64,000 bases of DNA from an uncultured Smithella sp. (GTDB taxonomy: Bacteria > Desulfobacterota > Syntrophia > Syntrophales > Smithellaceae), in the NCBI GenBank assembly GCA_964394715.1, contig CAYMYR010000007.1, positions 498-64,497 of the forward strand, given 5' to 3'. Below, piece by piece: positions 1 to 64,000 of the stretch; the stretch's first letter is position 1; each line of letters begins with the position of its first letter. A model generated the notes under the pieces. It was given only the letters and a program-made list of their open reading frames with translations. It did no database searches and was not told the origin of the DNA. Position numbers and translations under genes: made by a program.

Positions 1-1057
1 CCACACTGTATTCAAGAACCGGGATGCCGTTCGGCGGCGCCGTATTATAGGCTCTGACGGTCCGGGAGAGGGCCCGGCACGTCTCGACTTTTGCAAACAT
101 CTCCGCCAGACGCTGCCGGACTGAATTGTGTTCGACAATGGGTTTACCGCCCTGAACTCGCACCTTTGCAAAGTTCAACGCCTCTTCAAATGACGCCCTG
201 GCCAGTCCTGTGGCAATATTGCCCATGACGGCGTTGGCGTTGCTCAAAATGGCGCTGTGAAGGAACATCAACATGTCCGCTCCGAACAAGAGATAATCCG
301 CTGGAATCCGAGCGTTGTCGAAAAAGATTTCGCCCTGGTTCAAATCACGCTGGCCCATTTTTTCGAGGGGCTTGCCCTTGGTCACACCGGTGATGTCCAG
401 AGGGCAGAAGAACACACCGCCTCCGGCAATCCCTTTGGATGCATCCATCTCGGCAAACAAGAGAGCGTAATTGGCAATGGTGCCGCCGGATACCCACGCT
501 GCTTTTTGACCATTGATGACCCATTCCGCGCCCTCTTGTCTAGCCTTGACATTCCAGCGCACGTCCGGTTTACAAAAGATTTGTTCTTCGCAGGCAATCA
601 GGTCCGACCCGTGTTCAACTTCAGTTATGGCCCAGCAACCGCGCATGGAGCCGTCTTTACATTCGCAGAAAGGTCTTACAAAGCTCTCGGCAAGGGTCAT
701 GTCGCCTGTAAGCATCGCCCTTGCGGCGATGAGCGCAAACGGCATGCTGATGACGCTTAAAAGTACTGTCAAACCGAAGCTGCCCCATCCCAGCTCCTCG
801 GTCACGATATGGGACTGGAGAGGACTCAGACCTGTTCCGCCGACTTCAGATGGCAAGTAGAAACAGTGATACCCCTGCTCGAAGGCGGCTTTGAGGAAAT
901 CCCACAATGGAGAATCTTTTGCTATCGCTTCTTCAGCGCTCATGCCGTCCAATTTTTTCGCGACCGGCCGCATGACTTCCGCCGCAAATTTGTGCGCCGT
1001 CTGCCGGAGTGCCATATCTTCTGCTGTGACACTCAAATCCAGATCCAGGTAATCCAT
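1..1057 (-). CDS. Acyl-CoA dehydrogenase family protein (first ~352 codons; 3' end lies beyond the left edge)
   Basis: Absent from the ORF track because it has no stop inside the window. Hand translation of the minus strand from ATG at 1057 (AAGGAGG 6 nt upstream) stays open to position 1. It reads MDYLDLDLSVTAEDMALRQTAHKFAAEVMRPVAKKLD...CWAITEVEHGSDL...KMGQRDLNQGEIFFDNARIP...VRVQGGKPIVEHNSVRQRLAEM, a typical ACAD domain order. Confidence 0.8.
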   Translation of the reverse strand, partial: MDYLDLDLSVTAEDMALRQTAHKFAAEVMRPVAKKLDGMSAEEAIAKDSPLWDFLKAAFEQGYHCFYLPSEVGGTGLSPLQSHIVTEELGWGSFGLTVLLSVISMPFALIAARAMLTGDMTLAESFVRPFCECKDGSMRGCWAITEVEHGSDLIACEEQIFCKPDVRWNVKARQEGAEWVINGQKAAWVSGGTIANYALLFAEMDASKGIAGGGVFFCPLDITGVTKGKPLEKMGQRDLNQGEIFFDNARIPADYLLFGADMLMFLHSAILSNANAVMGNIATGLARASFEEALNFAKVRVQGGKPIVEHNSVRQRLAEMFAKVETCRALSRTVRAYNTAPPNGIPVLEYSV

Positions 1058-1098
1058 GCTGGTCCTCCTTACGGTTAGGACTTGAATCCATGCGATCG

Positions 1099-1896
1099 TT
1101 AATCCGGGCGCATGGCGTCAAGTTTCATGAAGCCAAAGGGAGCAAATGCTTGCGGGTCCGCTTCCGCGACAATGGCGCCCGGCATCATCGTGTTATCCCC
1201 TACCGTGTAAACAGCCCCTAAGACTCGAACGATTTCCACATCGCCCCAAAAATCGTGTTTTGATGAACGGAAAGTCATTTCTGCCTGTCCCATCTTCATG
1301 GACTTGGGACGCATTTGAACCGTTTCGCGCATCAGGCGGGGATTGTAATCAAAACCATTCCTCTCCGGCGCATGAAAATATTTGAAGTTGTAGACAACCG
1401 TGTCCGGCTGGGTGGCCTGTCTTTCCATCAGCACCTGCTGGATGGCCTCATCGTTGAACTTTCCGGTCATCGTGGCTTTGATCTCCATAAAGCGCGTGCC
1501 ATGACGTTCCGTCCATCCTTCGAGCCGATCGCCATCCTGCTTCAGCAAAATATTCGCAATTTTCTTAGGATAACCGAAAACCTCCCGACCAAGGACCAAA
1601 GCCATATCGTTGGTGACAGGCATGGAGAGGCAATAAACCCCCTCAACGCCATCGTATTCCGTCAACAAGAATAGGGCGCTCTCCAAATAAGCGACGCCAA
1701 AATTCGTCCGCGGGTAATTGGCAACAAAAGCCGCGCCGATCGGCATCAGGGCCGGCTTCAAAGGGGCGGGAAGCATCCGTGCGACGACCTCCGGTTTTGT
1801 TTCAAAATAAACGGTTAACATTTCCGCGCCATAAAATTCGACTTGCGGCACTTCATAGAAAGCCATCTCTTCCTTGGATTTGACAAAGCCCATCAT
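1099..1896 (-). CDS. Acetoacetate decarboxylase (ADC)-family protein, function unknown
   Basis: 265-aa ORF. Its length and overall pattern resemble the ADC-like beta-cone family, including a GREVFGYPKK block with adjacent lysines as in the ADC active site (from memory). The stop lies 41 nt upstream of the ACAD start at 1057 on the same strand. Confidence 0.65.
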   Translation of the reverse strand: MMGFVKSKEEMAFYEVPQVEFYGAEMLTVYFETKPEVVARMLPAPLKPALMPIGAAFVANYPRTNFGVAYLESALFLLTEYDGVEGVYCLSMPVTNDMALVLGREVFGYPKKIANILLKQDGDRLEGWTERHGTRFMEIKATMTGKFNDEAIQQVLMERQATQPDTVVYNFKYFHAPERNGFDYNPRLMRETVQMRPKSMKMGQAEMTFRSSKHDFWGDVEIVRVLGAVYTVGDNTMMPGAIVAEADPQAFAPFGFMKLDAMRPD

Positions 1897-2182
1897 CGAC
1901 CTCCTTTTTTTTGATTATGCTGAGTGGAATTTTTGTTTAATTAACCTTAATTTCGAGAGGAATACTATCACGATTTACGTTCGAAGTCATATATCTTCAT
2001 CAAGGGCGACGTTTACCGCTTAACAGGAAGAACATCGTACGTATAGTAGAAAGAAGTTATGAGTTGTGATTGTCTTAACATCTTATATCAGGGAAACTCC
2101 GTCCAACGACAGATGAGGCTTGAAGAATGTACGTCTTCAAATGCCGCAATCCATTTGATATATCTTTATCAGTGGCGCTCCA

Positions 2183-4585
2183 TCACCGGCCCACCAGTGT
2201 GCTCCGCCTGATGATTTCGTCCTTCATGGCCGGCGACAGGTCGTTGAAGTAGGCAGAATATCCTGACACCCGCACCAGCAGGTTCGGATAGAGGGAGGGA
2301 TTGTTCCTCGCTTCGATAAGCACCGAGGGGTCCAGCACATTTATCTGGACCTGCATGCCTCCCCGTGAGAAATAGGTCCTTATTAGTGCCTGGAGGGCGC
2401 CGGCCCCCTCGGGACCGCGCAGGGTGTGCGGGTCGAACTTCAGATTGAAATTCAGACCGTTCCCGACCCTGGTCGTGTCGAGGCGGTTCACTGAATTCAG
2501 CAGCGCCGTGGGCCCCCTGAGGTCCTTTCCATTTTCCGGCGATATGCCGGAGGCAAAACTCTCTCCTTTCCTCCGGCCATGGGGGAGGGCGCCCGTAATC
2601 CTTCCAAAATACTCGTGGGCTGTTACTGAGTATAGGCCCATCACATAATCGCCGCCCCTGGTATTCTTCCCCATTGAGGTTAGCACCTTCTCAAAGGTAT
2701 CTGCCACATACCGGGTCCAGCGATCGGCCTCCATGTTGTCGTTGCCGAATTTCACGATGCCGGCGAGATAGGCCCTGTCTTTTTCATCGGGAATATTCTT
2801 CTTTAGGATCTCAACGAGTTCATCGAGGGTGTAGCGCTTGTCCTGGAATACGGACTTTTCAATTGCCCGAAGGGCATCTCCCGTGTCGGCCGGGGCCACG
2901 CACTGGACGCCGGAGAAATTGTACAGGGCGCCGCCGGCTGTGCTGCAGCTTCCTTTCTCGAGGCACCCACGGATCAGCATGCTGGTCAGCGGCGTGGGAT
3001 GATACAGCCGGTTGGCCGTTTCGACTGCGCGCAGGTCGCGGACGAGACTTCCCAACAAAGTGCGGAGCTGCGTCTCGAAGGCTGATAGCAAATCATCCAT
3101 GGAAGACATGGACTTCGGACCCGGGGTGGACGCCCCGGATCTGAATATCTTCCCGAATCGCTTCCCCCTGTTCAGGGCGATCTCAAGGACACCGGGAACG
3201 TTGAATATGGCCGCGTCGGTGGACGAAAAGCTTTTGCCCTGTGAAACCGGCTCCACGCAGCCCACGCCGGTGTAGTCCCTCGCGTCGCACGGATCGTAGC
3301 CGTGTTTCACCATGGACGCAACGATTGCCTCGTCGCCGTAGAGGGCGGGGGAATTGCTTCCCGCCGCCAGCATTGCCGTGATCGACGCGAGGTACTGCGC
3401 CGGTGAACCGCGGTGCACCCGGGCATGGTAATTGGGCTGCCGCATCCTGAGCTCATTCATTATTTCCAGGAAGATATATGAGAGCTCGTTGGTGGAATCG
3501 TTTCCTTCGCCGTCGGTCCCACCTACGGTCACTACCTGGCCGTTGAACATCCCCCCGTGGAAATTGGTGAGGTGGCGGGAAAAGACCGGGATGATCTCGG
3601 ACATCTTTATGGAAAAGCAGGAAAGCATCTCCTTTGCCGATTCTCGGTCCAGTTTTCCCGACTGCAGGTCCCTGCTGTAATAGGGATACAGGTATTGGTC
3701 CATCCGTCCGGGACACACCGAGTTGTCGAGGCTCTCAAGGTTCAGGGCGATCTGCGCGAAAAAGAGTGACTGGAGAGCCTCGCGGAACGTCCGGGCCCCG
3801 AACCGGGGAACCCGGCGGCACACATGGGCAATTTCCATCAGCTCCCGCCGGCGTGCGTTGTCTTCCTCGGCCGAGGCCATCTCCTCGGCGAGGACCGCAT
3901 ACCGCTCGCCGAAGCGTGCCAGACCCTCGCAGATGATCTTTACGCCTTCGTAAAAATTCCATTCCCCCGAACCCGGTTTCGTTCCTGCCTGAAGCCCGGA
4001 TGCCTTGTGCCTGTACCCATCCGTACCGATGGCGAGGAGCGTTTCATAGTCGGGGGCGAAGTGGGATATGCCCCCGGATTCATTGATCAGGTACCATCGG
4101 GCCTTGAGCTGGTCGAGAATGAACCTCGCCTTGGCGAACGGCGAACGGAAAGCCCTGAAGCCCAGGAAGCGGAAGAGCCAGAAGGGGATGATCCGGAAGA
4201 GCTTTCGTTTTTCTTTAGGCGATATCCCGAGGGGGTTCGTTTCTCTACTGGTGAAGGTGAAGAGGTCGAGGAGCACCGGGATACCGTGGAGCTCGGGGAA
4301 AATGGAACCGCCGACGCGCTTCGATGTGTAATTGCCGACGATGAGTTCGTGGGGGTATATTCTGACGCTCTTCGCTGCAAGTACGCCGGAAAGCGCCTCG
4401 GCAATGGCGACAGGCGCCGGTTTTTTCCTGTTGGACCGCTGGCGGTAATACTCCGTCCAGAGAAGGGCGCGCTCCGTGCAGATGCCGGGCCGGCAATCCG
4501 TCACGGCTTTTTTCAGCTCCGCTATTCTTTCGGTTACCCCTTTGTCGTTTTCGTTGTATGCTTTCTCAGCTGTACACGATTGCAT
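2183..4585 (-). CDS. Glycyl radical enzyme, PFL2/glycerol-dehydratase-like clade, substrate unknown
   Basis: ORF 2183..4591, with the start moved to ATG 4585 (GAAGGAGG 6 nt upstream). Has the C-terminal glycyl-radical motif LVRVSGYSAYFNDL and a Cys loop GVGCVEP (Cys-x-Glu). About 800 aa. Confidence 0.9.
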   Translation of the reverse strand: MQSCTAEKAYNENDKGVTERIAELKKAVTDCRPGICTERALLWTEYYRQRSNRKKPAPVAIAEALSGVLAAKSVRIYPHELIVGNYTSKRVGGSIFPELHGIPVLLDLFTFTSRETNPLGISPKEKRKLFRIIPFWLFRFLGFRAFRSPFAKARFILDQLKARWYLINESGGISHFAPDYETLLAIGTDGYRHKASGLQAGTKPGSGEWNFYEGVKIICEGLARFGERYAVLAEEMASAEEDNARRRELMEIAHVCRRVPRFGARTFREALQSLFFAQIALNLESLDNSVCPGRMDQYLYPYYSRDLQSGKLDRESAKEMLSCFSIKMSEIIPVFSRHLTNFHGGMFNGQVVTVGGTDGEGNDSTNELSYIFLEIMNELRMRQPNYHARVHRGSPAQYLASITAMLAAGSNSPALYGDEAIVASMVKHGYDPCDARDYTGVGCVEPVSQGKSFSSTDAAIFNVPGVLEIALNRGKRFGKIFRSGASTPGPKSMSSMDDLLSAFETQLRTLLGSLVRDLRAVETANRLYHPTPLTSMLIRGCLEKGSCSTAGGALYNFSGVQCVAPADTGDALRAIEKSVFQDKRYTLDELVEILKKNIPDEKDRAYLAGIVKFGNDNMEADRWTRYVADTFEKVLTSMGKNTRGGDYVMGLYSVTAHEYFGRITGALPHGRRKGESFASGISPENGKDLRGPTALLNSVNRLDTTRVGNGLNFNLKFDPHTLRGPEGAGALQALIRTYFSRGGMQVQINVLDPSVLIEARNNPSLYPNLLVRVSGYSAYFNDLSPAMKDEIIRRSTLVGR

Positions 4586-5492
4586 CGACACCCTCCTTCT
4601 GAAAAAGAGATTTCAGTTCTTCCATTTTATCCCGCTCCTGTGCCTCGATGACCTGCGGCCTTTGACTGGTATTGATCCATGGGAGCTTGTCCCTGACGAG
4701 GGGATTATAGGGCAGGCAGTGGATCGTGCGGATTCCTTTTGAGAGAATGAAGGATGCGCAGTGCCTGATGTTTTCGATGTTATCGTTCATGCCGGGTATG
4801 ACCGGTATCCGCGGCTGGAGACAGCCGTGAGTGGTGGCGAGGGCGGAGAAGTTATCGAGGATGCGCAAATTGTCCCGGCCGGTGAGCTCCCGGTGTTTTT
4901 CACTGTCCATGTGTTTCAGGTCGTAATAGATGAAATCAGCGGACCGTACCAACATATCCATGAGGGACCTGTCGAAAAAGCCGCATGTTTCGACCGTAAC
5001 GGTGATGCCCCGCTTGTGGAGAAGCTGGCAGGCCTGCTCAAGAAAAGCAGGATACATAAGAGGCTCGCCGCCGGAGAAGGTGACGCCGCCGCCGGACTCC
5101 CGGAAAAAATCTATATCCATGGCAAGCTCGGCAGCAAGATCATTGGGCCTCCATTCCTCACCGATAAGGGTGAGGGCGCCGCCGGGGCACGCCTTCGCGC
5201 AATCGCCGCAGGCGTTGCACCGCGAATAATCTATGCGCCGGTCATTGCCCCGGATGATGGCCCCGCATTGGCATGCCGCCTGGCACGAGCCGCACCCGAT
5301 GCAGCGTTCATGCCTGAAGGAGATTTCGGGTTTGGCTGAAAGGGTTTCCGGGTTCTGGCACCAGATGCACCGGAGGGGACAGCCTTTGAGGAATACAGTT
5401 GTCCGGATACCCGGTCCGTCATGGAGGGAAAACCGCTGGATATTGCTGATGATGGCCTTCTCAAGGCCTTCTGATGAAGGTTTTGTGCTCAT
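4566..5492 (-). CDS. Glycyl-radical enzyme activating protein (radical SAM) with ferredoxin-type insert
   Basis: LHDGPGIRTT followed by CPLRCIWC (CX3CX2C). Two extra cluster motifs follow: CIGCGSCQAAC and CNACGDCAKAC. The 3' end overlaps the GRE start by 20 nt. Confidence 0.9.
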   Translation of the reverse strand: MSTKPSSEGLEKAIISNIQRFSLHDGPGIRTTVFLKGCPLRCIWCQNPETLSAKPEISFRHERCIGCGSCQAACQCGAIIRGNDRRIDYSRCNACGDCAKACPGGALTLIGEEWRPNDLAAELAMDIDFFRESGGGVTFSGGEPLMYPAFLEQACQLLHKRGITVTVETCGFFDRSLMDMLVRSADFIYYDLKHMDSEKHRELTGRDNLRILDNFSALATTHGCLQPRIPVIPGMNDNIENIRHCASFILSKGIRTIHCLPYNPLVRDKLPWINTSQRPQVIEAQERDKMEELKSLFQKEGVDAIVYS

Positions 5493-5634
5493 AGTGCACG
5501 CATTTAAAAAATGCCGGATGATCTTGTTTAATAATAAATTGTTTGAATGTCAATAAGATCATGGGGACGCCAATTGCCTCAAAAAAATGTTCCAGAGGGG
5601 GTGGATAAAAGAAGGCGGATCCAGATCCGTTCTG

Positions 5635-6687
5635 TCAGGGATTGGTCTTCCGATAGCTGCCGGGTGTAGTACCGGTCCAGGCTTTGAAGGCATGATAGAA
5701 GTTTGCCACATTCTGATAACCTAACTCGGTTGCAATTTTTTCTATCGGCAGACTCGTTGAAGCAAGGAGATCGAGAGCCTTCTTTTTCCGGATCTCATTG
5801 GAAAGATTTTTGAATGATATGCCTTCTGCGGACAGGTGTCGCCTCAGCGTTCGGGTCGACATGTTCATCCTCCGGGCCAGTTTATCGAAACCGGGAGACT
5901 CGGCCTGCGGAAACAGCAGTTCCTCTTGTATCTTGTCCAAAGTCGACTTTTTCTCATTCAGGCGCGCATAGGCACAATTGCATTCTTTTTCATACATGTC
6001 TTTGGTCAGGGCATTGGCGAGGGGCAAACGGGTGGTCAAATAGTTTTTATCGAAAATGATCTGAAATTTGTCTGCATTGAAGGTAACCGGGCAGCGGAAC
6101 ATATCCTGATAGGTCCTGGCGTATTCAGGCCGGGGATACGTCAGCGTTATCCCTTTCAGAATGAAAGGAGCGCCCAAAGCATTGCAGGCCAGGGTATAGG
6201 CGGACGCCAAATCACGCTCGCATAGGAAGCGCCTCAGATCGCCAAACACGACCAGTTCCCTGCAGCTCATCATGGCGAGATCGTCTTTGACGATCAGTTC
6301 ATATTGGCAATAGGTCTGTGTGAGATCAATGTACTTGAACATGATGCGAAATGCATCAAGGGCTGTTTCACAAAACATGGCCGGTATGGCAACCCGACTC
6401 ATGGCGCTGGCATTGTGCAGTTTGCCTATTTCCAGCCCGAGCTTCGGGTCGGGAATGAGAGAGATGGCTCTCCGGAAGATCTTCAGTTCCTCCTGCGGGG
6501 TGATGAACATTTCGGGATCGGTCAGGTCACTGGTATTCAGCATGCTGCCATACAACAGCACCTCGGCCGGGATGCTGAACTTCTTTGCGTAATCGGCCAG
6601 TATTCTTATGCTGTATATGGACCGCCGAAGCTGCAGACGGTCTGTTGACTTGATATGAATTCTGCTGAGATCGATTGGTTGTTTCAT
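5635..6687 (-). CDS. AraC-family transcriptional regulator
   Basis: C-terminal AraC-type double HTH (RTLRRHLSAEGISFKNLSNEIRKKKALDLL...IATELGYQNVANFYHAFKAWTGTTPGSYR). The start is uncertain: ATG 6687 (MKQPIDL) or the track start 6750. Neither has a clear SD. Confidence 0.8.
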   Translation of the reverse strand: MKQPIDLSRIHIKSTDRLQLRRSIYSIRILADYAKKFSIPAEVLLYGSMLNTSDLTDPEMFITPQEELKIFRRAISLIPDPKLGLEIGKLHNASAMSRVAIPAMFCETALDAFRIMFKYIDLTQTYCQYELIVKDDLAMMSCRELVVFGDLRRFLCERDLASAYTLACNALGAPFILKGITLTYPRPEYARTYQDMFRCPVTFNADKFQIIFDKNYLTTRLPLANALTKDMYEKECNCAYARLNEKKSTLDKIQEELLFPQAESPGFDKLARRMNMSTRTLRRHLSAEGISFKNLSNEIRKKKALDLLASTSLPIEKIATELGYQNVANFYHAFKAWTGTTPGSYRKTNP

Positions 6688-7196
6688 AAGCAACGATCGA
6701 TGGAGCACCCTTTCTTCACAATTGAAGAGGACCCTCGAACAACGCATCACAGGAAAGGCCTCATCTGAAAGTCAGCCGTCCGATACTAACAACTTATCCG
6801 TCAACGAAGCAACATACTGTTAAGTTTTTTATACTATACAATTTATTACTACAATAGAGAATATGATTAAAGGCCATATATATTGTGATTAGCGGTCACG
6901 GGCCTATGAGTGTTCGCCATCGCCAGACGCCATGCGGTGGTCCAACTGTGCCGGAAAACCCTACTGAATTTCAACTGTATCATTCATCCGATATTTTTTT
7001 TACTCTCGTGGAACACTGAGATCTCCGGACAGAGGACACCCCGGTGACCGAAACTCACAAATGAAATGACCCCTCGGCAATATTGTTTTGGGCAACCCCG
7101 CCTGATATTGAAGCATACACAAGAAAATCAGGCAACATAAACATGTGAACAGGGATCGATGGCTTATCTTTCAATGCTGGAAAGGAGAGTTATCCA

Positions 7197-9644
7197 ATGG
7201 CAACAAACAGCAAATGGAGTTATCTCAGTGATCCGCCCGTTAAGGGAAGCCCCTTTAGCATTATCCTGGATGAGGACAAGTGCATCGGCTGTGGCATGTG
7301 CGTCAAGCAATGTCCTGCCCAGACTATCGGGATGGAGGATCGAGAGCCATCCATTCACCAGGAGCCGGCCTGCCAGCATCAATGCCCCGCCGGAATCGAT
7401 GTCCGGCGTTACCTCCATCTCCTCACCCATGGCGGGTCTTTTGAAGACGCATGGAAGGTCATCACGGAAGCAAACCCGCTGCCGGCCACAACGGGCAGGG
7501 TCTGCCCCCACCCCTGCGAATCGGGATGCAACCGGAATGCTGTCGACGAATCCCTGAGCATCAACAGTGTCGAGCGGTTTATCGGCGATTACGCCATAGA
7601 GAAAAAACTCCGCTTCCCCAAAAAGAATCTTTTGTCGGGTAACAAAGTGGCGGTCATCGGGTCGGGACCTTCCGGATTGTCCTGCGCCTACCACCTGTCG
7701 CTTGCCGGACATCCCGTTACCATATTCGAATCCCAATCCCAGCCCGGAGGTATGCTGCGATATGCCATCCCCTCCTACCGGCTGCCCAAATCTGTCCTGG
7801 ATGAAGAAATAAAAAGGATCGTCGATCTTGGCGTCGAAATCCGCTGCAACGCGGAAGTGGGCAAAACCTTATCGCTGGAAGATCTCCGGAAAGACTTCAG
7901 GGCCGTTTACGTGGCGATTGGTTGCCAGGACACAAGCAAGCTCGGGATTGACGGAGAAAACGAAGAGCTTGTCCATTCCGGGCTGGAATTTCTGAAGCAA
8001 GCCGCACGGGGATGCAGCGATTTTCCGGGAAAGCAGGTCATTGTTGTCGGCGGCGGCAATACGGCCATTGATGCGGCCCGCTCCCTGAGGCGCATGGGCG
8101 CCAACGTTACTGTACTTTACAGGCGGACGATAAAGGACATGCCGGCCCATGAAACAGAGGTCGCCGAGACGCAGGAGGAAGGTATTACCCTGCAGTTTCT
8201 CTGTGCCCCCGTCGGGATAAAAAGAAACAATACATCCATCACTGTGACCTGCATCAAGATGGAAAGCGGAGAAAAAGACGCTTCGGGAAGGGCACGGCCC
8301 GTTCCTGTTGCCGGAAGTGAATTCACGGTGGAAGCGGACGTGGTGATATCGGCGATCGGACAGGTTATCGCATCGGAAGGATTGACCAGCCTGATCAACG
8401 GAAAGAAAGTCATCGAGGCCGGCTCCAATGGCTTCACAGGTATGAAAGGCGTGTTTGCCGGAGGCGATGCGGTCTCGGGACCGGCAACCGTTACAGCGGC
8501 AATCGGCGCCGGACGCAGAGCGGCTGAAGCTATCGATGCCTATGTTCAGGGCAGAGAACTCTCGGACGGCGAAAAGCTGGAAATCTCATACAAGGACATG
8601 CCCTTTAACGAATACGAAAAAATTCCCCGCAGCCACGCCCCGCTGCTGCCCGTTGCCGAACGGTTCAAAAACATCGGCACGGAGGTTCATCTCCCGCTTC
8701 ATGCCGATCAGGTCATGGCGGAAGCCAGACGGTGCATCCGCTGCGGCAGCTCAAAACCGGCATTTGTCGGTATGCCTTACTTCGGGAAAATCTGCCTGGC
8801 CTGCCGCGACTGCGAAGCAGTGTGCCCGAATCAGGCCCTCCATTTCCCCCATTACTATTTTGTTGAAAAGGGCCGCTGGCATTATGAGTTCGATTACCCC
8901 AAAAAGACGGGAGGCGGATATCCCAATCCCCTTCGGGCGGCAGAGGCGCCTTCGTTCAGTACTATCGCCTCCCAGCTGACCGAAACGGAAAAGGTGATCT
9001 ATCAGCGGAGGTCCACGCGGATCTATAAGCCCGACCAGGTGCCTGATGATATGCTTCACCGGATTCTGGAGGCAGGAAGGTTTGCCCCTTCGGCGGGCAA
9101 CTGCCAGGGATGGAAATTCACCGTACTTCAAGACCGGGCTTTGATGGACGAAATCAGTGATGGAACTAGGAAGTTCCTCCATACTTTTTCCAGACTCTAC
9201 CAGGGCAAAAGCCTGCCACGCACTCTATTGAAAAATATGCTGGCTGTCTTAAAGCCGGATGGCATCGACCAGCGTCCCATGCTGGCCATCCAGGCTCTGA
9301 TGACCCCCAAGTACAGGAAAGAGCCGCAAAGCGTCTTCTTCAATGCCCCCACAGTCATTCTCATTCTTGGTCATAAGCAATACATTTCGGACATGGCCTT
9401 CGGAACCGGAGTCTGTGGCCAGAATATCGTCCTGGCCGCACACTCCCTGGGCCTGGGCACCTGTTACGTGGGATTCGCCACTTCCGCGTTGAACATGGAT
9501 CCGAGAATGAAGAGATACAAAGAACGGCTGGGCATCATCTGGCCTTATGAAACCGTGGCGGAGATCATCGCTGTCGGCTATCCGGCGGTACAGACGGATC
9601 GTGTTGTTGAGAGGGAGTTTCCCAAAATCGTCTGGGTGAAATGA
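7197..9644 (+). CDS. Multidomain oxidoreductase: 4Fe-4S ferredoxin + GltD-like NAD(P)H/FAD oxidoreductase + ferredoxin + nitroreductase domain
   Basis: Domains in order: CIGCGMCVKQCP; a GltD-type cluster region (CQHQCPAGIDV...GRVCPHPCESGCNR); two Rossmann motifs (VAVIGSGPSGLSCAY, VIVVGGGNTAIDAARS); CLACRDCEAVCP; and a nitroreductase block (RRSTRIYKPDQVPDDMLHRILEAGRFAPSAGNCQGWKF). SD GGAAAGGAGAG lies upstream of the ATG. Confidence 0.8.
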   Translation: MATNSKWSYLSDPPVKGSPFSIILDEDKCIGCGMCVKQCPAQTIGMEDREPSIHQEPACQHQCPAGIDVRRYLHLLTHGGSFEDAWKVITEANPLPATTGRVCPHPCESGCNRNAVDESLSINSVERFIGDYAIEKKLRFPKKNLLSGNKVAVIGSGPSGLSCAYHLSLAGHPVTIFESQSQPGGMLRYAIPSYRLPKSVLDEEIKRIVDLGVEIRCNAEVGKTLSLEDLRKDFRAVYVAIGCQDTSKLGIDGENEELVHSGLEFLKQAARGCSDFPGKQVIVVGGGNTAIDAARSLRRMGANVTVLYRRTIKDMPAHETEVAETQEEGITLQFLCAPVGIKRNNTSITVTCIKMESGEKDASGRARPVPVAGSEFTVEADVVISAIGQVIASEGLTSLINGKKVIEAGSNGFTGMKGVFAGGDAVSGPATVTAAIGAGRRAAEAIDAYVQGRELSDGEKLEISYKDMPFNEYEKIPRSHAPLLPVAERFKNIGTEVHLPLHADQVMAEARRCIRCGSSKPAFVGMPYFGKICLACRDCEAVCPNQALHFPHYYFVEKGRWHYEFDYPKKTGGGYPNPLRAAEAPSFSTIASQLTETEKVIYQRRSTRIYKPDQVPDDMLHRILEAGRFAPSAGNCQGWKFTVLQDRALMDEISDGTRKFLHTFSRLYQGKSLPRTLLKNMLAVLKPDGIDQRPMLAIQALMTPKYRKEPQSVFFNAPTVILILGHKQYISDMAFGTGVCGQNIVLAAHSLGLGTCYVGFATSALNMDPRMKRYKERLGIIWPYETVAEIIAVGYPAVQTDRVVEREFPKIVWVK

Positions 9645-9701
9645 TTGAATTGATCACGGGTGCAGACATAATTCCGAAAAACATGAGAAAGGATCGATAA
9701 G

Positions 9702-10943
9702 ATGGAAAACATTTACATTATCGGTGTCGGGATGATCCGGTTTGGAAAATATCCGGATCAGACGGTGCAGACCATGGCGCACGAAGCCATTGAACTGGCC
9801 CTGAAGGATGCGGGACTGGCGACGGAGGACATTGAGGCGGTATTCTTTGCCAACACTTTCTGGGGAATGTTTGACAACCAGCATTCCATCCGCGGGGAGG
9901 TGGTCATGCGGAACATGGGCGTCGGGTCAATCCCCGTCACCAACGTGGAAAACGCCTGTGCAGGCGGGTCGACAGCATTGCACATGGCCTGCACGGGAAT
10001 TAAGGCGGGCATGTACGATGTGGCCCTGGCCGTGGGTTCTGAAAAGATTACGAATCCGAACAAGGCTCTTTCTCTGGGAGCTTATGCCACGTGCATGGAT
10101 GTGGGCAACTTTGAAAAACACATTAATAACATCATGGAACTGAGTAAAACCTTCACGGTGAAGCTCCCGGAGGATCAGTCGGCACCCGGAGAAGGCCGCA
10201 GCATTTTCATGGATGCCTATGCGCTGGGCGCACGGTGGCACATGAGCCGTTTCGGTTCAACCCAGCAACAGCTGGCGGTGATCTGCGCCAAGAATCATTT
10301 CCATGGGTCGCTCAACCCCCTGGCCCAGTATCAGCATAAGATGACCATGGCGGAAGTTCTGGCGGACAAGGCGGTCGCCTACCCGTTAACGCGGGCAATG
10401 TGTGCCCCGGTCGGCGATGGGGCTGCCGCAGCCGTTGTCTGCACGAAAGAATACCTCAAGAAACTGGTAAACGCCCGGCCGGTCCGGATCCGGGCATCGA
10501 TACTTGGCAGCGGCGCCGACCGTGATATCAATGCGCCGGACATCGGAGAGCGTCTGTCTAAGAAGGCTTACAATGCGGCGGGGATCGGCCCGGAAGAAAT
10601 TGACTTTGCCGAGCTCCATGATGCCACATCCTGGGGAGAACTCCATCAGACGGAGTCAATGGGTTTTTGCCCCATGGGGGAAGGTGGACCGTTTGCGGAA
10701 TCCGGGGCCACAAAATTGGGCGGGAAAATGCCGATCAACACCAGTGGCGGCCTGGAATGCAAGGGGCACCCCATCGGGGCTTCCGGCCTCTCCCAGATTC
10801 ATGAGCTGGTCCTCCAGCTCCGGGGCGATGCCGGAAACCGGCAGGTAGACGGGGCCAGAATCGGACTGGCGGAAAACGGCGGAGGCAACATTGGTGTGGA
10901 AGAGGCAGCGATGGGAATCCATATCCTGGAAAAAGTGAAATAA
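9702..10943 (+). CDS. Thiolase-like protein (SCP-x / nonspecific lipid-transfer-type thiolase)
   Basis: VENACAGGSTAL active-site Cys block and C-terminal CKGHPIGASG...ENGGGN, at typical thiolase-superfamily length (413 aa). Confidence 0.8.
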   Translation: MENIYIIGVGMIRFGKYPDQTVQTMAHEAIELALKDAGLATEDIEAVFFANTFWGMFDNQHSIRGEVVMRNMGVGSIPVTNVENACAGGSTALHMACTGIKAGMYDVALAVGSEKITNPNKALSLGAYATCMDVGNFEKHINNIMELSKTFTVKLPEDQSAPGEGRSIFMDAYALGARWHMSRFGSTQQQLAVICAKNHFHGSLNPLAQYQHKMTMAEVLADKAVAYPLTRAMCAPVGDGAAAAVVCTKEYLKKLVNARPVRIRASILGSGADRDINAPDIGERLSKKAYNAAGIGPEEIDFAELHDATSWGELHQTESMGFCPMGEGGPFAESGATKLGGKMPINTSGGLECKGHPIGASGLSQIHELVLQLRGDAGNRQVDGARIGLAENGGGNIGVEEAAMGIHILEKVK

Positions 10944-11023
10944 CATGAATCGAAAAGCCCGAACGGGCTTGAAGAAAAAACAAAACATCATATGAGTCGT
11001 TTAACGCAATAACGGAGGTTGCT

Positions 11024-12628
11024 ATGCAGGAAGAAAAGGTACAGGGATTATTTTCCTATGAGATTCAGTCAAAATATGAAGAGAAACCGGATTTCAGGGT
11101 GCTGACATTTGAAAACGGCGATTGGCCCGAGGAAACTGTCACCTACGCGGACATTTTTCAGAAAGGGTGTAAACTGGCGACGGCCATGAAGGAGGCCGGC
11201 ATCGGCAGGGGCGACCGGTTCAGCGTCGTTATGAAGAATCATCCAGAATTTGTTTACTGCATGATGGCCGCTTCGCTGATCGGCGCCGTTATTGTTCCCA
11301 TCGATCCGCGGTCGAAAGGAAACAAGCTTACCTACCAGGTCCGGGACTCCAATTCCAAAGGAATCATTTTCAGCAACGAGTATGCGCCGGAAGTGATAAA
11401 AACGCTGGAAGAAATTCCCCAGGTGAAAGTCATCGGAATCTTGTACAAACCCGGCTTTGAAATGCCACGCCGCGATCAGTATCCGGACCTGGCCGCTTTC
11501 CTGAACGGCCCGAATGCAGATCCACCCGCGGATCGCAACCGCGATCCCCGTTCACCGTTCGAGATCATCTATACCTCGGGCACCACGGGAGATCCCAAGG
11601 GGGTTGTCGTCAAGTCCGACCGTCTTCCCATGTTTAAGCTGCTTGCCCAGCTTATCTGGCAATACACCAATGATGATGTTCTGTACACCGGGCTGTCCAT
11701 GTCGCACGGCAACGCCCAGTCCGTGACCCTGAGCCCGGCGCTCCTTCTCGGCATTCCCGCCATTGTCAGCCGGTCATTCACCAAGAGCCGTCTATGGGAC
11801 ATCTGCCGCAAGTACGGTGTAACGAGCTTTTCCCTGCTGGGCGGCATGATGATGGGCATTTACAGTGAGAAGAAAAAAGATAACGACGGGAATAATCCCG
11901 TCCGCAAGGTCCTCAGCGCCGGCACGCCCCTGCCGATCTGGAAGGATTTCGAAGAGCGCTTCCAGGTCAAAATTCACGAATGGTACGGCGCCGTGGAGGG
12001 AGGCTTTGCCCACAACGCTCCGGGCACCGGACCCGTTGGTTCCTTCGGCAAACCGATTGAAGGGATCATGGAAATGAAGGTGGTCCATGAAGACGACACG
12101 GAGTGCAAGCCCGGCGAAATCGGGGAACTGATTTGCCGGATGGTTGGCTCCAAGAAAGAGGAAGTGGAATACCACGGCAAGAAAGACGCATCGGCGGCAA
12201 AGACCCGCGGTGGCTGGCTGCGCACGGGCGATATGTGCCACCGGGACGCCGAAGGCTGGTTATATTTTGACTTCCGCAAGGGTGGCGGGCTCCGGCGTCA
12301 CGGGGATTTCATCCTTCCCGAATACGTCGAAAAGGCCCTGGCCGATCTTCCGGAAGTGAACGATGTCTGTGTTTATGGCATTCCCTCCAGCACCGGCGCC
12401 CCCGGCGAGAGTGACATCGTGGCGGCCATCGTCCCGGCCCATGGAAGCTCAGACATCGATGCGAAGAAAATCCAGACGGCTTTGGCAAAAAGCCTGGAGA
12501 AGAATTCGATTCCTTCCTATCTTCAGATTGTATCTGAAATTCCCAAAACCGCGTCGGAAAAAAATCTCGACAGAATTCTCCGGGATGAATTCCAGCCCGA
12601 TGCACCCAATGTCATCAGCCTGGGGTGA
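11024..12628 (+). CDS. AMP-dependent acyl-CoA synthetase/ligase
   Basis: AMP-binding motif YTSGTTGDPKGV, later WLRTGD, and C-terminal PKTASEKNLDR. SD GGAGG lies upstream. Confidence 0.85.
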   Translation: MQEEKVQGLFSYEIQSKYEEKPDFRVLTFENGDWPEETVTYADIFQKGCKLATAMKEAGIGRGDRFSVVMKNHPEFVYCMMAASLIGAVIVPIDPRSKGNKLTYQVRDSNSKGIIFSNEYAPEVIKTLEEIPQVKVIGILYKPGFEMPRRDQYPDLAAFLNGPNADPPADRNRDPRSPFEIIYTSGTTGDPKGVVVKSDRLPMFKLLAQLIWQYTNDDVLYTGLSMSHGNAQSVTLSPALLLGIPAIVSRSFTKSRLWDICRKYGVTSFSLLGGMMMGIYSEKKKDNDGNNPVRKVLSAGTPLPIWKDFEERFQVKIHEWYGAVEGGFAHNAPGTGPVGSFGKPIEGIMEMKVVHEDDTECKPGEIGELICRMVGSKKEEVEYHGKKDASAAKTRGGWLRTGDMCHRDAEGWLYFDFRKGGGLRRHGDFILPEYVEKALADLPEVNDVCVYGIPSSTGAPGESDIVAAIVPAHGSSDIDAKKIQTALAKSLEKNSIPSYLQIVSEIPKTASEKNLDRILRDEFQPDAPNVISLG

Positions 12629-12754
12629 CAGGAAGAAAATAGAGGCCCGGTGATGACCCGCCCTTTGTTGAAGTGAAGCATAACGGTTTACCCGGCACCC
12701 TGTGATGAAATGAAAATCTTCGACGCAAACATAATGATTGGGAAAGGAGGAGGT

Positions 12755-14260
12755 ATGCTGAACAGATCGGAGGTGAAATCCTATATATCGCGGTTTCCCC
12801 GGTTCGAGGATGAAACCCTGGCGCTTTATTATGCGCCGCGTATGCCCAAGGCCATAATCAAAGAAACGGAGAAAGTGGTTGCGCTGGCACGCAAGTTTAA
12901 TGACGAGGTTGCCAGGCCCCTGTGCCTCGAAATCGATCGCAAGACCCACGAAGATCCGGATTACTTTCCCTTGGAACTGGTGAAAAAGGCAAATGAATGG
13001 GGGTTCTACACCCTGTGGATACCAAAACTTTTCGGGGGAAAGGGCTACAACATGCCCTCCTTGTCTTATTTCCTCGAGGAGATCGGATCGGTCTGTGTCG
13101 GCATCTCCAATGTGATCGGTGTGCATTATCTCGGCATGGCAGCCTGCATGATGCTATGCAACACCAAAGTCATAAAAAAGGTACTAAGCGAGGTGGCCGA
13201 AGGCGAGAAAGCGGGTGATCCATGCCTCATTTCCTATGCCATTACCGAACCCGGTGCCGGCACAGACGTTGAAGAGGTGGAGCTGGAGGCAAAGGGCAGG
13301 CTCGGCTGCCAGGCTAAAAAGGTGAACGGCGGATACCTTCTTAATGGCAGCAAGGTTTTTATCTCCAATGGTCACCTTTCGAAGTGGTCTGTCGTTTATG
13401 CATACACTGACTTGAAAAGGGGTGCAGATACCAAGGTGGCTTTGATGGTGAAGCAGGGCATGAAAGGTTTTTCCCTCGGCAGACACGAGAATAAGATGGG
13501 CCAGAGGGCCTGCCCGGCCAGTGTGCTCAACTTCGAGGACTGCTTTGTCCCGGACGAACTGGTGGCTGTGGATGCCGATTCAATCAAATCCTTTACGAAG
13601 AAGTCTCCCCGCGACATGAACATGCAGCACATCGATTATGTCTTTTCCCTTTCCAGGGCGGGAGTGGGAGCATTCGGCATCGGGGCAGCGCGCGGCGCCT
13701 TCGAGGCCGCCCTACGGTATGCGAACGAGACAGAGATCGATGGTAAGCCCATGGTCTGCTACGAATGGGTCCAGTGTAGACTGGCCGAGATGTACGCCAA
13801 TGTCAGGCTTGGCAGGCTCGCCTATAACGAGGCCAACCTGGCCAACCAGCACCGGGGGACCTATAACCTCCTCCAGATGAAGCCGATTTACTACTACCTG
13901 AAGTATACGCCCTTGCCCTTTTTCAGCAAGATTATTTCGCCTCTGCTCAACACATCCTTCGCCACCTGGCTTTTGAGTAAATGGTACATCGACTGGCAAA
14001 AGCCCGGGGACCAGCACCTGACGACAGGCCTGGCTTCCATGGCAAAATTTTCCTGCACGGATTTCGGAGTCAGGAACTGCCAGATGGCCCTTGAGCTTAT
14101 GGGTAAGACAGGTCTCAGACAGGACAACGGCGCGGAGAAGATCCTGCGCGACGCCAAACTCCTCCAGATTTATGAGGGCACCAACCAGCTTAACCGGATC
14201 AATCTTTTCAAATCCATTATCGCCACTGCCAGTCCCAAGGCAGCATTCTTTGAAGAATAG
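12755..14260 (+). CDS. Acyl-CoA dehydrogenase (long form, catalytic Glu motif present)
   Basis: Start moved to ATG 12755 (GGAAAGGAGGAGG directly upstream). Motifs AITEPGAGTDV, KVFISNG and C-terminal LLQIYEGTNQLNRINLF. Confidence 0.85.
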   Translation: MLNRSEVKSYISRFPRFEDETLALYYAPRMPKAIIKETEKVVALARKFNDEVARPLCLEIDRKTHEDPDYFPLELVKKANEWGFYTLWIPKLFGGKGYNMPSLSYFLEEIGSVCVGISNVIGVHYLGMAACMMLCNTKVIKKVLSEVAEGEKAGDPCLISYAITEPGAGTDVEEVELEAKGRLGCQAKKVNGGYLLNGSKVFISNGHLSKWSVVYAYTDLKRGADTKVALMVKQGMKGFSLGRHENKMGQRACPASVLNFEDCFVPDELVAVDADSIKSFTKKSPRDMNMQHIDYVFSLSRAGVGAFGIGAARGAFEAALRYANETEIDGKPMVCYEWVQCRLAEMYANVRLGRLAYNEANLANQHRGTYNLLQMKPIYYYLKYTPLPFFSKIISPLLNTSFATWLLSKWYIDWQKPGDQHLTTGLASMAKFSCTDFGVRNCQMALELMGKTGLRQDNGAEKILRDAKLLQIYEGTNQLNRINLFKSIIATASPKAAFFEE

Positions 14261-14274
14261 TGAAGGAGGACGCC

Positions 14275-15408
14275 ATGCTGACTGCATTGAACAAAGACCT
14301 GAAACCGTTTGAAGAGCTCATTACCTCGTTTTCCAGGGGGGAACTCAAACCGCATGTCGAGGAGCACGACCGGTTTCCCTTCGGCACCCTTGACGTCAAT
14401 CTCATTGAGGATGCCTTCCGTAAGATTTTCGATCTGGGGTTTCTCGGCATCATGCTGCCCGAAAAATTCTCAGGCATAGGCCAGGGGATCAGCGCCATGT
14501 GCATGATGCTGGGTCACGTCGCAGAGGTGGACGCATCCTACTCCCTGATCATCCTGACAAGCTCCCTGTCCCAGCAAATCATTCTCAATGCCGGTGCCGA
14601 AGAGATCGCGGAAAAGGTCTACCCCTCCGCAAACAGCGCGCGGGAATATCTCATCTCCTTTCCGTCATTCACCGATCCCGGTCAGGCAGCAATTCTGCCG
14701 CAGGTTTCATCAGGACGTGAAGGCTATACGATTACCGGCAAGCTTGATTATCTCGTTCTGGGCAACTTCTCGAAATGGGCTGTCCTGCCGGCCCGGACTG
14801 CCGGCAGCAGGGCCTATTCCTTCTTCCTGGTGAATCTCAATGATCAGGGTGTCACGAAGAGCAACCCCATCTTCAGCCTAGGACTGCATGCCTGTCCCAT
14901 TGTCGATATTGCCCTCGACAACGTCAGCGCCCGGATCATCGGCGAGGAAGGACAAGGACAAAAGTATTTTGATATGACATCCAGAATCATGCATGTGGCC
15001 ACTGCCGCCATTAACGCGGGCATCATGAGGGGCTCCCTCAAGGAAGCCATTGAATACACAAAGGAGCGGGAACAGGGAGGAAAAGCTGTCATCAACTGGT
15101 CAGAAGTGAGAATGCTTCTGGCCAACATGGCGATCAAGTCCAAGGCCGCAGAGCTTTGCGTGACCCAGACCTGCAAAGCTATCGATGAAAACCTCAGGGA
15201 CTGGGGTTGGATCAGCATTGCTTCCACGCTGCATGTTCATGATCTTGCCTGCGACGTCGTCACCGATGGCGTTCAGTTGCTGGGCGGCTACGGGTACATG
15301 AAGGATTACGGTCAGGAGAAACGCTACCGGGACGCCAGACAGGTCCAGGCCCTTCTCGGTTTGGTTCCGCTCAAGAAGCTGGCGCTCATCAATGAACACA
15401 TCGCGTGA
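14275..15408 (+). CDS. Acyl-CoA dehydrogenase-like protein lacking the usual YEGT catalytic-Glu motif
   Basis: Start moved to ATG 14275 (GAAGGAGG 5 nt upstream). Has the ACAD C-terminal pattern LLGGYGYMKDYGQEKRYRDARQ, but the following segment reads VQALLGLVP where ACADs have I/QIYEGT. Confidence 0.75.
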   Translation: MLTALNKDLKPFEELITSFSRGELKPHVEEHDRFPFGTLDVNLIEDAFRKIFDLGFLGIMLPEKFSGIGQGISAMCMMLGHVAEVDASYSLIILTSSLSQQIILNAGAEEIAEKVYPSANSAREYLISFPSFTDPGQAAILPQVSSGREGYTITGKLDYLVLGNFSKWAVLPARTAGSRAYSFFLVNLNDQGVTKSNPIFSLGLHACPIVDIALDNVSARIIGEEGQGQKYFDMTSRIMHVATAAINAGIMRGSLKEAIEYTKEREQGGKAVINWSEVRMLLANMAIKSKAAELCVTQTCKAIDENLRDWGWISIASTLHVHDLACDVVTDGVQLLGGYGYMKDYGQEKRYRDARQVQALLGLVPLKKLALINEHIA

Positions 15409-15416
15409 AGGGATTT

Positions 15417-16376
15417 ATGAAGAACATTCTGATTACCGGTGTTTCAGGATACTTCGGGCAAAAGATAGTCTCTTTTTTTGAGAATAAAAAAGAAATTGAA
15501 AGCATATGCGGGATCGATATCAAACCACCCGCGTTCCATTCAACCAAGTTGTCATTTGTCAAATGCGATGTCAGGGCCGATCTTAAGGAGGTATTCAACG
15601 GAAGAAAGATAGACTGTGTGATTCACACCGCTTATATCCTGCCTCCTATCCACGACACAGCCTTGATGGAAGACATCAATGTGAATGGCACAAAAAATGT
15701 CATGAATGCGGCAGCCGTCCATGGCGTCGGACAGATTCTGGATTGTTCTTCGGGCACCGCTTACGGGTTTCATCCCGATAATCCCAAATACCTGGTCGAG
15801 GAAAGCCCGCTGAGGGGCAACGACGATTTCACATATGCCAAAAACAAGAAGGAGATTGAGGCATGGATAAGGGGTTTCGAAAAGGAGCATCCCGACATCC
15901 TCCTGACCACAATCCGCCCCTGTTTTGTGGTGGGGCCGGGGTTCACCAACCCCCTGGCGCGGCACCTGTGCAAAAAGATCTGCATCCTTCCTGACAAAAC
16001 GGCACCCTTTCAGTACATCCACGAAGATGATCTGGTAGATATCATGTACCATCTGCTGAAGAAGAGAAAGAAAGGGATATACAATCTGGCTGCGGACGGG
16101 ACCATGACCTTCGATGAAATGATCCGTATCCTCGGCGGATATCCCCTGAAAATGCCAGCAAGGCTTTTGTGGCCATTAAACCATTTGGCGTGGCGTCTTC
16201 GTTTGTCCTTTATGACCGAGTTTCCGAGTCCCTGCCTGAACATGATTCGTTACCCGTGGATCGTGAGCAACGCGAAGATCAAAAAGGACCTGGGATACCG
16301 TTTCAAATACACGACCCGAGAGGCCTTTGAGGATTTTGTCCGCCATGTGAAGTCATCGGGCCATTTGCGGGCGTAA
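15417..16376 (+). CDS. NAD-dependent epimerase/dehydratase family (extended SDR)
   Basis: N-terminal ILITGVSGYFGQ Rossmann motif and YAKNK (YxxxK). Start taken at ATG 15417 rather than GTG 15405. Confidence 0.75.
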   Translation: MKNILITGVSGYFGQKIVSFFENKKEIESICGIDIKPPAFHSTKLSFVKCDVRADLKEVFNGRKIDCVIHTAYILPPIHDTALMEDINVNGTKNVMNAAAVHGVGQILDCSSGTAYGFHPDNPKYLVEESPLRGNDDFTYAKNKKEIEAWIRGFEKEHPDILLTTIRPCFVVGPGFTNPLARHLCKKICILPDKTAPFQYIHEDDLVDIMYHLLKKRKKGIYNLAADGTMTFDEMIRILGGYPLKMPARLLWPLNHLAWRLRLSFMTEFPSPCLNMIRYPWIVSNAKIKKDLGYRFKYTTREAFEDFVRHVKSSGHLRA

Positions 16377-16427
16377 CCCGGTATGTGAACGATTCGAACA
16401 AGGATTTACAAATAAAAGGAGATTAAT

Positions 16428-17294
16428 GTGGCGCTGATACTGAAGGGGAAAAACGTCCTGGTCACCGGCTCCGCCATGGGCATTGGCAGGGGATTGTCGG
16501 AATGTTTTGCGCGGCAGGGGGCAAACATTGTTTTGGTGGATCTTCCCGCACAGAAAAAGAACCTTGAAAGCTGGGCTGCGGAGCTTCAAAATACGTTTCA
16601 GATAAAAACCTGGACCTTTTACACAGATCTTACAGGATCTGACGGTCCCGAACGGTTACATGAGAATATCATGGAGCAGGTGAGCGAAGTCCATGTTCTG
16701 GTAAACAACGCTGGAGTCTGCTGGTTCGGGCGGTATTCGGAGATGCCCCTGGAAAGACTGTCCGGCATGATTCTACTCAACTGCCTGGCCTATGCCAAAA
16801 TGATTCGGCTGTTTCTTCCCGCCATGATCAAACGCAATAATGGAGGGGTTCTGAATATTTCTTCTGTCTCGGCATTCCAGCCAGTACCGACCCTCGGGCT
16901 TTACGCCGCCACCAAGGCCTTTACGCAAAGCCTGACTGAAGCGGTCAGGGCAGAACTTCCTGCAGGAAGCAAAGTAACGGTATCGACACTCAACCCGCCT
17001 TTCACCAGAACGCACCTTATCGACGATGCCGGTGTCCCCTCTGATTATATACCCATTAAAATGTCCTTCATGGGTATTGAGGAAGTCGTGTCGTCAGGGG
17101 TTAAGGCGTTCATACGCGGCAAAGAACGGTATGTCCCCGGTTTGCACAACCGGATTTTATATCTCGGTTTATCCAGGCTTATCCCTCACCGTTTATCCAA
17201 TAAACTCTCCCGGTTGCTTACCCGCCGGCTGTCCGATTTTGTTCCCGCAATGCTTGCGTCTTTCTTCAGTCGTCAAAAATCGAACGGGCGCTGA
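16428..17294 (+). CDS. Short-chain dehydrogenase/reductase (classical SDR)
   Basis: VTGSAMGIGRG, NNAG and YAATKAF (YxxxK). GTG start with AAGGAG upstream. Confidence 0.85.
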   Translation: MALILKGKNVLVTGSAMGIGRGLSECFARQGANIVLVDLPAQKKNLESWAAELQNTFQIKTWTFYTDLTGSDGPERLHENIMEQVSEVHVLVNNAGVCWFGRYSEMPLERLSGMILLNCLAYAKMIRLFLPAMIKRNNGGVLNISSVSAFQPVPTLGLYAATKAFTQSLTEAVRAELPAGSKVTVSTLNPPFTRTHLIDDAGVPSDYIPIKMSFMGIEEVVSSGVKAFIRGKERYVPGLHNRILYLGLSRLIPHRLSNKLSRLLTRRLSDFVPAMLASFFSRQKSNGR

Positions 17295-17333
17295 ACACAC
17301 CCATGTAGAAATACGTTTTAAAAAATAGAATAA

Positions 17334-17365
17334 GGCACAAAACAACATGACTGTGCCGTTTTTTT
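17334..17365 (+). terminator. Probable Rho-independent terminator of the 7197-17294 operon
   Basis: GGCACA (17334-17339) pairs with TGTGCC (17352-17357), followed by a run of 7 T (17359-17365). A second TGTGCC at 17365-17370 allows an alternative pairing. Confidence 0.5.
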
Positions 17366-17793
17366 GTGCCTATCAGGCCAGATAATATTCCGAAGATAGC
17401 AGAATCCAGCAGACATGAAGTGATCCTCATCTTTTTTGCTCTTATGATCCCTCGGAGCCTGCGTCTGTGTCGGTTCAATTCTCACTCCATGTACCAAGTA
17501 ATATCAATAGCATATATAGTTTTATTAGGCTGGTAAGCCTTTTTTATTTTCTTTGCAATGCCAAACTTTGACAGGAATACGCGGCGTATGGTTTACTTCG
17601 ACTCACTGGCGTAGAAACAGGCTGCGGCGTGACCATCAACCCGGCGCTCTTTTACACTTATAAAGCCCTGCTCTCTGTCCGAAGAGCATAGACCACCTCA
17701 ATATGGTCAAAGAACTTTTCACGATGTCTTGGCAATCAAAAGATAACCATTAGAGCATCAATATCCAAATAACGATTGACAGTTATTTATTTG

Positions 17794-17837
17794 TTTGATA
17801 GGTAACACATGTTGCGTAACAAATGTTGCCTATCAAA
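17794..17837. promoter_or_regulatory. Composite operator-like inverted/direct repeat upstream of the TetR gene
   Basis: TTTGATAGGTAACA (17794-17807) versus the reverse complement of TGTTGCCTATCAAA (17824-17837) matches 13/14. Inside lie two tandem 14-nt repeats, GTAACACATGTTGC / GTAACAAATGTTGC (17802-17829), each with an AACA-NN-TGTT core. It ends 15 nt before the GTG start at 17853. Confidence 0.5.
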
Positions 17838-17852
17838 TGAAAGGGAAATGCT

Positions 17853-18455
17853 GTGGCTCCAAAAAATAGTGTTACCAGAGAGGAAATCATCGAAACGGCT
17901 TTTGCGATTGTTCAGCGAGAAGGGATGACATCTCTTACAGCGAGAAATGTCGCCCAAAAGCTGGGGCTATCCACGAGGCCTGTCTATTCCCACTTTGCCT
18001 CCATGAAAGATCTTCAGCAAGAGGCGATGCGTAAAGCAGGGGAGCTTATGCTGGCTTATGTTTCCAAATGCTATACAGATGATATGTTCTTGAATATGGG
18101 TACGGGGGCAGCGTTTTTTGCCAGAGATCACAAGGTGCTCTATCGGATCCTGTTCATGGAAAACAACGATTTCAAGGATCTCTTAAATGATTTCCGGATG
18201 GACCTCAGCCGGCAAATGAGAAAAGATGAAAGATTTTCGCGGATGACCCAGAAAGAACGGGATGCTTTGCTCAATAAAATGTGGATCTTCACACACGGTT
18301 TGGCTTCATTCATCTGCGTTGGCCTGCTTGAGGAGGACTCTGATCTCTATATCATTGAGACGATGAACAAAATGGGTTCGATCGTCGGTACCGCAGCCGT
18401 CAAGGAGAGCCTTCACTATAAAAAAACTGTAAGAACAAGGAGGAACAATGAGTGA
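17853..18455 (+). CDS. TetR-family transcriptional regulator
   Basis: N-terminal HTH LTARNVAQKLGLSTRPVYSHFASMKDL. 200 aa. Confidence 0.85.
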   Translation: MAPKNSVTREEIIETAFAIVQREGMTSLTARNVAQKLGLSTRPVYSHFASMKDLQQEAMRKAGELMLAYVSKCYTDDMFLNMGTGAAFFARDHKVLYRILFMENNDFKDLLNDFRMDLSRQMRKDERFSRMTQKERDALLNKMWIFTHGLASFICVGLLEEDSDLYIIETMNKMGSIVGTAAVKESLHYKKTVRTRRNNE

Positions 18456-19944
18456 TTATGATGTGATCGTAATAGGCGCCGGAAACGGCGGGCTCACGGC
18501 TGCCGCCGGTCTTGCCAAAAACGGGCATAAGACGCTGCTGCTGGAAAGACATAATGTTCCGGGCGGATGCGCTACAAGCTTTATCAGGGGTAGATTTGAA
18601 TTTGAAACGGCCCTTCACCAGTTGAGCGGAATTGGTCTTCCGGAATTTCCAGGGCCTTTGCATGGCGTTCTAAGCAATCTGGGTGTTGTCGACAAAATTA
18701 AGTTCATACAACAGAAAAACCTTTACCGGTTTGTTATTCCCGGGAAAGTGGATATCAACCTGAAAGCTGAAAGAGCGGCGGCGGAACAGGCACTGATGGA
18801 AAGCTTTCCATCCGAGAAGGAAGGAATTAAAAAGTTTTTTGAACTTTTATATGCGTTTTGCATGGAGATGGTGAGTGCGCTGTATATGAAGGACCCGGAG
18901 GCAAGCCCCGAGAAGTATCCGCTCTTTTTCAAACTGGCCCTAAAGGATTCCCAGGACATTCTCGATGAATACTTCAAAGACCCCGTCCTGCAGCAAATCG
19001 TTAGCATATACTGGAGCTATGCCGGACAGCCGCCAAGCAGGCTCAGTTTTATGGATCTTGCCATGATGCTCTGGGCGTATCTCGAATTCAAACCGTGGCA
19101 TATGAAGGGAGGGTCGCAGGCAATGTCCAACGCAATATGTGACGCCTTCATCAATTTCGGCGGAGATACAAGGTTCAATTGCGCGGCAAAAAAGATTAAC
19201 GTCGCCAACGGCAAAATCAAATCCGTTTTCACGGAAGACGGAGATGAGATATCAACAAAGTTTGTTGTTTCCAACGCCGATCCGATAACAACATTAATTG
19301 ATATGGTCGGCGCGGATAAATGCCCCGCGGATGAGCTCAGGACACTCAATGCAAAAACGATCGGAGTATCCGCGTTCACTCTTTATATGGGGTTCGACTG
19401 CAATCCGGAGGATATTGGAATAGAGAAGGCGACAAACTTCATCGGCAAGGCGACCACGAGCCCCGATTCAGTATACTTAACAATGAAAACCCTGGAAGCA
19501 CCGGAATTTGCCATGATGACCTGCTATGACGTGGATGACCCTGAATTTTCACCCCAGGGTTCGTGTCAGGCCTCGCTTGTTACGCTTCAGTATGGCCAGC
19601 CGTGGCTGAGCGTTCCATCTACAAAATATTATGACACGAAATACCGCTTTGCCGAGAATTTGTTGAATCTTGCTGAAACGGTTTTCCCTGATCTCCGGAA
19701 GCATCTTGAGGAAGCGGAGCCGGCGACACCGCTTACGCATATGCGCTATCTCGGCCATCCGGGTGGTTCGATTTATGGGACGGACCACTTTAAAAGAGAG
19801 ACGGCCGTCTTTGTGGATTCAAAGTCGATGATTCAGGGTTTGTTTTTCGCGGGTGCTTGGAATGGCGCCGGTGGTTTTGAGCCGACTCTTGAGTCGGGCG
19901 CTTCTGTCGCCAGGCAGGTTTCACGACTTCTTAAAAAGCAATAG
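18448..19944 (+). CDS. FAD-dependent oxidoreductase, phytoene-desaturase (CrtI)-like family
   Basis: DYDVIVIGAGNGGLTAAAGLAKNGHKTLLLERHNVPGGC dinucleotide-binding fold. 498 aa. The start overlaps the TetR stop by 8 nt, with AGGAGG upstream. Confidence 0.75.
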   Translation: MSDYDVIVIGAGNGGLTAAAGLAKNGHKTLLLERHNVPGGCATSFIRGRFEFETALHQLSGIGLPEFPGPLHGVLSNLGVVDKIKFIQQKNLYRFVIPGKVDINLKAERAAAEQALMESFPSEKEGIKKFFELLYAFCMEMVSALYMKDPEASPEKYPLFFKLALKDSQDILDEYFKDPVLQQIVSIYWSYAGQPPSRLSFMDLAMMLWAYLEFKPWHMKGGSQAMSNAICDAFINFGGDTRFNCAAKKINVANGKIKSVFTEDGDEISTKFVVSNADPITTLIDMVGADKCPADELRTLNAKTIGVSAFTLYMGFDCNPEDIGIEKATNFIGKATTSPDSVYLTMKTLEAPEFAMMTCYDVDDPEFSPQGSCQASLVTLQYGQPWLSVPSTKYYDTKYRFAENLLNLAETVFPDLRKHLEEAEPATPLTHMRYLGHPGGSIYGTDHFKRETAVFVDSKSMIQGLFFAGAWNGAGGFEPTLESGASVARQVSRLLKKQ

Positions 19945-19956
19945 AGGAGAGGAAAA

Positions 19957-21114
19957 ATGACTCGAAAAGAAATATTCAAAAAAGTTGAAGGATATCATGA
20001 AATCATGAAGGAGAGTTCTATCCTTGAGAAATATGGTTTTGACTATCAGACAAGAAAGGGGGAAGTCAAAAGCATCATCGATGCACTTCACCCGCAAAGG
20101 CTTGACCTGACTGTATCGGAAATGACTCAGGAGACGGCAAGCGCCAAATCCATTAAACTTGTAAACGAAAGTGGCTGTCAGCCGCCGTTTCAATCCGGAC
20201 AGTATATTAATATTTTTGTGGATGCGGGAGGGGTCAGGACAAGCAGGCCATACAGCATTGCATCTTCTCCGACGCAAATAGGCCATTATGAGATCACGGT
20301 CCGAAAGGTGGAAGACGGGTTTGTCTCTGATTACCTGCTGAATGAGTTGAAACCAGGTGATAAAATCAGCAGTTCATCGCCGTCTGGCAATTTCCATTAC
20401 AATCCGCTTTTTCACGGCAATCAATTGGCATTGATCGCAGGCGGCAGCGGCATCACTCCTTTCATGAGCATGATTCGGGAGCTTTCTGATAAAAACCTGA
20501 ACCGCAGGTTGCACCTGTTTTACGGATGCAGGGTGGAGGACGATGTAATATACAGGACCGAGCTTGACAGAATTGCATCAGCCCACAAGAACTTCACCTG
20601 GGATTTGATTGTATCCGAACCCACATCCTCTTATTGCGGGCATGCGGGATTCATCAATGCTGATCTCATCAAGGAAAGGTTGGATGGCCTTGACTGGACA
20701 TTCTTTATATGCGGACCACCGGCCATGTATCAATTTTGTGTTCCTGAACTCGAAAAGCTGCAGATACCGTCAAGAAAGATAAAAGTTGAAGTCATGGGTG
20801 CATTGAAAAATATAACAGCGTATCCCGGCTGGCCCGAAAATGTAAAGGCCGACGATGTTTTCAAGGTAGCGGTAAAAGGGAAAAGGACAATCAGCGCGTC
20901 TGCCCGGGAGCCGCTTATGATATCTCTGGAGAGGGCGGGCATGGTGATTCCCGCCTTGTGCCGCTCAGGGGAATGCAGTCTCTGCAGGACCAAACTGCTT
21001 TCGGGAAAGGTATATCAGCCAAATGACGTAAAGCTGAGAAAATCCGATCGAAGTTTTGGATATATACACCCCTGCATGGCGTATCCGACAACGGACATTG
21101 AAATCCTGCTTTAG
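19957..21114 (+). CDS. Ferredoxin-NAD(P)+ reductase-like flavoprotein with C-terminal plant-type 2Fe-2S ferredoxin domain
   Basis: RPYSIAS (FAD-binding RxYS), LIAGGSGITP (NAD-binding) and C-terminal CRSGECSLCRTKLL...HPC. Confidence 0.8.
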   Translation: MTRKEIFKKVEGYHEIMKESSILEKYGFDYQTRKGEVKSIIDALHPQRLDLTVSEMTQETASAKSIKLVNESGCQPPFQSGQYINIFVDAGGVRTSRPYSIASSPTQIGHYEITVRKVEDGFVSDYLLNELKPGDKISSSSPSGNFHYNPLFHGNQLALIAGGSGITPFMSMIRELSDKNLNRRLHLFYGCRVEDDVIYRTELDRIASAHKNFTWDLIVSEPTSSYCGHAGFINADLIKERLDGLDWTFFICGPPAMYQFCVPELEKLQIPSRKIKVEVMGALKNITAYPGWPENVKADDVFKVAVKGKRTISASAREPLMISLERAGMVIPALCRSGECSLCRTKLLSGKVYQPNDVKLRKSDRSFGYIHPCMAYPTTDIEILL

Positions 21115-21252
21115 ATGACTCCGAATATTCGTGGGATGATTAAATCCAATCTTGCGGATTAAGGGCGGATTACGCGGACATAACACTTAATTAATTGTGA
21201 AAGGTATATTTTGCTAGATCAATCATGCTGATTGATCTTTCACAATTTCTCA

Positions 21253-21288
21253 GCGGTTGGAGTATTTTTATTCAACCGCCTTTTTGTT
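21253..21288 (+). terminator. Probable Rho-independent terminator
   Basis: GCGGTTG (21253-21259) pairs with CAACCGC (21273-21279) across a 13-nt loop, followed by CTTTTTGTT. Confidence 0.5.
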
Positions 21289-21420
21289 CTTCATTATTTT
21301 AGGGGTAGGCCCTTCGGCAAGCTCAGGGTAAACGCCAGACAGATCAGAAGACGTGGTTCTCTTGCTAAAAGCGTGTTACATGATCACGCCGGTATTCGTC
21401 ATACCCCTCTGTTATTCTCT

Positions 21421-21449
21421 TTGACCTTGGTCGATGTTTGACCTATAAT
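21421..21449 (+). promoter_or_regulatory. sigma70-type promoter for the 21491 gene
   Basis: TTGACC (21421-21426), a 17-nt spacer, then TATAAT (21444-21449). It lies 42 nt upstream of the TTG start, which has AAGGAG upstream. Confidence 0.5.
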
Positions 21450-21490
21450 TATCATACAATGTGCCGGTATTTTAAACAAGGAGAACAACA

Positions 21491-22123
21491 TTGTATTTGA
21501 AGTCAAGGAATGCTTGTCTATCATTGTTTATAGTCATCTTGATCCTCTTATGTGTTCCAGTCTCTTCTTACGCCTTTTCATCAAAGAAAATTACAAAAAC
21601 GAAGATCATCAGGTTTATTCCATTAATTCCTACAGAAAAAAGAGAAGGTTCCTGCTGGACCAATTCCACTATTATTGAACGGTCAGATGCCTGGCGATGT
21701 ATGATAGGCAATGAGATTTTTGACCCGTGCTATGCCGCCCGGGACAAAACAACTATTGTCTGCGGCTCCAAACCTGACGTAGAAAAACCAACGGGATTCG
21801 TCCTTAAGCTTACCGAACCGTTACCGACACCTTATGTTTCCAGGGGTCCTTCTTCATCCGCATCGATGATTGAACTGGAAGATGGAACAATCTGTGATGC
21901 TATCTTTGGCGCTTCGGGTGCCACCGATGGTGTCATAACGGAGAGAATCAGCTATTCCTGTCGAATGAGCAGCAAGAATATGGTAATTTTTGGTGATATA
22001 AAACCGGGAAGAGTCTGGATCGCAGAAAAAGGCATTCTCGTTGAACAAAAGACAAAGGATGATCTGCCGCCCATGCTGGTAAAGGATCTTCGGAAGGTAA
22101 AAATCAGAACCGCCTGGCAGTGA
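21491..22123 (+). CDS. Secreted hypothetical protein
   Basis: N-terminal signal peptide (LSLFIVILILLCVPVSSYAFS). No motif recognised. Low GC (19 of 60 nt in line 21481). Confidence 0.6.
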   Translation: MYLKSRNACLSLFIVILILLCVPVSSYAFSSKKITKTKIIRFIPLIPTEKREGSCWTNSTIIERSDAWRCMIGNEIFDPCYAARDKTTIVCGSKPDVEKPTGFVLKLTEPLPTPYVSRGPSSSASMIELEDGTICDAIFGASGATDGVITERISYSCRMSSKNMVIFGDIKPGRVWIAEKGILVEQKTKDDLPPMLVKDLRKVKIRTAWQ

Positions 22124-22194
22124 TATAATGTGATTCTACCCGGTTTAGAAAGTGGTGGTATCACGTTGGAATTATCTTTTCAAAGAAAGGAGTA

Positions 22195-22386
22195 ATGCCT
22201 GTGAAGCCTGTAACAACCATTGTCGTTATCCTTCTGCTTGTCATCTCTTTCGCACAACTGCTGAGGCTTATTTTTCAGGTCGAGGTCATTGCGGCAGGAT
22301 TTCACGTTCCGGTCTGGTTGAGTGTCTTCGGGGTCATCATTCCGGCCCTGCTGGCTTTCCTGCTATGGAGGGAGAATAAAAAATAG
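22195..22386 (+). CDS. Small two-TM membrane protein (63 aa), hypothetical
   Basis: AAAGGAG SD 5 nt upstream of the ATG and two clear hydrophobic helices. Preferred over the overlapping ORF 22152..22379. Confidence 0.5.
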   Translation: MPVKPVTTIVVILLLVISFAQLLRLIFQVEVIAAGFHVPVWLSVFGVIIPALLAFLLWRENKK

Positions 22387-22473
22387 TTTACGATGAAGAT
22401 CGCACCGATAAAAATAGTTGTTTGACACACCAACTCACGATCGAAAAAGAAGCAAAAAGAAAGCCCGCCAGCC

Positions 22474-23424
22474 ATGACCCGGAAGCGAATCATCACATCC
22501 AGAATTTTGCCGCTGCCATCAAAGAGTTCCCTTGAGTGCTACCTGGCCGGCAGATTTTCCTATCTGACACAGAATCAATGGAGGGATGAGATTTCCCACG
22601 GCAGGATATTGCTGGATGGCTTTATCGTTACCGATCCTGTAACACCGATCAATGGCGGTGAAACACTGGCCTGGGATGGAAGCCGGCTCATTGAACCGGA
22701 CATCGATAAAAATATTTCTGTTCTCTATGAAGACGAATGCCTGATTGCCGTCAACAAAACAGGCAATCTGCCGGTGCACCCCGCTGGACGGTATTTCAAC
22801 AACACACTCGTTGCCATACTGGAAGACCGTTACGGGCGCAAGGTTTATCCGGCACACCGTATTGATCGCGAAACATCTGGCGTGATTCTCCTTGCCTTTG
22901 ACGGAAAATGCGCAGGTGCACTTTCTGACTCGCTGGCGAAGGGTTCAAAAGAGTACCTGGCGCTGGTACATGGATTGTTCCCCGGGGAGGAGATGATTGT
23001 TGATTTGCCTTTAGGATCCGACAGTGAATCCGCCGTTGGCAAGAAACGCAAGGCAAAAGCGGGCGGGACAGAAACGGCCCTTACGCGATTTCGAAAAGTC
23101 CTTTGGGCCGGGCAGTTTTCCCTTGTCCGGTGTTTTCCGGAAACAGGGCGGCTGCATCAGATCCGCGCCCATCTGGAAGCCGCGGGTTATCCCGTTGTCG
23201 GTGATAAACTCTATGGCAGGGACAAAACCGCTTTTCTTGACTTTATCAGGCATGGATACACTTCCGAAATGGAAAAGCGTCTTCTCCTGCCGCGTTCGGC
23301 GCTGCATGCCGCCAGGCTGGTTTTTTTGCACCCGCAGACCGGGAGAAAAATGATCGTACGTGCACCGCTTCCAAAGATGTTTGCGGATTTTATTTGTTCA
23401 CAAAAAAACAGGACGGATCTGTAA
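22474..23424 (+). CDS. RluA-family pseudouridine synthase
   Basis: S4-like N-terminus and the catalytic-Asp motif HRIDRETSGVILLA, followed by HQIRAHL. Confidence 0.85.
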   Translation: MTRKRIITSRILPLPSKSSLECYLAGRFSYLTQNQWRDEISHGRILLDGFIVTDPVTPINGGETLAWDGSRLIEPDIDKNISVLYEDECLIAVNKTGNLPVHPAGRYFNNTLVAILEDRYGRKVYPAHRIDRETSGVILLAFDGKCAGALSDSLAKGSKEYLALVHGLFPGEEMIVDLPLGSDSESAVGKKRKAKAGGTETALTRFRKVLWAGQFSLVRCFPETGRLHQIRAHLEAAGYPVVGDKLYGRDKTAFLDFIRHGYTSEMEKRLLLPRSALHAARLVFLHPQTGRKMIVRAPLPKMFADFICSQKNRTDL

Positions 23425-23517
23425 AGGATCATCATTAAGTATCCGCTCCTTGATGCTTGCCGAAAAGGCTGGAAAGGTTTATATATATTTGGAGAATTAC
23501 AACTGATTGGCAGGAAA

Positions 23518-26238
23518 ATGAAAATGAAAAAAAATATGAATCTCGAAAAGTACACGCAGGCCATTGCCCTGAAGGACGGTTCAATGATCAATTTGAGAGC
23601 CATCAGGGTTGATGATGAAGAAAAACTGATTGCTTTTGTTAATCGTCTCAGCGATCGCAGCAAATTTCTCCGTTTTTCCGGGATGACTGCCTTTACCCCT
23701 GAAGATGCCCGTCGCAGTGCAACCGTTGATTACCATGACCGTTTTGCCATGGTGGCTGTCCGTGGAGAGGGGGCGGATGAAAAGATCATCGGGGTCGGGC
23801 GGTATCATAGGATAGACAATTCCAATAAAGCGGAAACATTCGCTGTCGTTGAAGATTGCTATCAAAAAATGGGAATCGGGACACATCTGTTTGTGATGCT
23901 GGCTTACGCGGCAAAGGAACGCGGTGTTGATTTTTTCGAAGTGGAGATTCTTCGCGAGAATACAGAAGTAATCAAAACGATGCAGAGAAGTGGCCTTGAG
24001 CTGGTCGGCAAGTCGGAGAAGAACGACAAATGGAGAGCTACTTACCGTCTTGTACCAACGCTTTCTGCAGAAATTAAGCAGGAAGAACACGAGAAAATAT
24101 CCTCTGTTGCTTCCATTACAAGATTTATGAGACCAAAGTCCATAGCCGTACTGGGAGCATCTAATAAGCCCGGCATCGGCAATGAGTTTATCAAAAACCT
24201 GATTGGTTACGGTTATAAGGGAGTCATCTACCCTATTAATCCCCGGGCAGAATATATTTCATACATCAAAACGTATCCTTCCATTATGGATGTGCCGGGC
24301 GATGTCGATCTTGCGGTAATGGTTGTTGCCAGCGAAAAGGTGCAGCCGCTGGTTGAAGAATGCGCGAGAAAGGGCGTAAAGGCACTGGTGGTGATAACGG
24401 CCGGATTTTCGGAAATGGGCGGGGAGGGTATCGAAAGAGAAAAAAAGCTGATCAGCGCCGCCCGGGCTTATGGCATGCGCATTATCGGCCCCAACTGTCT
24501 CGGCATTATCAACAACGATCCCGATGTCATCATGAATGCATCATTTGCAGGCGGTGGCAACGTGCGATTTGGCAAAATTGCGTTGGGGTCGCAAAGCGGA
24601 GCTCTGGGTGGGGCTCTCCTGCTCTACTGCAGAAACATCGGTATGGGACTTTCCAGTTTCTTCAGCATCGGTAACCGTGCGGATGTGTCCGACAATGAGC
24701 TTTTACAATACTGGGCGGAAGATAAGAATACCAATGTTATCCTGCTTTATCTTGAGTCCTTTAAAGAACCACGCAGATTCGCACGCATTGCCCGTGAAAC
24801 CACGCTAAAAAAACCTATCCTTGTCGTAAAGAGCGGGCGTTCTTCCGTGGGGGCCCGTGCCGCGGCATCGCATACAGGAGCGATGATGTCGGATGACATC
24901 GCCAGTGATGCACTCTTCAGACAAGCAGGCATTTTACGGTGCGACACCCTGGAGGAATTCTTTAATGCGGCCATTTTGCTGGATTACCAACCCCTTCCGA
25001 AAGGCAATAAAGTAGCGGTGCTGACCAATGGAGGCGGCGCGGGCATTATGGCTGCTGACGCGCTCTCTGCCAAAGGTTTTCAGTTTCCGGTATTGTCGGA
25101 AAAGACAAGAAACGAATTAAAGTCGTTCCTGCCATCCAAGTCAAGCTATGTGAACCCGATCGACACGACAGCAGGAGTTATGCCTGACCAATATGCAAGA
25201 ACGATGAAACTATTACTGGAAGAAGATATCGATGCCCTCATTGTGATTTATATCCGGCCAATCCCGGAACTGTTGGAACCCATGATTCAGGCTATCCGGC
25301 AGGTTGCGCCTGAATTCCGTAAGAAGGGTATCCCTGTCATGCTTTCTTTGCTGGGTGCAGACCCGAAATACAAACTGATCGGGTCCCCGGAAGAAGGTTA
25401 TATCCCCGAATACACTTTTCCCGAGGCAACCGCGTTTTCCCTGGCCAAAGCGTATGAATACTATGAATACACAAGACAACCGAAAGGCAAAATACCAAAA
25501 TTCGATGAAATCAATAAAAAGGCCGCTGAAGCCATTATTAAAGCAGCCCTGGAAAGAAGCCGTTCTGCTCAGACATGGCTGGACTCGGATGAGATTGCTA
25601 ACCTGTTTGATATTTACGGTATCCGCTCTGCCGGTTCCAGAATCGCCCTGACGGCTCAAGAAGCCGCACAGACCGCAGAGCGCATCGGTTATCCGGTGGC
25701 GGTGAAGCTCTACTCTCCGACGATAACCCACAAAACCGATGTGGGAGGTGTCATTCTGAATTTAAAATCAGCGGATGCTGTAATCGACGCCTACAATCAG
25801 GTCCGTAAGAACCTCGATCAAATATCCAGAGGAAATGAAATGAAAGGCGTTACGGTCCAAAAAATGCTTGCAGGCGGTGTGGAACTCATTGTTGGTGTAA
25901 CCCAGGACAAAAACTTCGGTCCGTTAATCATGTTCGGGTTAGGTGGTGTCTACGCTGAACTCTTTAAAGATGTCACTTTTAGAATTCATCCGTTGACGGA
26001 TGTTGATGCAGATAGCATGATCAATGCTTTTAGATCTCATAAAATCCTGGATGGCTGGAGAGGCGCTCCTCCTTCGGATATTCACGCCATCAAGGAACTG
26101 CTGCTGAGGATCTCAGCCCTGATAGAAGATATTCCCGAGATACAGGAAATGGACTTGAATCCGATTATGGCCATGGGAACCGGTCAGGGCTGCTGCGTGG
26201 CGGATGCCCGCATATCGATCATGCCCGTTAATGAATAA
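23518..26238 (+). CDS. GNAT acetyltransferase fused to ADP-forming acetyl-CoA synthetase-like (CoA-binding + ligase + ATP-grasp) protein
   Basis: N-terminal GNAT domain (YQKMGIGTHL). CoA-binding domain (SIAVLGASNKPG...YPINP). ATP-grasp domain (GYPVAVKLYSPTITHKTDVGGV). 906 aa. Confidence 0.8.
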   Translation: MKMKKNMNLEKYTQAIALKDGSMINLRAIRVDDEEKLIAFVNRLSDRSKFLRFSGMTAFTPEDARRSATVDYHDRFAMVAVRGEGADEKIIGVGRYHRIDNSNKAETFAVVEDCYQKMGIGTHLFVMLAYAAKERGVDFFEVEILRENTEVIKTMQRSGLELVGKSEKNDKWRATYRLVPTLSAEIKQEEHEKISSVASITRFMRPKSIAVLGASNKPGIGNEFIKNLIGYGYKGVIYPINPRAEYISYIKTYPSIMDVPGDVDLAVMVVASEKVQPLVEECARKGVKALVVITAGFSEMGGEGIEREKKLISAARAYGMRIIGPNCLGIINNDPDVIMNASFAGGGNVRFGKIALGSQSGALGGALLLYCRNIGMGLSSFFSIGNRADVSDNELLQYWAEDKNTNVILLYLESFKEPRRFARIARETTLKKPILVVKSGRSSVGARAAASHTGAMMSDDIASDALFRQAGILRCDTLEEFFNAAILLDYQPLPKGNKVAVLTNGGGAGIMAADALSAKGFQFPVLSEKTRNELKSFLPSKSSYVNPIDTTAGVMPDQYARTMKLLLEEDIDALIVIYIRPIPELLEPMIQAIRQVAPEFRKKGIPVMLSLLGADPKYKLIGSPEEGYIPEYTFPEATAFSLAKAYEYYEYTRQPKGKIPKFDEINKKAAEAIIKAALERSRSAQTWLDSDEIANLFDIYGIRSAGSRIALTAQEAAQTAERIGYPVAVKLYSPTITHKTDVGGVILNLKSADAVIDAYNQVRKNLDQISRGNEMKGVTVQKMLAGGVELIVGVTQDKNFGPLIMFGLGGVYAELFKDVTFRIHPLTDVDADSMINAFRSHKILDGWRGAPPSDIHAIKELLLRISALIEDIPEIQEMDLNPIMAMGTGQGCCVADARISIMPVNE

Positions 26239-26285
26239 CTGGATGGACTTGCGGTCAAGCAGGCTGTATTTCTGCCCCTGCCTTT

Positions 26286-26951
26286 TTAATGTCGGGACTG
26301 TTTTCGCAGTCCGTCCAGAAATCTGTCCAGTGTTTCCGCGTATAGAGATCGGTATTCATCTTTTCCCAGGATGGTCTTCTCCAGTTTTTTTAACTGGATG
26401 ACTCCGTTAAACGCGCTCCACAGAATGATCGCCTGCCTCCGGGGATCCACCGGCTTGAACTCGCCGTTGTCGATGCCTTCCCGGATGGCCGCGGCAAGCA
26501 TGGAGATGCTGGCGTTGCCGTGCTCGTCAATGACTTTCTTCAAGTTCGGAGGGAAAATGGTTTCGGGAGACGTCAGAAAGTAAGTGATGATATCAAAATA
26601 ACTTTTGTGATCCTCACTGAACCTCAGGTAGGCCAATGCGATCGAGCGGATTTTTTTCTCCGGGGTCGGTTTTTTAGCGACTGCCTGACGAACCGCATGA
26701 TGGAGCAACTCCAGCCCTTCCAGCTGAAGGGCCGCGAAGAGTTCTTCTTTGTCCTTGAAATAAAAATAGATAGCTCCAACGCTTAATTCGGCACGTTTGG
26801 CAATCTGATTAATGGATGTGGCGTTCATTCCCTTTCCCAGAAGCAGTTCTCTTGCCGCGTCCAGGATATGACTCTTTCTCTGTTCTTTTTCTCTTTCCCG
26901 TCGTTCCTTGGCGCCCATCATACAGTCCTTTACATATTCTTTGTTTTTCAC
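26286..26951 (-). CDS. TetR-family transcriptional regulator
   Basis: HTH TSINQIAKRAELSVGAIYFYFKDKEELF. 221 aa. Confidence 0.85.
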   Translation of the reverse strand: MKNKEYVKDCMMGAKERREREKEQRKSHILDAARELLLGKGMNATSINQIAKRAELSVGAIYFYFKDKEELFAALQLEGLELLHHAVRQAVAKKPTPEKKIRSIALAYLRFSEDHKSYFDIITYFLTSPETIFPPNLKKVIDEHGNASISMLAAAIREGIDNGEFKPVDPRRQAIILWSAFNGVIQLKKLEKTILGKDEYRSLYAETLDRFLDGLRKQSRH

Positions 26952-27062
26952 TGGTCGGTTTTCCTGCTTACTCCATCCCAGGCTGATTAAATCAAAAAAT
27001 GAATTGCTCTTCTTGTCGCGATCGAAAGATCAGCATACCATAAACCTCATTGGAAAAGTTCC

Positions 27063-27314
27063 TTACTCCGATTCTTCCGGTTTCCGTACGTCTCGAATTT
27101 CAAACCATGGCTTCTGACGCTTGAAGGGGCACCAGGCTGCCTTGCAGTAATGCACAGGGTCTTCGGGAGGTGCTTTTACGGTACGTGATGTCGCCTGCCG
27201 GTTTTCCCTGAGCCACGCCTCGGCTTCAGCCAGTGTGTTCACATATCCCGCAGAATAAGTCGTCCTGCCGCGGCAATGGACAAAACCATAAATAAGTTCA
27301 TATTGCTCAGGCAT
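27063..27314 (-). CDS. Hypothetical protein (83 aa)
   Basis: An ORF only, starting 14 nt after the ADH stop on the same strand. No motif recognised. Confidence 0.35.
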   Translation of the reverse strand: MPEQYELIYGFVHCRGRTTYSAGYVNTLAEAEAWLRENRQATSRTVKAPPEDPVHYCKAAWCPFKRQKPWFEIRDVRKPEESE

Positions 27315-27328
27315 ATGGTATCCATTTC

Positions 27329-28351
27329 CTAGAATTCCTCACCGATCCGGAACAGTACTTTTGTGACCAAACCGGTATCAATTTTTTCACGATAAACGGC
27401 AGGCAGGCGTTCCAGGGGTTCAATATCGGAGATCATCGGCCGCGCGTCAATCTTCCCTTCGTCCATCCATTGCAGACACTGGATATTTTCCTGGTGCGAA
27501 TTGGAGATGGACGTTGTCAAACGGATTTCCTTGAGATTCATGAGGAACGGCGCGGAGATGGTGAGCGGAGAAAAGATCATGCTCACGATGCAGATTTCCC
27601 CGTTGTCCATTGAAAGATTGATTGCACGGTCAATATTGGATTTGATGCCGGAGCATTCAAAGATTTTCTGAAATCCGCCGGGAGCAATTGTTGCGGCCTG
27701 TGCGTCTGTATCTTTTTCGAGGGGGTTGAAGACATGGTCGGCCCCATAAAGGAGGGCGATATCCCGCTTTGCCTTTATCGGTTCGAACAGCACGATCGGG
27801 CCATAACCCAGGATTTTGAGAATGCGAACCGCGCAAAGGCCGATGGGGCCGCCTCCCATAACCAGAACAGAGCCTTTTGCACCGCTTGTGCAATGAATCG
27901 CATGCAGCGCTGCGGCAAATGTTTCTGCGAGTGCGGCGTTACGGGAATCGACCCCCTCCGGAATGGGGATCAGCATCTGCGGATAGACCTTAACGTACTC
28001 GGCAAACCCACCCGGTAAATCGCCAATCCCCGTGGTCCGCCTGTGCACACGACAGAGGTGTTCTTTACCGGAGAGGCAGCTTGCACATTTACCGCAGTAT
28101 GTCGGTCTGATGCAAACTTTTGTGCCCACGGCGGGGCCTCCCGCCTGTTCGCCTTTTTCTACAACCACTCCACTGATTTCATGACCGATGATATAGCCCT
28201 CGGGCAGAAGCCCGCCGGTCACCAGGGAATGATCGGAACCGCAAAAACCCGTATTGGCCACCTTGACCAGCACTTCGTCTTCAGCAACTTTATAATCAGG
28301 CACGTCTTCATAAACCAGTCCCTGTGCCTTTCGAAATACAACAGCTTTCAT
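27329..28351 (-). CDS. Zinc-dependent alcohol dehydrogenase (MDR family, threonine/sorbitol/butanediol-DH-like)
   Basis: GFCGSDHS, GHEISG, structural-zinc motif CGKCASCLSGKEHLC, and Rossmann motif VMGGGPIGL. Confidence 0.85.
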   Translation of the reverse strand: MKAVVFRKAQGLVYEDVPDYKVAEDEVLVKVANTGFCGSDHSLVTGGLLPEGYIIGHEISGVVVEKGEQAGGPAVGTKVCIRPTYCGKCASCLSGKEHLCRVHRRTTGIGDLPGGFAEYVKVYPQMLIPIPEGVDSRNAALAETFAAALHAIHCTSGAKGSVLVMGGGPIGLCAVRILKILGYGPIVLFEPIKAKRDIALLYGADHVFNPLEKDTDAQAATIAPGGFQKIFECSGIKSNIDRAINLSMDNGEICIVSMIFSPLTISAPFLMNLKEIRLTTSISNSHQENIQCLQWMDEGKIDARPMISDIEPLERLPAVYREKIDTGLVTKVLFRIGEEF

Positions 28352-28381
28352 GATTTTCCTCCCGGTTCCGGAATGCCGCTG

Positions 28382-29671
28382 CTAGTCTTCATGTTCCAGG
28401 GTAATTCTTTCCACCTTGGCCAAATCCCTTTTATAGAAGAAGGAGCCAATAAAGAAAAGGCCCGATGCCGCCACAAGAAACAACGGCAGCATCGCTACCG
28501 CCGTAGCGATTCCGTATTTGTCGGACATGGCACCGATGAAGACCGGCCCTACGGATGCTCCCAGGAGGTTCTGCACGATGACGCAAAAGGCGTATGAAAC
28601 CGCGCGAAGTCCCGGATGGACCACGTCCTGGGTGACCGCTGCGGCGGCCGGCACGAAGGTCATCACAGTCAGTCCGCCGGCCAAAAGAAGAATATACTGG
28701 GTGGAGCCGGTGAACAATACAAAGGCCATGTAGAAGATGACAGCGGACAGGATGGCGGAGAGGGCGGACAGCAGAAGGCGAGCGTTTTCGCGCTTTTTCG
28801 TCCACATGTCGGCCAAAAAGCCTCCCAGGGGAGCGCCCACGATGGCCATCATCATGATGATGCCAACCTTCATTCCTGCCTGATCTACGGGGATGTTGTA
28901 GACGCGGTTCAGATAACTGGGAAGCCATGTCATCAGCGACGAGGTCACAAAGACCATGGCGGCAAATCCGAAGTAGGTCAAAATCAGCGAGGGCGTGTGG
29001 AGAAATTCACGCGCGATTTCGCCGGTTTTCATTTTGACCTTGGCGGAGGTTTCCTTGACCGTTTTCGTCAATTCAACGGTTTTATAGTCTTTGACGAAGA
29101 AAAAGAGAATTGCGACGATCAGTCCCGGAAGCGCCACCAGTCCGAAGGCATGGCGCCATCCCCAGTGGGTGGCGATGATTCCTCCCAGAGCAATTCCCAC
29201 GGCGCTTCCCAGGGGGATCGACATGTTCCAGATTCCCATCATGCGGGATCTCTTTTCCTCCGGATAAAGGCCGGCAATCATGGCAGTTCCCCCCGGAGCA
29301 TAGCCCGCCTCCCCGATGCCGATCAACATTCTGGCTGCCCGAAGCTGCGAGAAGCTCCGGGTAAGGGCGCAGGCCGCCGTGGCCAGACTCCATATGATCG
29401 CCATCAAACCGATGCTCTTCTTGCGGCTCCAGCGGTCCACGAGGATGGAGACGGGAAAAGTAAAAATGACGATCGACCAGTAAACCGCGGAAACCAGCAT
29501 GCCGCACTGTGCGTCGGTTATTCCCCAATCCGCTTTGATGAAGGGAAACAGAGACGTAACCACCAACCTGTCCACGTAGTCAAAAAAGTAGAGTAGGAAC
29601 AACAGGATAAAGATGTAGTTGGTGTACCCTTTTGATAGCTTGTATTCCTTGGGCGAAGTCAAGTTATTCAT
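28382..29671 (-). CDS. MFS transporter, anion:cation-symporter-like
   Basis: About 12 hydrophobic segments. N-terminal FFDYVDRLVV pattern and MFS motif A (LVDRWSRKKS). Confidence 0.8.
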   Translation of the reverse strand: MNNLTSPKEYKLSKGYTNYIFILLFLLYFFDYVDRLVVTSLFPFIKADWGITDAQCGMLVSAVYWSIVIFTFPVSILVDRWSRKKSIGLMAIIWSLATAACALTRSFSQLRAARMLIGIGEAGYAPGGTAMIAGLYPEEKRSRMMGIWNMSIPLGSAVGIALGGIIATHWGWRHAFGLVALPGLIVAILFFFVKDYKTVELTKTVKETSAKVKMKTGEIAREFLHTPSLILTYFGFAAMVFVTSSLMTWLPSYLNRVYNIPVDQAGMKVGIIMMMAIVGAPLGGFLADMWTKKRENARLLLSALSAILSAVIFYMAFVLFTGSTQYILLLAGGLTVMTFVPAAAAVTQDVVHPGLRAVSYAFCVIVQNLLGASVGPVFIGAMSDKYGIATAVAMLPLFLVAASGLFFIGSFFYKRDLAKVERITLEHED

Positions 29672-29735
29672 ACGAATTCCTCATTTTATTTAAAAGGTTT
29701 GGCTTGCCAGGCCGTTCGAAACAGTAAATCCCAAC

Positions 29736-31433
29736 TTACTGACATTTATATCCTCCGAGATTGGCCAGGGCAACGCTGCCGGGGCTGATCACAGACGAAT
29801 CTACCTTGACGTTGATGCAGGCCGTTTTCCCGGAGGCAAAGGCCGCTTCGAGCGCAGGCCGGATGTCTTCCGGTTTTTCAACAAAGGTGCCGAAGCCTCC
29901 CAAAACCTCCACCATCTTATGGTAATCCACCCAGCCCAGTTCCGTTCCATTCGGGATGCTGTGCCCCAGACGCAGCTGCTGGCTGTGCGCGATCATTCCC
30001 CAGGACTGATCATTGGCGATTACGACCACGATGGGCAGCTTCTTGCGGATCGCCGTATGAAACTCCATGAAGTTGAAACCGGCCGATCCGTCGCCCATAA
30101 CCAAGAGTACGCGCCTGTCCGGGTGTTTGAGCTTGGCCGCATTGGCGTAAGGGATGCCGACGGCCAGGCAGCCGTAAAGACCGTAATCCAGATAGGTCCC
30201 ACCTTTGACAACGGTCCGGGTCATGCCCATCCAGGTGGATGTGTCGCCGCCGTCGGCGACAACGATGTCATCTTCCCGGTCCATGAATTTATTGATTTCA
30301 TTGGCCAGACGCATGGGATGCATGGGCAGGGTTGCGCACTCCCACAAGGGTTGTGCTTCTTTTTTGCCGGCATCATGGGCGGTTCGGACGGTAGCCAGCC
30401 AGGGCTGGTACTGTGCCTTGAGAGTGTCGGCGATCTTTTGTTCATCGAGGTTAGCGTTGAGCTCCTTGAGGAATGACTTGGTGTCGCTTACGATACCGAG
30501 ATCAATCGTCCGGTTGCGCCCGATTTCATCCGGGGCGATGTCAACCTGAATAAATTTCGCCGTCGACGGGAAAATTTCACCGAAGATATAAAACAGACTC
30601 AACCGACCGCCCAGGAAGAGCACCAGGTCCGTGGTCATCAGCGTGATCATGGCCGAGCCGGGGCGGATGGCCAGAGAACCTTCAAAGCAAAGGGGATGGG
30701 TATCGGGGATAACGCCTCTTCCGGCGCCTGCCGTATAAATCGGGATACCGATCTTTTCCACGAATTCGATAATCTCTTTTTCCGCATCCGAATACCACAG
30801 ACCGCTTCCGCCGATCACAATCGGGTTTTTGGCCGCCTTGAGCAGGTCGACCACCTTCAGGGTATTCTCACGGTCAACGGGTTTGGATGAAAGCGTTGTG
30901 CGGGGCTTCTTGACAGCTGCCATATCCACCCTGGCATTCAGGACATTGCAGGGGAACTCCAGGTAGACCGGTCCGGGCCGTCCGCTCATGGCCGCCCGGA
31001 AGGCCATATCGACGTATTCGGGGATGCGTTCCGGAACATAGCAGACGAAGGCCTTCTTCACCATCGGCTCAATAACCGGTAGCTGTGTCATATCCTGCAG
31101 GTCCAGTTTTTCCGCTGCTTCGGTTCCCACGCAGCCGGCAATCAAAATGACCGGTGCGTTGGAGAGCCTGGCGCTGGCGATGCCGCTCAGGGCATTGGTG
31201 AATCCCGGTCCGGCCGTAACCATAGCCACCGCGGGCTTACGGTTCATCCGGGCCGAGGCCTCGGCCATAAAGACCGCCGCCTGTTCATGGCGAACGTCAA
31301 AAATCGTGATGGGTGTATTCTCCAGATACTGGTAAATCGGCGTAATATGCCCGCCGCTCAGGGAATAGATGTAATCCACACCCCGGTCGACCAAAGCATC
31401 CGCGACGAGCTTGCCACCAATAATGTTTTCCAT
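29736..31433 (-). CDS. Thiamine-diphosphate enzyme, acetolactate synthase / oxalyl-CoA decarboxylase superfamily, substrate unknown
   Basis: Start moved to ATG 31433 (AGGAGG 8 nt upstream). Motifs VRHEQAAVFMAEA, GPGFTNA and the TPP motif GDGSAGFNFMEFHTAIRKKLPIVVVIANDQSWG. Confidence 0.85.
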   Translation of the reverse strand: MENIIGGKLVADALVDRGVDYIYSLSGGHITPIYQYLENTPITIFDVRHEQAAVFMAEASARMNRKPAVAMVTAGPGFTNALSGIASARLSNAPVILIAGCVGTEAAEKLDLQDMTQLPVIEPMVKKAFVCYVPERIPEYVDMAFRAAMSGRPGPVYLEFPCNVLNARVDMAAVKKPRTTLSSKPVDRENTLKVVDLLKAAKNPIVIGGSGLWYSDAEKEIIEFVEKIGIPIYTAGAGRGVIPDTHPLCFEGSLAIRPGSAMITLMTTDLVLFLGGRLSLFYIFGEIFPSTAKFIQVDIAPDEIGRNRTIDLGIVSDTKSFLKELNANLDEQKIADTLKAQYQPWLATVRTAHDAGKKEAQPLWECATLPMHPMRLANEINKFMDREDDIVVADGGDTSTWMGMTRTVVKGGTYLDYGLYGCLAVGIPYANAAKLKHPDRRVLLVMGDGSAGFNFMEFHTAIRKKLPIVVVIANDQSWGMIAHSQQLRLGHSIPNGTELGWVDYHKMVEVLGGFGTFVEKPEDIRPALEAAFASGKTACINVKVDSSVISPGSVALANLGGYKCQ

Positions 31434-31466
31434 AATCAATCCTCCTAATGATCGGTACATTGACCG

Positions 31467-32306
31467 TTATAATTCCATACATTGCCCGCCATCAATATTA
31501 ATGGCCTGTCCGGTAATATAGCGCGAAGCGTCTGAGCCAAGGAAGGCAACCAGATCGGCCACTTCACGGGGTGGTCCGATGTAGCCCAGCGGAATCGTTT
31601 TGCACATTTCTTTTTCCCGCTCTTCAATTGTCGTTCCGAAAAAAGACGCCTCCAGTCCGAAACGCCACTTCTCCAGATCCGTGGCGATTTGCCCCGGACA
31701 GATAGCGTTCACACGAATGCCGCTTCCACCCATCTCTTTAGCCATGGTCTTTGTCAGCATGATGACGCCGGCCTTGGCCACCGCATAGGCACTGTTAAAA
31801 ATGGGAGGGACCTTGCCGGCCCGGGAGGCCGTGTTGATGATGCTTGCGGGTTTACCCGTCATAAGTGGGATGACAGCACGCGAGACGCGAAAGACCGAAA
31901 ACAGGTTTACGTCAATCGTTTTGATCCACGCCGCTTCATCATATCCCAGAACCGTATTGGGCACGCCGAAGGAAGCCCCCGCATTGTTGCAGAGAATATC
32001 GACATGGTCAAAACTGTCCGTGATGGTTTTCACCATTTCGGCAATGGCCTGATGGTTCGTAAGGTCGACGGGCACAGCCAGCGTCCGGACGCCGTAAGTC
32101 TTTGCCAGTTCGACGGCAATAGCCGTCATCTCTTCACTCGTAGCAGATTTCAAAGATTGGTCCGACGGCGGCGCGATGCCCAGATCGGCGATGACGATAT
32201 TGCAGCCGCAGGACGCCAGTTTTTGCGCAATTGCATAGCCAATGCCCGTTTTCTTGCCGGATCCTGTGACAATGGCTGTCTTTTCTTTCAAATCACTATA
32301 AATCAT
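31467..32306 (-). CDS. Short-chain dehydrogenase/reductase (FabG-like)
   Basis: Start moved to ATG 32306 (GAAGGAGG 5 nt upstream), overlapping the upstream gene's stop by 11 nt. Motifs [17 protein letters not shown] and YAVAKAG. Confidence 0.85.
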
Positions 32307-34059
32307 CGGTTCCTCCTTCATCGTACCAGTTATGATGGTCCAGGTGAGCGTACTTGGGCAGAAAACGGGTCGGCAAAGCCAATGCATCTTTCCGGAAAGG
32401 CGGGGCCAGCTGCTTGCCATCCACCAGAAATTCGAGAACCGTGGGCTTGCGGCTTTTCAGGCAGGCATCCAATGCTCCCCGGATATCCGCAGGCTTGCTG
32501 ACCTGCATACTGTTGGCGCCCATCGCCTTTGCCACAGGGACAAAGCTTTCCGGATTGGGAATATCGACGCCAATGAAACGGTTATTGTAAAAGTCCACCT
32601 GGTTTTTCGCCTCGGCGCCCCACCACATGTTGCGGAAAACACAGGCAACGACGGGCAGGTTGTGTTCAACGGCCGTGCTTACCTCATGGAGGCTCATGCC
32701 CCACGCACCATCGCCGATGATCGCGATGACCGGTGCCTTGCGTCGGGCGATCTGTGCGCCCAGGGCCGCGGGATAAGCAAAACCCGTATTGCCGAAAGTG
32801 AGCGCCGCGATATGCTGCCGGGGGTGATTGAACTTCAGGTAACTGTTGGCCGTGGAGGCGACGTTTCCGATATCCGTCGTGACAATGGCATCCTCCGGGA
32901 GGGCCCTGGAGATTTCCAGTAGGACACGGCGGGGATTCATGGGATTGCCCTCCACCATTGCCAGAGAGACAATCTCTTTTTCCCAGATCTTTTTTTCCCT
33001 CGCGACGGCGGCCAGACGTTTTTCATTGGGCTTACGTTTCCCGTCCACGGCCTTGAGGCGCTTCAGGATTTCCACCGTGGCCTCCTTTGCGTCACCGATA
33101 ATGCCGACCTCGATGGGATGGGTCCGCGCGATATGCTTGGGATTGATGTCAATCTGAATAATCTTCGCATTCTCCGGGAAGTAGTTGATATCATACTGGG
33201 GCAGCGTCCCAAAGACAGAGAGGCGTGTGCCGATGGCCAGCATAACGTCGGCCCTGGCCAATGTCTTCATGGCCGCCTTGGAGCCCATGTAGCCGATGGG
33301 ACCGACGAACAGCGGATGGTTTCCGTAAAACGCGTCGTTGTGGAGATAGGTCACGGCAACGGGGGCCGTCAGGTGTTCGGCGATCGCCTTCACGATATCG
33401 AGCGCGTCGGCATCCACGACACCGCGTCCGGAAACGATAACGGGGTTTTTGGCTTTGGAAAGCAGTTCGGCGGCCCGGTTCAGCTGTTCCATGGAACCAC
33501 AGCCGCGGTCGTCTACACGGTACTGCGAGGGTTTCAGGATTTTATCCTCCAGTTCGCCATAGAAGTAGTCGCGCGGGATGTCATACAGGACGGCACCGCG
33601 ATCGGCATAGGCGATGCGGAAGGCCGTCCGCAGACAATCAGCCGCGCGTTTGGGATGCGGCACACGGACAACCGCCTTCGTTACCGAACGGAAAACGGAC
33701 ATCTGGTCGCACTCCTGGAAGCCGTCCCAGCCGATTGTGGGTGTTCCGGCCGAGGGCGAAATAATCACCAGGGGCGTATGGCCCATGTTTGCCGCGGCAA
33801 CTGACGTCACCATGTTCGTAATGCCGGGGCCGTTCTGGCCTGTGACGACGCCGCAGCGGCCGGATATGCGGCTGTACGCATCTTCCATGTGGGCGGCGCT
33901 CTGTTCATGACGGACGGGGATGAACTTGATCCCGGCCGTCGGGAAGAGGTCAAGCATGTCCATGAACGCTGATCCGACGATGCCGCATACATGATCCACG
34001 CCTTCCGCAAGCAGCGTCTCAACGATGGCTTCGCTGGGTGTCATTTTAATCTTTTTCAT
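32296..34059 (-). CDS. xsc: TPP enzyme, probable sulfoacetaldehyde acetyltransferase (Xsc-like)
   Basis: Start moved to ATG 34059 (GGAGGT 7 nt upstream), giving 587 aa. The blocks [61 protein letters not shown] and [17 protein letters not shown] match my memory of characterised Xsc better than IlvB or Gcl. The TPP-enzyme call is secure. The Xsc assignment is tentative and was not checked by alignment. Confidence 0.6.
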
Positions 34060-34127
34060 TTTGATTACCTCCACTATCGATTCATTGTTGAATGGTTGAA
34101 AAACGCGGTCGTTCACGGCCCGTTTCA

Positions 34128-35324
34128 TTATTTCCGTAAAACCGCCCAGGATTCCTCGGCGATCATTTTCTCTTCATCCGTCGGTATGACGAAAACATTG
34201 ATCTTTGATTCCTGCGTGGATATGATCCTTTCGTCATCACCCCTGTCATTTTTGTCTTCATCAATGATGATGCCCAGCCAGGACAAGAAAGTGCAGATCC
34301 GCTGGCGCGTTTGCGGCGAGTGCTCACCGATCCCTGCCGTGAAGGCCAGGGCATCCAGTCCGTCGATGGCCGGAATGAGGGAACCTATACCCCGGGCCAC
34401 ACTGTATGCAAAAACGGTCAGTGCAAGGTGCGCCCGCTCATGGCCTTCGGCGGCCGCCTTTTCCAGGTCGCGAAAGTCAGGGGACAGGCCGGAAATACCC
34501 AGTACGCCGCTCTGCCGGTTCAGGATATCCATAACGCCGGCCATGGAGGATCTTTCCTTTTCCATGATGAACGAAACGACTGCCGGATCGATGTCTCCCG
34601 AGCGCGTACCCATGACGAGTCCCGACAACGGCGTAAATCCCATCGATGTATCCAGCGACTTGCCTCCCGCAACGGCGCAGAGACTGGAGCCGGCGCCGAG
34701 ATGACAGGTGATGATTCTCGGTGTTGCGGTCTTATCCTGCAGGAGTGCCGCCGTGCGGCGGGCGACATACCGGTGTGACGTTCCATGGAAACCGTAGCGA
34801 CGGATATGGTCCTCTGTATAATAACGATAAGGGATCGCGTAGGTGAAAGCATGCGCGGGCATGCTCTGGTGAAAAGCTGTATCGAACACCGCCACCTGGG
34901 GTACGCCGGGCATCAGGTTTGTGCAGACATCGATCCCCATCAGGTTCGGCGGATTATGGAGCGGCGCAAGTTTCTTCGTTGATTCGAGTATTTTGCGTAT
35001 GGCGGGATCGACGACAACAGAGGTGCGGAAATGTTCACCGCCGTGAACGACACGGTGCCCGACACCACCAATTTCCTTCATATCCGTCAGAATGCCTTGC
35101 CTGCCGTCAACCAGATGGGTCAGCAAGGCATGCACCGCATCATGATGGCTGGAAAGAGGCGTTTTGTCCAGAAAGGTTTCACGTCCCTGCACGTCATGTT
35201 GAAACAAGGCATCGGGCAGACCGATGCGGTCCGCCTGGCCCTGGGCCAGGACTTGGCTTGTCTCCATCTCGTAGAGCTTGTATTTGAGAGATGAGCTTCC
35301 GCAATTCAAGACCAGTATCTTCAT
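34128..35324 (-). CDS. ackA: Acetate kinase
   Basis: [35 protein letters not shown] and AFTAGIGE. The start lies 15 nt after the dsrP stop. Confidence 0.92.
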
Positions 35325-35339
35325 AAGATATAAACCTCA

Positions 35340-36527
35340 TTACTTTCCATTTGCAACAGGCCGGTTATCGTCACTGCCCGTTTCACTGTATACGCTGATA
35401 AAAATCTTATAAAGCAGGGTCAAAATCAGAAAACCTATCGCCCATACCCCTGCGGTAATGGCGATTTCCGCCCCCGTCGGGAAATATTCGGTAACGGTTT
35501 CCAGCGGCGAGGGGATGAAACCGGTTACGACCAGACCGAGGCCCTTTTCAATCCAGAGAGAAACAAATACAAAAACACAGGCGATGGCAAGCCACTCTTC
35601 CCTGCGGCGGATGGACGGGATGATCAGCATCGTCAGAGCGGCAAAGGCCAGTACGGCGGATGTCCACATCCAGGGCACAAGATTATGATGGTCATCCAGA
35701 CCTGCAAAAAGGTACTGGAAATGACGGGTTTGTTCCGGGATCTGACTGTAAAAGGCGGTAAACAGTTCCATGAGGACAAAAAAGATGCTTGCCGCCAGAG
35801 CATAAACCACGATCTTGGAAAGGGCCTGAATGGCCCTGTCGCCGGCGTCAAACCGTCCATAACGTTTCAGGATCAGGCAGAAAAGAATCAACAGAGCCGG
35901 ACCCGAAGCAAAGGCGGAAGCCAGGAATCGTGGTGCCATAATCGCTGTCAGCCAGAAACTTCTGCCGGGAAGACCTGCATAGATGAAGGCCGTTACCGTG
36001 TGGATGCTGATCGCCCAGGGAATCGAGAGATAGATCAGGGGCTTGATCCAGCCGGGGGGAGGGACTTCCCTTCGATTACAGGACAGGATCATCCAACCGG
36101 TAATGATGTTGATCAGGAGATAACCGGAAAGGACGATCATGTCCCAGAAAAGGATGGAGGTCGGCTGCGGATGCAGCAGGACATTCATGACGCGGGATGG
36201 CTGGCCGAGATCAACGAAGACGAACAGTATGCACATGATGACGGCGGCGACAGCCAGGAACTCACCCAGCACGGTGATCTTTCCGAATGCCTTGTAGTCA
36301 TGCAGGTAGTAGGGCAGTACCAGCATAACGGCCGACGCAGCAACACCTACCAGGAACGTGAACTGGGCGATATAAAGCCCCCAGGAAACGTCCCGGCTCA
36401 TTCCCGTAACGCCCAGACCGTAATCGAGCTGGTGCAGATAGAAGAGAACTCCTATTGTCATCATCACAAGCAGGAAGATGATCCAGATCCAGTATCCGCG
36501 GCTGCCTTTCAAGGCTTTTTCCAGCAT
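35340..36527 (-). CDS. dsrP: DsrP, NrfD/PsrC-like integral membrane subunit of DsrMKJOP
   Basis: 395 aa with about 10 hydrophobic helices. Positioned directly after dsrO. Confidence 0.85.
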   Translation of the reverse strand: MLEKALKGSRGYWIWIIFLLVMMTIGVLFYLHQLDYGLGVTGMSRDVSWGLYIAQFTFLVGVAASAVMLVLPYYLHDYKAFGKITVLGEFLAVAAVIMCILFVFVDLGQPSRVMNVLLHPQPTSILFWDMIVLSGYLLINIITGWMILSCNRREVPPPGWIKPLIYLSIPWAISIHTVTAFIYAGLPGRSFWLTAIMAPRFLASAFASGPALLILFCLILKRYGRFDAGDRAIQALSKIVVYALAASIFFVLMELFTAFYSQIPEQTRHFQYLFAGLDDHHNLVPWMWTSAVLAFAALTMLIIPSIRRREEWLAIACVFVFVSLWIEKGLGLVVTGFIPSPLETVTEYFPTGAEIAITAGVWAIGFLILTLLYKIFISVYSETGSDDNRPVANGK

Positions 36528-36534
36528 GGTGCCC

Positions 36535-37314
36535 TCATAATATATAATAAATCTGCGGCGCTGTGCCTAAATGCGCTTTTCTCCGCAGGTTAAAACGTTT
36601 TCCAATCAGCTTGCGGATGTCCGAAGTGGAATCATTCAGATCGCCAAACAAAATGGCGTTTTGCCGGCAGGCCAGAACACAGGCCGGCAGCTTTCCTTGA
36701 GCCAGCCTTTCTGCGCAGAAGTTGCACTTCTCCACGACACCTTTGGTACGCGTCGGGAAGTCGGGATTGATCTTCGTAATAAACGGCCGCGGGTCACGGA
36801 AATTCATGCTTCTTGCTCCGTAAGGGCAGGCGGCCATGCAAAGCCTGCAACCGATACAGCGGTGATAATCCATCATGACGATGCCATCGGGCCTCCGGAA
36901 TGTGGCCTTCGTGGGGCAGACCCGGACGCAGGGCGGATTTTCGCAGTGGTTGCATAAGACGGGCAGGCGCATCTTCTGCAGGCCCTGCTCCCGGTAGGGA
37001 TGATTTTCGTCGGGGAACACAGCGGCAAAAGGTTCGGTCCAGATCCATTTGACTTCATCTTTGGGGTTCCCGAAGTCCGGGACATTATGCACTGTATGGC
37101 AGGCGGTGATGCAGTCGGTGCAATCAGGGGGACATTTGGAGGCGTCAATCACCATGGCCCAGCGTTTGGCCATAAGTGCTTTCACGGGCGTGAAATCCTG
37201 ACCAGGAATCCGCACGGTCTCTCTGGCCCAAAGAGGGCTCAAAAGCGACGGCGTGACCAGTGTGAGGGCAGAGGCCCCAGCGATTTTTAAAAATTCTCGA
37301 CGGTTCGTGGTCAT
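36535..37314 (-). CDS. dsrO: DsrO, periplasmic 4Fe-4S ferredoxin-like subunit
   Basis: Start moved to ATG 37314 (an ATGA overlap with the dsrJ stop). Tat signal NRREFLK. Cluster motifs CNHCENPPCVRVCP, CIGCRLCMAACP and CNFCAERL. Confidence 0.88.
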   Translation of the reverse strand: MTTNRREFLKIAGASALTLVTPSLLSPLWARETVRIPGQDFTPVKALMAKRWAMVIDASKCPPDCTDCITACHTVHNVPDFGNPKDEVKWIWTEPFAAVFPDENHPYREQGLQKMRLPVLCNHCENPPCVRVCPTKATFRRPDGIVMMDYHRCIGCRLCMAACPYGARSMNFRDPRPFITKINPDFPTRTKGVVEKCNFCAERLAQGKLPACVLACRQNAILFGDLNDSTSDIRKLIGKRFNLRRKAHLGTAPQIYYIL

Positions 37315-37715
37315 TTTTTCACCTCTCCGGGAATCACGTGGCAATCAAAACAGGTGGGCTTGGCACCCACATAGTTATGGCAGCGGTCGCAGAACTGTTC
37401 CTTGTTCGAGTGGCACTGGATGCAGGTTCCGGTCAGGCTTTTTTCGAATCTGCGGCCGTCTTTCGCGGTGTATTCTCGCTTTCCTTCGCGGACGACCTCG
37501 TCGCGCCAGGCATTGAGCAGCTTCATATGGTTGGCGCGCATGAACGCCGTATCCTCCACACAGCGCTTTTCCTTCAATTGAGCAATGGCTGGCGTATCAA
37601 GGCTGAGCAGCACAGGAGCTATCGATTTCCCCCTGCCGTACCAGAAGGGGAAGGTGATCCCGATAAGAAAGATCACGAGTCCCAATGCTATCATGCCCCA
37701 TTTTTTATTTTTCAT
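37311..37715 (-). CDS. dsrJ: DsrJ, membrane-anchored triheme cytochrome c
   Basis: N-terminal hydrophobic anchor and three CxxCH motifs (CIQCH, CDRCH, CFDCH) within 134 aa. Confidence 0.88.
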   Translation of the reverse strand: MKNKKWGMIALGLVIFLIGITFPFWYGRGKSIAPVLLSLDTPAIAQLKEKRCVEDTAFMRANHMKLLNAWRDEVVREGKREYTAKDGRRFEKSLTGTCIQCHSNKEQFCDRCHNYVGAKPTCFDCHVIPGEVKK

Positions 37716-37777
37716 CTTTTCTATTTCCCGACGTAAAAACCCAGGTCGTCATTCCCTGCAAATCCATCTACCGTTCA

Positions 37778-39379
37778 CTATCCACTAATCCCATCCCCAC
37801 GCAGGTCCGTCGTTCTTTTCTTTTCTCCCGTCATGATTAGGGCATTGGCCAACAGTTCGTGAATACCCATGACGGAAACACCCGGGACCCAGTAGTCCAT
37901 AAGGGTGGTGAGCGTCGCCCGGTCAATCGCGCAGATGCAACCCAGGCGGTTCACACCGTGTTTTTTAACAACGTCCCGCACGGCCATGGCCCGCGGCATT
38001 CCACCGCGCATCCTCATTTCCATGTTTTCATCGTTGCCCAGCCCCGCCCCTGCGCCACAGCAGAAGGTTTTTTCGCGGATGGTGTCTTCGGCCATCTCAA
38101 AGAAATGGTTGCAGGCATTTTTAATAATATATCTCGGTTCCTCGAAAAGCCCCATGGCCCGCGCCGGGTTGCACGAATCATGGAAAGTCAGGCGGATATG
38201 ATCATTTCTCCGGGGATCTAATTTTAACTTCCCGTTCGCGATCAGGTCTGCCGTGAATTCGGTAATATGAACCATCTTTGTGGCCCGTGCGTTTTCAAAG
38301 CGTGTCCCCGTTATCGGGGAGACGGGTCCCGTGAGAAAATCAGCCGGCCCGTTCATCGTGTCCATGTACTGGTGAATTACGCGCCACATATGGCCGCACT
38401 CACCGCCGAGGATCCACTTTACGCCGAGGCGCTTCGCCTCCGCGTAAATCTTGGCGTTAAGGCGCTTGATCATGTCGTGGGATGTAAAGAGACCGAAATT
38501 GCCTCCTTCCGAGGCATAGGTGCTGAAGGTGTAATTGAGGCCGATTTCATGGAAAAGCATCATGTAGCCCATGCAGGTGTATGTGCCGGGGTCGGCAAAG
38601 TAGTCGGCGGACGGCGTAATGAAAAGAATGTCGGCACCCTTTTTGTTGAGGGGAACGTCCACCCGAACGCCCGTGCGGTCTTCGATATCATCGGCCATAA
38701 ACTCCAGCATGTCCTTGATCCCGCCGGGTTGGATGCCGAGGTGGTTGCCCGTCCGGAAGCAATTTGCTGCGGGTTCCAGAACCCAGTTGATGTTGCAGCC
38801 CACAAGGTTGAGCAGTTCACGGCCGATCATCGTGATTTCCGCCTGGTCGATGCCGTAGGGGCAGAAGACGGAGCAGCGCCGGCACTCTGTACACTGGTAG
38901 AAGTAGTAGAACCATTCCTTCAGGACGTCGACGGTCAGGTCCCTTGCGCCAACCAGTTTTCCGAAGCGTTTGCCCGACATCGTGAAGTAGCGCCGGTATA
39001 CGGAACGCAAGAGCTCGGCGCGCAGCACGGGCATGTTTTTGGGATCACCGGAACCGATATAAAAATGGCACTTGTCCGCGCAGGCTCCACAGCGCACGCA
39101 GATGTCCATGAACAGGCGGAAGGAACGGTACTTCTCCAGCCGCTCTTTCATGCCGTCTAAAATAATCTGTTTCCAGTTTTCCGGTAGTTTCCAGTCTTCG
39201 TCCGTGGGTTGCCAGGCCCGTGGATTGGGCAGGCCAAGGCTCACCAGATTCTTCGCGGCGGTGCTGTAGCTCCACGTTCCCGGACGGAAATCGACGGGCG
39301 TCTTCGTCCACTCGGACGCAGGCGGCGCGTAGTCGATGTTTATCAAGTCATCCGGTTTGGGTATCTTGGCAAATGACAT
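37778..39379 (-). CDS. dsrK: DsrK, HdrD-like catalytic Fe-S subunit
   Basis: CVRCGACADKC and CTECRRCSVFCP ferredoxin motifs, plus a C-terminal CCG domain (FCCGAGAGLG). Follows dsrM with a 2-nt gap. Confidence 0.9.
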   Translation of the reverse strand: MSFAKIPKPDDLINIDYAPPASEWTKTPVDFRPGTWSYSTAAKNLVSLGLPNPRAWQPTDEDWKLPENWKQIILDGMKERLEKYRSFRLFMDICVRCGACADKCHFYIGSGDPKNMPVLRAELLRSVYRRYFTMSGKRFGKLVGARDLTVDVLKEWFYYFYQCTECRRCSVFCPYGIDQAEITMIGRELLNLVGCNINWVLEPAANCFRTGNHLGIQPGGIKDMLEFMADDIEDRTGVRVDVPLNKKGADILFITPSADYFADPGTYTCMGYMMLFHEIGLNYTFSTYASEGGNFGLFTSHDMIKRLNAKIYAEAKRLGVKWILGGECGHMWRVIHQYMDTMNGPADFLTGPVSPITGTRFENARATKMVHITEFTADLIANGKLKLDPRRNDHIRLTFHDSCNPARAMGLFEEPRYIIKNACNHFFEMAEDTIREKTFCCGAGAGLGNDENMEMRMRGGMPRAMAVRDVVKKHGVNRLGCICAIDRATLTTLMDYWVPGVSVMGIHELLANALIMTGEKKRTTDLRGDGISG

Positions 39380-39381
39380 GG

Positions 39382-40383
39382 CTACTCCTTCTCCACCGGC
39401 AGACCGGCCGCCTTCATTTTATCCCGGAACTCGTCTTCATATTCTACATAAGTGTGCACCTTCACGGGAGCATTCCAGGGATTGATATGACGCTTCATCC
39501 GGCTTGTGTTGGCCAGGTTACGTGCAGGGCTCATGAATACGCCACCCATATGCATCAGTTTGCTGAAAGGCAGCCAGGCCATCAAAATAAAGACAAAACA
39601 AAGATGGATATAAAAAATAACGCTGATGTTTCCCGAAGCCACAGGGGCAAAGGTGACCCAGCCCATGGCCATGGTTTTCAACGCGTTGAGATCGACGGGG
39701 AAAAAGTGCCGCATCAAAAGCCCCGTGACGGCCACACCCGCGATTAACAACAGTACAACATAGTCCGTAACCAGCGAAATGTAGCGCAGTTGCGGAATGA
39801 TCACCCGACGCAGGAAAAGGAACGTGAGTCCGGCCAGAAGCGCGATGTCGCTCAGGTAGAGTGTGGGAACCCCGATTTCCAGAAATCCGTCCAGTGCGGA
39901 AACCATGCCGACACAGGGGGTGACCGGTTCGGTGAAAAAGCGCAGATGGCGGATGGCGACAATCAATAGTGAAAAATGAAACATCAGGCCGAATAACCAA
40001 AGCCACTTGGCGCCGTCGTATACGGGCCGTCCGCCGATAATCTTCACGGATGTGTTCCTGAACAATGACCGGAACAGAAATATCTCCTGCGCCATCCTTC
40101 CTAAGACACCCGGGGGGCCGGCGGGATTCTCCACCGGATTGGCTTTGATCCATGGCAACGATTTTTCCTGGCCGCATGTCGTGGGAATACGGAAAGGCAC
40201 GGGGGCTTTTCCCCATATTACAATGCGATACGCAAACCCGGCAAGCAGGATCACAAAAACAACATAAGGGATAACGCCGGTCAGAACTGAGATCATGGCC
40301 GGACTCATGGAAATCCCCAAAGCCAGCAGGATAACGATGGGAATCACCGTAACGGATATCAAGAATTTTGTCATAAATTTCAT
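39382..40383 (-). CDS. dsrM: DsrM, NarI-like dihaem b membrane subunit
   Basis: Start moved to ATG 40383 (MKFMTKF). Multi-TM protein with the conserved C-terminal segment LPFSKLMHMGGVFMSPARN typical of DsrM/HmeC. Confidence 0.88.
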   Translation of the reverse strand: MKFMTKFLISVTVIPIVILLALGISMSPAMISVLTGVIPYVVFVILLAGFAYRIVIWGKAPVPFRIPTTCGQEKSLPWIKANPVENPAGPPGVLGRMAQEIFLFRSLFRNTSVKIIGGRPVYDGAKWLWLFGLMFHFSLLIVAIRHLRFFTEPVTPCVGMVSALDGFLEIGVPTLYLSDIALLAGLTFLFLRRVIIPQLRYISLVTDYVVLLLIAGVAVTGLLMRHFFPVDLNALKTMAMGWVTFAPVASGNISVIFYIHLCFVFILMAWLPFSKLMHMGGVFMSPARNLANTSRMKRHINPWNAPVKVHTYVEYEDEFRDKMKAAGLPVEKE

Positions 40384-40393
40384 TTTCCTGCCT

Positions 40394-42004
40394 TCATCCC
40401 CATGAAGGTTTATCACCGAAACGGACGATCGGTTTCTTCATGCCGTCCAGAGCGTTAACAATCAGTTCGACCAGGCCTCCGTAATAGAGATTGCTGCGTT
40501 CGCCGGCATGGTAGTAGTCAATGATATCACGGATGGCTCCCTTGCAGTTCGAGCAGGGAGCACAGACATATTTCGGAACTTCCCGGGGTTCATCACGGAA
40601 GGCTTCCAGAATCTGTAAAAATTTTTTGCGGCTGCTCACCAGATTTCGCCATTCGGCAAAGTTATATCCGGACATGATCGCAAAACCGGAACCGCCGCCA
40701 CAGCAATAGTTTTCGACGCCATGCGGTGTCATTTCCCGGAATTGAGGCGCAATTTTTCTTAGGATTCTTCTTTGCGGCTCAACAATTCCCATGGCCCGAA
40801 CGACATTGCAGGGATCATGCAGTGTGACGGGAAAATTGTTTTTGCCGGGGTCAAATTTCAGCTTTCCGCTCATCACGATGTTTTCCAGGGTGACCATCGC
40901 CGATTCCCGGGGAATGTTGAGACTGCCCGAAAGCAGGCGGTCGGCAATGACGGTAAGCGCTTTATGCGCGTGACCGCATTCTCCAACAACAATCTTTTTG
41001 ACTCTGAGCCTGCGTGCAATTTCAGCGTGCCGGATGGCAACGCGCGCCAGTTGAACATCATCATACCACAGGCCGTAGTTGACGCCGTCATAGCCGACTT
41101 CTTCAGAAGATAAGGTCCAGGAAATGCCGGCGACCTGAAAAATAATGGCAAAGGCCCCGACATTTTCCGGCCAGGAAAGGATCTCTCCTGCATTGTGAAT
41201 CAGCAGAATATCCGCTCCTTTAACGTCCCATGGGATATCAACTTTATAACCTGTAATTTCTTCCATCTCCTCCTGAATGAATTCCATGCTGTCCCTGGCG
41301 GCCGGGGGTTTCATTCCGGTTGTCGAACCGACCCGTAAATGCTGAACGGTCCCTTTTTCATGGAGTTCCTTGGGAGCAATGCCCATCTCCTGGGAAAAGA
41401 GCTTCCGGATTTCGTGATTAATAAGTCCATTATCAACGCCGATGGGACAAACCGTGGCACAACGCCGGCAAAGCGTGCAGCGATAGGATAATTCGGCCAG
41501 GCGGGCAATGGTTGTCCAGTTCAGATCAATGTCACCGGTCAACCGGGCCGTGATCTTTCCGCCGGGTTTTAAATATTTCCGATATATTCGACGCAATACT
41601 TCCGACCGGAAGATGGGCCGGTAAATTTCCTTCCGGCCACTCATCTCATAGACGGGACAAGCATCGGAGCAGGTGTGACATCTGGCGCAGTGTTCCATCG
41701 AAAGCATCAGCGGCTGTAAAAACGTCCAGTTGTTTTTCTTTTCAAAAAGTCTTTTCAGACCGGAAAGAAATTGCGCAACGAGTGCCTCTTCTTCCTCTAT
41801 ACCTGCGGGCCTGGGAAGGCCGATAGCCACGGTGTCGTCCAGGGAGGATTCAATATTTTTTGTCTTTTCAGGTTTCAAAGGCAGCAGCGTCGTCTGATTG
41901 AAATCTTCGTATGGAGACGGCAGAGGCGAAAGCTCGCCGGACTCAATGTGACACAGGCATTCGGACGCATTGGCGATATCGGAAGGTTTCAGGAGAGTTT
42001 TCAT
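40394..42004 (-). CDS. Second DsrK/HdrD-like Fe-S protein (paralogue)
   Basis: CARCHTCSDACP, CTLCRRCATVCP and the CCG motif YCCGGGSGF. 536 aa. The start overlaps the upstream membrane gene in an ATGA arrangement. Confidence 0.8.
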   Translation of the reverse strand: MKTLLKPSDIANASECLCHIESGELSPLPSPYEDFNQTTLLPLKPEKTKNIESSLDDTVAIGLPRPAGIEEEEALVAQFLSGLKRLFEKKNNWTFLQPLMLSMEHCARCHTCSDACPVYEMSGRKEIYRPIFRSEVLRRIYRKYLKPGGKITARLTGDIDLNWTTIARLAELSYRCTLCRRCATVCPIGVDNGLINHEIRKLFSQEMGIAPKELHEKGTVQHLRVGSTTGMKPPAARDSMEFIQEEMEEITGYKVDIPWDVKGADILLIHNAGEILSWPENVGAFAIIFQVAGISWTLSSEEVGYDGVNYGLWYDDVQLARVAIRHAEIARRLRVKKIVVGECGHAHKALTVIADRLLSGSLNIPRESAMVTLENIVMSGKLKFDPGKNNFPVTLHDPCNVVRAMGIVEPQRRILRKIAPQFREMTPHGVENYCCGGGSGFAIMSGYNFAEWRNLVSSRKKFLQILEAFRDEPREVPKYVCAPCSNCKGAIRDIIDYYHAGERSNLYYGGLVELIVNALDGMKKPIVRFGDKPSWG

Positions 42005-42945
42005 TTCGTCTCCTTCGGGTCTGCTGAGGCAATGTCACGCCAGGATTTCTGTCCGTCCGCTCCGATATGTTTGGCCTGCCAGGTCGGTTTATATTGCATA
42101 TTCTGCATGGTTGCCGATTCGATGCGCGTGCCGGGCCTGCTGGGCTCATCGTCCCATTTGACGCTGTGGTAAAGAAAATACTTCATAAACATATGCGACA
42201 TGTGTGTGAGCGGGATATATGCGACGAGCAGCGAGGCCAGCACTATGGTCAGGGCGCCGGAGACCGTCTGTCCCGGCGCATAGGCCCTGCCGGTTTCGCC
42301 TGCGGTCAGCAGGTCGAGTACGTAAGCCTTGGCCCCGTCCAGGAAGGGGTCGCCGGGGAGGGCGGCAAGGATTGCGATCAGGAAGAAAAGGAGAATCGCG
42401 CCGAGATTGGCGTAGTCGGCAAACGTCGAATAGCTTTTCAAGTCAGGATCGGTCAGCCGCCGGTACAGGAGCCCCAGGCTCCCGACCGTTCCGGCAATCA
42501 TTCCGGTCCAGCCGGAGAAAGCAATCAGGTAATCCATCCATGGTCTGAAGGCGCCGCCTGCGGCAAAGGACGGAAATCCCCACAGGGTAAAGCCGGCGTT
42601 GAGCAGCATCAGGATGAACGTGACAGTCATCAGGTACAGTCCCAGATGGAAGGGAAAAGAGACGTACCACAGTCGTTTGTTTGCCTTCCTAAGACCCTTC
42701 AGGAGCAAAATCTCCGGTGCCATGTATTTCAATTCGTTGAGCCGGGACGTTTCATAGGGACGATTCCACCAGTCCATGTTTTCCATGTAGGAACCGCCGT
42801 AAACATTTCTTGGATTGGTTTCATGACGCACCGGGTAGATCTCCCAGCGCACATGCAGCGGAAGGGTCAGGTGCCTGTATAATCGGCAGCCGGCCGCTAC
42901 AGCGAAAACGGCAACGCAAAAATATGTAAAAATAAAATATGCCAT
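42001..42945 (-). CDS. Second DsrM/NarI-like membrane protein (divergent paralogue)
   Basis: Start moved to ATG 42945 (MAYFIFTYF), because the track start 43074 would overlap dsrC. Has 5-6 hydrophobic helices, a conserved IPLTHMSHMFMKYF segment and a hydrophilic C-terminal tail. Confidence 0.7.
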   Translation of the reverse strand: MAYFIFTYFCVAVFAVAAGCRLYRHLTLPLHVRWEIYPVRHETNPRNVYGGSYMENMDWWNRPYETSRLNELKYMAPEILLLKGLRKANKRLWYVSFPFHLGLYLMTVTFILMLLNAGFTLWGFPSFAAGGAFRPWMDYLIAFSGWTGMIAGTVGSLGLLYRRLTDPDLKSYSTFADYANLGAILLFFLIAILAALPGDPFLDGAKAYVLDLLTAGETGRAYAPGQTVSGALTIVLASLLVAYIPLTHMSHMFMKYFLYHSVKWDDEPSRPGTRIESATMQNMQYKPTWQAKHIGADGQKSWRDIASADPKETK

Positions 42946-42997
42946 AGGGTGTTCCCTTTTGCTCACCTGATGCAGGCGACCGGCATAGTTGATCCGG

Positions 42998-43318
42998 TCA
43001 GACGCAACCTGTCGGCTTCGAAAGGCCTGCGAGTTTGCAGGCGCCTTTGGCCGGGCCGGTAGGAAAGAGCTCATAGAGCTTTTTCATATCAATCTTCAGG
43101 TCCTTGCAGATCTTCCGGATCATCGGCGCAATGCCGAACTGCTGGAAATAATCGCGCAGGTAGTTGATTACCCGCCAATGTTCTTCCGTCAGCTCTCCTT
43201 CAATCTCTTCCGTATGGGCGTAAGCATTGGCAAATTCTTCGCTCCACTTGTCGAGTTCCTGCAGAAATCCGTCTTCATCCACTTCATACGTTTTGCCTGC
43301 TAATTCAATCTGCGGCAT
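42998..43318 (-). CDS. dsrC: DsrC, sulfur-carrier/trisulfide protein of sulfite reduction
   Basis: 106 aa ending CKLAGLSKPTGCV, which has both conserved cysteines on the C-terminal arm. Confidence 0.92.
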   Translation of the reverse strand: MPQIELAGKTYEVDEDGFLQELDKWSEEFANAYAHTEEIEGELTEEHWRVINYLRDYFQQFGIAPMIRKICKDLKIDMKKLYELFPTGPAKGACKLAGLSKPTGCV

Positions 43319-44819
43319 AGTTAAAACCTCCTCTTTTCATCGATCTTATTGTGTGGTCCGCCCATCCGCCTGCAAGCGGAGTCACGTCGGGCCTGTCCAG
43401 GACACCGGCGCGGGCTTGATTTAGCTTAGTCTGGCGATACTCTCTGGCTCTGTCGATAAGTGCATCGGCCCATGCGGGCGTTCCCAGGGCATGCACATGT
43501 GTGAAGCTCCCCAGGATGTTATTTCTGCAAAGCCCCTCGCGACGGCCGTCAATACCCGTACCTTTCAACACGTTGAATGCGGTGCGCATGTCGCTGTCCC
43601 GGCCAGACAGAATCCGGCAGTAATGAAATTCGTGGCCGGTGATCGTCTGGCCGACGGGGAAAAAGGGATTATCCTGGTCTGCCACAAGCCTGGTGTAACC
43701 GTGTCCCTGCGGACGTTTCTCCAGGCAAAACGCCAGCGGCAGTGCGCCGGCCATCGGGTAGCGGTTGTCGCCGATCGAAAGGTATTCACCCAGGTACACG
43801 AAGCCCCCGCATTCTGCATAAATCGGCAGGCCGGCATCGCCGGCTTTTTTCACGGAATTGCGGAAGGATTCATTGGCGGCAAGCTCTCCTGCCTGTGTTT
43901 CGGGAAATCCTCCTCCGATGTACAGAGCATCAACGGGCGGCAGTGTTTTCTGCGAAAGGGCGCTGATAAAAACAACCCGGATGCCGCGGTCGGCGAGTGC
44001 TTCAATGTTATCCTCATAGTAGAACTGAAACGCCGTATCCCTGATGACGCCGATGGTAAGGGGATCATTTACCGTTTCGCAAGAGCATGAAGGCTTTGGG
44101 AAGGCGTCAATCTTCCAGGGTGGAGCGCTTCGGGCGACATCGAGCAGAGCGGGGATGTCCAGGTAGTCGCGGGCCATGGCGGACGCCCGTTCAAGCGCCT
44201 GATGGATGGAGCCATGCTCGTCGGGGGGAACAAGCCCCAGGTGCCGCTGCACGAAAGGCAGGTCCGGCAGGCGCGGTACGGTTCCGTAAACGGGCAGGCC
44301 GGTGTTGTCTTCAATGGATCGGCGGGTCACTGAGGCATGGCGCTGTCCGTTCACCCGGCTCAGGATCACCCCCCGGATGTCCACGGCGGGATCGAGATGC
44401 AGGCAGCCCAGAACCATTGCCGCCGCTGTTCGCGTTACCTTGTCGCAGTCGACAACCAAAATGACCGGAGCCTGAAGAAGTTTGGCAAGTTGGGCCGTGC
44501 TGAATTCCCCGGCGGCATTGACGCCGTCGAAAAGCCCCCGACTGCCTTCAATGATGGAAACGGCGCCTTCCACGGCGTGGCGCGAAAAGGAGCGGACGAC
44601 CTGATCGTTGCCCATGAGAAAGGTGTCCAGGTTATAGCAGTTGCCGGATGCCGCCTGAGACAACCAGGCAGCGTCGATGTAGTCCGGTCCCTTTTTGAAA
44701 GGGGCAACTGGAATGCCCTGCCTGCGCAGGGCGACGGCCATCGCCACGGACAAGGTCGTTTTTCCCGCCCCACCACGCAGGGCGGCCACAACGAAACGCG
44801 GGCATTGTCTGTTCATCAT
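43305..44819 (-). CDS. dsrN: DsrN, cobyrinic acid a,c-diamide synthase-like (siroheme amidase)
   Basis: N-terminal ALRGGAGKTT nucleotide-binding loop and a C-terminal glutamine amidotransferase domain (IYAECGGFVYLG, GHEFHY). Positioned between dsrD and dsrC. Confidence 0.85.
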   Translation of the reverse strand: MMNRQCPRFVVAALRGGAGKTTLSVAMAVALRRQGIPVAPFKKGPDYIDAAWLSQAASGNCYNLDTFLMGNDQVVRSFSRHAVEGAVSIIEGSRGLFDGVNAAGEFSTAQLAKLLQAPVILVVDCDKVTRTAAAMVLGCLHLDPAVDIRGVILSRVNGQRHASVTRRSIEDNTGLPVYGTVPRLPDLPFVQRHLGLVPPDEHGSIHQALERASAMARDYLDIPALLDVARSAPPWKIDAFPKPSCSCETVNDPLTIGVIRDTAFQFYYEDNIEALADRGIRVVFISALSQKTLPPVDALYIGGGFPETQAGELAANESFRNSVKKAGDAGLPIYAECGGFVYLGEYLSIGDNRYPMAGALPLAFCLEKRPQGHGYTRLVADQDNPFFPVGQTITGHEFHYCRILSGRDSDMRTAFNVLKGTGIDGRREGLCRNNILGSFTHVHALGTPAWADALIDRAREYRQTKLNQARAGVLDRPDVTPLAGGWADHTIRSMKRGGFNYAAD

Positions 44820-44836
44820 CCTTCACCCCGGGTTCA

Positions 44837-45061
44837 TCATTCCTTCGGAAAGAATTCCGCAAGCATGATGTAAGTTGAGCTGCCGCTCGACCAGTATTTC
44901 AACACTTCTTCATCCAAAAGCTCCTTTACGACGTTCTGCACGGCGTGGCGATCCTCGTCGGGGAGCCACTTCGTGACATCACGTATGTAAAACATCTTTT
45001 TGTCGCCCCGGGACTTCTCCCGGAACAGGTTCGTGACGCGTACCTTCAGGTCCTCGCTCAT
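44837..45061 (-). CDS. dsrD: DsrD, small winged-helix protein of the dsr operon
   Basis: Start moved to ATG 45061 (GGAGG 6 nt upstream, 2 nt after the dsrB stop), giving 74 aa. Lys-rich KSRGDKKMFYIRD segment. Position immediately after dsrB. Confidence 0.85.
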   Translation of the reverse strand: MSEDLKVRVTNLFREKSRGDKKMFYIRDVTKWLPDEDRHAVQNVVKELLDEEVLKYWSSGSSTYIMLAEFFPKE

Positions 45062-45063
45062 AA

Positions 45064-46125
45064 CTACCTCCATTTGAACTGCGCAGACGTTCGGAACGTC
45101 TCCGTAGCCAGGTCAAAGTCATCGATGTGCTGGTCCGTAAACGGGATGCCCGTCAGACTGAAAAAACGTTCCCAGCCCACACGATTGATCCACTCACCGA
45201 TGCGTTCATGCTTCCGGGCATGGGTCGCGTATACTTCAATGATATTCTTGACCGCATGCACGACTTCCGGCCAGCGCGGCGGGTTGTTTGGGAGAAACGG
45301 AATCGCCAGCTTGGAGAACATGGGGGCGCTACGGGCATTCGATACCTTGCCGCCAACCCAGATGGAGATCCCGTCGTTGTCGGGATCGGCAATCGGCATC
45401 GCCGGGCAAACCGTGTAGCAGTTGCCGCAGTACATGCATTTCTCTTCATTGACGGCGACGCTTTTGTTCTTCATGTCGCCCCGGATGGCTCCCGTCGGGC
45501 AGGAGGCCACGGTCGATGGAATCTCGCAGACGTTGGGAACGCGTGCGTTGTCGACTTTGGGGACCGTCCGGTGGATGCCCAGGATGGCAATGTCGGAGCA
45601 GTGTACGGCGCCGCACATATTCAGGCAGCAGGCCAGCGCAATCCGCACGTGCGCAGGCAGTGTCGCCGTCACAAAGTAGTCGTAAATTTCGTCCATCAGC
45701 GCTTTAACAGGGCCGGAGGCGTCCGTCGCCGGTGTGTGACAGTGCACCCACCCCTGCGTATGGACGATGTTGGAGATGGAGTGTCCTGTACCGCCCACCG
45801 GGTAGCCCCGGTTTTTTAGTTCTTCGATCAGAGGTTCGATCCTATTCTTGTCATCCAGAAGAAACTCGATGTTGTGACGGCTGGTGAATCGCAGGAAACC
45901 ATCACAGTATTTTTCGGCGATGTCGCAGATTTCGCGGATGTGATCCGTGGAAACCAGCCGGGGTGATCCGGCGCGTATACTGTAGAGCGCCTCTCCGGAT
46001 TGGGAGATGTGCATCAGGACGCCCGGTTTCAGGATTTCGTGGTAGAGCCATTTCCCGTAATTTCTCTGGATGACGGGAGGCAGCATGGTCTTATAATCAG
46101 GGGGTCCGATGTCCGTTTTTGCCAT
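45064..46125 (-). CDS. dsrB: Dissimilatory sulfite reductase beta subunit
   Basis: [16 protein letters not shown] siroheme/cluster region, [11 protein letters not shown], and the ferredoxin insert CPTGAIRG...[12 protein letters not shown]. Confidence 0.93.
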
Positions 46126-46126
46126 T

Positions 46127-47314
46127 TTACTTCACCTCCTTCTTAATGTCTTCCGGCCAGAAAAAGACGTAGGGATTCGTCCGCGGCGCCTTAACCATCT
46201 GGGGTACCGCTTGAAGCCCAACAGCTTTCAAAAAGACGCGCATGCCCAGCCGGGTGATGAGCTCGCCCAGCCGCTCACGCGATTTACCGTTTTCGTCCCA
46301 CCAATCCTGGATGCGTTCAATGAGGCTTTTCAGTTCACCGTAGGGCGGTTCAAGCTTCATGAACGGTACAATGACCCAGGACAGGAGCGCGCCCTTGACA
46401 ATTGGTGCCTTGCCGCCGACAAGTATGGTTGCGCCTTTTTCCTTCCCGGGCCGCAGGGCCTTCGGCATCAGGTTGATGCAGTGCATGCAGCGTGTGCAGT
46501 CCTCGTTGTAGATTTTCAGATCCCTGCCGTTCCATTCCATGCAGCGTGTCGGGCACAGATCACAGACTTCTTTTTGGATGTTGATCCTTGAAGCATAGGC
46601 TAGGACTTCCTGTGGATTGATCTGAATATCGTCCTTCCAGGTTCCGATGATCGACAGGTCGGAGCGGGCGATGGAGGCCACGCAGTCGTTCGCGCATGCG
46701 GAAACTTTGATCTTGAATTTGTAGGGGAACATGGGACGATGGATTTGGTCCTGGTACGTCATCGTGATGTCGTAACAGATGTCGAGGCTGTCGATGCAGG
46801 CCCATTCGCAGCGGGCCGGCCCGACACAGGCGCTGGGTGTGCGCAGGGCCGAACCGGATCCGCCGAGGTCAAAGCCGGCTGAAGAGAGATCGTCAAAGCA
46901 GGCCTGGAGATGGTTCGTTGTTGTTCCCAGCAGAATGGCGTCGCCTGTGGAGCCGTGCATGTTCGTGAGTCCGCTGCCGTGCTTGTCCCAGATGTCGCAG
47001 AGTTTGCGCAGAGTGTCCGTCCTGTAGAACCAGCCGGTCGGGTGATTGACCCGCATTGTGTGGAAGGCCTGAACATTCGGAAACAGGTCCGGGCGGTCAG
47101 AATAGCGCCCGATGACACCGGCGCCGTAGCCCTTGACGCCCACGATGCCTCCGTGCTTCCAATGGCCGATCTTATCCCTGTATGACAGCTCCAACTGCTG
47201 AACAAGATCCCTGGCCATGGCATTCTTCTGTGCGGCCTGTTTCATATCCTTGACGAAGCTTGGCCATTTTCCATCTTCCAGTTCATCGAGCAAGGGTGTG
47301 TCTGATTTCGACAT
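46127..47314 (-). CDS. dsrA: Dissimilatory sulfite reductase alpha subunit
   Basis: [19 protein letters not shown]-terminus, [12 protein letters not shown] and SACANDC cluster motifs, and a ferredoxin insert CDLCPTRC...CTRCMHC. AGGAGG SD lies upstream of the ATG. There is a 1-nt gap to dsrB. Confidence 0.93.
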
Positions 47315-47391
47315 GTTTATCCTCCTTTTTATACAAATTCAATGGGTTAGGAGTATTAAATACATAAAATTGAATACCATTCATAATTTGA

Positions 47392-47419
47392 ATAGTACTA
47401 TTTTTGTGAAATATGTCAA
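47392..47419 (-). promoter_or_regulatory. Candidate sigma70-type promoter of the dsr array
   Basis: Read on the minus strand: TTGACA (47419-47414), a 16-nt spacer, then TACTAT (47397-47392). This implies a 5' UTR of about 70 nt before dsrA. Confidence 0.4.
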
Positions 47420-47762
47420 GTAAAAGGTGCCGTAACCTGCGTGCCACCCGCATGCCCGGAAAGGTGTCTGGATTTTTGGCCATGAACATCATCCATGGAT
47501 CGGGTTCATGAAAAGAAGAGTTGTGTTGTCCTTTGATTAAATACAAAAAGTTGCGTTATCTCTATTTCCCCGGAGCCCGCAGAATCGGAAGAGGCCTGGA
47601 TCGATTAGGAATAATGATGCCACAAGTGAAGGAGAGGTCATGCCGCGTGAGAAAAGCTCATTCGGAAAGAGGGAAGATTGCCCGTTTCCTTGATCGAGTT
47701 TATTTATTCTACACTGATGATGAAAATAATCAAAGTGATTTATTGGAAAGTTCATGAACGCC

Positions 47763-47791
47763 TTGACATATAAAACTGCATTTTCTATACT
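47763..47791 (+). promoter_or_regulatory. sigma70-type promoter for the 47842 gene
   Basis: TTGACA (47763-47768), a 17-nt spacer, then TATACT (47786-47791). Confidence 0.5.
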
Positions 47792-47841
47792 TTGATTGAT
47801 TAAAAAGATTTCTGATCATTATCAATCCGGCACAGGAAACG

Positions 47842-48819
47842 TTGATTCCGGCAAAGAGTGACCCTATGATATATAAAGGCATCACCTGGTTTGTCCTCTA
47901 TATACTTCTGGCGATAGGATTCACTGTTTGGTTCTTTCAGTTCTTTCCCACTGCATCACCCGGAGACGCTCTTCCGGAAGCATCATTCCGGATCAAGAAA
48001 GCGCTTATCGGCGGATTCGTGATAGCCATCCCCGCCTGGTTAGTGCTCTGCCAGCTCAGTGGTGTCTGGTTGCGTGTGCAGGAGCGTCAACAGCTGGTCC
48101 AGGCATCGAAAGGTCATTTTCTCGCCGATGGCGAGAGAGGCGTGTTCTATGGCCAGATCCAACGTGACGGTCCGCCATTGACAGCGCCGCTCAGCCAAAG
48201 GAACTGCCTTCTGTACCGGTACACGATTACTCATAATGAAAGCCGGCCCTCACGACTGAAATCCAACGATTCTTCGAACGATTCCACAGTCTATGATGCG
48301 GAAGGCTTTGCCCTCACACCTTCAACTATCCATACAGCCAGCGGCTCTCTGAAGCTTCTGACACCCGTTACGCCAAAATTCAAGGCCGATCACATCCCTG
48401 CTGATCAGGCTATAGAAAACTACAAAAAATTTTTGACCGCAACCACCTTACAGGGTGCCGGCAGCCTGGACATGTTCCCGTCTCTTAAAAGCTCCATCAT
48501 GAATAAGACGGATGGCGCCATCCGCTACGACCTGGGCACAGGACAACTCGATCCGACGGATCAGCTGTATATCCAGGAGCACATTGTCCAAGACGGAGAA
48601 ACCGTAGCGGTGTTCGGAAAGTACTCGGCTTCTTTGGGTGGCATCGTTTTTGATCCGGTTGGTTATGAAGTGCTTCTGTACAAGGGAACACTTGAGTCGA
48701 TGAAGAAAGACCTCCTGCGGGGGGCCAAATGGTATGCGTTCGGGGCCATTGTCTTATGTGTGGTGACGGCGGTTGGCGCCTGGGTATTCTTCAAGTATGG
48801 GCCATTACACATCTGGTAA
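47842..48819 (+). CDS. Hypothetical membrane protein (two N-terminal TM segments + one C-terminal TM segment)
   Basis: Hydrophobic segments WFVLYILLAIGFTVWFF, GGFVIAIPAWLVLCQL and FGAIVLCVVTAVGAWVFF. No catalytic motif recognised. The start is uncertain (TTG 47842 or ATG 47866). Confidence 0.55.
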   Translation: MIPAKSDPMIYKGITWFVLYILLAIGFTVWFFQFFPTASPGDALPEASFRIKKALIGGFVIAIPAWLVLCQLSGVWLRVQERQQLVQASKGHFLADGERGVFYGQIQRDGPPLTAPLSQRNCLLYRYTITHNESRPSRLKSNDSSNDSTVYDAEGFALTPSTIHTASGSLKLLTPVTPKFKADHIPADQAIENYKKFLTATTLQGAGSLDMFPSLKSSIMNKTDGAIRYDLGTGQLDPTDQLYIQEHIVQDGETVAVFGKYSASLGGIVFDPVGYEVLLYKGTLESMKKDLLRGAKWYAFGAIVLCVVTAVGAWVFFKYGPLHIW

Positions 48820-48855
48820 AAAGGTTGCATCTTTTTTTGAAAAAGGGGGGGCGAA

Positions 48856-49416
48856 ATGAAAGCGCGTGTAGCCATGAAGAAAATACCGCTCAGGAAAGCA
48901 TTCACGCTGATGGAATCAGGGCCGGTTGTCCTTGTGACAACAAACGATGGCGGGAAGAACAACATCATGACCATCTCCTGGACCATGGTAGTGGACTTCA
49001 CACCGCAGTTTGCCATCACCACGGGGCCATGGAACTTTTCCTATGCGGCGCTTCGGAAATCCAGGGAATGTGTAATTGCCATTCCTGCTGTTGACATGAT
49101 TGATCAGGTTGTTGGCGTGGGAACGTGTTCCGGTTCCGATACAGACAAATTTGAAAAGTTTGGATTGACTCCGTTGACGGGAAAACATGTCAGGTCTCCC
49201 CTGATTAAAGAATGCCTGGCAAATATCGAATGTAAAGTTACTGATATCATCAGGAAGCACAACATCATTGTCCTTGAAACTGTTGCTGCATACTTCGACA
49301 TCTCTCGCAAAGAAAAGCGAACCATTCACGCAATCGGCGATGGCACCTTCGTGATCGATGGGCGTATGTTAAATCGAAGGAAAATGATGCAGTCAAAGCT
49401 TCCGGATGGCGTGTGA
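48856..49416 (+). CDS. Flavin reductase-like FMN-binding domain protein
   Basis: PVVLVTTNDGGKNNIMTISWTMVV...AIPAVD pattern typical of the flavin-reductase split-barrel family. 186 aa. Confidence 0.7.
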   Translation: MKARVAMKKIPLRKAFTLMESGPVVLVTTNDGGKNNIMTISWTMVVDFTPQFAITTGPWNFSYAALRKSRECVIAIPAVDMIDQVVGVGTCSGSDTDKFEKFGLTPLTGKHVRSPLIKECLANIECKVTDIIRKHNIIVLETVAAYFDISRKEKRTIHAIGDGTFVIDGRMLNRRKMMQSKLPDGV

Positions 49417-49467
49417 TTCATTGGTATAAACCCGACAGCCTGACCTATGATTTATTAAGGAGGCATC

Positions 49468-50565
49468 ATGAAAAAGCTATTTTTGACGATTGTGGTCCTT
49501 CTGTTGTTGCTGACCGCTTATTTGACCCTCTGGCCGGTGCCGATTAAGCCTGTCAGCTGGAATGCCCCTGTGCAGACCGGCTATACCGGAGCACATGCCG
49601 TCAATACAAAACTTGCCGACCTCAAGATGATTTCCCTGGGCAAGGAAGAGGGGCCTGAGCACATCGCTATCGGTAAAGATGGCAAACTATACACCACAGT
49701 TACCAGCGGCAACATTCTTCGCATGAATCCGGATGGCAGCAGTCAAGAGGTGTTTGTAAACACAGGTGGACGGGTGCTGGGTTTTGACTTTGATAAATCC
49801 GGAAACATGATTGCTGCGGACGCAGCGAAAGGACTGCTTTCAATCAACCCAGACAAAAAAATCACCCTATTGACCGATAGGGTAAATGGCGATCCCATCA
49901 GATATGCTGATGCGGTGGTGGTGGCCAAATCCGGCAAGATATACTTTAGTGATGCATCAACCCGTTTTACGCCTAAGGAGTGGGGCGGCGTGTTTGAATC
50001 CAGCATTTTAGACATTATGGAGGGATCGTCCACCGGCCGCATTCTGGAATACGACCCGGCAAGCAGATCGACCCGCGTTGTGGCGAAAGGTTTTTGTTTT
50101 GCAAACGGTGTAGCCTTGAGCAAGGATGAAAAGACTTTGTTCGTCAATGAAACTGGCAAGTACAGAGTATGGAAGATATCGGTAATTGCGAAAGATCTGG
50201 ATATATCTGTTCCCGGAGATCAGGCTATACGGCTGTTTGACAATTTGCCGGGTTATCCCGATAACCTGATGCGGGGACTGGAAGGAAAAATCTGGCTTGG
50301 CCTCGTAAAGCCGCGTAACCACGCCGCCGACAAGCTAGCCACCAAACCGTTCATGCGGAAGCTCACCCTGCGTCTACCGCGCTCAATGTGGCCGGTTCCG
50401 AAAGCCTACGGCCATGTGATAGCGTTCAAGGAAGACGGCAAAGTGGTGGCTGATTTGCAGGACCCCAGCGGTGCTTACCCGGAAACGACAGGGGTAACAG
50501 AGACCAAAGACCGACTCTACATCCAGAGTCTGCACGCAAAGGGTTTGGGCTGGATGCTTAAATAA
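49468..50565 (+). CDS. Strictosidine synthase-like / SMP-30-gluconolactonase-LRE family beta-propeller protein
   Basis: N-terminal signal/anchor followed by GPEHIAIGKDGKLYT, GRVLGFDFDKSGNMIAAD and YADAVVVAKSGKIYFSDAS repeats. Confidence 0.7.
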   Translation: MKKLFLTIVVLLLLLTAYLTLWPVPIKPVSWNAPVQTGYTGAHAVNTKLADLKMISLGKEEGPEHIAIGKDGKLYTTVTSGNILRMNPDGSSQEVFVNTGGRVLGFDFDKSGNMIAADAAKGLLSINPDKKITLLTDRVNGDPIRYADAVVVAKSGKIYFSDASTRFTPKEWGGVFESSILDIMEGSSTGRILEYDPASRSTRVVAKGFCFANGVALSKDEKTLFVNETGKYRVWKISVIAKDLDISVPGDQAIRLFDNLPGYPDNLMRGLEGKIWLGLVKPRNHAADKLATKPFMRKLTLRLPRSMWPVPKAYGHVIAFKEDGKVVADLQDPSGAYPETTGVTETKDRLYIQSLHAKGLGWMLK

Positions 50566-50607
50566 AGTGTATTAATTATCCCTATCCGCCCCGCAAAGGA
50601 GGTCATT

Positions 50608-51477
50608 TTGGACGATTTTCACGTCGATCCGGTTACACCCCCGGATTCAGTTTACACAACATCGTTGGTTAGCGTAGAGAATGATGTCCGCTTGCGGGTC
50701 ATGATCTGGCGGCCGATAAAACCTGTAACACAAAATCCGATCATCTTTGTGGCCGGGTGGGTATCCGCCGTATCCGGATGGGCTCCCTTGCTTAAGGTCA
50801 TGGCTGCCAGAAGGCCGGTTTATTATATTGAAACACGGGAAAAGAAATCAGCCCTCGTTGAGAAAAGAAAACTGAAGCCGGAGGATTTCAGCATTGGCCG
50901 TATGGCGCAGGACCTGATTGCCGTTTGCCGCCAGCTGGGAATCGCATCGCCGACTTCAACCGTTATCGGCAGTTCCCTGGGTGCAACCGCCCTGCTGGAG
51001 GCCCTGAAAGGAGGGCGGTTAACCGCGGGAGCAGCATTTTTAATTGCACCCAATAGTGAGTTCAAGGCGCCATGGTACTTACAGTGGCTGCTATTTCTCC
51101 CGGCGTTTCTGTATCACGGGATTAAATATTTTGTTCTCTGGTATATAAAGACTTTCATGGTCGATGTCAAAAACGAACCCGAACAGATGATGCGTTATAA
51201 TGAAACGCTGCAGGCAGCCCACCCTCAGAGGATCAAGCTTTCAGCTATATCCTCTATAAGAGGGTACTACCAGGTCTGGCCACATTTGGACAGCGTGCAA
51301 ATACCCGTCGCTTTGGCTTATGCTCCCACCGATATGCTGCATTCCTCCACAAATATCCGCAACATGGTGGGCAGGCTGCCTCAGGCAACTGTCGTTACCT
51401 GTCCGTCAAACCGATATATGCACAATGCGGAGGTGATGCAGGATATTGAAGCATTTATATGCAAGGCTATAAAATAA
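50608..51477 (+). CDS. Alpha/beta-fold hydrolase
   Basis: Nucleophile elbow VIGSSLGA (GxSxG). TTG start with AAAGGAGG upstream. Confidence 0.7.
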   Translation: MDDFHVDPVTPPDSVYTTSLVSVENDVRLRVMIWRPIKPVTQNPIIFVAGWVSAVSGWAPLLKVMAARRPVYYIETREKKSALVEKRKLKPEDFSIGRMAQDLIAVCRQLGIASPTSTVIGSSLGATALLEALKGGRLTAGAAFLIAPNSEFKAPWYLQWLLFLPAFLYHGIKYFVLWYIKTFMVDVKNEPEQMMRYNETLQAAHPQRIKLSAISSIRGYYQVWPHLDSVQIPVALAYAPTDMLHSSTNIRNMVGRLPQATVVTCPSNRYMHNAEVMQDIEAFICKAIK

Positions 51478-51533
51478 ATTTTAGGCATTACCACAGCAGG
51501 AGCGAATAGTAGTCTTTTATTTTATTACGAAGA

Positions 51534-52190
51534 TTATTCATTATCAGTTGTCGACATCCAGAGCTCTTTGCCCTTTGTTGTCAAGAAGGCCTCAAACATC
51601 CCCAGACTCATTTTGATCAGGGCCTCAGTGGCTTCCTCACGTGAGTACTTTTTTTCGACGATATAACTGTGCACAATCTGCATCCCCATCCCCAGAAATG
51701 CGTGGCTCAAAAGTACCGGGGTAACTCCCTCAATGATTCCCTCCTGCAGCCATTTATCCACATCTTCGGCAAAGTCGCCGGCCCAGGCGCTAAACGCCCC
51801 CCATGTTGCTTGATCGAAGGCCTCGTCTACTCCATAGCCGCGACGGAGCATGATGAGAAAGATGTGGGGGTTGGCATCAATATAATCGAAAAGGACCGTG
51901 TAGGTTTCCCGAAGAATTTTAATCCGATCAATCCGATCCCTTACATTAAACGAACTTCGGACTTCGCGGATGTGTGTTCGGACATTCTCCAGGTTTTCCT
52001 TGGTGATCCGCTCAAAGATATCGCGTTTGTCTTTAAAATAATTATAGAAGGTTCCGGCGGAGATGCCGGCTGACCTTGCGATGTCCATGACTTGAGTGTT
52101 ATGATAGCCTTGTTTGCTGAAAATTTCTGATGCAGCTTCTATGATACAGTTCAGTGTCTGCTGCCGTCTCAGTTCCGAAACCTTTGACAC
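51534..52190 (-). CDS. TetR-family transcriptional regulator
   Basis: HTH TQVMDIARSAGISAGTFYNYFKDKRDIF. Divergent from the efflux operon. Confidence 0.85.
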   Translation of the reverse strand: MSKVSELRRQQTLNCIIEAASEIFSKQGYHNTQVMDIARSAGISAGTFYNYFKDKRDIFERITKENLENVRTHIREVRSSFNVRDRIDRIKILRETYTVLFDYIDANPHIFLIMLRRGYGVDEAFDQATWGAFSAWAGDFAEDVDKWLQEGIIEGVTPVLLSHAFLGMGMQIVHSYIVEKKYSREEATEALIKMSLGMFEAFLTTKGKELWMSTTDNE

Positions 52191-52355
52191 ACCTGCCTCC
52201 CCCGGAAAGGATTTTTGAAGATTCGAGAAAACCTTTTATCCAGAAACTGGAAATCATAACTATTTATTTTTAGCATATTTTCCCTCGGTGGTCTCTTTTT
52301 TTTTATAAAAGTTTCTATCTTCCTCTTGACAGAGAATTGCGATTATGGTTTATGG

Positions 52356-52397
52356 ATAATGAAATGTCATTACTATATAATAATGACATTTCATTAT
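52356..52397. promoter_or_regulatory. Perfect 17-bp inverted repeat, probable TetR operator
   Basis: ATAATGAAATGTCATTA (52356-52372), an 8-nt spacer, then TAATGACATTTCATTAT (52381-52397), an exact reverse complement. It lies in the TetR/efflux intergenic region, about 25 nt downstream of a TTGACA at 52326-52331. Confidence 0.55.
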
Positions 52398-52656
52398 TAT
52401 ATATAAATATATGAAATATTATGTGATTTATAGACAGTAACTAAAATATTTGGTTCAATAAAAATGGTCTTTTGATGAGATCTTTGTCTATGGGGAACAA
52501 GAGGAAAACAAAGCGCAAACAGTTTGTTTTCTGTTCTTTGGCCACCATGATTATTGAATGTTTGACGCTTGCCAGATGCGAAAGAAACGGACAGGCGTTT
52601 GGTTTGTCTAAACCTTGGTCCGCCGGTTGTAAAAGAAATAGAAAGATGGAGGGTGG

Positions 52657-53640
52657 ATGAACATGACATTTACGATAAACGTAAGACTCATGAAAAAGAT
52701 CGTTAGCATTGCCGCTTTAATCATCATCATCGGAGCCCTGTGCGGATACATTTCATACAGTAAAGACAAGAACGCTGCTCCCAGAGGTTTCGTCATGGGC
52801 AATGGACGTGTTGAGGCCACGGAGATCGACATTGCAACAAAATACCCTGGACGCCTCTGCCAGGTCTTTGTCAGGGAGGGGGACACGGTGAGGGCAGACC
52901 AGGTGGTAGCAAAGATGGACACAAGCACCCTTGAGGCGCAATTGATGCAGGCCGAGGCGGAAATCCACCGAGCCCGGGAATCTCGTAAAACGGCAATCTC
53001 GAGGGTCAGGGAAAGCGAAAGTCGCCTCGATCTGGCTTACCGGGAACTGGAACGATCCCAAAGGCTCGTGGCAAAGGGTTTTATCACCCGGCAAAAATAC
53101 GACTACGACCAGACTGCCGCGGAGAGTTTTGAAGCCCAGAATGCAGCAGCCAGAGCCATGGTGGGCGAAGCCGGCGCTGCGGTTGAATCCGCAAGTGCTT
53201 TGGCAAAACGTTTGAGGGCGGAAATCAATGACTGTATTTTAAAGTCACCCCGCAACGGACAGGTCATGTCACGCCTTGCCGAACCCGGTGCGGTCCTGGG
53301 GGCAGGGGGTAAAATCCTGACAATCATCGATCGCGGGGACATGTACATGAATGTTTTCCTTCCCGCCAACGCCGCAGGGACTATTACCGTCGGATCTGAC
53401 GCCAGGGTGGTTCCCGATGCCTTCCCGAACGAGAACATCCCGGCAAAAGTGACTTTCGTTTCCGAAAAAGCGCAGTTCACCCCCAGGGAAGTAGAAGCTA
53501 CTGAAGAAAGACAGAAGCTGGTCTTCCGGGTTAAGGTCCATCTCCTAAGTGGAGAGGATAAGCGTCTGAAGCCGGGTCTCCCGGGTATAACCTATGTCCG
53601 CGTTGATCCTGCAGCCAGTTGGTCCGGTATTACCAGATGA
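52657..53640 (+). CDS. HlyD-family periplasmic adaptor (YhiI/YbhG-like)
   Basis: N-terminal TM segment, biotinyl/lipoyl-like and coiled-coil segments, and a C-terminal KPGLPG. GGAGG upstream. The stop overlaps the next start in an ATGA arrangement. Confidence 0.8.
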   Translation: MNMTFTINVRLMKKIVSIAALIIIIGALCGYISYSKDKNAAPRGFVMGNGRVEATEIDIATKYPGRLCQVFVREGDTVRADQVVAKMDTSTLEAQLMQAEAEIHRARESRKTAISRVRESESRLDLAYRELERSQRLVAKGFITRQKYDYDQTAAESFEAQNAAARAMVGEAGAAVESASALAKRLRAEINDCILKSPRNGQVMSRLAEPGAVLGAGGKILTIIDRGDMYMNVFLPANAAGTITVGSDARVVPDAFPNENIPAKVTFVSEKAQFTPREVEATEERQKLVFRVKVHLLSGEDKRLKPGLPGITYVRVDPAASWSGITR

Positions 53641-56393
53641 ACGACCAGGAAAATTCCCCGGAAGCGATCATCCAAATCGAAAGCCTGAAACATCTCTATG
53701 GGAAAAAGCATGCCCTGGAGGGCATCGATCTTAAGATTCCGGCGGGTGGCCGCATCGGTTTTATCGGTCCGGACGGCGTCGGGAAATCGACATTGCTCGG
53801 GGTAATCGCCGGGCTGAGAAAAATTCAGATCGGAAAGGTCCAGGTCTTGGGCGGCGACATGCGATCCGGCAACCACTGCCAGAGTGTATGCTCCAAGATC
53901 GCCTATATGCCGCAGGGACTGGGACAGAATCTCTATCCAACCCTTTCCGTCTTCGAAAACATCGACTTCTTCGGCCGCCTCTACAGCTTTTCCCGCAATG
54001 AGAGAGAAGAACGCATCCACCGTTTGCTGAAAGCCACAAACCTCGCCCCGTTTGCCGACAGACCCGCCGGAAAACTTTCCGGGGGAATGAAGCAGAAACT
54101 GGGGTTATGTTGTGCCCTGATCCATGACCCGGAACTACTTATTCTCGATGAACCGACGACCGGCGTTGACCCTCTTTCACGACGCCAGTTCTGGGAGCTT
54201 GTCAATGAAATCCGTCGGGAACTTCACGGAATGACTATCCTGGTAGCAACAGCCTATATGGAAGAAGCGGAGCATATGGACTGGCTGATCATGATGGAAG
54301 GGGGTAAAATTCTGGCCGTAGGTACCCAGGAAGAGTTGAAGGTCCAGACGGGAAGAGAATCCGTCGAGGAGGCCTACATCGCCCTGCTGCCGGAGGAAAA
54401 GCGCCGTGGTCACCGCGCATTTACTATACCACCGCGCGTTGCCGGCGACGGCGGCTTCGCCATTGAGGCCCGTAATCTCACCAAGTGCTTCGGCGATTTC
54501 ACCGCCGTGGACAACGTTTCCTTCGATATCCCTAGAGGAGAAATCTTCGGCTTTCTCGGCTCCAATGGCTGTGGAAAGACAACAACGATGAAGATGCTCA
54601 CGGGGCTCCTGCCCCCTACGGAAGGGGAGGCATTTCTTTTCGGGGAGACGATCGAGGCCGGCAGCATCAGCCTCCGCAAACGGCTGGGCTACATGTCCCA
54701 GTTGTTTTCCCTGTACGGGGAGTTGACGGTCAGGCAGAACCTGGAGCTTCACGCCCATCTCTTCGATCTCCCTGCCCGGGATGTCCGCAAACGCGTCATG
54801 GAGATGGTAGAGCAGTTCGACCTCCGGGAGGTCATCGATGATCAGGCGGAGCGGCTGCCCCTGGGTATCCGGCAGAGGCTGTCCCTGGCAGTCGCGGTCA
54901 TCCACGAACCGGAGATCCTGATCCTGGACGAACCGACATCCGGTGTTGACCCGGTAGCCCGGGACCAGTTCTGGGAGCTGATCATCAAGATCTCCCGGGA
55001 ACGCAATGTGACGATCTTCATAACCACGCACTATATGAACGAGGCCACCCGATGTGACCGTATCGCGCTGATGAGCATGGGGAAGGTCCTCGCCTGCGAC
55101 TCACCGGCCGAACTCATCCGGACCAGAAACTGCAAAACCCTGGAGGAGGCCTTCATTGAATGCATGCGGGAAGATATCGAAAGGAACAGCGAATTTACTC
55201 TGACGGGAAAGAGAAATGACGATGCTCCTTACACAGTTCACAAGACACATACGCAAAAGCAGAACCGAAGTTTTGACATTCATCGTCTGGCTGCGTTGGC
55301 CAGAAGGGAAACCATTGAATTGCTGCGCGATCCTGTCCGCCTTGTGACTTCCTTTGTTGTTGCCCCGCTCCTCCTTATCGTTTTCGGATACGGAATTTCG
55401 ACAGACGTGGACAACATCCGATACAGTACCCTTGATTACAACAGAACTTCTTCGAGCCGTTCCTACCTGGAATCTTTTTCCAGTTCTGCTTATTTGAACG
55501 AAAAACCGCCCCTGGAAAATCCGGTGGATATGGACAGGCATTTCCAGAAGCTGGATTATACCGCCGTCATCGAAATCCCCCCGGACTTCGACAAATCCAT
55601 CAAACAGGGCCATACATCGACCGTTGGCGTCTGGATCGATGGAAAGGTGCCGTTCCGTGCGGAGATCGCGAAGAACTTCATTGAAGCCGCCCATCTGACT
55701 TACCTGGCCGGGATACTGAAAGGTACCCCCTTCTCCCCGGAAAACCAGGCGGTACAGATCGAACCGCGCTACTGGTACAATCAGATGGTGCAGAGCCGCT
55801 ATTCCATCGTCCCCGGCATTCTCGCTGTTGTGCTGATGCTTGTCCCGGCCATGCTTACGGCCGTTGGCGTCGTCCGGGAAAAGGAATTTGGTTCCATTTC
55901 CAATCTCTATGCCAGTCCCACCACCCGTACCGAATTTCTCTGGGGGAAACAGGCGCCTTATATCATCCTGAGCGGAGCCAGCTTCTTTATCCTCGTTGTC
56001 CTCATTCTTTTTCTGTTCCAGGTCCCCTTCAAGGGCAGTATCATCGCCTTGTTTGTCGGCGTTTTTCTCTACATCCTGAACAGTACCGGGTTCGGACTCC
56101 TGGTGTCTACCTTTACCCAGACCCAGATCGCCGCCCTGGTCGGGGCCTTCGTCATAACGGTCATCCCTTCCGCCGCATTTTCCGGTCTGCTGACCCCGGT
56201 CTCGGCCATGGTCGGAGGGGCAAGGTTCATGGCGGACTACTTTCCCGCCCAGTATTTTCTGAACATCAGCGTCGGTACTTTCACCAAGGCCATCGGATTT
56301 CCGGAACTGATGAAAAATTACGTCATCCTCATCATCATGTACCTCGTTATCTATTCACTGTCAGTGATGCTGTTACAGAAACAGGATAAATAG
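53637..56393 (+). CDS. Fused ABC transporter: two ATPase domains + ABC-2 permease (RbbA/YhiH-like architecture)
   Basis: Start moved to ATG 53637. Walker A GPDGVGKST and GSNGCGKTT. Signature motifs LSGGMKQK and LPLGIRQR. Walker B LLILDEPT and ILILDEPT. About 6 TM helices at the C-terminus. Confidence 0.85.
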   Translation: MNDQENSPEAIIQIESLKHLYGKKHALEGIDLKIPAGGRIGFIGPDGVGKSTLLGVIAGLRKIQIGKVQVLGGDMRSGNHCQSVCSKIAYMPQGLGQNLYPTLSVFENIDFFGRLYSFSRNEREERIHRLLKATNLAPFADRPAGKLSGGMKQKLGLCCALIHDPELLILDEPTTGVDPLSRRQFWELVNEIRRELHGMTILVATAYMEEAEHMDWLIMMEGGKILAVGTQEELKVQTGRESVEEAYIALLPEEKRRGHRAFTIPPRVAGDGGFAIEARNLTKCFGDFTAVDNVSFDIPRGEIFGFLGSNGCGKTTTMKMLTGLLPPTEGEAFLFGETIEAGSISLRKRLGYMSQLFSLYGELTVRQNLELHAHLFDLPARDVRKRVMEMVEQFDLREVIDDQAERLPLGIRQRLSLAVAVIHEPEILILDEPTSGVDPVARDQFWELIIKISRERNVTIFITTHYMNEATRCDRIALMSMGKVLACDSPAELIRTRNCKTLEEAFIECMREDIERNSEFTLTGKRNDDAPYTVHKTHTQKQNRSFDIHRLAALARRETIELLRDPVRLVTSFVVAPLLLIVFGYGISTDVDNIRYSTLDYNRTSSSRSYLESFSSSAYLNEKPPLENPVDMDRHFQKLDYTAVIEIPPDFDKSIKQGHTSTVGVWIDGKVPFRAEIAKNFIEAAHLTYLAGILKGTPFSPENQAVQIEPRYWYNQMVQSRYSIVPGILAVVLMLVPAMLTAVGVVREKEFGSISNLYASPTTRTEFLWGKQAPYIILSGASFFILVVLILFLFQVPFKGSIIALFVGVFLYILNSTGFGLLVSTFTQTQIAALVGAFVITVIPSAAFSGLLTPVSAMVGGARFMADYFPAQYFLNISVGTFTKAIGFPELMKNYVILIIMYLVIYSLSVMLLQKQDK

Positions 56394-56395
56394 CA

Positions 56396-57511
56396 ATGAG
56401 AAGACTCTGGCACATCTATAGAATAGGATTGAAGGAACTGATCAGTTTCCGCTACGACTATACCCTGATCATCCTGCTCATCTATGCCTTTTCGATTATG
56501 GTGATCGTCCCTGCGAAGGAGGCCGGTGTCCAGGTTCGCAATGCCTCCGTGGGATTTGTTGATGAAGACAACTCCCGGCTATCCGAACGGATCCGGGATG
56601 CTGTCCAGCCTCCGCAATTCAAGACGGCCCAAACCGTATCCCTTGCAGACATCAATCGGGGCATGGACCGGGGAGAGTACACCTTTGTAATCCATATTCC
56701 CCCGGGATTTCAGAACGATGTCCTTTCCGGAAGGCGCCCCGTCGTCCGCATTGACGTTGACGCGACGGCCACAGGCCATGCCAAGCTCGGCACGAACTAT
56801 CTGCGCTATATCATTGCCGAAGAGACAAACCGCTATCTTTACGGAGTGCAGAAATTACCGGGATCGCCGGTCCAGCTTAACATTCGGGTAAAATACAACC
56901 CCAACCGTGAGAGCCATTGGTTCATGGGGATTGTCTTCCTGATGAAGATGATTACATTGCTGTCGGTTCTTCTGCCTGCGGCAGCCCTCATCCGCGAAAG
57001 GGAGCGGGGAACGGTCGAACACCTCCTTGTCATGCCCCTGACTCCCGCCGAGATCATTATTTCCAAGGTCTGGGCCAACAGCCTGGTGATCCTGAGCGGA
57101 GCAATGATCTCCCTCCTTCTGGCTGTCAGGTGGTTCCTTGGTGTTCCCCTCAGCGGTTCCATCCTGCTTTATGCTGTCGGGACAGTTGTTTATCTCTTTG
57201 CGACGACCGGCCTCGGAATCTTCCTCGGGACCATAGCCAAGAGCCAGCCCCAGATGGGTCTGCTCTGCCTCCCCATCGTCACTCCCATCGTAATGCTCTC
57301 CGGCGGGATGACACCTATCGAGGCCATGCCTTTGTGGCTGCAGAAGATTGTATCGTTTACCCCCACCTCCCATTACCTGGAGTTTGCAGCAACGGTTCTG
57401 ATCTGCAAGGCGGGGATTGATATTGTCTGGAAAGAACTGATCGTCATGATGGCCATTGGCACCGTACTCTTCACAGGCGCCATGCTGCGGTTCCGTAAAA
57501 CATTCCGATGA
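56396..57511 (+). CDS. ABC-2 type permease (YhhJ/YbhR-like)
   Basis: 371 aa with one N-terminal TM segment, a periplasmic loop, and 5 C-terminal TM segments. Confidence 0.8.
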   Translation: MRRLWHIYRIGLKELISFRYDYTLIILLIYAFSIMVIVPAKEAGVQVRNASVGFVDEDNSRLSERIRDAVQPPQFKTAQTVSLADINRGMDRGEYTFVIHIPPGFQNDVLSGRRPVVRIDVDATATGHAKLGTNYLRYIIAEETNRYLYGVQKLPGSPVQLNIRVKYNPNRESHWFMGIVFLMKMITLLSVLLPAAALIRERERGTVEHLLVMPLTPAEIIISKVWANSLVILSGAMISLLLAVRWFLGVPLSGSILLYAVGTVVYLFATTGLGIFLGTIAKSQPQMGLLCLPIVTPIVMLSGGMTPIEAMPLWLQKIVSFTPTSHYLEFAATVLICKAGIDIVWKELIVMMAIGTVLFTGAMLRFRKTFR

Positions 57512-57545
57512 GCCGCAACCAACAAACGACTGCGTTAACCGGGGA

Positions 57546-60500
57546 ATGATGACCATGCAGAAAAACGAAAGGAGGGAATCTCCAGCAACCGTGAGACAGA
57601 TTAATTTGATCCATCTGGCTCGCCTGTTCCTTCTGATGGCTTGCCTGATCCTTTTATGGAACACCGGTGCCAAAGTGGCATCAGGAGCCGGGTTCCCGGT
57701 TGATCAATTTGCCGGAAAGATCAAGGTGAATACCATCCAGGTCCTTGCGTCGCCGCGGAAAGAAGATGTCATCCAGGCTGCCCGTATTCTCGAGAGGGTG
57801 ATGGATGGTGTTTATATCAAGAAGGTCGCGGACCAGTATGTTCTGCTCATCGGTTCATTTCCCGATTCCAGAGAAGGAATTCAGGCGGGCCTCTCGGTTC
57901 TCGATGAAGTGAGGCAAGTCTATCCCAGGTCCTTTTTGCGGCCCGTCTGCAAAACACCGCAGTCTGATGCCCAAAATCGCCGCAGGGATTATCGTTGGTC
58001 CGACGGCGAACAATTAAGAAATCGGAAATTCCCGCCGCTCATCCAGGATCCGGATCCGATGTCTGAAGCAGAAAGATACGGCTACGGTTCATCACCCGGC
58101 CGCCGGCCGCCGGGTGATGAACGGAGATCCCTCTATCACCTGCGGGAAAGGAACATTCCATACGGGACCGGACATTCATACCACCCATCCGACGGGGAGT
58201 CCACTGACCGTGATGAAATCCGTTATGGTGATCGGATACCTGGATTTTATGGAAGCAGAAATTCTGTCGATCCTGAAGCCGGGGATGTGCTCAGGGTGGA
58301 TAGCGGGAAATCTCTGCGGGAAACGGATGAACTTCCGGATGGCTACACCGGCAGGGGGACGGAAAAAGAAAAATTCCAACACCTCCACTATATTCAACCG
58401 ATTCCCGTTACTCAAAATGCTGAACCGCAAATTGATCTCGAAGAGTACGGTTACGGATCCGCCGGCCGGCAGTTGGACGAAGGTATGCAATATGCACCCC
58501 ATCCTTCCATGGGAAGAGACGCCAGATATCCGGTCAGGCGATCATACCGGTCGTATGACCAGGGACCGCCCGGTCTTTACGAAAACCGTTCATACAAATC
58601 CGCAACAAGGTCTTATGGAAATAAAAAAGCCGTCGCACCTGAATCAGCGGAGACACGCCCGATCTACGGCCGGCCTTTGTCAAGGAATCCGGAGAATCCC
58701 CCAGAGGATTATTTCCCTGAGGCTGATTTAGGAAAAGAGAAAGAGGGACAGGCAACCATCAGCAATTCGTCTCCGTCCAGTTCTCCTGCGGAGATGTCTG
58801 AAGCAGACCTGATGGTTGCCCGTTCCCTTGAAAAAAGGCGTCCGGAATCAGGTTACGGCAGGGTGGACAACTTCGCTGTAAGGGGGGCCGACGAATATGA
58901 AGAACTGGGCGGTGCCACTGGACTGCGCCAAGAGAGCATGAAGAACCGGGAAAGGGTCTTTAAGGAAACATCCTCCGGCAAGCGGAAGGGTGACGACCGG
59001 TACTCCGTCATCAGGGGAGATGGCGCCGCCGTTAAACCAAAGTTTTCCTCTCCGATTCCGACGCCTTTCTATTCGGCAGCGGCAAGCCGTCGTCCCCACA
59101 GGAATGCTGCCGGATCATTGACCCTCCAGGAAAGCATCAGGATAGCCCTGAAGCAAAGCGTGGTCATTCAATCGGCTAAAGAAGGGGTCGTAGGAGCGCA
59201 GTATGCGAAAAAGGAAGCCTTCACCAATTTTCTCCCCAAGCTGAATACTTCGTACAATTACACCAGGCTCAATGAGCCGCCGGTTTTCCGGACACCGGAA
59301 ACCTCCATCTCTCTGACGACGTATGACAGGCGTCTCAGTATGGCAAATGCCTTTACAATCCCTTCTGTTGATATTCCCATGGGAACCAAGGATAACTATG
59401 CCTGGGCGCTGGAGGTTAAACAGCCTTTGTTTGCCGGTGGCGGGATTCTGTCCAACTACCTGGCAAACCGCACGGGTGAGGAAATCGCCCGAATGGAAGA
59501 GGTGACGGCCATCCAGGATGTGATTCAGGAGGTTATGGTCTCCTACTACAATGTTTTGAAGGCCCAGAGCCTTTACGATGTTGCCGTCAAGTCTCTTGAA
59601 CGCCTGAAGGCTCATCGTGACATGGCCGCAAATCACTTCAAGGTGGGCATGGTTGCTCTGAATGATTATCTCGCCACGGATGTCGAAGTTGCCAATGGGG
59701 AACAGAATCTGGTGAAGGCAGAAAACGCTGTCGAGATGGCCAGTGCCAAATTCAACACGGCTCTGCGCCGTCCCCTGAATACCCCTGTCGAACTCGTGGA
59801 TGCCCTGGAAGTTCGACCTGATAACAGGACCCTGGAGTTTTGTATTAACGAGGCGATGGACCGCCGTCCGGAAATCAAGGCCTATTCTTTGAAGGCCAAG
59901 CAGGCGGGACATCTCGTCGATGCCGCCAAAAGTGAATATTTTCCTACCGTCAGCTTCCTTGGGCACTATGAACTATCGGGAGATACGCCGGGAGTCAATG
60001 GGGCTGAATACTCGGAAACCTTTGCATCGGCCAGCATTCCCGGCAGCAGGGGCAATGTAACGGTCCATGGCAGCCAAACCAAGGATCGTGAGAGCTGGTA
60101 TCTGATGTTTATGCTTAGCTGGAATTTTTGGGAATGGGGAAAAACCCAATACCGTGTCGGTAACGCCCGCAGCCGGGAGATGCAGGTGAATTACGCCTTG
60201 GCCAACATTCGTGATCAGATCTCCCTTGATGTGAAAAATGCCTGGCTAAACCTGCGCCAGGCGGAAAAGCAGATTTCCGTGGCCAGGAAGGCCATCGATG
60301 AGGCGGAGGAAAGCTTCCTGATCAGCCTGGAGCGTTACCGGGAGAGCACAATCACCACGACAACCGTCCTGGATGCCCAAACGCGTCTCACCAAGGCAAA
60401 TTCCGATTACTATAACGCCCTGGGTGATTATCACATCGGCCTGGCGAAATTGGAACGGGCCATGGGTAACCTGTCGCCCGAAAACCGGACAGGTCAATAG
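57546..60500 (+). CDS. TolC-like outer-membrane efflux protein with N-terminal SPOR-like domain and long disordered linker
   Basis: Start probably ATG 57546 (track start 57456 overlaps the permease gene). Hydrophobic signal/anchor segment. SPOR-like block at about 57717-57941 (IQVLASPRKEDVIQAARILERV...YVLLIGSFPDSREGIQAGLSVL). A stretch of about 390 aa rich in R/Y/G/P/E/S follows. From about 59115 it is a canonical OEP/TolC two-repeat domain. Confidence 0.8.
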   Translation: MMTMQKNERRESPATVRQINLIHLARLFLLMACLILLWNTGAKVASGAGFPVDQFAGKIKVNTIQVLASPRKEDVIQAARILERVMDGVYIKKVADQYVLLIGSFPDSREGIQAGLSVLDEVRQVYPRSFLRPVCKTPQSDAQNRRRDYRWSDGEQLRNRKFPPLIQDPDPMSEAERYGYGSSPGRRPPGDERRSLYHLRERNIPYGTGHSYHPSDGESTDRDEIRYGDRIPGFYGSRNSVDPEAGDVLRVDSGKSLRETDELPDGYTGRGTEKEKFQHLHYIQPIPVTQNAEPQIDLEEYGYGSAGRQLDEGMQYAPHPSMGRDARYPVRRSYRSYDQGPPGLYENRSYKSATRSYGNKKAVAPESAETRPIYGRPLSRNPENPPEDYFPEADLGKEKEGQATISNSSPSSSPAEMSEADLMVARSLEKRRPESGYGRVDNFAVRGADEYEELGGATGLRQESMKNRERVFKETSSGKRKGDDRYSVIRGDGAAVKPKFSSPIPTPFYSAAASRRPHRNAAGSLTLQESIRIALKQSVVIQSAKEGVVGAQYAKKEAFTNFLPKLNTSYNYTRLNEPPVFRTPETSISLTTYDRRLSMANAFTIPSVDIPMGTKDNYAWALEVKQPLFAGGGILSNYLANRTGEEIARMEEVTAIQDVIQEVMVSYYNVLKAQSLYDVAVKSLERLKAHRDMAANHFKVGMVALNDYLATDVEVANGEQNLVKAENAVEMASAKFNTALRRPLNTPVELVDALEVRPDNRTLEFCINEAMDRRPEIKAYSLKAKQAGHLVDAAKSEYFPTVSFLGHYELSGDTPGVNGAEYSETFASASIPGSRGNVTVHGSQTKDRESWYLMFMLSWNFWEWGKTQYRVGNARSREMQVNYALANIRDQISLDVKNAWLNLRQAEKQISVARKAIDEAEESFLISLERYRESTITTTTVLDAQTRLTKANSDYYNALGDYHIGLAKLERAMGNLSPENRTGQ

Positions 60501-60571
60501 GGTGCATGCCGGTATGCCATGGCGGATAATGGGTGAGAAAATGGCCGGAACAGGATGCAAAAAAACTGGAT

Positions 60572-63500
60572 CTAACCATAACAGGTCCTGTTGATAATGA
60601 TCTTTTTCAAATCGTCGGAAAGGTCATTGAAGTATGAGCAGTAGCCGGCTACACGAACCAGCAGATGGGGGTATTTTCCCGGATGGTCATAGGCATCGAG
60701 CAAAATTTGTCTGTTAATGACGTTCGGCTGAAACTGCATACCGCCTTTATCAAAGTAAGCACGGATGATGCCGGAGAGGTTTCTGATTCCGTCCCTGCCC
60801 TGGAACAGCGCCGAGTCAACTGTGAATGTAACCGTGGTGCCGTTGGGGGCATAGTTTGCAAAGTCAACCCCGGCAACAGCATTCAGGGATGACAATAAAT
60901 CCGTTGTCTGCATTCCGTAATGGGGGGTAATGCTGTTGGCAAGAGAAACGCCGCCCAATCTGCCTGAGGGCAGCGCGGGCGTTTTCTTCCCGTAGACATC
61001 ATTGACATTCAAAGCATAATATCCTGCGGTATAGATTCCGCCTCTTGGACAGTTCGCAACCGAGTTCAGTGCGCTGACGTAAATCTGCAAGGTTTTGTTC
61101 ACCCATTCGGTTGCCTGATGCGAACCGTCATGACCAAATTTTGGAACTTCGAGTAATGCCGATCTTACCTTCTGAAAATATTCCCCCTCAAAGTTTTTGT
61201 TGACGGCGTCGATGACGTCATGGATGGAATAAAGCTTCTTCCGGTAGACCACCTCGTCAATGGCAAAGAGTGAATCCGCGACGTCCGTGATTCCTACAGC
61301 CTGAATGCCGCTGCTGTTGATTGTCGCGCCGCCTTCGCACAGGTCCCTTCCGCTCTCGATACAACCCTTGAAAAGGGAGGATGAGAGAGGGGTTGTGAAG
61401 TTTTCACGAATCACTTTCTCAATATTCTGGTGATCGGCCAGGATGGAGCTGGTCAGATGATTCAAACGCACCTGAAAGCGGCGAAGCAGTTCTTCCATGT
61501 TCGCAGGGGGCCTGGGTGTGGCCGTTCTTTTCTTTTTAAAACGGTTTCGGGCATGCATGTATTTTGTAAGGACATATCTGGAAAATGGATTGTCCCTGCG
61601 GCAGTTGTATTCGAAAAACTTCGTGGTCATTTTTTCCAGCTGATCGGTGAAACCGATGTTCCACAGATCTTCTTCTTCCCCTTTGAGGGCCTGCAGAAAA
61701 GGAAGGGCGACGTTCACGTTGGCGCAGTCGGTGTTGCCGAAATGATCATCGGACACATTGGGTTCAACGCATCCGATTACCGCGTAATTTCTCGCATCCT
61801 CCACGGGGGCTGAAGGGTAATGCTTTTTTAACGTTTCCAGGTAAATTTCATCGTTGTATAGGGCAGGCATGGGGGCGCCGTTGATATATACCTCGGCAAG
61901 CCTGTCCAGGTATTGTATGGGGCTGTCCTTGTGAATCCTTGCCGTCATGTTGCAGGCGTAAGGCTGCAATTCGCAGATATCGAGCAGCATGTAGGTAACG
62001 TCATTGGTGGCGTCCCTGCCGTCTCTGCCCAGACCTCCGGCGGTTACAGCCTGATCCGTTGACATTGTCTCAAAGAGTCTTCCTATTCTCAAATAGGTAT
62101 CGCCATCATTGACCAGGATGGCTTCGTCCATTTTGAGAATATACAAGGCCAGCAGTTCTTTTGCCTTGTCATAGTCCAGGATACCGGCCTCTTTGTCCCT
62201 TTTATAGTAAGGATATAATACCTGGTCGAGGCGTCCATGGGAGATTGCGTTTTCGTAGGATTCCGTGCAAATCGCAATCTGCAGAAACAGCATGCTTTGC
62301 AGTGCTTCATGATACGTGCGGGCAGGGTATTTGGGGACATGCCGGCAGATTGCGGCCATTCCTTCCAGCTCTTTGCGGCGTTCAGGATCCGCTTCCCGTA
62401 GATGGAGGCTTGACAGACTCTCGGCATAACGAGCGGCAAACGCCTCCAATCCCTGAAGTGCGAGGATGGCGCCTTCGTAAAAGTCCCGGGCATTGCCGGG
62501 CTTTTCTTTTTGCGCCGATTGAATTTCCCTGATGATCCCTGTGGTGCCAAGTTCAAGCATGCGCTCAAAGTTGACGGTAAAATGCGCAATGGCCGCCGTG
62601 TTGTTATTGAATCCGGCAACATTTTCGGAAGAGCGGGCCATGGTCAACATAAACTTGGGGATGGTATTATTCACCTTCATCAAAAGGCTGTGTTTCAGCC
62701 AGAAAGGAAGCGTTCTGAAAAAAAAGTCTAGTCTTTCCCTCCAGGAACACTTAAACGGAACCGGTTTCTGGCGATGGATCTGATGGAGAATCGAGGCGAA
62801 GAGAACGCCGTAGTGTTCCTCCCATATCTGTCCGCCGCATCGTTTGGCGGTAAAATTGCCGACGAGCAGTTCCCGGGGGTAAATAATAACACTCTTGTTT
62901 TTTAATACATAAGACAGGCGCTCTGCTCTGTGAATGGGGGTCGGTTTCTTAAATCCGTGCTTCCTGTAGTAATCTGTTTTCAGCCTGGAGACCTCAAAGC
63001 ACAGACTCCGGCCGCTTTCCCGGATAGCGTTTTGTATGTCATAAACGCGTCTGGAAAAGGCGGCTTTATGCCCGGGAGTATCCAGATCATAGCATTCGGC
63101 TTTGATGCCAAACGATTGGAACAGTAAGACAGCTTTCTTTACAGCGGCAAGGCTCTGCGCATCTGTGATATTCAACGGTTTAGACGTTAATCCAAGACGT
63201 CGGGCTTTCTCTTCATACATGCAGTGGTATTTCAGCAGCTCGATGGTGTCATGACGGACAGACTTCAGGAAATCAGCAGCCGCAGCCACACGGCTTTCAT
63301 CGTCATTGTAACCCGGCACTATCAGCATGCGGAATTTTATCCCGGCGTTCAGGGCAATCAGTTTACCGATGTTATCCAGGATGATTCTGCTGTCCTGCCC
63401 CGTGTATTTCTTATGGAGAGTTTCATCGCCGACAACTTTCAAATCAACAAGGAACAGATCGATGCAGGGTGCCAACTTCTCGATATTTTCCCATGGTACG

Positions 63501-63910
63501 TGAAGGGAAGTTTCAACGGCCACATGGATACCATCTCTTCTTAAGGGTTCCAGCAAAGATATCAGGGTGTCCGGGTCCTGTAATAGAGGATCGCCACCGC
63601 TCAGGGTTACCCCGCCGTTGGTCTGGCGGTAATAATCTTTGTCTCTGGAAACAAGTTCGATGATGTCGGGAATCGAATAATTTTCGTCAGGCACCGGGTC
63701 CGGATGGAAGGACAGCGCTTCCGGATTCTGGCACCACAGGCATCTCAATCTGCATCCCCGGAAAAAAATCGTTGTGCGGATGCCGGGGCCGTCATGAACG
63801 CAGGTACGCTGTATCTTCAGGACGTTCATCCCATCCGTGTGCAAGTTTTGGCGCTTATAAGATGAATCGTCCTGTAGTCTCAAAAGCTGATGGTTCTGAG
63901 CGGTTTCCAT
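60572..63910 (-). CDS. Fusion protein: radical-SAM GRE-activase domain (N-terminal) + PFL2-type glycyl radical enzyme (C-terminal)
   Basis: Uninterrupted 1112-codon ORF. The first ~280 aa carry VHDGPGIRTT, CRLRCLWC (CX3CX2C) and GGVTLSGGDP. The remainder parallels the GRE at 2183..4585 (IIYPRELLVGNF, Cys loop IGCVEP, C-terminal LVRVAGYCSYFNDL). An alternative start is ATG 63829. Neither start has a strong SD. Confidence 0.85.
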   Translation of the reverse strand: METAQNHQLLRLQDDSSYKRQNLHTDGMNVLKIQRTCVHDGPGIRTTIFFRGCRLRCLWCQNPEALSFHPDPVPDENYSIPDIIELVSRDKDYYRQTNGGVTLSGGDPLLQDPDTLISLLEPLRRDGIHVAVETSLHVPWENIEKLAPCIDLFLVDLKVVGDETLHKKYTGQDSRIILDNIGKLIALNAGIKFRMLIVPGYNDDESRVAAAADFLKSVRHDTIELLKYHCMYEEKARRLGLTSKPLNITDAQSLAAVKKAVLLFQSFGIKAECYDLDTPGHKAAFSRRVYDIQNAIRESGRSLCFEVSRLKTDYYRKHGFKKPTPIHRAERLSYVLKNKSVIIYPRELLVGNFTAKRCGGQIWEEHYGVLFASILHQIHRQKPVPFKCSWRERLDFFFRTLPFWLKHSLLMKVNNTIPKFMLTMARSSENVAGFNNNTAAIAHFTVNFERMLELGTTGIIREIQSAQKEKPGNARDFYEGAILALQGLEAFAARYAESLSSLHLREADPERRKELEGMAAICRHVPKYPARTYHEALQSMLFLQIAICTESYENAISHGRLDQVLYPYYKRDKEAGILDYDKAKELLALYILKMDEAILVNDGDTYLRIGRLFETMSTDQAVTAGGLGRDGRDATNDVTYMLLDICELQPYACNMTARIHKDSPIQYLDRLAEVYINGAPMPALYNDEIYLETLKKHYPSAPVEDARNYAVIGCVEPNVSDDHFGNTDCANVNVALPFLQALKGEEEDLWNIGFTDQLEKMTTKFFEYNCRRDNPFSRYVLTKYMHARNRFKKKRTATPRPPANMEELLRRFQVRLNHLTSSILADHQNIEKVIRENFTTPLSSSLFKGCIESGRDLCEGGATINSSGIQAVGITDVADSLFAIDEVVYRKKLYSIHDVIDAVNKNFEGEYFQKVRSALLEVPKFGHDGSHQATEWVNKTLQIYVSALNSVANCPRGGIYTAGYYALNVNDVYGKKTPALPSGRLGGVSLANSITPHYGMQTTDLLSSLNAVAGVDFANYAPNGTTVTFTVDSALFQGRDGIRNLSGIIRAYFDKGGMQFQPNVINRQILLDAYDHPGKYPHLLVRVAGYCSYFNDLSDDLKKIIINRTCYG

Positions 63911-64000
63911 TTTTCAGATCCATGAATAGGATTGAATCTGTAAACCGGGGGTTGGTCCGGTTTCCTGCCAGGCTGGGCGGTTAAGAAAAGGTTAGCCGAC

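Follow-up and report, generated by a model that had tools for sequence, protein, structure and literature searches.

A conserved single-chain fusion of a radical-SAM activase and a glycyl radical enzyme in Smithella-like bacteria

Glycyl radical enzymes (GREs) are recognized by a C-terminal RVxG[FWY] motif and a PFL-like ten-stranded barrel with a Cys loop that bears the thiyl-radical Cys. How an activating enzyme (AE) engages its large GRE is a long-standing open question, and the buried glycyl loop must swing out. In glycerol dehydratase (GDH), H164 and D447 bind and activate the hydroxylated substrate. The GREs closest to the one described here, GDH of Clostridium butyricum (PDB 1r8w), propanediol dehydratase of Roseburia inulinivorans (5i2a) and Archaeoglobus fulgidus PFL2 (2f3o), have separate activases. 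The closest activase without a ferredoxin-like domain is E. coli PflA (3c8f/3cb8), a single-cluster radical-SAM enzyme. A 2026 review names E. coli PFL-AE, free or bound to a 7-mer peptide, as the sole activase with an experimental structure; it also states that the ferredoxin-like domain is found in the vast majority of non-PFL AEs and that PFL-AE and the class III RNR activase function without it (PMC13450708). As the HPAD system is reported to need this domain for a lasting radical (PMC13450708), its loss in a non-PFL-type activase is unusual.

The window (the whole stretch of DNA analysed, 64,000 nucleotides from an uncultured Smithella sp.) holds a gene in which activase and GRE are joined in one chain:

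60572..63910, minus strand: complete fused activase-GRE open reading frame, 1112 aa plus stop codon (ORF list, domains, at least 120 full-length homologous clusters)
63821..63910, minus strand: N-terminal extension, aa 1-30, of variable length, poorly conserved and predicted to be disordered
63089..63820, minus strand: radical-SAM glycyl-radical activating enzyme domain, aa 31-274 (Pfam Radical_SAM and Fer4_12; TIGR02494)
63059..63088, minus strand: inter-domain linker DLDTPGHKAA, aa 275-284 (10 residues), between the end of the AE alignment at Y274 and the GRE N-terminal helix, which starts at about 285-287
60575..63058, minus strand: PFL2/dehydratase-type GRE domain, aa 285-1112 (Pfam PFL-like and Gly_radical; TIGR01774; PDB relatives; Foldseek)

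The frame opens with ATG, contains no internal stops in the ORF list and encodes an intact fusion with a predicted mass of 125 kDa. The original prediction of one polypeptide that holds an entire activase and an entire PFL2-type GRE is borne out by the uninterrupted frame, by Pfam and NCBIfam domains and by independent sequences. The domain scan that it proposed recovered Radical_SAM (48-205, 1.9e-18) with Fer4_12 (40-159), PFL-like (PF02901, 288-764 and a second stretch, 2.2e-129) and Gly_radical (PF01228, 991-1095, 6e-21); every motif that it quoted lies at the expected place in the translation, and its estimate of the junction, about 63050-63080, agrees with the linker at 63059-63088. GrcA/YfiD and the split GREs of Breznakiella and Treponema also display glycyl-radical module, barrel and activase as separable, reshuffled units, but there the Gly domain has separated from the barrel, whereas here the activase is attached, a change in the opposite direction.

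As had been claimed, the window also carries a conventional pair of separate genes (ORF list and domain search), a GRE of 802 aa (2183..4591) and an AE of 308 aa with ferredoxin-type 4Fe-4S domains (4566..5492). In this pair the GRE gene follows immediately downstream of the AE gene, with frames that overlap or abut at 4566..4591, so that a single frameshift could create a fusion, and frameshifts are present in some public records of the family. Even so, it is almost certainly wrong to regard the long frame as an artefact (a frameshift, a lost stop or a chimeric assembly of adjacent genes) or as a recent, functionless, pseudogene-like fusion. The same uninterrupted architecture, with identical linker length, recurs in at least 120 independent protein clusters, which are 67-99% identical and about 1100-1117 aa long, and at 24 MAG loci drawn from numerous projects and different sequencing technologies, and full-length environmental homologues run into the hundreds; this excludes an assembly or frameshift artefact. 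Codon-level selection along the entire frame led us to reject it as well: compared with 14 relatives, dN/dS is 0.10-0.22 in the AE and 0.04-0.10 in the GRE, and both domains are thus under purifying selection. The N-terminal extension is more relaxed (dN/dS 0.3-0.85; pLDDT below 50 at residues 1-25 of an AF2 model). Additionally, identity between each domain and its stand-alone counterpart is only about 35%, so the fusion was not made by simply joining the window's own pair, as the original prediction had held. Its further suggestion, that low GC hints at a separate origin, did not survive: the GC of the fusion gene is 0.499 against a window mean of 0.523, and as this is the 25th percentile of same-sized windows (range 0.459-0.576) the gene is no outlier, and we reject a foreign origin on this ground.

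Hosts of the family include Smithella, Smithellaceae, Syntrophaceae, Desulfomonilia and related MAGs, and two divergent ferredoxin-less members (P0385, P0386) are 50-52% identical to the window fusion. No reliable unfused orthologue was found: three apparent stand-alone ferredoxin-less activases (P0257, P0401, P0391) come from fused genes split by frameshifts or a scaffold N-gap (loci L058-L060). Conversely, hits in Breznakiella (L044) and Treponema (L048) that looked fused in the genome scan were discarded, since tblastn had linked GRE and AE genes that lie side by side.

The activase domain can be read against E. coli PFL-AE (3c8f/8fo0), with which it aligns over aa 38-242, sharing the DGPGIR, CX3CX2C, GGE-type, DLK and YH motifs of PflA:

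aa 38-47, minus strand: VHDGPGIRTT motif (fusion translation)
63731..63754, minus strand: CX3CX2C motif CRLRCLWC, aa 53-60, with C53, C57 and C60 as predicted ligands of the SAM-cleaving [4Fe-4S] cluster (translation)
63587..63616, minus strand: GGVTLSGGDP, SAM-binding 'GGE'-type motif, aa 99-108, aligned with GGVTASGGE of PFL-AE
63686..63715, minus strand: site of the missing ferredoxin insert, LSFHPD/PVPD, between aa 70 and 71 (alignment with the window's stand-alone AE)

Across an alignment of 17 diverse family members, on which motif invariance was scored, DGPGxR, CX3CX2C, SGG[D/E]P, DLK and YH are invariant, including C53, C57 and C60 and, in the GGE-type motif, G99, G100, S104, G105, G106 and P108; position 107 is D or E. 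In PFL-AE these motifs bind the cluster, SAM or the Gly-loop peptide. By sequence, the domain differs from PflA in belonging to the PFLE_PFLC branch: with its CX3CX2C motif it scores 217.8 bits on TIGR02494 (cut-off 174.35) and only 143.1 bits on TIGR02493 (PFLA, cut-off 231.75). This placement means that the fused AE lost its ferredoxin domain secondarily. The absence of both ferredoxin-type CX2CX2CX3C motifs, noted at the outset, resolves into a single clean gap of 51 residues in the alignment with the stand-alone AE of the window; the fusion has no Fer4 Pfam match, the eight-Cys insert is absent throughout the ferredoxin-less fused family, and residues 68-75 at the loss site form a low-pLDDT loop in the AF2 model.

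The deletion of a domain usual in non-PFL AEs (PMC13450708), the reading GGD in the window copy and a separate full-length AE within the window could together mean that the radical-SAM domain is no longer an activase and serves as a docking or regulatory module or as an Fe-S redox sensor, with the GRE armed in trans by the AE at 4566..5492 or another. We consider this unlikely: all residues that PFL-AE needs for cluster, SAM and Gly-loop binding are invariant, family members carry either D or E at the GGE position, the AE is constrained at the codon level (dN/dS 0.10-0.22), the PFL-AE and class III RNR activases function without the ferredoxin domain (PMC13450708), and the family also occurs on MAG contigs with no neighbouring AE.

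After the N-terminal extension, the linker shows the weakest constraint of any segment and has lower model confidence (pLDDT about 67), which might suit a precursor that is cut there, or a GRE also made from an internal start, either of which would yield an ordinary separate AE and GRE. Such processing is quite unlikely, as the 10 residues are Met-free, no conserved Met or start codon lies near the junction in the 17 members, and no protease site is known. Linker length is identical in all ferredoxin-less members, and this strict conservation suggests a structural tether. Tryptic peptides spanning the linker fall within aa 270-290, for example AECYDLDTPGHK.

The GRE half carries both superfamily hallmarks, RVAGY (aa 1086-1090) within the Gly_radical domain and a PFL-like barrel with the Cys loop at 713-717, and its main features are:

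62576..62590, minus strand: IAHFT with His443, counterpart of GDH His164 (HMMER alignment to 1r8w)
61760..61777, minus strand: Cys loop IGCVEP, aa 712-717, with predicted thiyl-radical Cys714 and Glu716, aligned with GCVEP of GDH, PD and CutC
61511..61684, minus strand: post-Cys-loop insertion, aa 743-800, about 58 residues, charged and basic, with two predicted helices (PDB alignments and family comparison)
60626..60661, minus strand: glycyl radical motif LVRVAGYCSYFN, aa 1084-1095, with predicted radical site Gly1089 (Pfam Gly_radical 991-1095)

The Cys-loop residues G713, C714, V715, E716 and P717 and the glycyl-motif residues R1086, V1087, A1088, G1089, Y1090 and C1091 are invariant in the 17 members. 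In a sequence search of the PDB the closest solved GRE is 2f3o, followed by 5i2a and 1r8w, at about 26-30% identity; these share with the fusion the GCVEP Cys loop, the RVxGY glycyl motif and the predicted fold, and ENYEQAIS of 2f3o resembles its ESYENAIS segment. The modelled GRE part superposes on 2f3o (Foldseek TM 0.94), propanediol dehydratases and glycerol dehydratase with TM 0.92-0.94. The best NCBIfam GRE model is TIGR01774 at 472.1 bits, below the curated cut-off of 678.2, and the window's stand-alone GRE also falls just under it (649 bits). Scores for the known equivalogs (HypD, CutC, HpsG/HpfG, IslA, HPAD, indoleacetate decarboxylase and PFL) stay far beneath their cut-offs of 1000-1150 bits, the best being 343 against 1000.

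The CxE, His and Asp pattern of eliminases of the diol dehydratase/CutC/HypD type is present: C714-V-E716, H443 and D728 align with C433-V-E435, H164 and D447 of GDH, all are invariant, and H443 is kept in fused and stand-alone relatives alike. The H281-S282 pair of GDH is replaced by N554-A555. Elimination chemistry, extrapolated from four conserved residues, would thus be a plausible but provisional assignment. The fusion differs further from 1r8w, 5i2a and 2f3o in the two-helix insertion, which splits every PDB GRE alignment in two and is missing from every solved GRE. It is found in all ferredoxin-less fused members, including those only 50% identical, and is absent from other fused families and from stand-alone GREs; its helices (754-769 and 775-795) are modelled at pLDDT of about 76-84, and dN/dS is 0.12-0.30.

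Other AE-GRE fusions occur in databases, namely the P0122 family of Acidobacteriota and Deltaproteobacteria MAGs, P0125, P0237 and P0360 (Oligoflexia), and a ferredoxin-containing eukaryotic fusion in Anaeramoeba flamelloides (KAJ6251211.1). The architecture is therefore recurrent. Like the window family, the ferredoxin-containing fusions place AE before GRE in one chain of about 1050-1140 aa and are likewise uncharacterised. In contrast, they keep the two CX2CX2CX3C motifs, have longer, variable linkers of up to about 50 residues, lack the post-Cys-loop insertion and are only 31-40% identical to the window family. The P0122 family also has stand-alone GRE relatives at 50-58% identity, whereas the window family yielded no reliable unfused orthologue. 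Judged from alignments, three traits define the latter: loss of the ferredoxin-like insert, a very short linker and the post-Cys-loop insertion. The original prediction had allowed that the architecture might prove common and already characterised. It is common in metagenomes, and some members have been labelled with both functions by JGI, but no characterisation emerged from the literature: full-text searches returned no described natural AE-GRE fusion and no experiments on the family, although passing mention in reviews is possible. What is new is thus the absent characterisation and the special features of the family, not the uniqueness of the architecture.

The description of a solitary gene converging on an efflux operon held: the neighbouring genes encode HlyD, ABC/ABC-2 and OEP proteins, the OEP gene ending at 60500. 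The window's edge lies 90 nt upstream of the start codon. No Rfam match to an RNA element or riboswitch was found in 800 nt around the start of a 99%-identical copy, nor any promoter- or terminator-like site at the 3' end of the gene within the window. In six contig contexts, and among the clustered ORFs of 30 loci, the only neighbours shared beyond close relatives are a divergent TetR in three loci, a GntR-like regulator in four and HypE/HypF in five to six Smithella loci. Faint lipid or glycerol neighbours were seen, with glycerol kinase and G3P dehydrogenase at L004, phospholipase D at L005 and beta-oxidation genes at L001; we judged them too weak as a substrate clue.

AEs normally act catalytically on many GRE molecules and the window holds a second GRE (2183..4591), so the fused activase might mainly serve other GREs while the attached one only recruits or regulates it. 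This is very unlikely, as the second GRE has its own adjacent AE, the attached GRE is the most strongly constrained part (dN/dS 0.04-0.10), with Gly motif, Cys loop and active-site residues all intact, and the gene travels alone through unrelated neighbourhoods.

We favour the reading that the gene is a genuine single-chain system, a GRE with its own activase attached, at a probability of roughly 0.72. The AF2 model of the fusion has a mean pLDDT of 86.3 and a pTM of 0.87; a rough estimate puts the pTM ceiling near 0.73 if the AE, which makes up a quarter of the chain, were left unplaced, and the excess over this ceiling suggests that the AE docks on the GRE in a defined pose. The attached AE would activate the attached GRE in cis or in trans. 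Its radical-SAM domain would bind one [4Fe-4S] cluster through C53, C57 and C60, and an external flavodoxin or ferredoxin may reduce this cluster directly, as in E. coli PFL-AE, because the auxiliary ferredoxin-like domain is gone. The AE would then cleave S-adenosylmethionine and take a hydrogen atom from Gly1089, either in its own chain or in the dimer partner, and the armed GRE would pass the radical to Cys714. Together with Glu716, His443 and Asp728, Cys714 may carry out a 1,2-elimination, as a dehydratase or lyase would, with a small hydroxylated compound as substrate. Fusion would fix a 1:1 stoichiometry and make the system a single transferable gene, which fits its solitary position in changing neighbourhoods. 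With a 10-residue linker the AE active site would not evidently reach the Gly loop of its own chain, and the conventional stand-alone AE of the same genome (4566..5492) might act on the fusion. A bolder proposal, which we regard as possible though rather doubtful, is that the family is a natural, obligately covalent AE:GRE complex in which the tethered activase docks on the body of the GRE and the insertion takes over docking or gating from the lost ferredoxin domain. At 1:1 stoichiometry the activase would then arm the Gly loop within its own dimer, and arm it again once the radical is lost, and the protein would perform an elimination on a substrate new to GREs.

These findings have implications for understanding how GREs are activated. 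A conserved fusion with a 10-residue tether could provide, in one natural chain, a model of an activation step that no structure has yet captured; as the tether holds the partners close at 1:1, the encounter complex becomes approachable by structural and spectroscopic methods. If the family is indeed an obligately covalent complex, it would offer the first tractable cryo-EM or crystallography route to an AE-GRE encounter complex and to an open glycyl radical domain. Additionally, the family indicates that a non-PFL-type activase can do without the ferredoxin domain, which bears on the role of that domain, and a one-gene, self-arming GRE would be a handy part for anaerobic metabolic engineering. 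Ecologically, the fusion represents a so far unassigned radical reaction of peat, sediment and digester communities, and it is widespread among their syntrophic Smithella-like members.

A single open reading frame at 60572..63910 (reverse strand; ATG start, 1112 codons, no internal stop) encodes both a radical-SAM activase (AE) and a glycyl radical enzyme (GRE), and both domain sets are matched in Pfam and NCBIfam. The original prediction of a single-frame fusion is thus borne out, with every motif it quoted present at the position given and with Radical_SAM, PFL-like and Gly_radical all recovered by the Pfam scan. The fused protein has these features:

VHDGPGIRTT, AE motif
aa 40-159, Fer4_12 domain (Pfam)
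aa 48-205, Radical_SAM domain (Pfam)
aa 53-60, CRLRCLWC, AE motif
aa 99-108, GGVTLSGGDP, AE motif
aa 275-284 (nt 63059-63088), ten-residue linker DLDTPGHKAA; a junction peptide across it is, for example, AECYDLDTPGHK
aa 288-764 and a second stretch, PFL-like domain (Pfam, 2.2e-129)
aa 712-717, IGCVEP, Cys loop
aa 991-1095, Gly_radical domain (Pfam)
aa 1084-1095, LVRVAGYCSYFN, glycyl radical motif

The N-terminal part scores 217.8 bits on TIGR02494 (GRE-activating protein subfamily), above the cut-off of 174. For the C-terminal 830 residues the nearest NCBIfam model is TIGR01774 (PFL2/glycerol-dehydratase), at 472 bits, which misses the cut-off of 678. Directly past the linker, the sequence can be aligned with the N-terminal helix of stand-alone GREs.

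The same architecture is widespread among relatives of the fused protein, hereafter the window family. Searching 5.8 billion proteins gave 526 matches, and Radical_SAM, PFL-like and Gly_radical occur together in 120/120 of the best clusters, which are 67-99% identical to the query and 1100-1139 aa long where complete. With one genome scanned per species, the fusion turned up at 24 loci (66-93% identity), all in MAGs and none in a cultured isolate; bins are labelled Smithella, Smithellaceae, Syntrophaceae, Desulfomonilia, Desulfobacteraceae and 'Deltaproteobacteria', plus one Bacteriovoracaceae and one Leptospirales. Across 17 diverse members, mean column identity is 76% and linker length is constant. 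Segment-by-segment comparison with 14 relatives gave dN/dS of 0.10-0.22 for the AE domain, 0.05-0.10 for the GRE N-terminal half, 0.12-0.30 for a family-specific insertion and 0.04-0.10 for the GRE C-terminal part, with 0.3-0.85 for the first 30 residues. Shared architecture, constant linker and dN/dS together argue that selection keeps both enzymes as one reading frame, and the 120 clusters, 24 loci and dN/dS rule out an assembly or frameshift artefact. Some JGI product names already give both functions, and NCBI names are 'pyruvate formate lyase family protein' or 'radical SAM protein'.

Three seemingly stand-alone, ferredoxin-less activases (P0257, P0401 and P0391; 48-53% identical to the fused AE domain) are not unfused orthologues. 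The GRE continues in another frame right after the AE, or past a run of Ns, so these loci hold fused genes that sequencing errors have disrupted, and database counts of the architecture are too low. Their public calls read 'pyruvate formate-lyase activating enzyme', and the genes (L058:6001-9612, L059:6001-9346 and L060:6001-9281) are broken by frameshifts or by a scaffold N gap. Two spirochaete 'fusions' from the genome scan proved to be adjoining genes. Breznakiella homolactica RmG30 (NZ_CP067089.2; L044:5938-8478) carries the reverse of a fusion, a naturally split GRE: a 756-aa PFL2-type ORF stops at TAG just ahead of the glycyl radical motif, and a strong Shine-Dalgarno GGAGGTG and ATG right after it open a GrcA-like ORF of ~84 aa holding only the Gly-radical C-terminal piece (...FYFDKGGMQMQFNVV...LIVRVAGYSAYF...), followed by an AE with a ferredoxin domain. 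Treponema sp. UBA937 (L048:1558-5276) has the same layout.

The window's other GRE (2183..4591, 802 aa) and its upstream AE (4566..5492, 308 aa, with ferredoxin-type cluster domains) are separate proteins, as first described. The fused AE is 35% identical to this AE and intact from its DGPGIR loop as far as the C-terminal strand (Y274), with the sole exception of a clean 51-residue gap at D70/P71, exactly at the two CX2CX2CX3C motifs that the original prediction had reported missing. The fused AE scores 217.8 bits on the model of the ferredoxin-containing branch versus 143 on the PFL-AE model; thus, the ferredoxin domain was lost secondarily, and a recruited PflA is rejected. The cluster, SAM and Gly-loop-binding motifs of E. 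coli PFL-AE all align with the fused AE and are invariant throughout the window family (17-member alignment). These invariant catalytic motifs, together with low dN/dS, lead us to disfavour the main rival explanation, in which the AE domain would be inactive and arming would fall to the separate AE at 4566..5492.

The GRE domain has no close characterized counterpart, as the best solved relatives are 26-30% identical and the best characterized-GRE equivalog model reaches 343 bits against a cut-off of 1000 (NCBIfam). In a HMMER alignment with glycerol dehydratase (GDH; 1r8w), Cys433, Glu435, His164 and Asp447 correspond to C714, E716, H443 and D728, all four of which are invariant in the alignments. 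This Cys/Glu/His/Asp set is typical of GRE 1,2-eliminases. GDH His281-Ser282 is replaced by Asn554-Ala555, in a segment (ESYENAIS) most like that of the A. fulgidus enzyme, itself without assigned function. From these residues, we predict a dehydratase- or lyase-type elimination on some hydroxylated substrate.

All alignments of the fused GRE to solved structures split in two near aa 745-800, and straight after the Cys loop lies a charged, basic insertion of ~58 residues, absent from every solved GRE and all other relatives aligned. An AlphaFold2 model (33-row input alignment; mean pLDDT 86.3, pTM 0.87) folds the insertion into a pair of helices (754-769 and 775-795) and the ferredoxin-deletion scar (residues 68-75) as a low-confidence loop. 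In the model, the GRE can be superposed on A. fulgidus PFL2 (2f3o; TM 0.94, rmsd 2.9 A), and also on propanediol dehydratases and glycerol dehydratase. Simple arithmetic gives an expected pTM of ~0.73 with a quarter of the chain placed arbitrarily; the higher value of the model thus hints that the AE may be docked on the GRE in a defined position.

Among 1.84 billion cluster representatives, the window family is essentially one 50% cluster. The same search found other full-length AE-GRE fusions, P0122 (1095 aa, 40% identical), P0125 (1136 aa) and P0237 (1052 aa), which, unlike the window family, keep their ferredoxin domains. The P0122 family comprises at least 60 clusters from MAGs of Acidobacteriota and Deltaproteobacteria. 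One Oligoflexia MAG and the anaerobic eukaryote Anaeramoeba flamelloides also encode related fused proteins. The Anaeramoeba fusion (P0333/P0388; KAJ6251211.1, KAJ3450765.1) is 1131 aa long, includes ferredoxin domains and is ~37% identical to the window's fused protein; of its two records, one is on a scaffold of 17 Mb. This points to lateral passage of a fused gene into the eukaryote.

In a rough neighbour-joining tree of GRE domains, built without support values, the window family is a clade of its own, and its closest neighbours are three fusions with ferredoxin domains (P0360, P0333 and P0125). Members of the P0122 family cluster with stand-alone GREs, one of which is the window's second GRE, and P0237 lies far off; thus, fusion, or fission, has occurred on more than one occasion. 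The window's stand-alone AE gene precedes its GRE gene with a 26-nt overlap (4566-4591, at the level of ORF calls), so that one frameshift would suffice for an AE-GRE fusion, and this gene order may be why fusions recur in this part of the tree. Such recurrence in sequence databases makes the fusion less surprising than at first: the architecture is not unique to the window family. No publication describing a natural AE-GRE fusion was found in the literature searched, and a comprehensive 2026 review of GREs contains neither 'fused' nor 'fusion' (PMC13450708).

The fused gene is solitary, as proposed, at every locus examined; neighbours vary between loci, and no substrate clue emerged from their genomic context. 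A separate origin had been suggested from GC spot counts, an idea that fails because the GC of the gene is not an outlier in the window. Contig L001, which encodes a 99%-identical fused protein, lacks ~9.1 kb (51481-60559) that in the window separates the fused gene from a Hydrolase_4 gene; thus, the efflux operon is a strain-level insertion or deletion. The ~9.1 kb contains:

51534-52190, reverse strand, TetR regulator
52657-53640, HlyD
53619-56393, ABC-ABC-ABC2 fusion
56396-57511, ABC-2 permease
57456-60500, forward strand, outer-membrane efflux protein (OEP/TolC-like), 1014 aa as listed

OEP domains occupy only the last ~450 residues of the last ORF; the first ~550 have no Pfam match and are of low complexity, rich in Arg, Gly, Tyr, Pro, Ser and Glu. 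Translation may begin further downstream than the listed TTG, since an ORF starting there overlaps the gene before it by 55 nt. A dissimilatory sulfite reductase cluster is present in the organism, ~11 kb away from the fused gene: window positions 40710-49443 share 96% DNA identity with the part of L001 that carries dsrA, dsrB, dsrD, a CbiA-family gene and dsrC.

We conclude that the window family is a conserved variant of the GRE-activase system, distinguished by a ten-residue covalent tether, an activase that has secondarily lost its ferredoxin domain and an insertion of two helices beside the Cys loop. On the most economical reading, the fused protein is probably a self-contained AE-GRE system. 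The tethered single-cluster AE would be reduced directly by flavodoxin or ferredoxin, as PFL-AE is, and would cleave SAM and take hydrogen from Gly1089, either in the same chain or in the dimer partner, after which the armed GRE would carry out radical elimination. We infer, rather than observe, the mode of activation (cis or trans), the reductant and what the insertion does. The fusion fixes a 1:1 stoichiometry and packs the system into one mobile gene, which fits the ever-changing neighbourhoods. Among activases, only PFL-AE has had its structure solved experimentally, according to PMC13450708, which also describes the function of the ferredoxin domain as unknown. The window family offers a natural handle on the complex in which an AE activates its GRE, and also on what that domain does.
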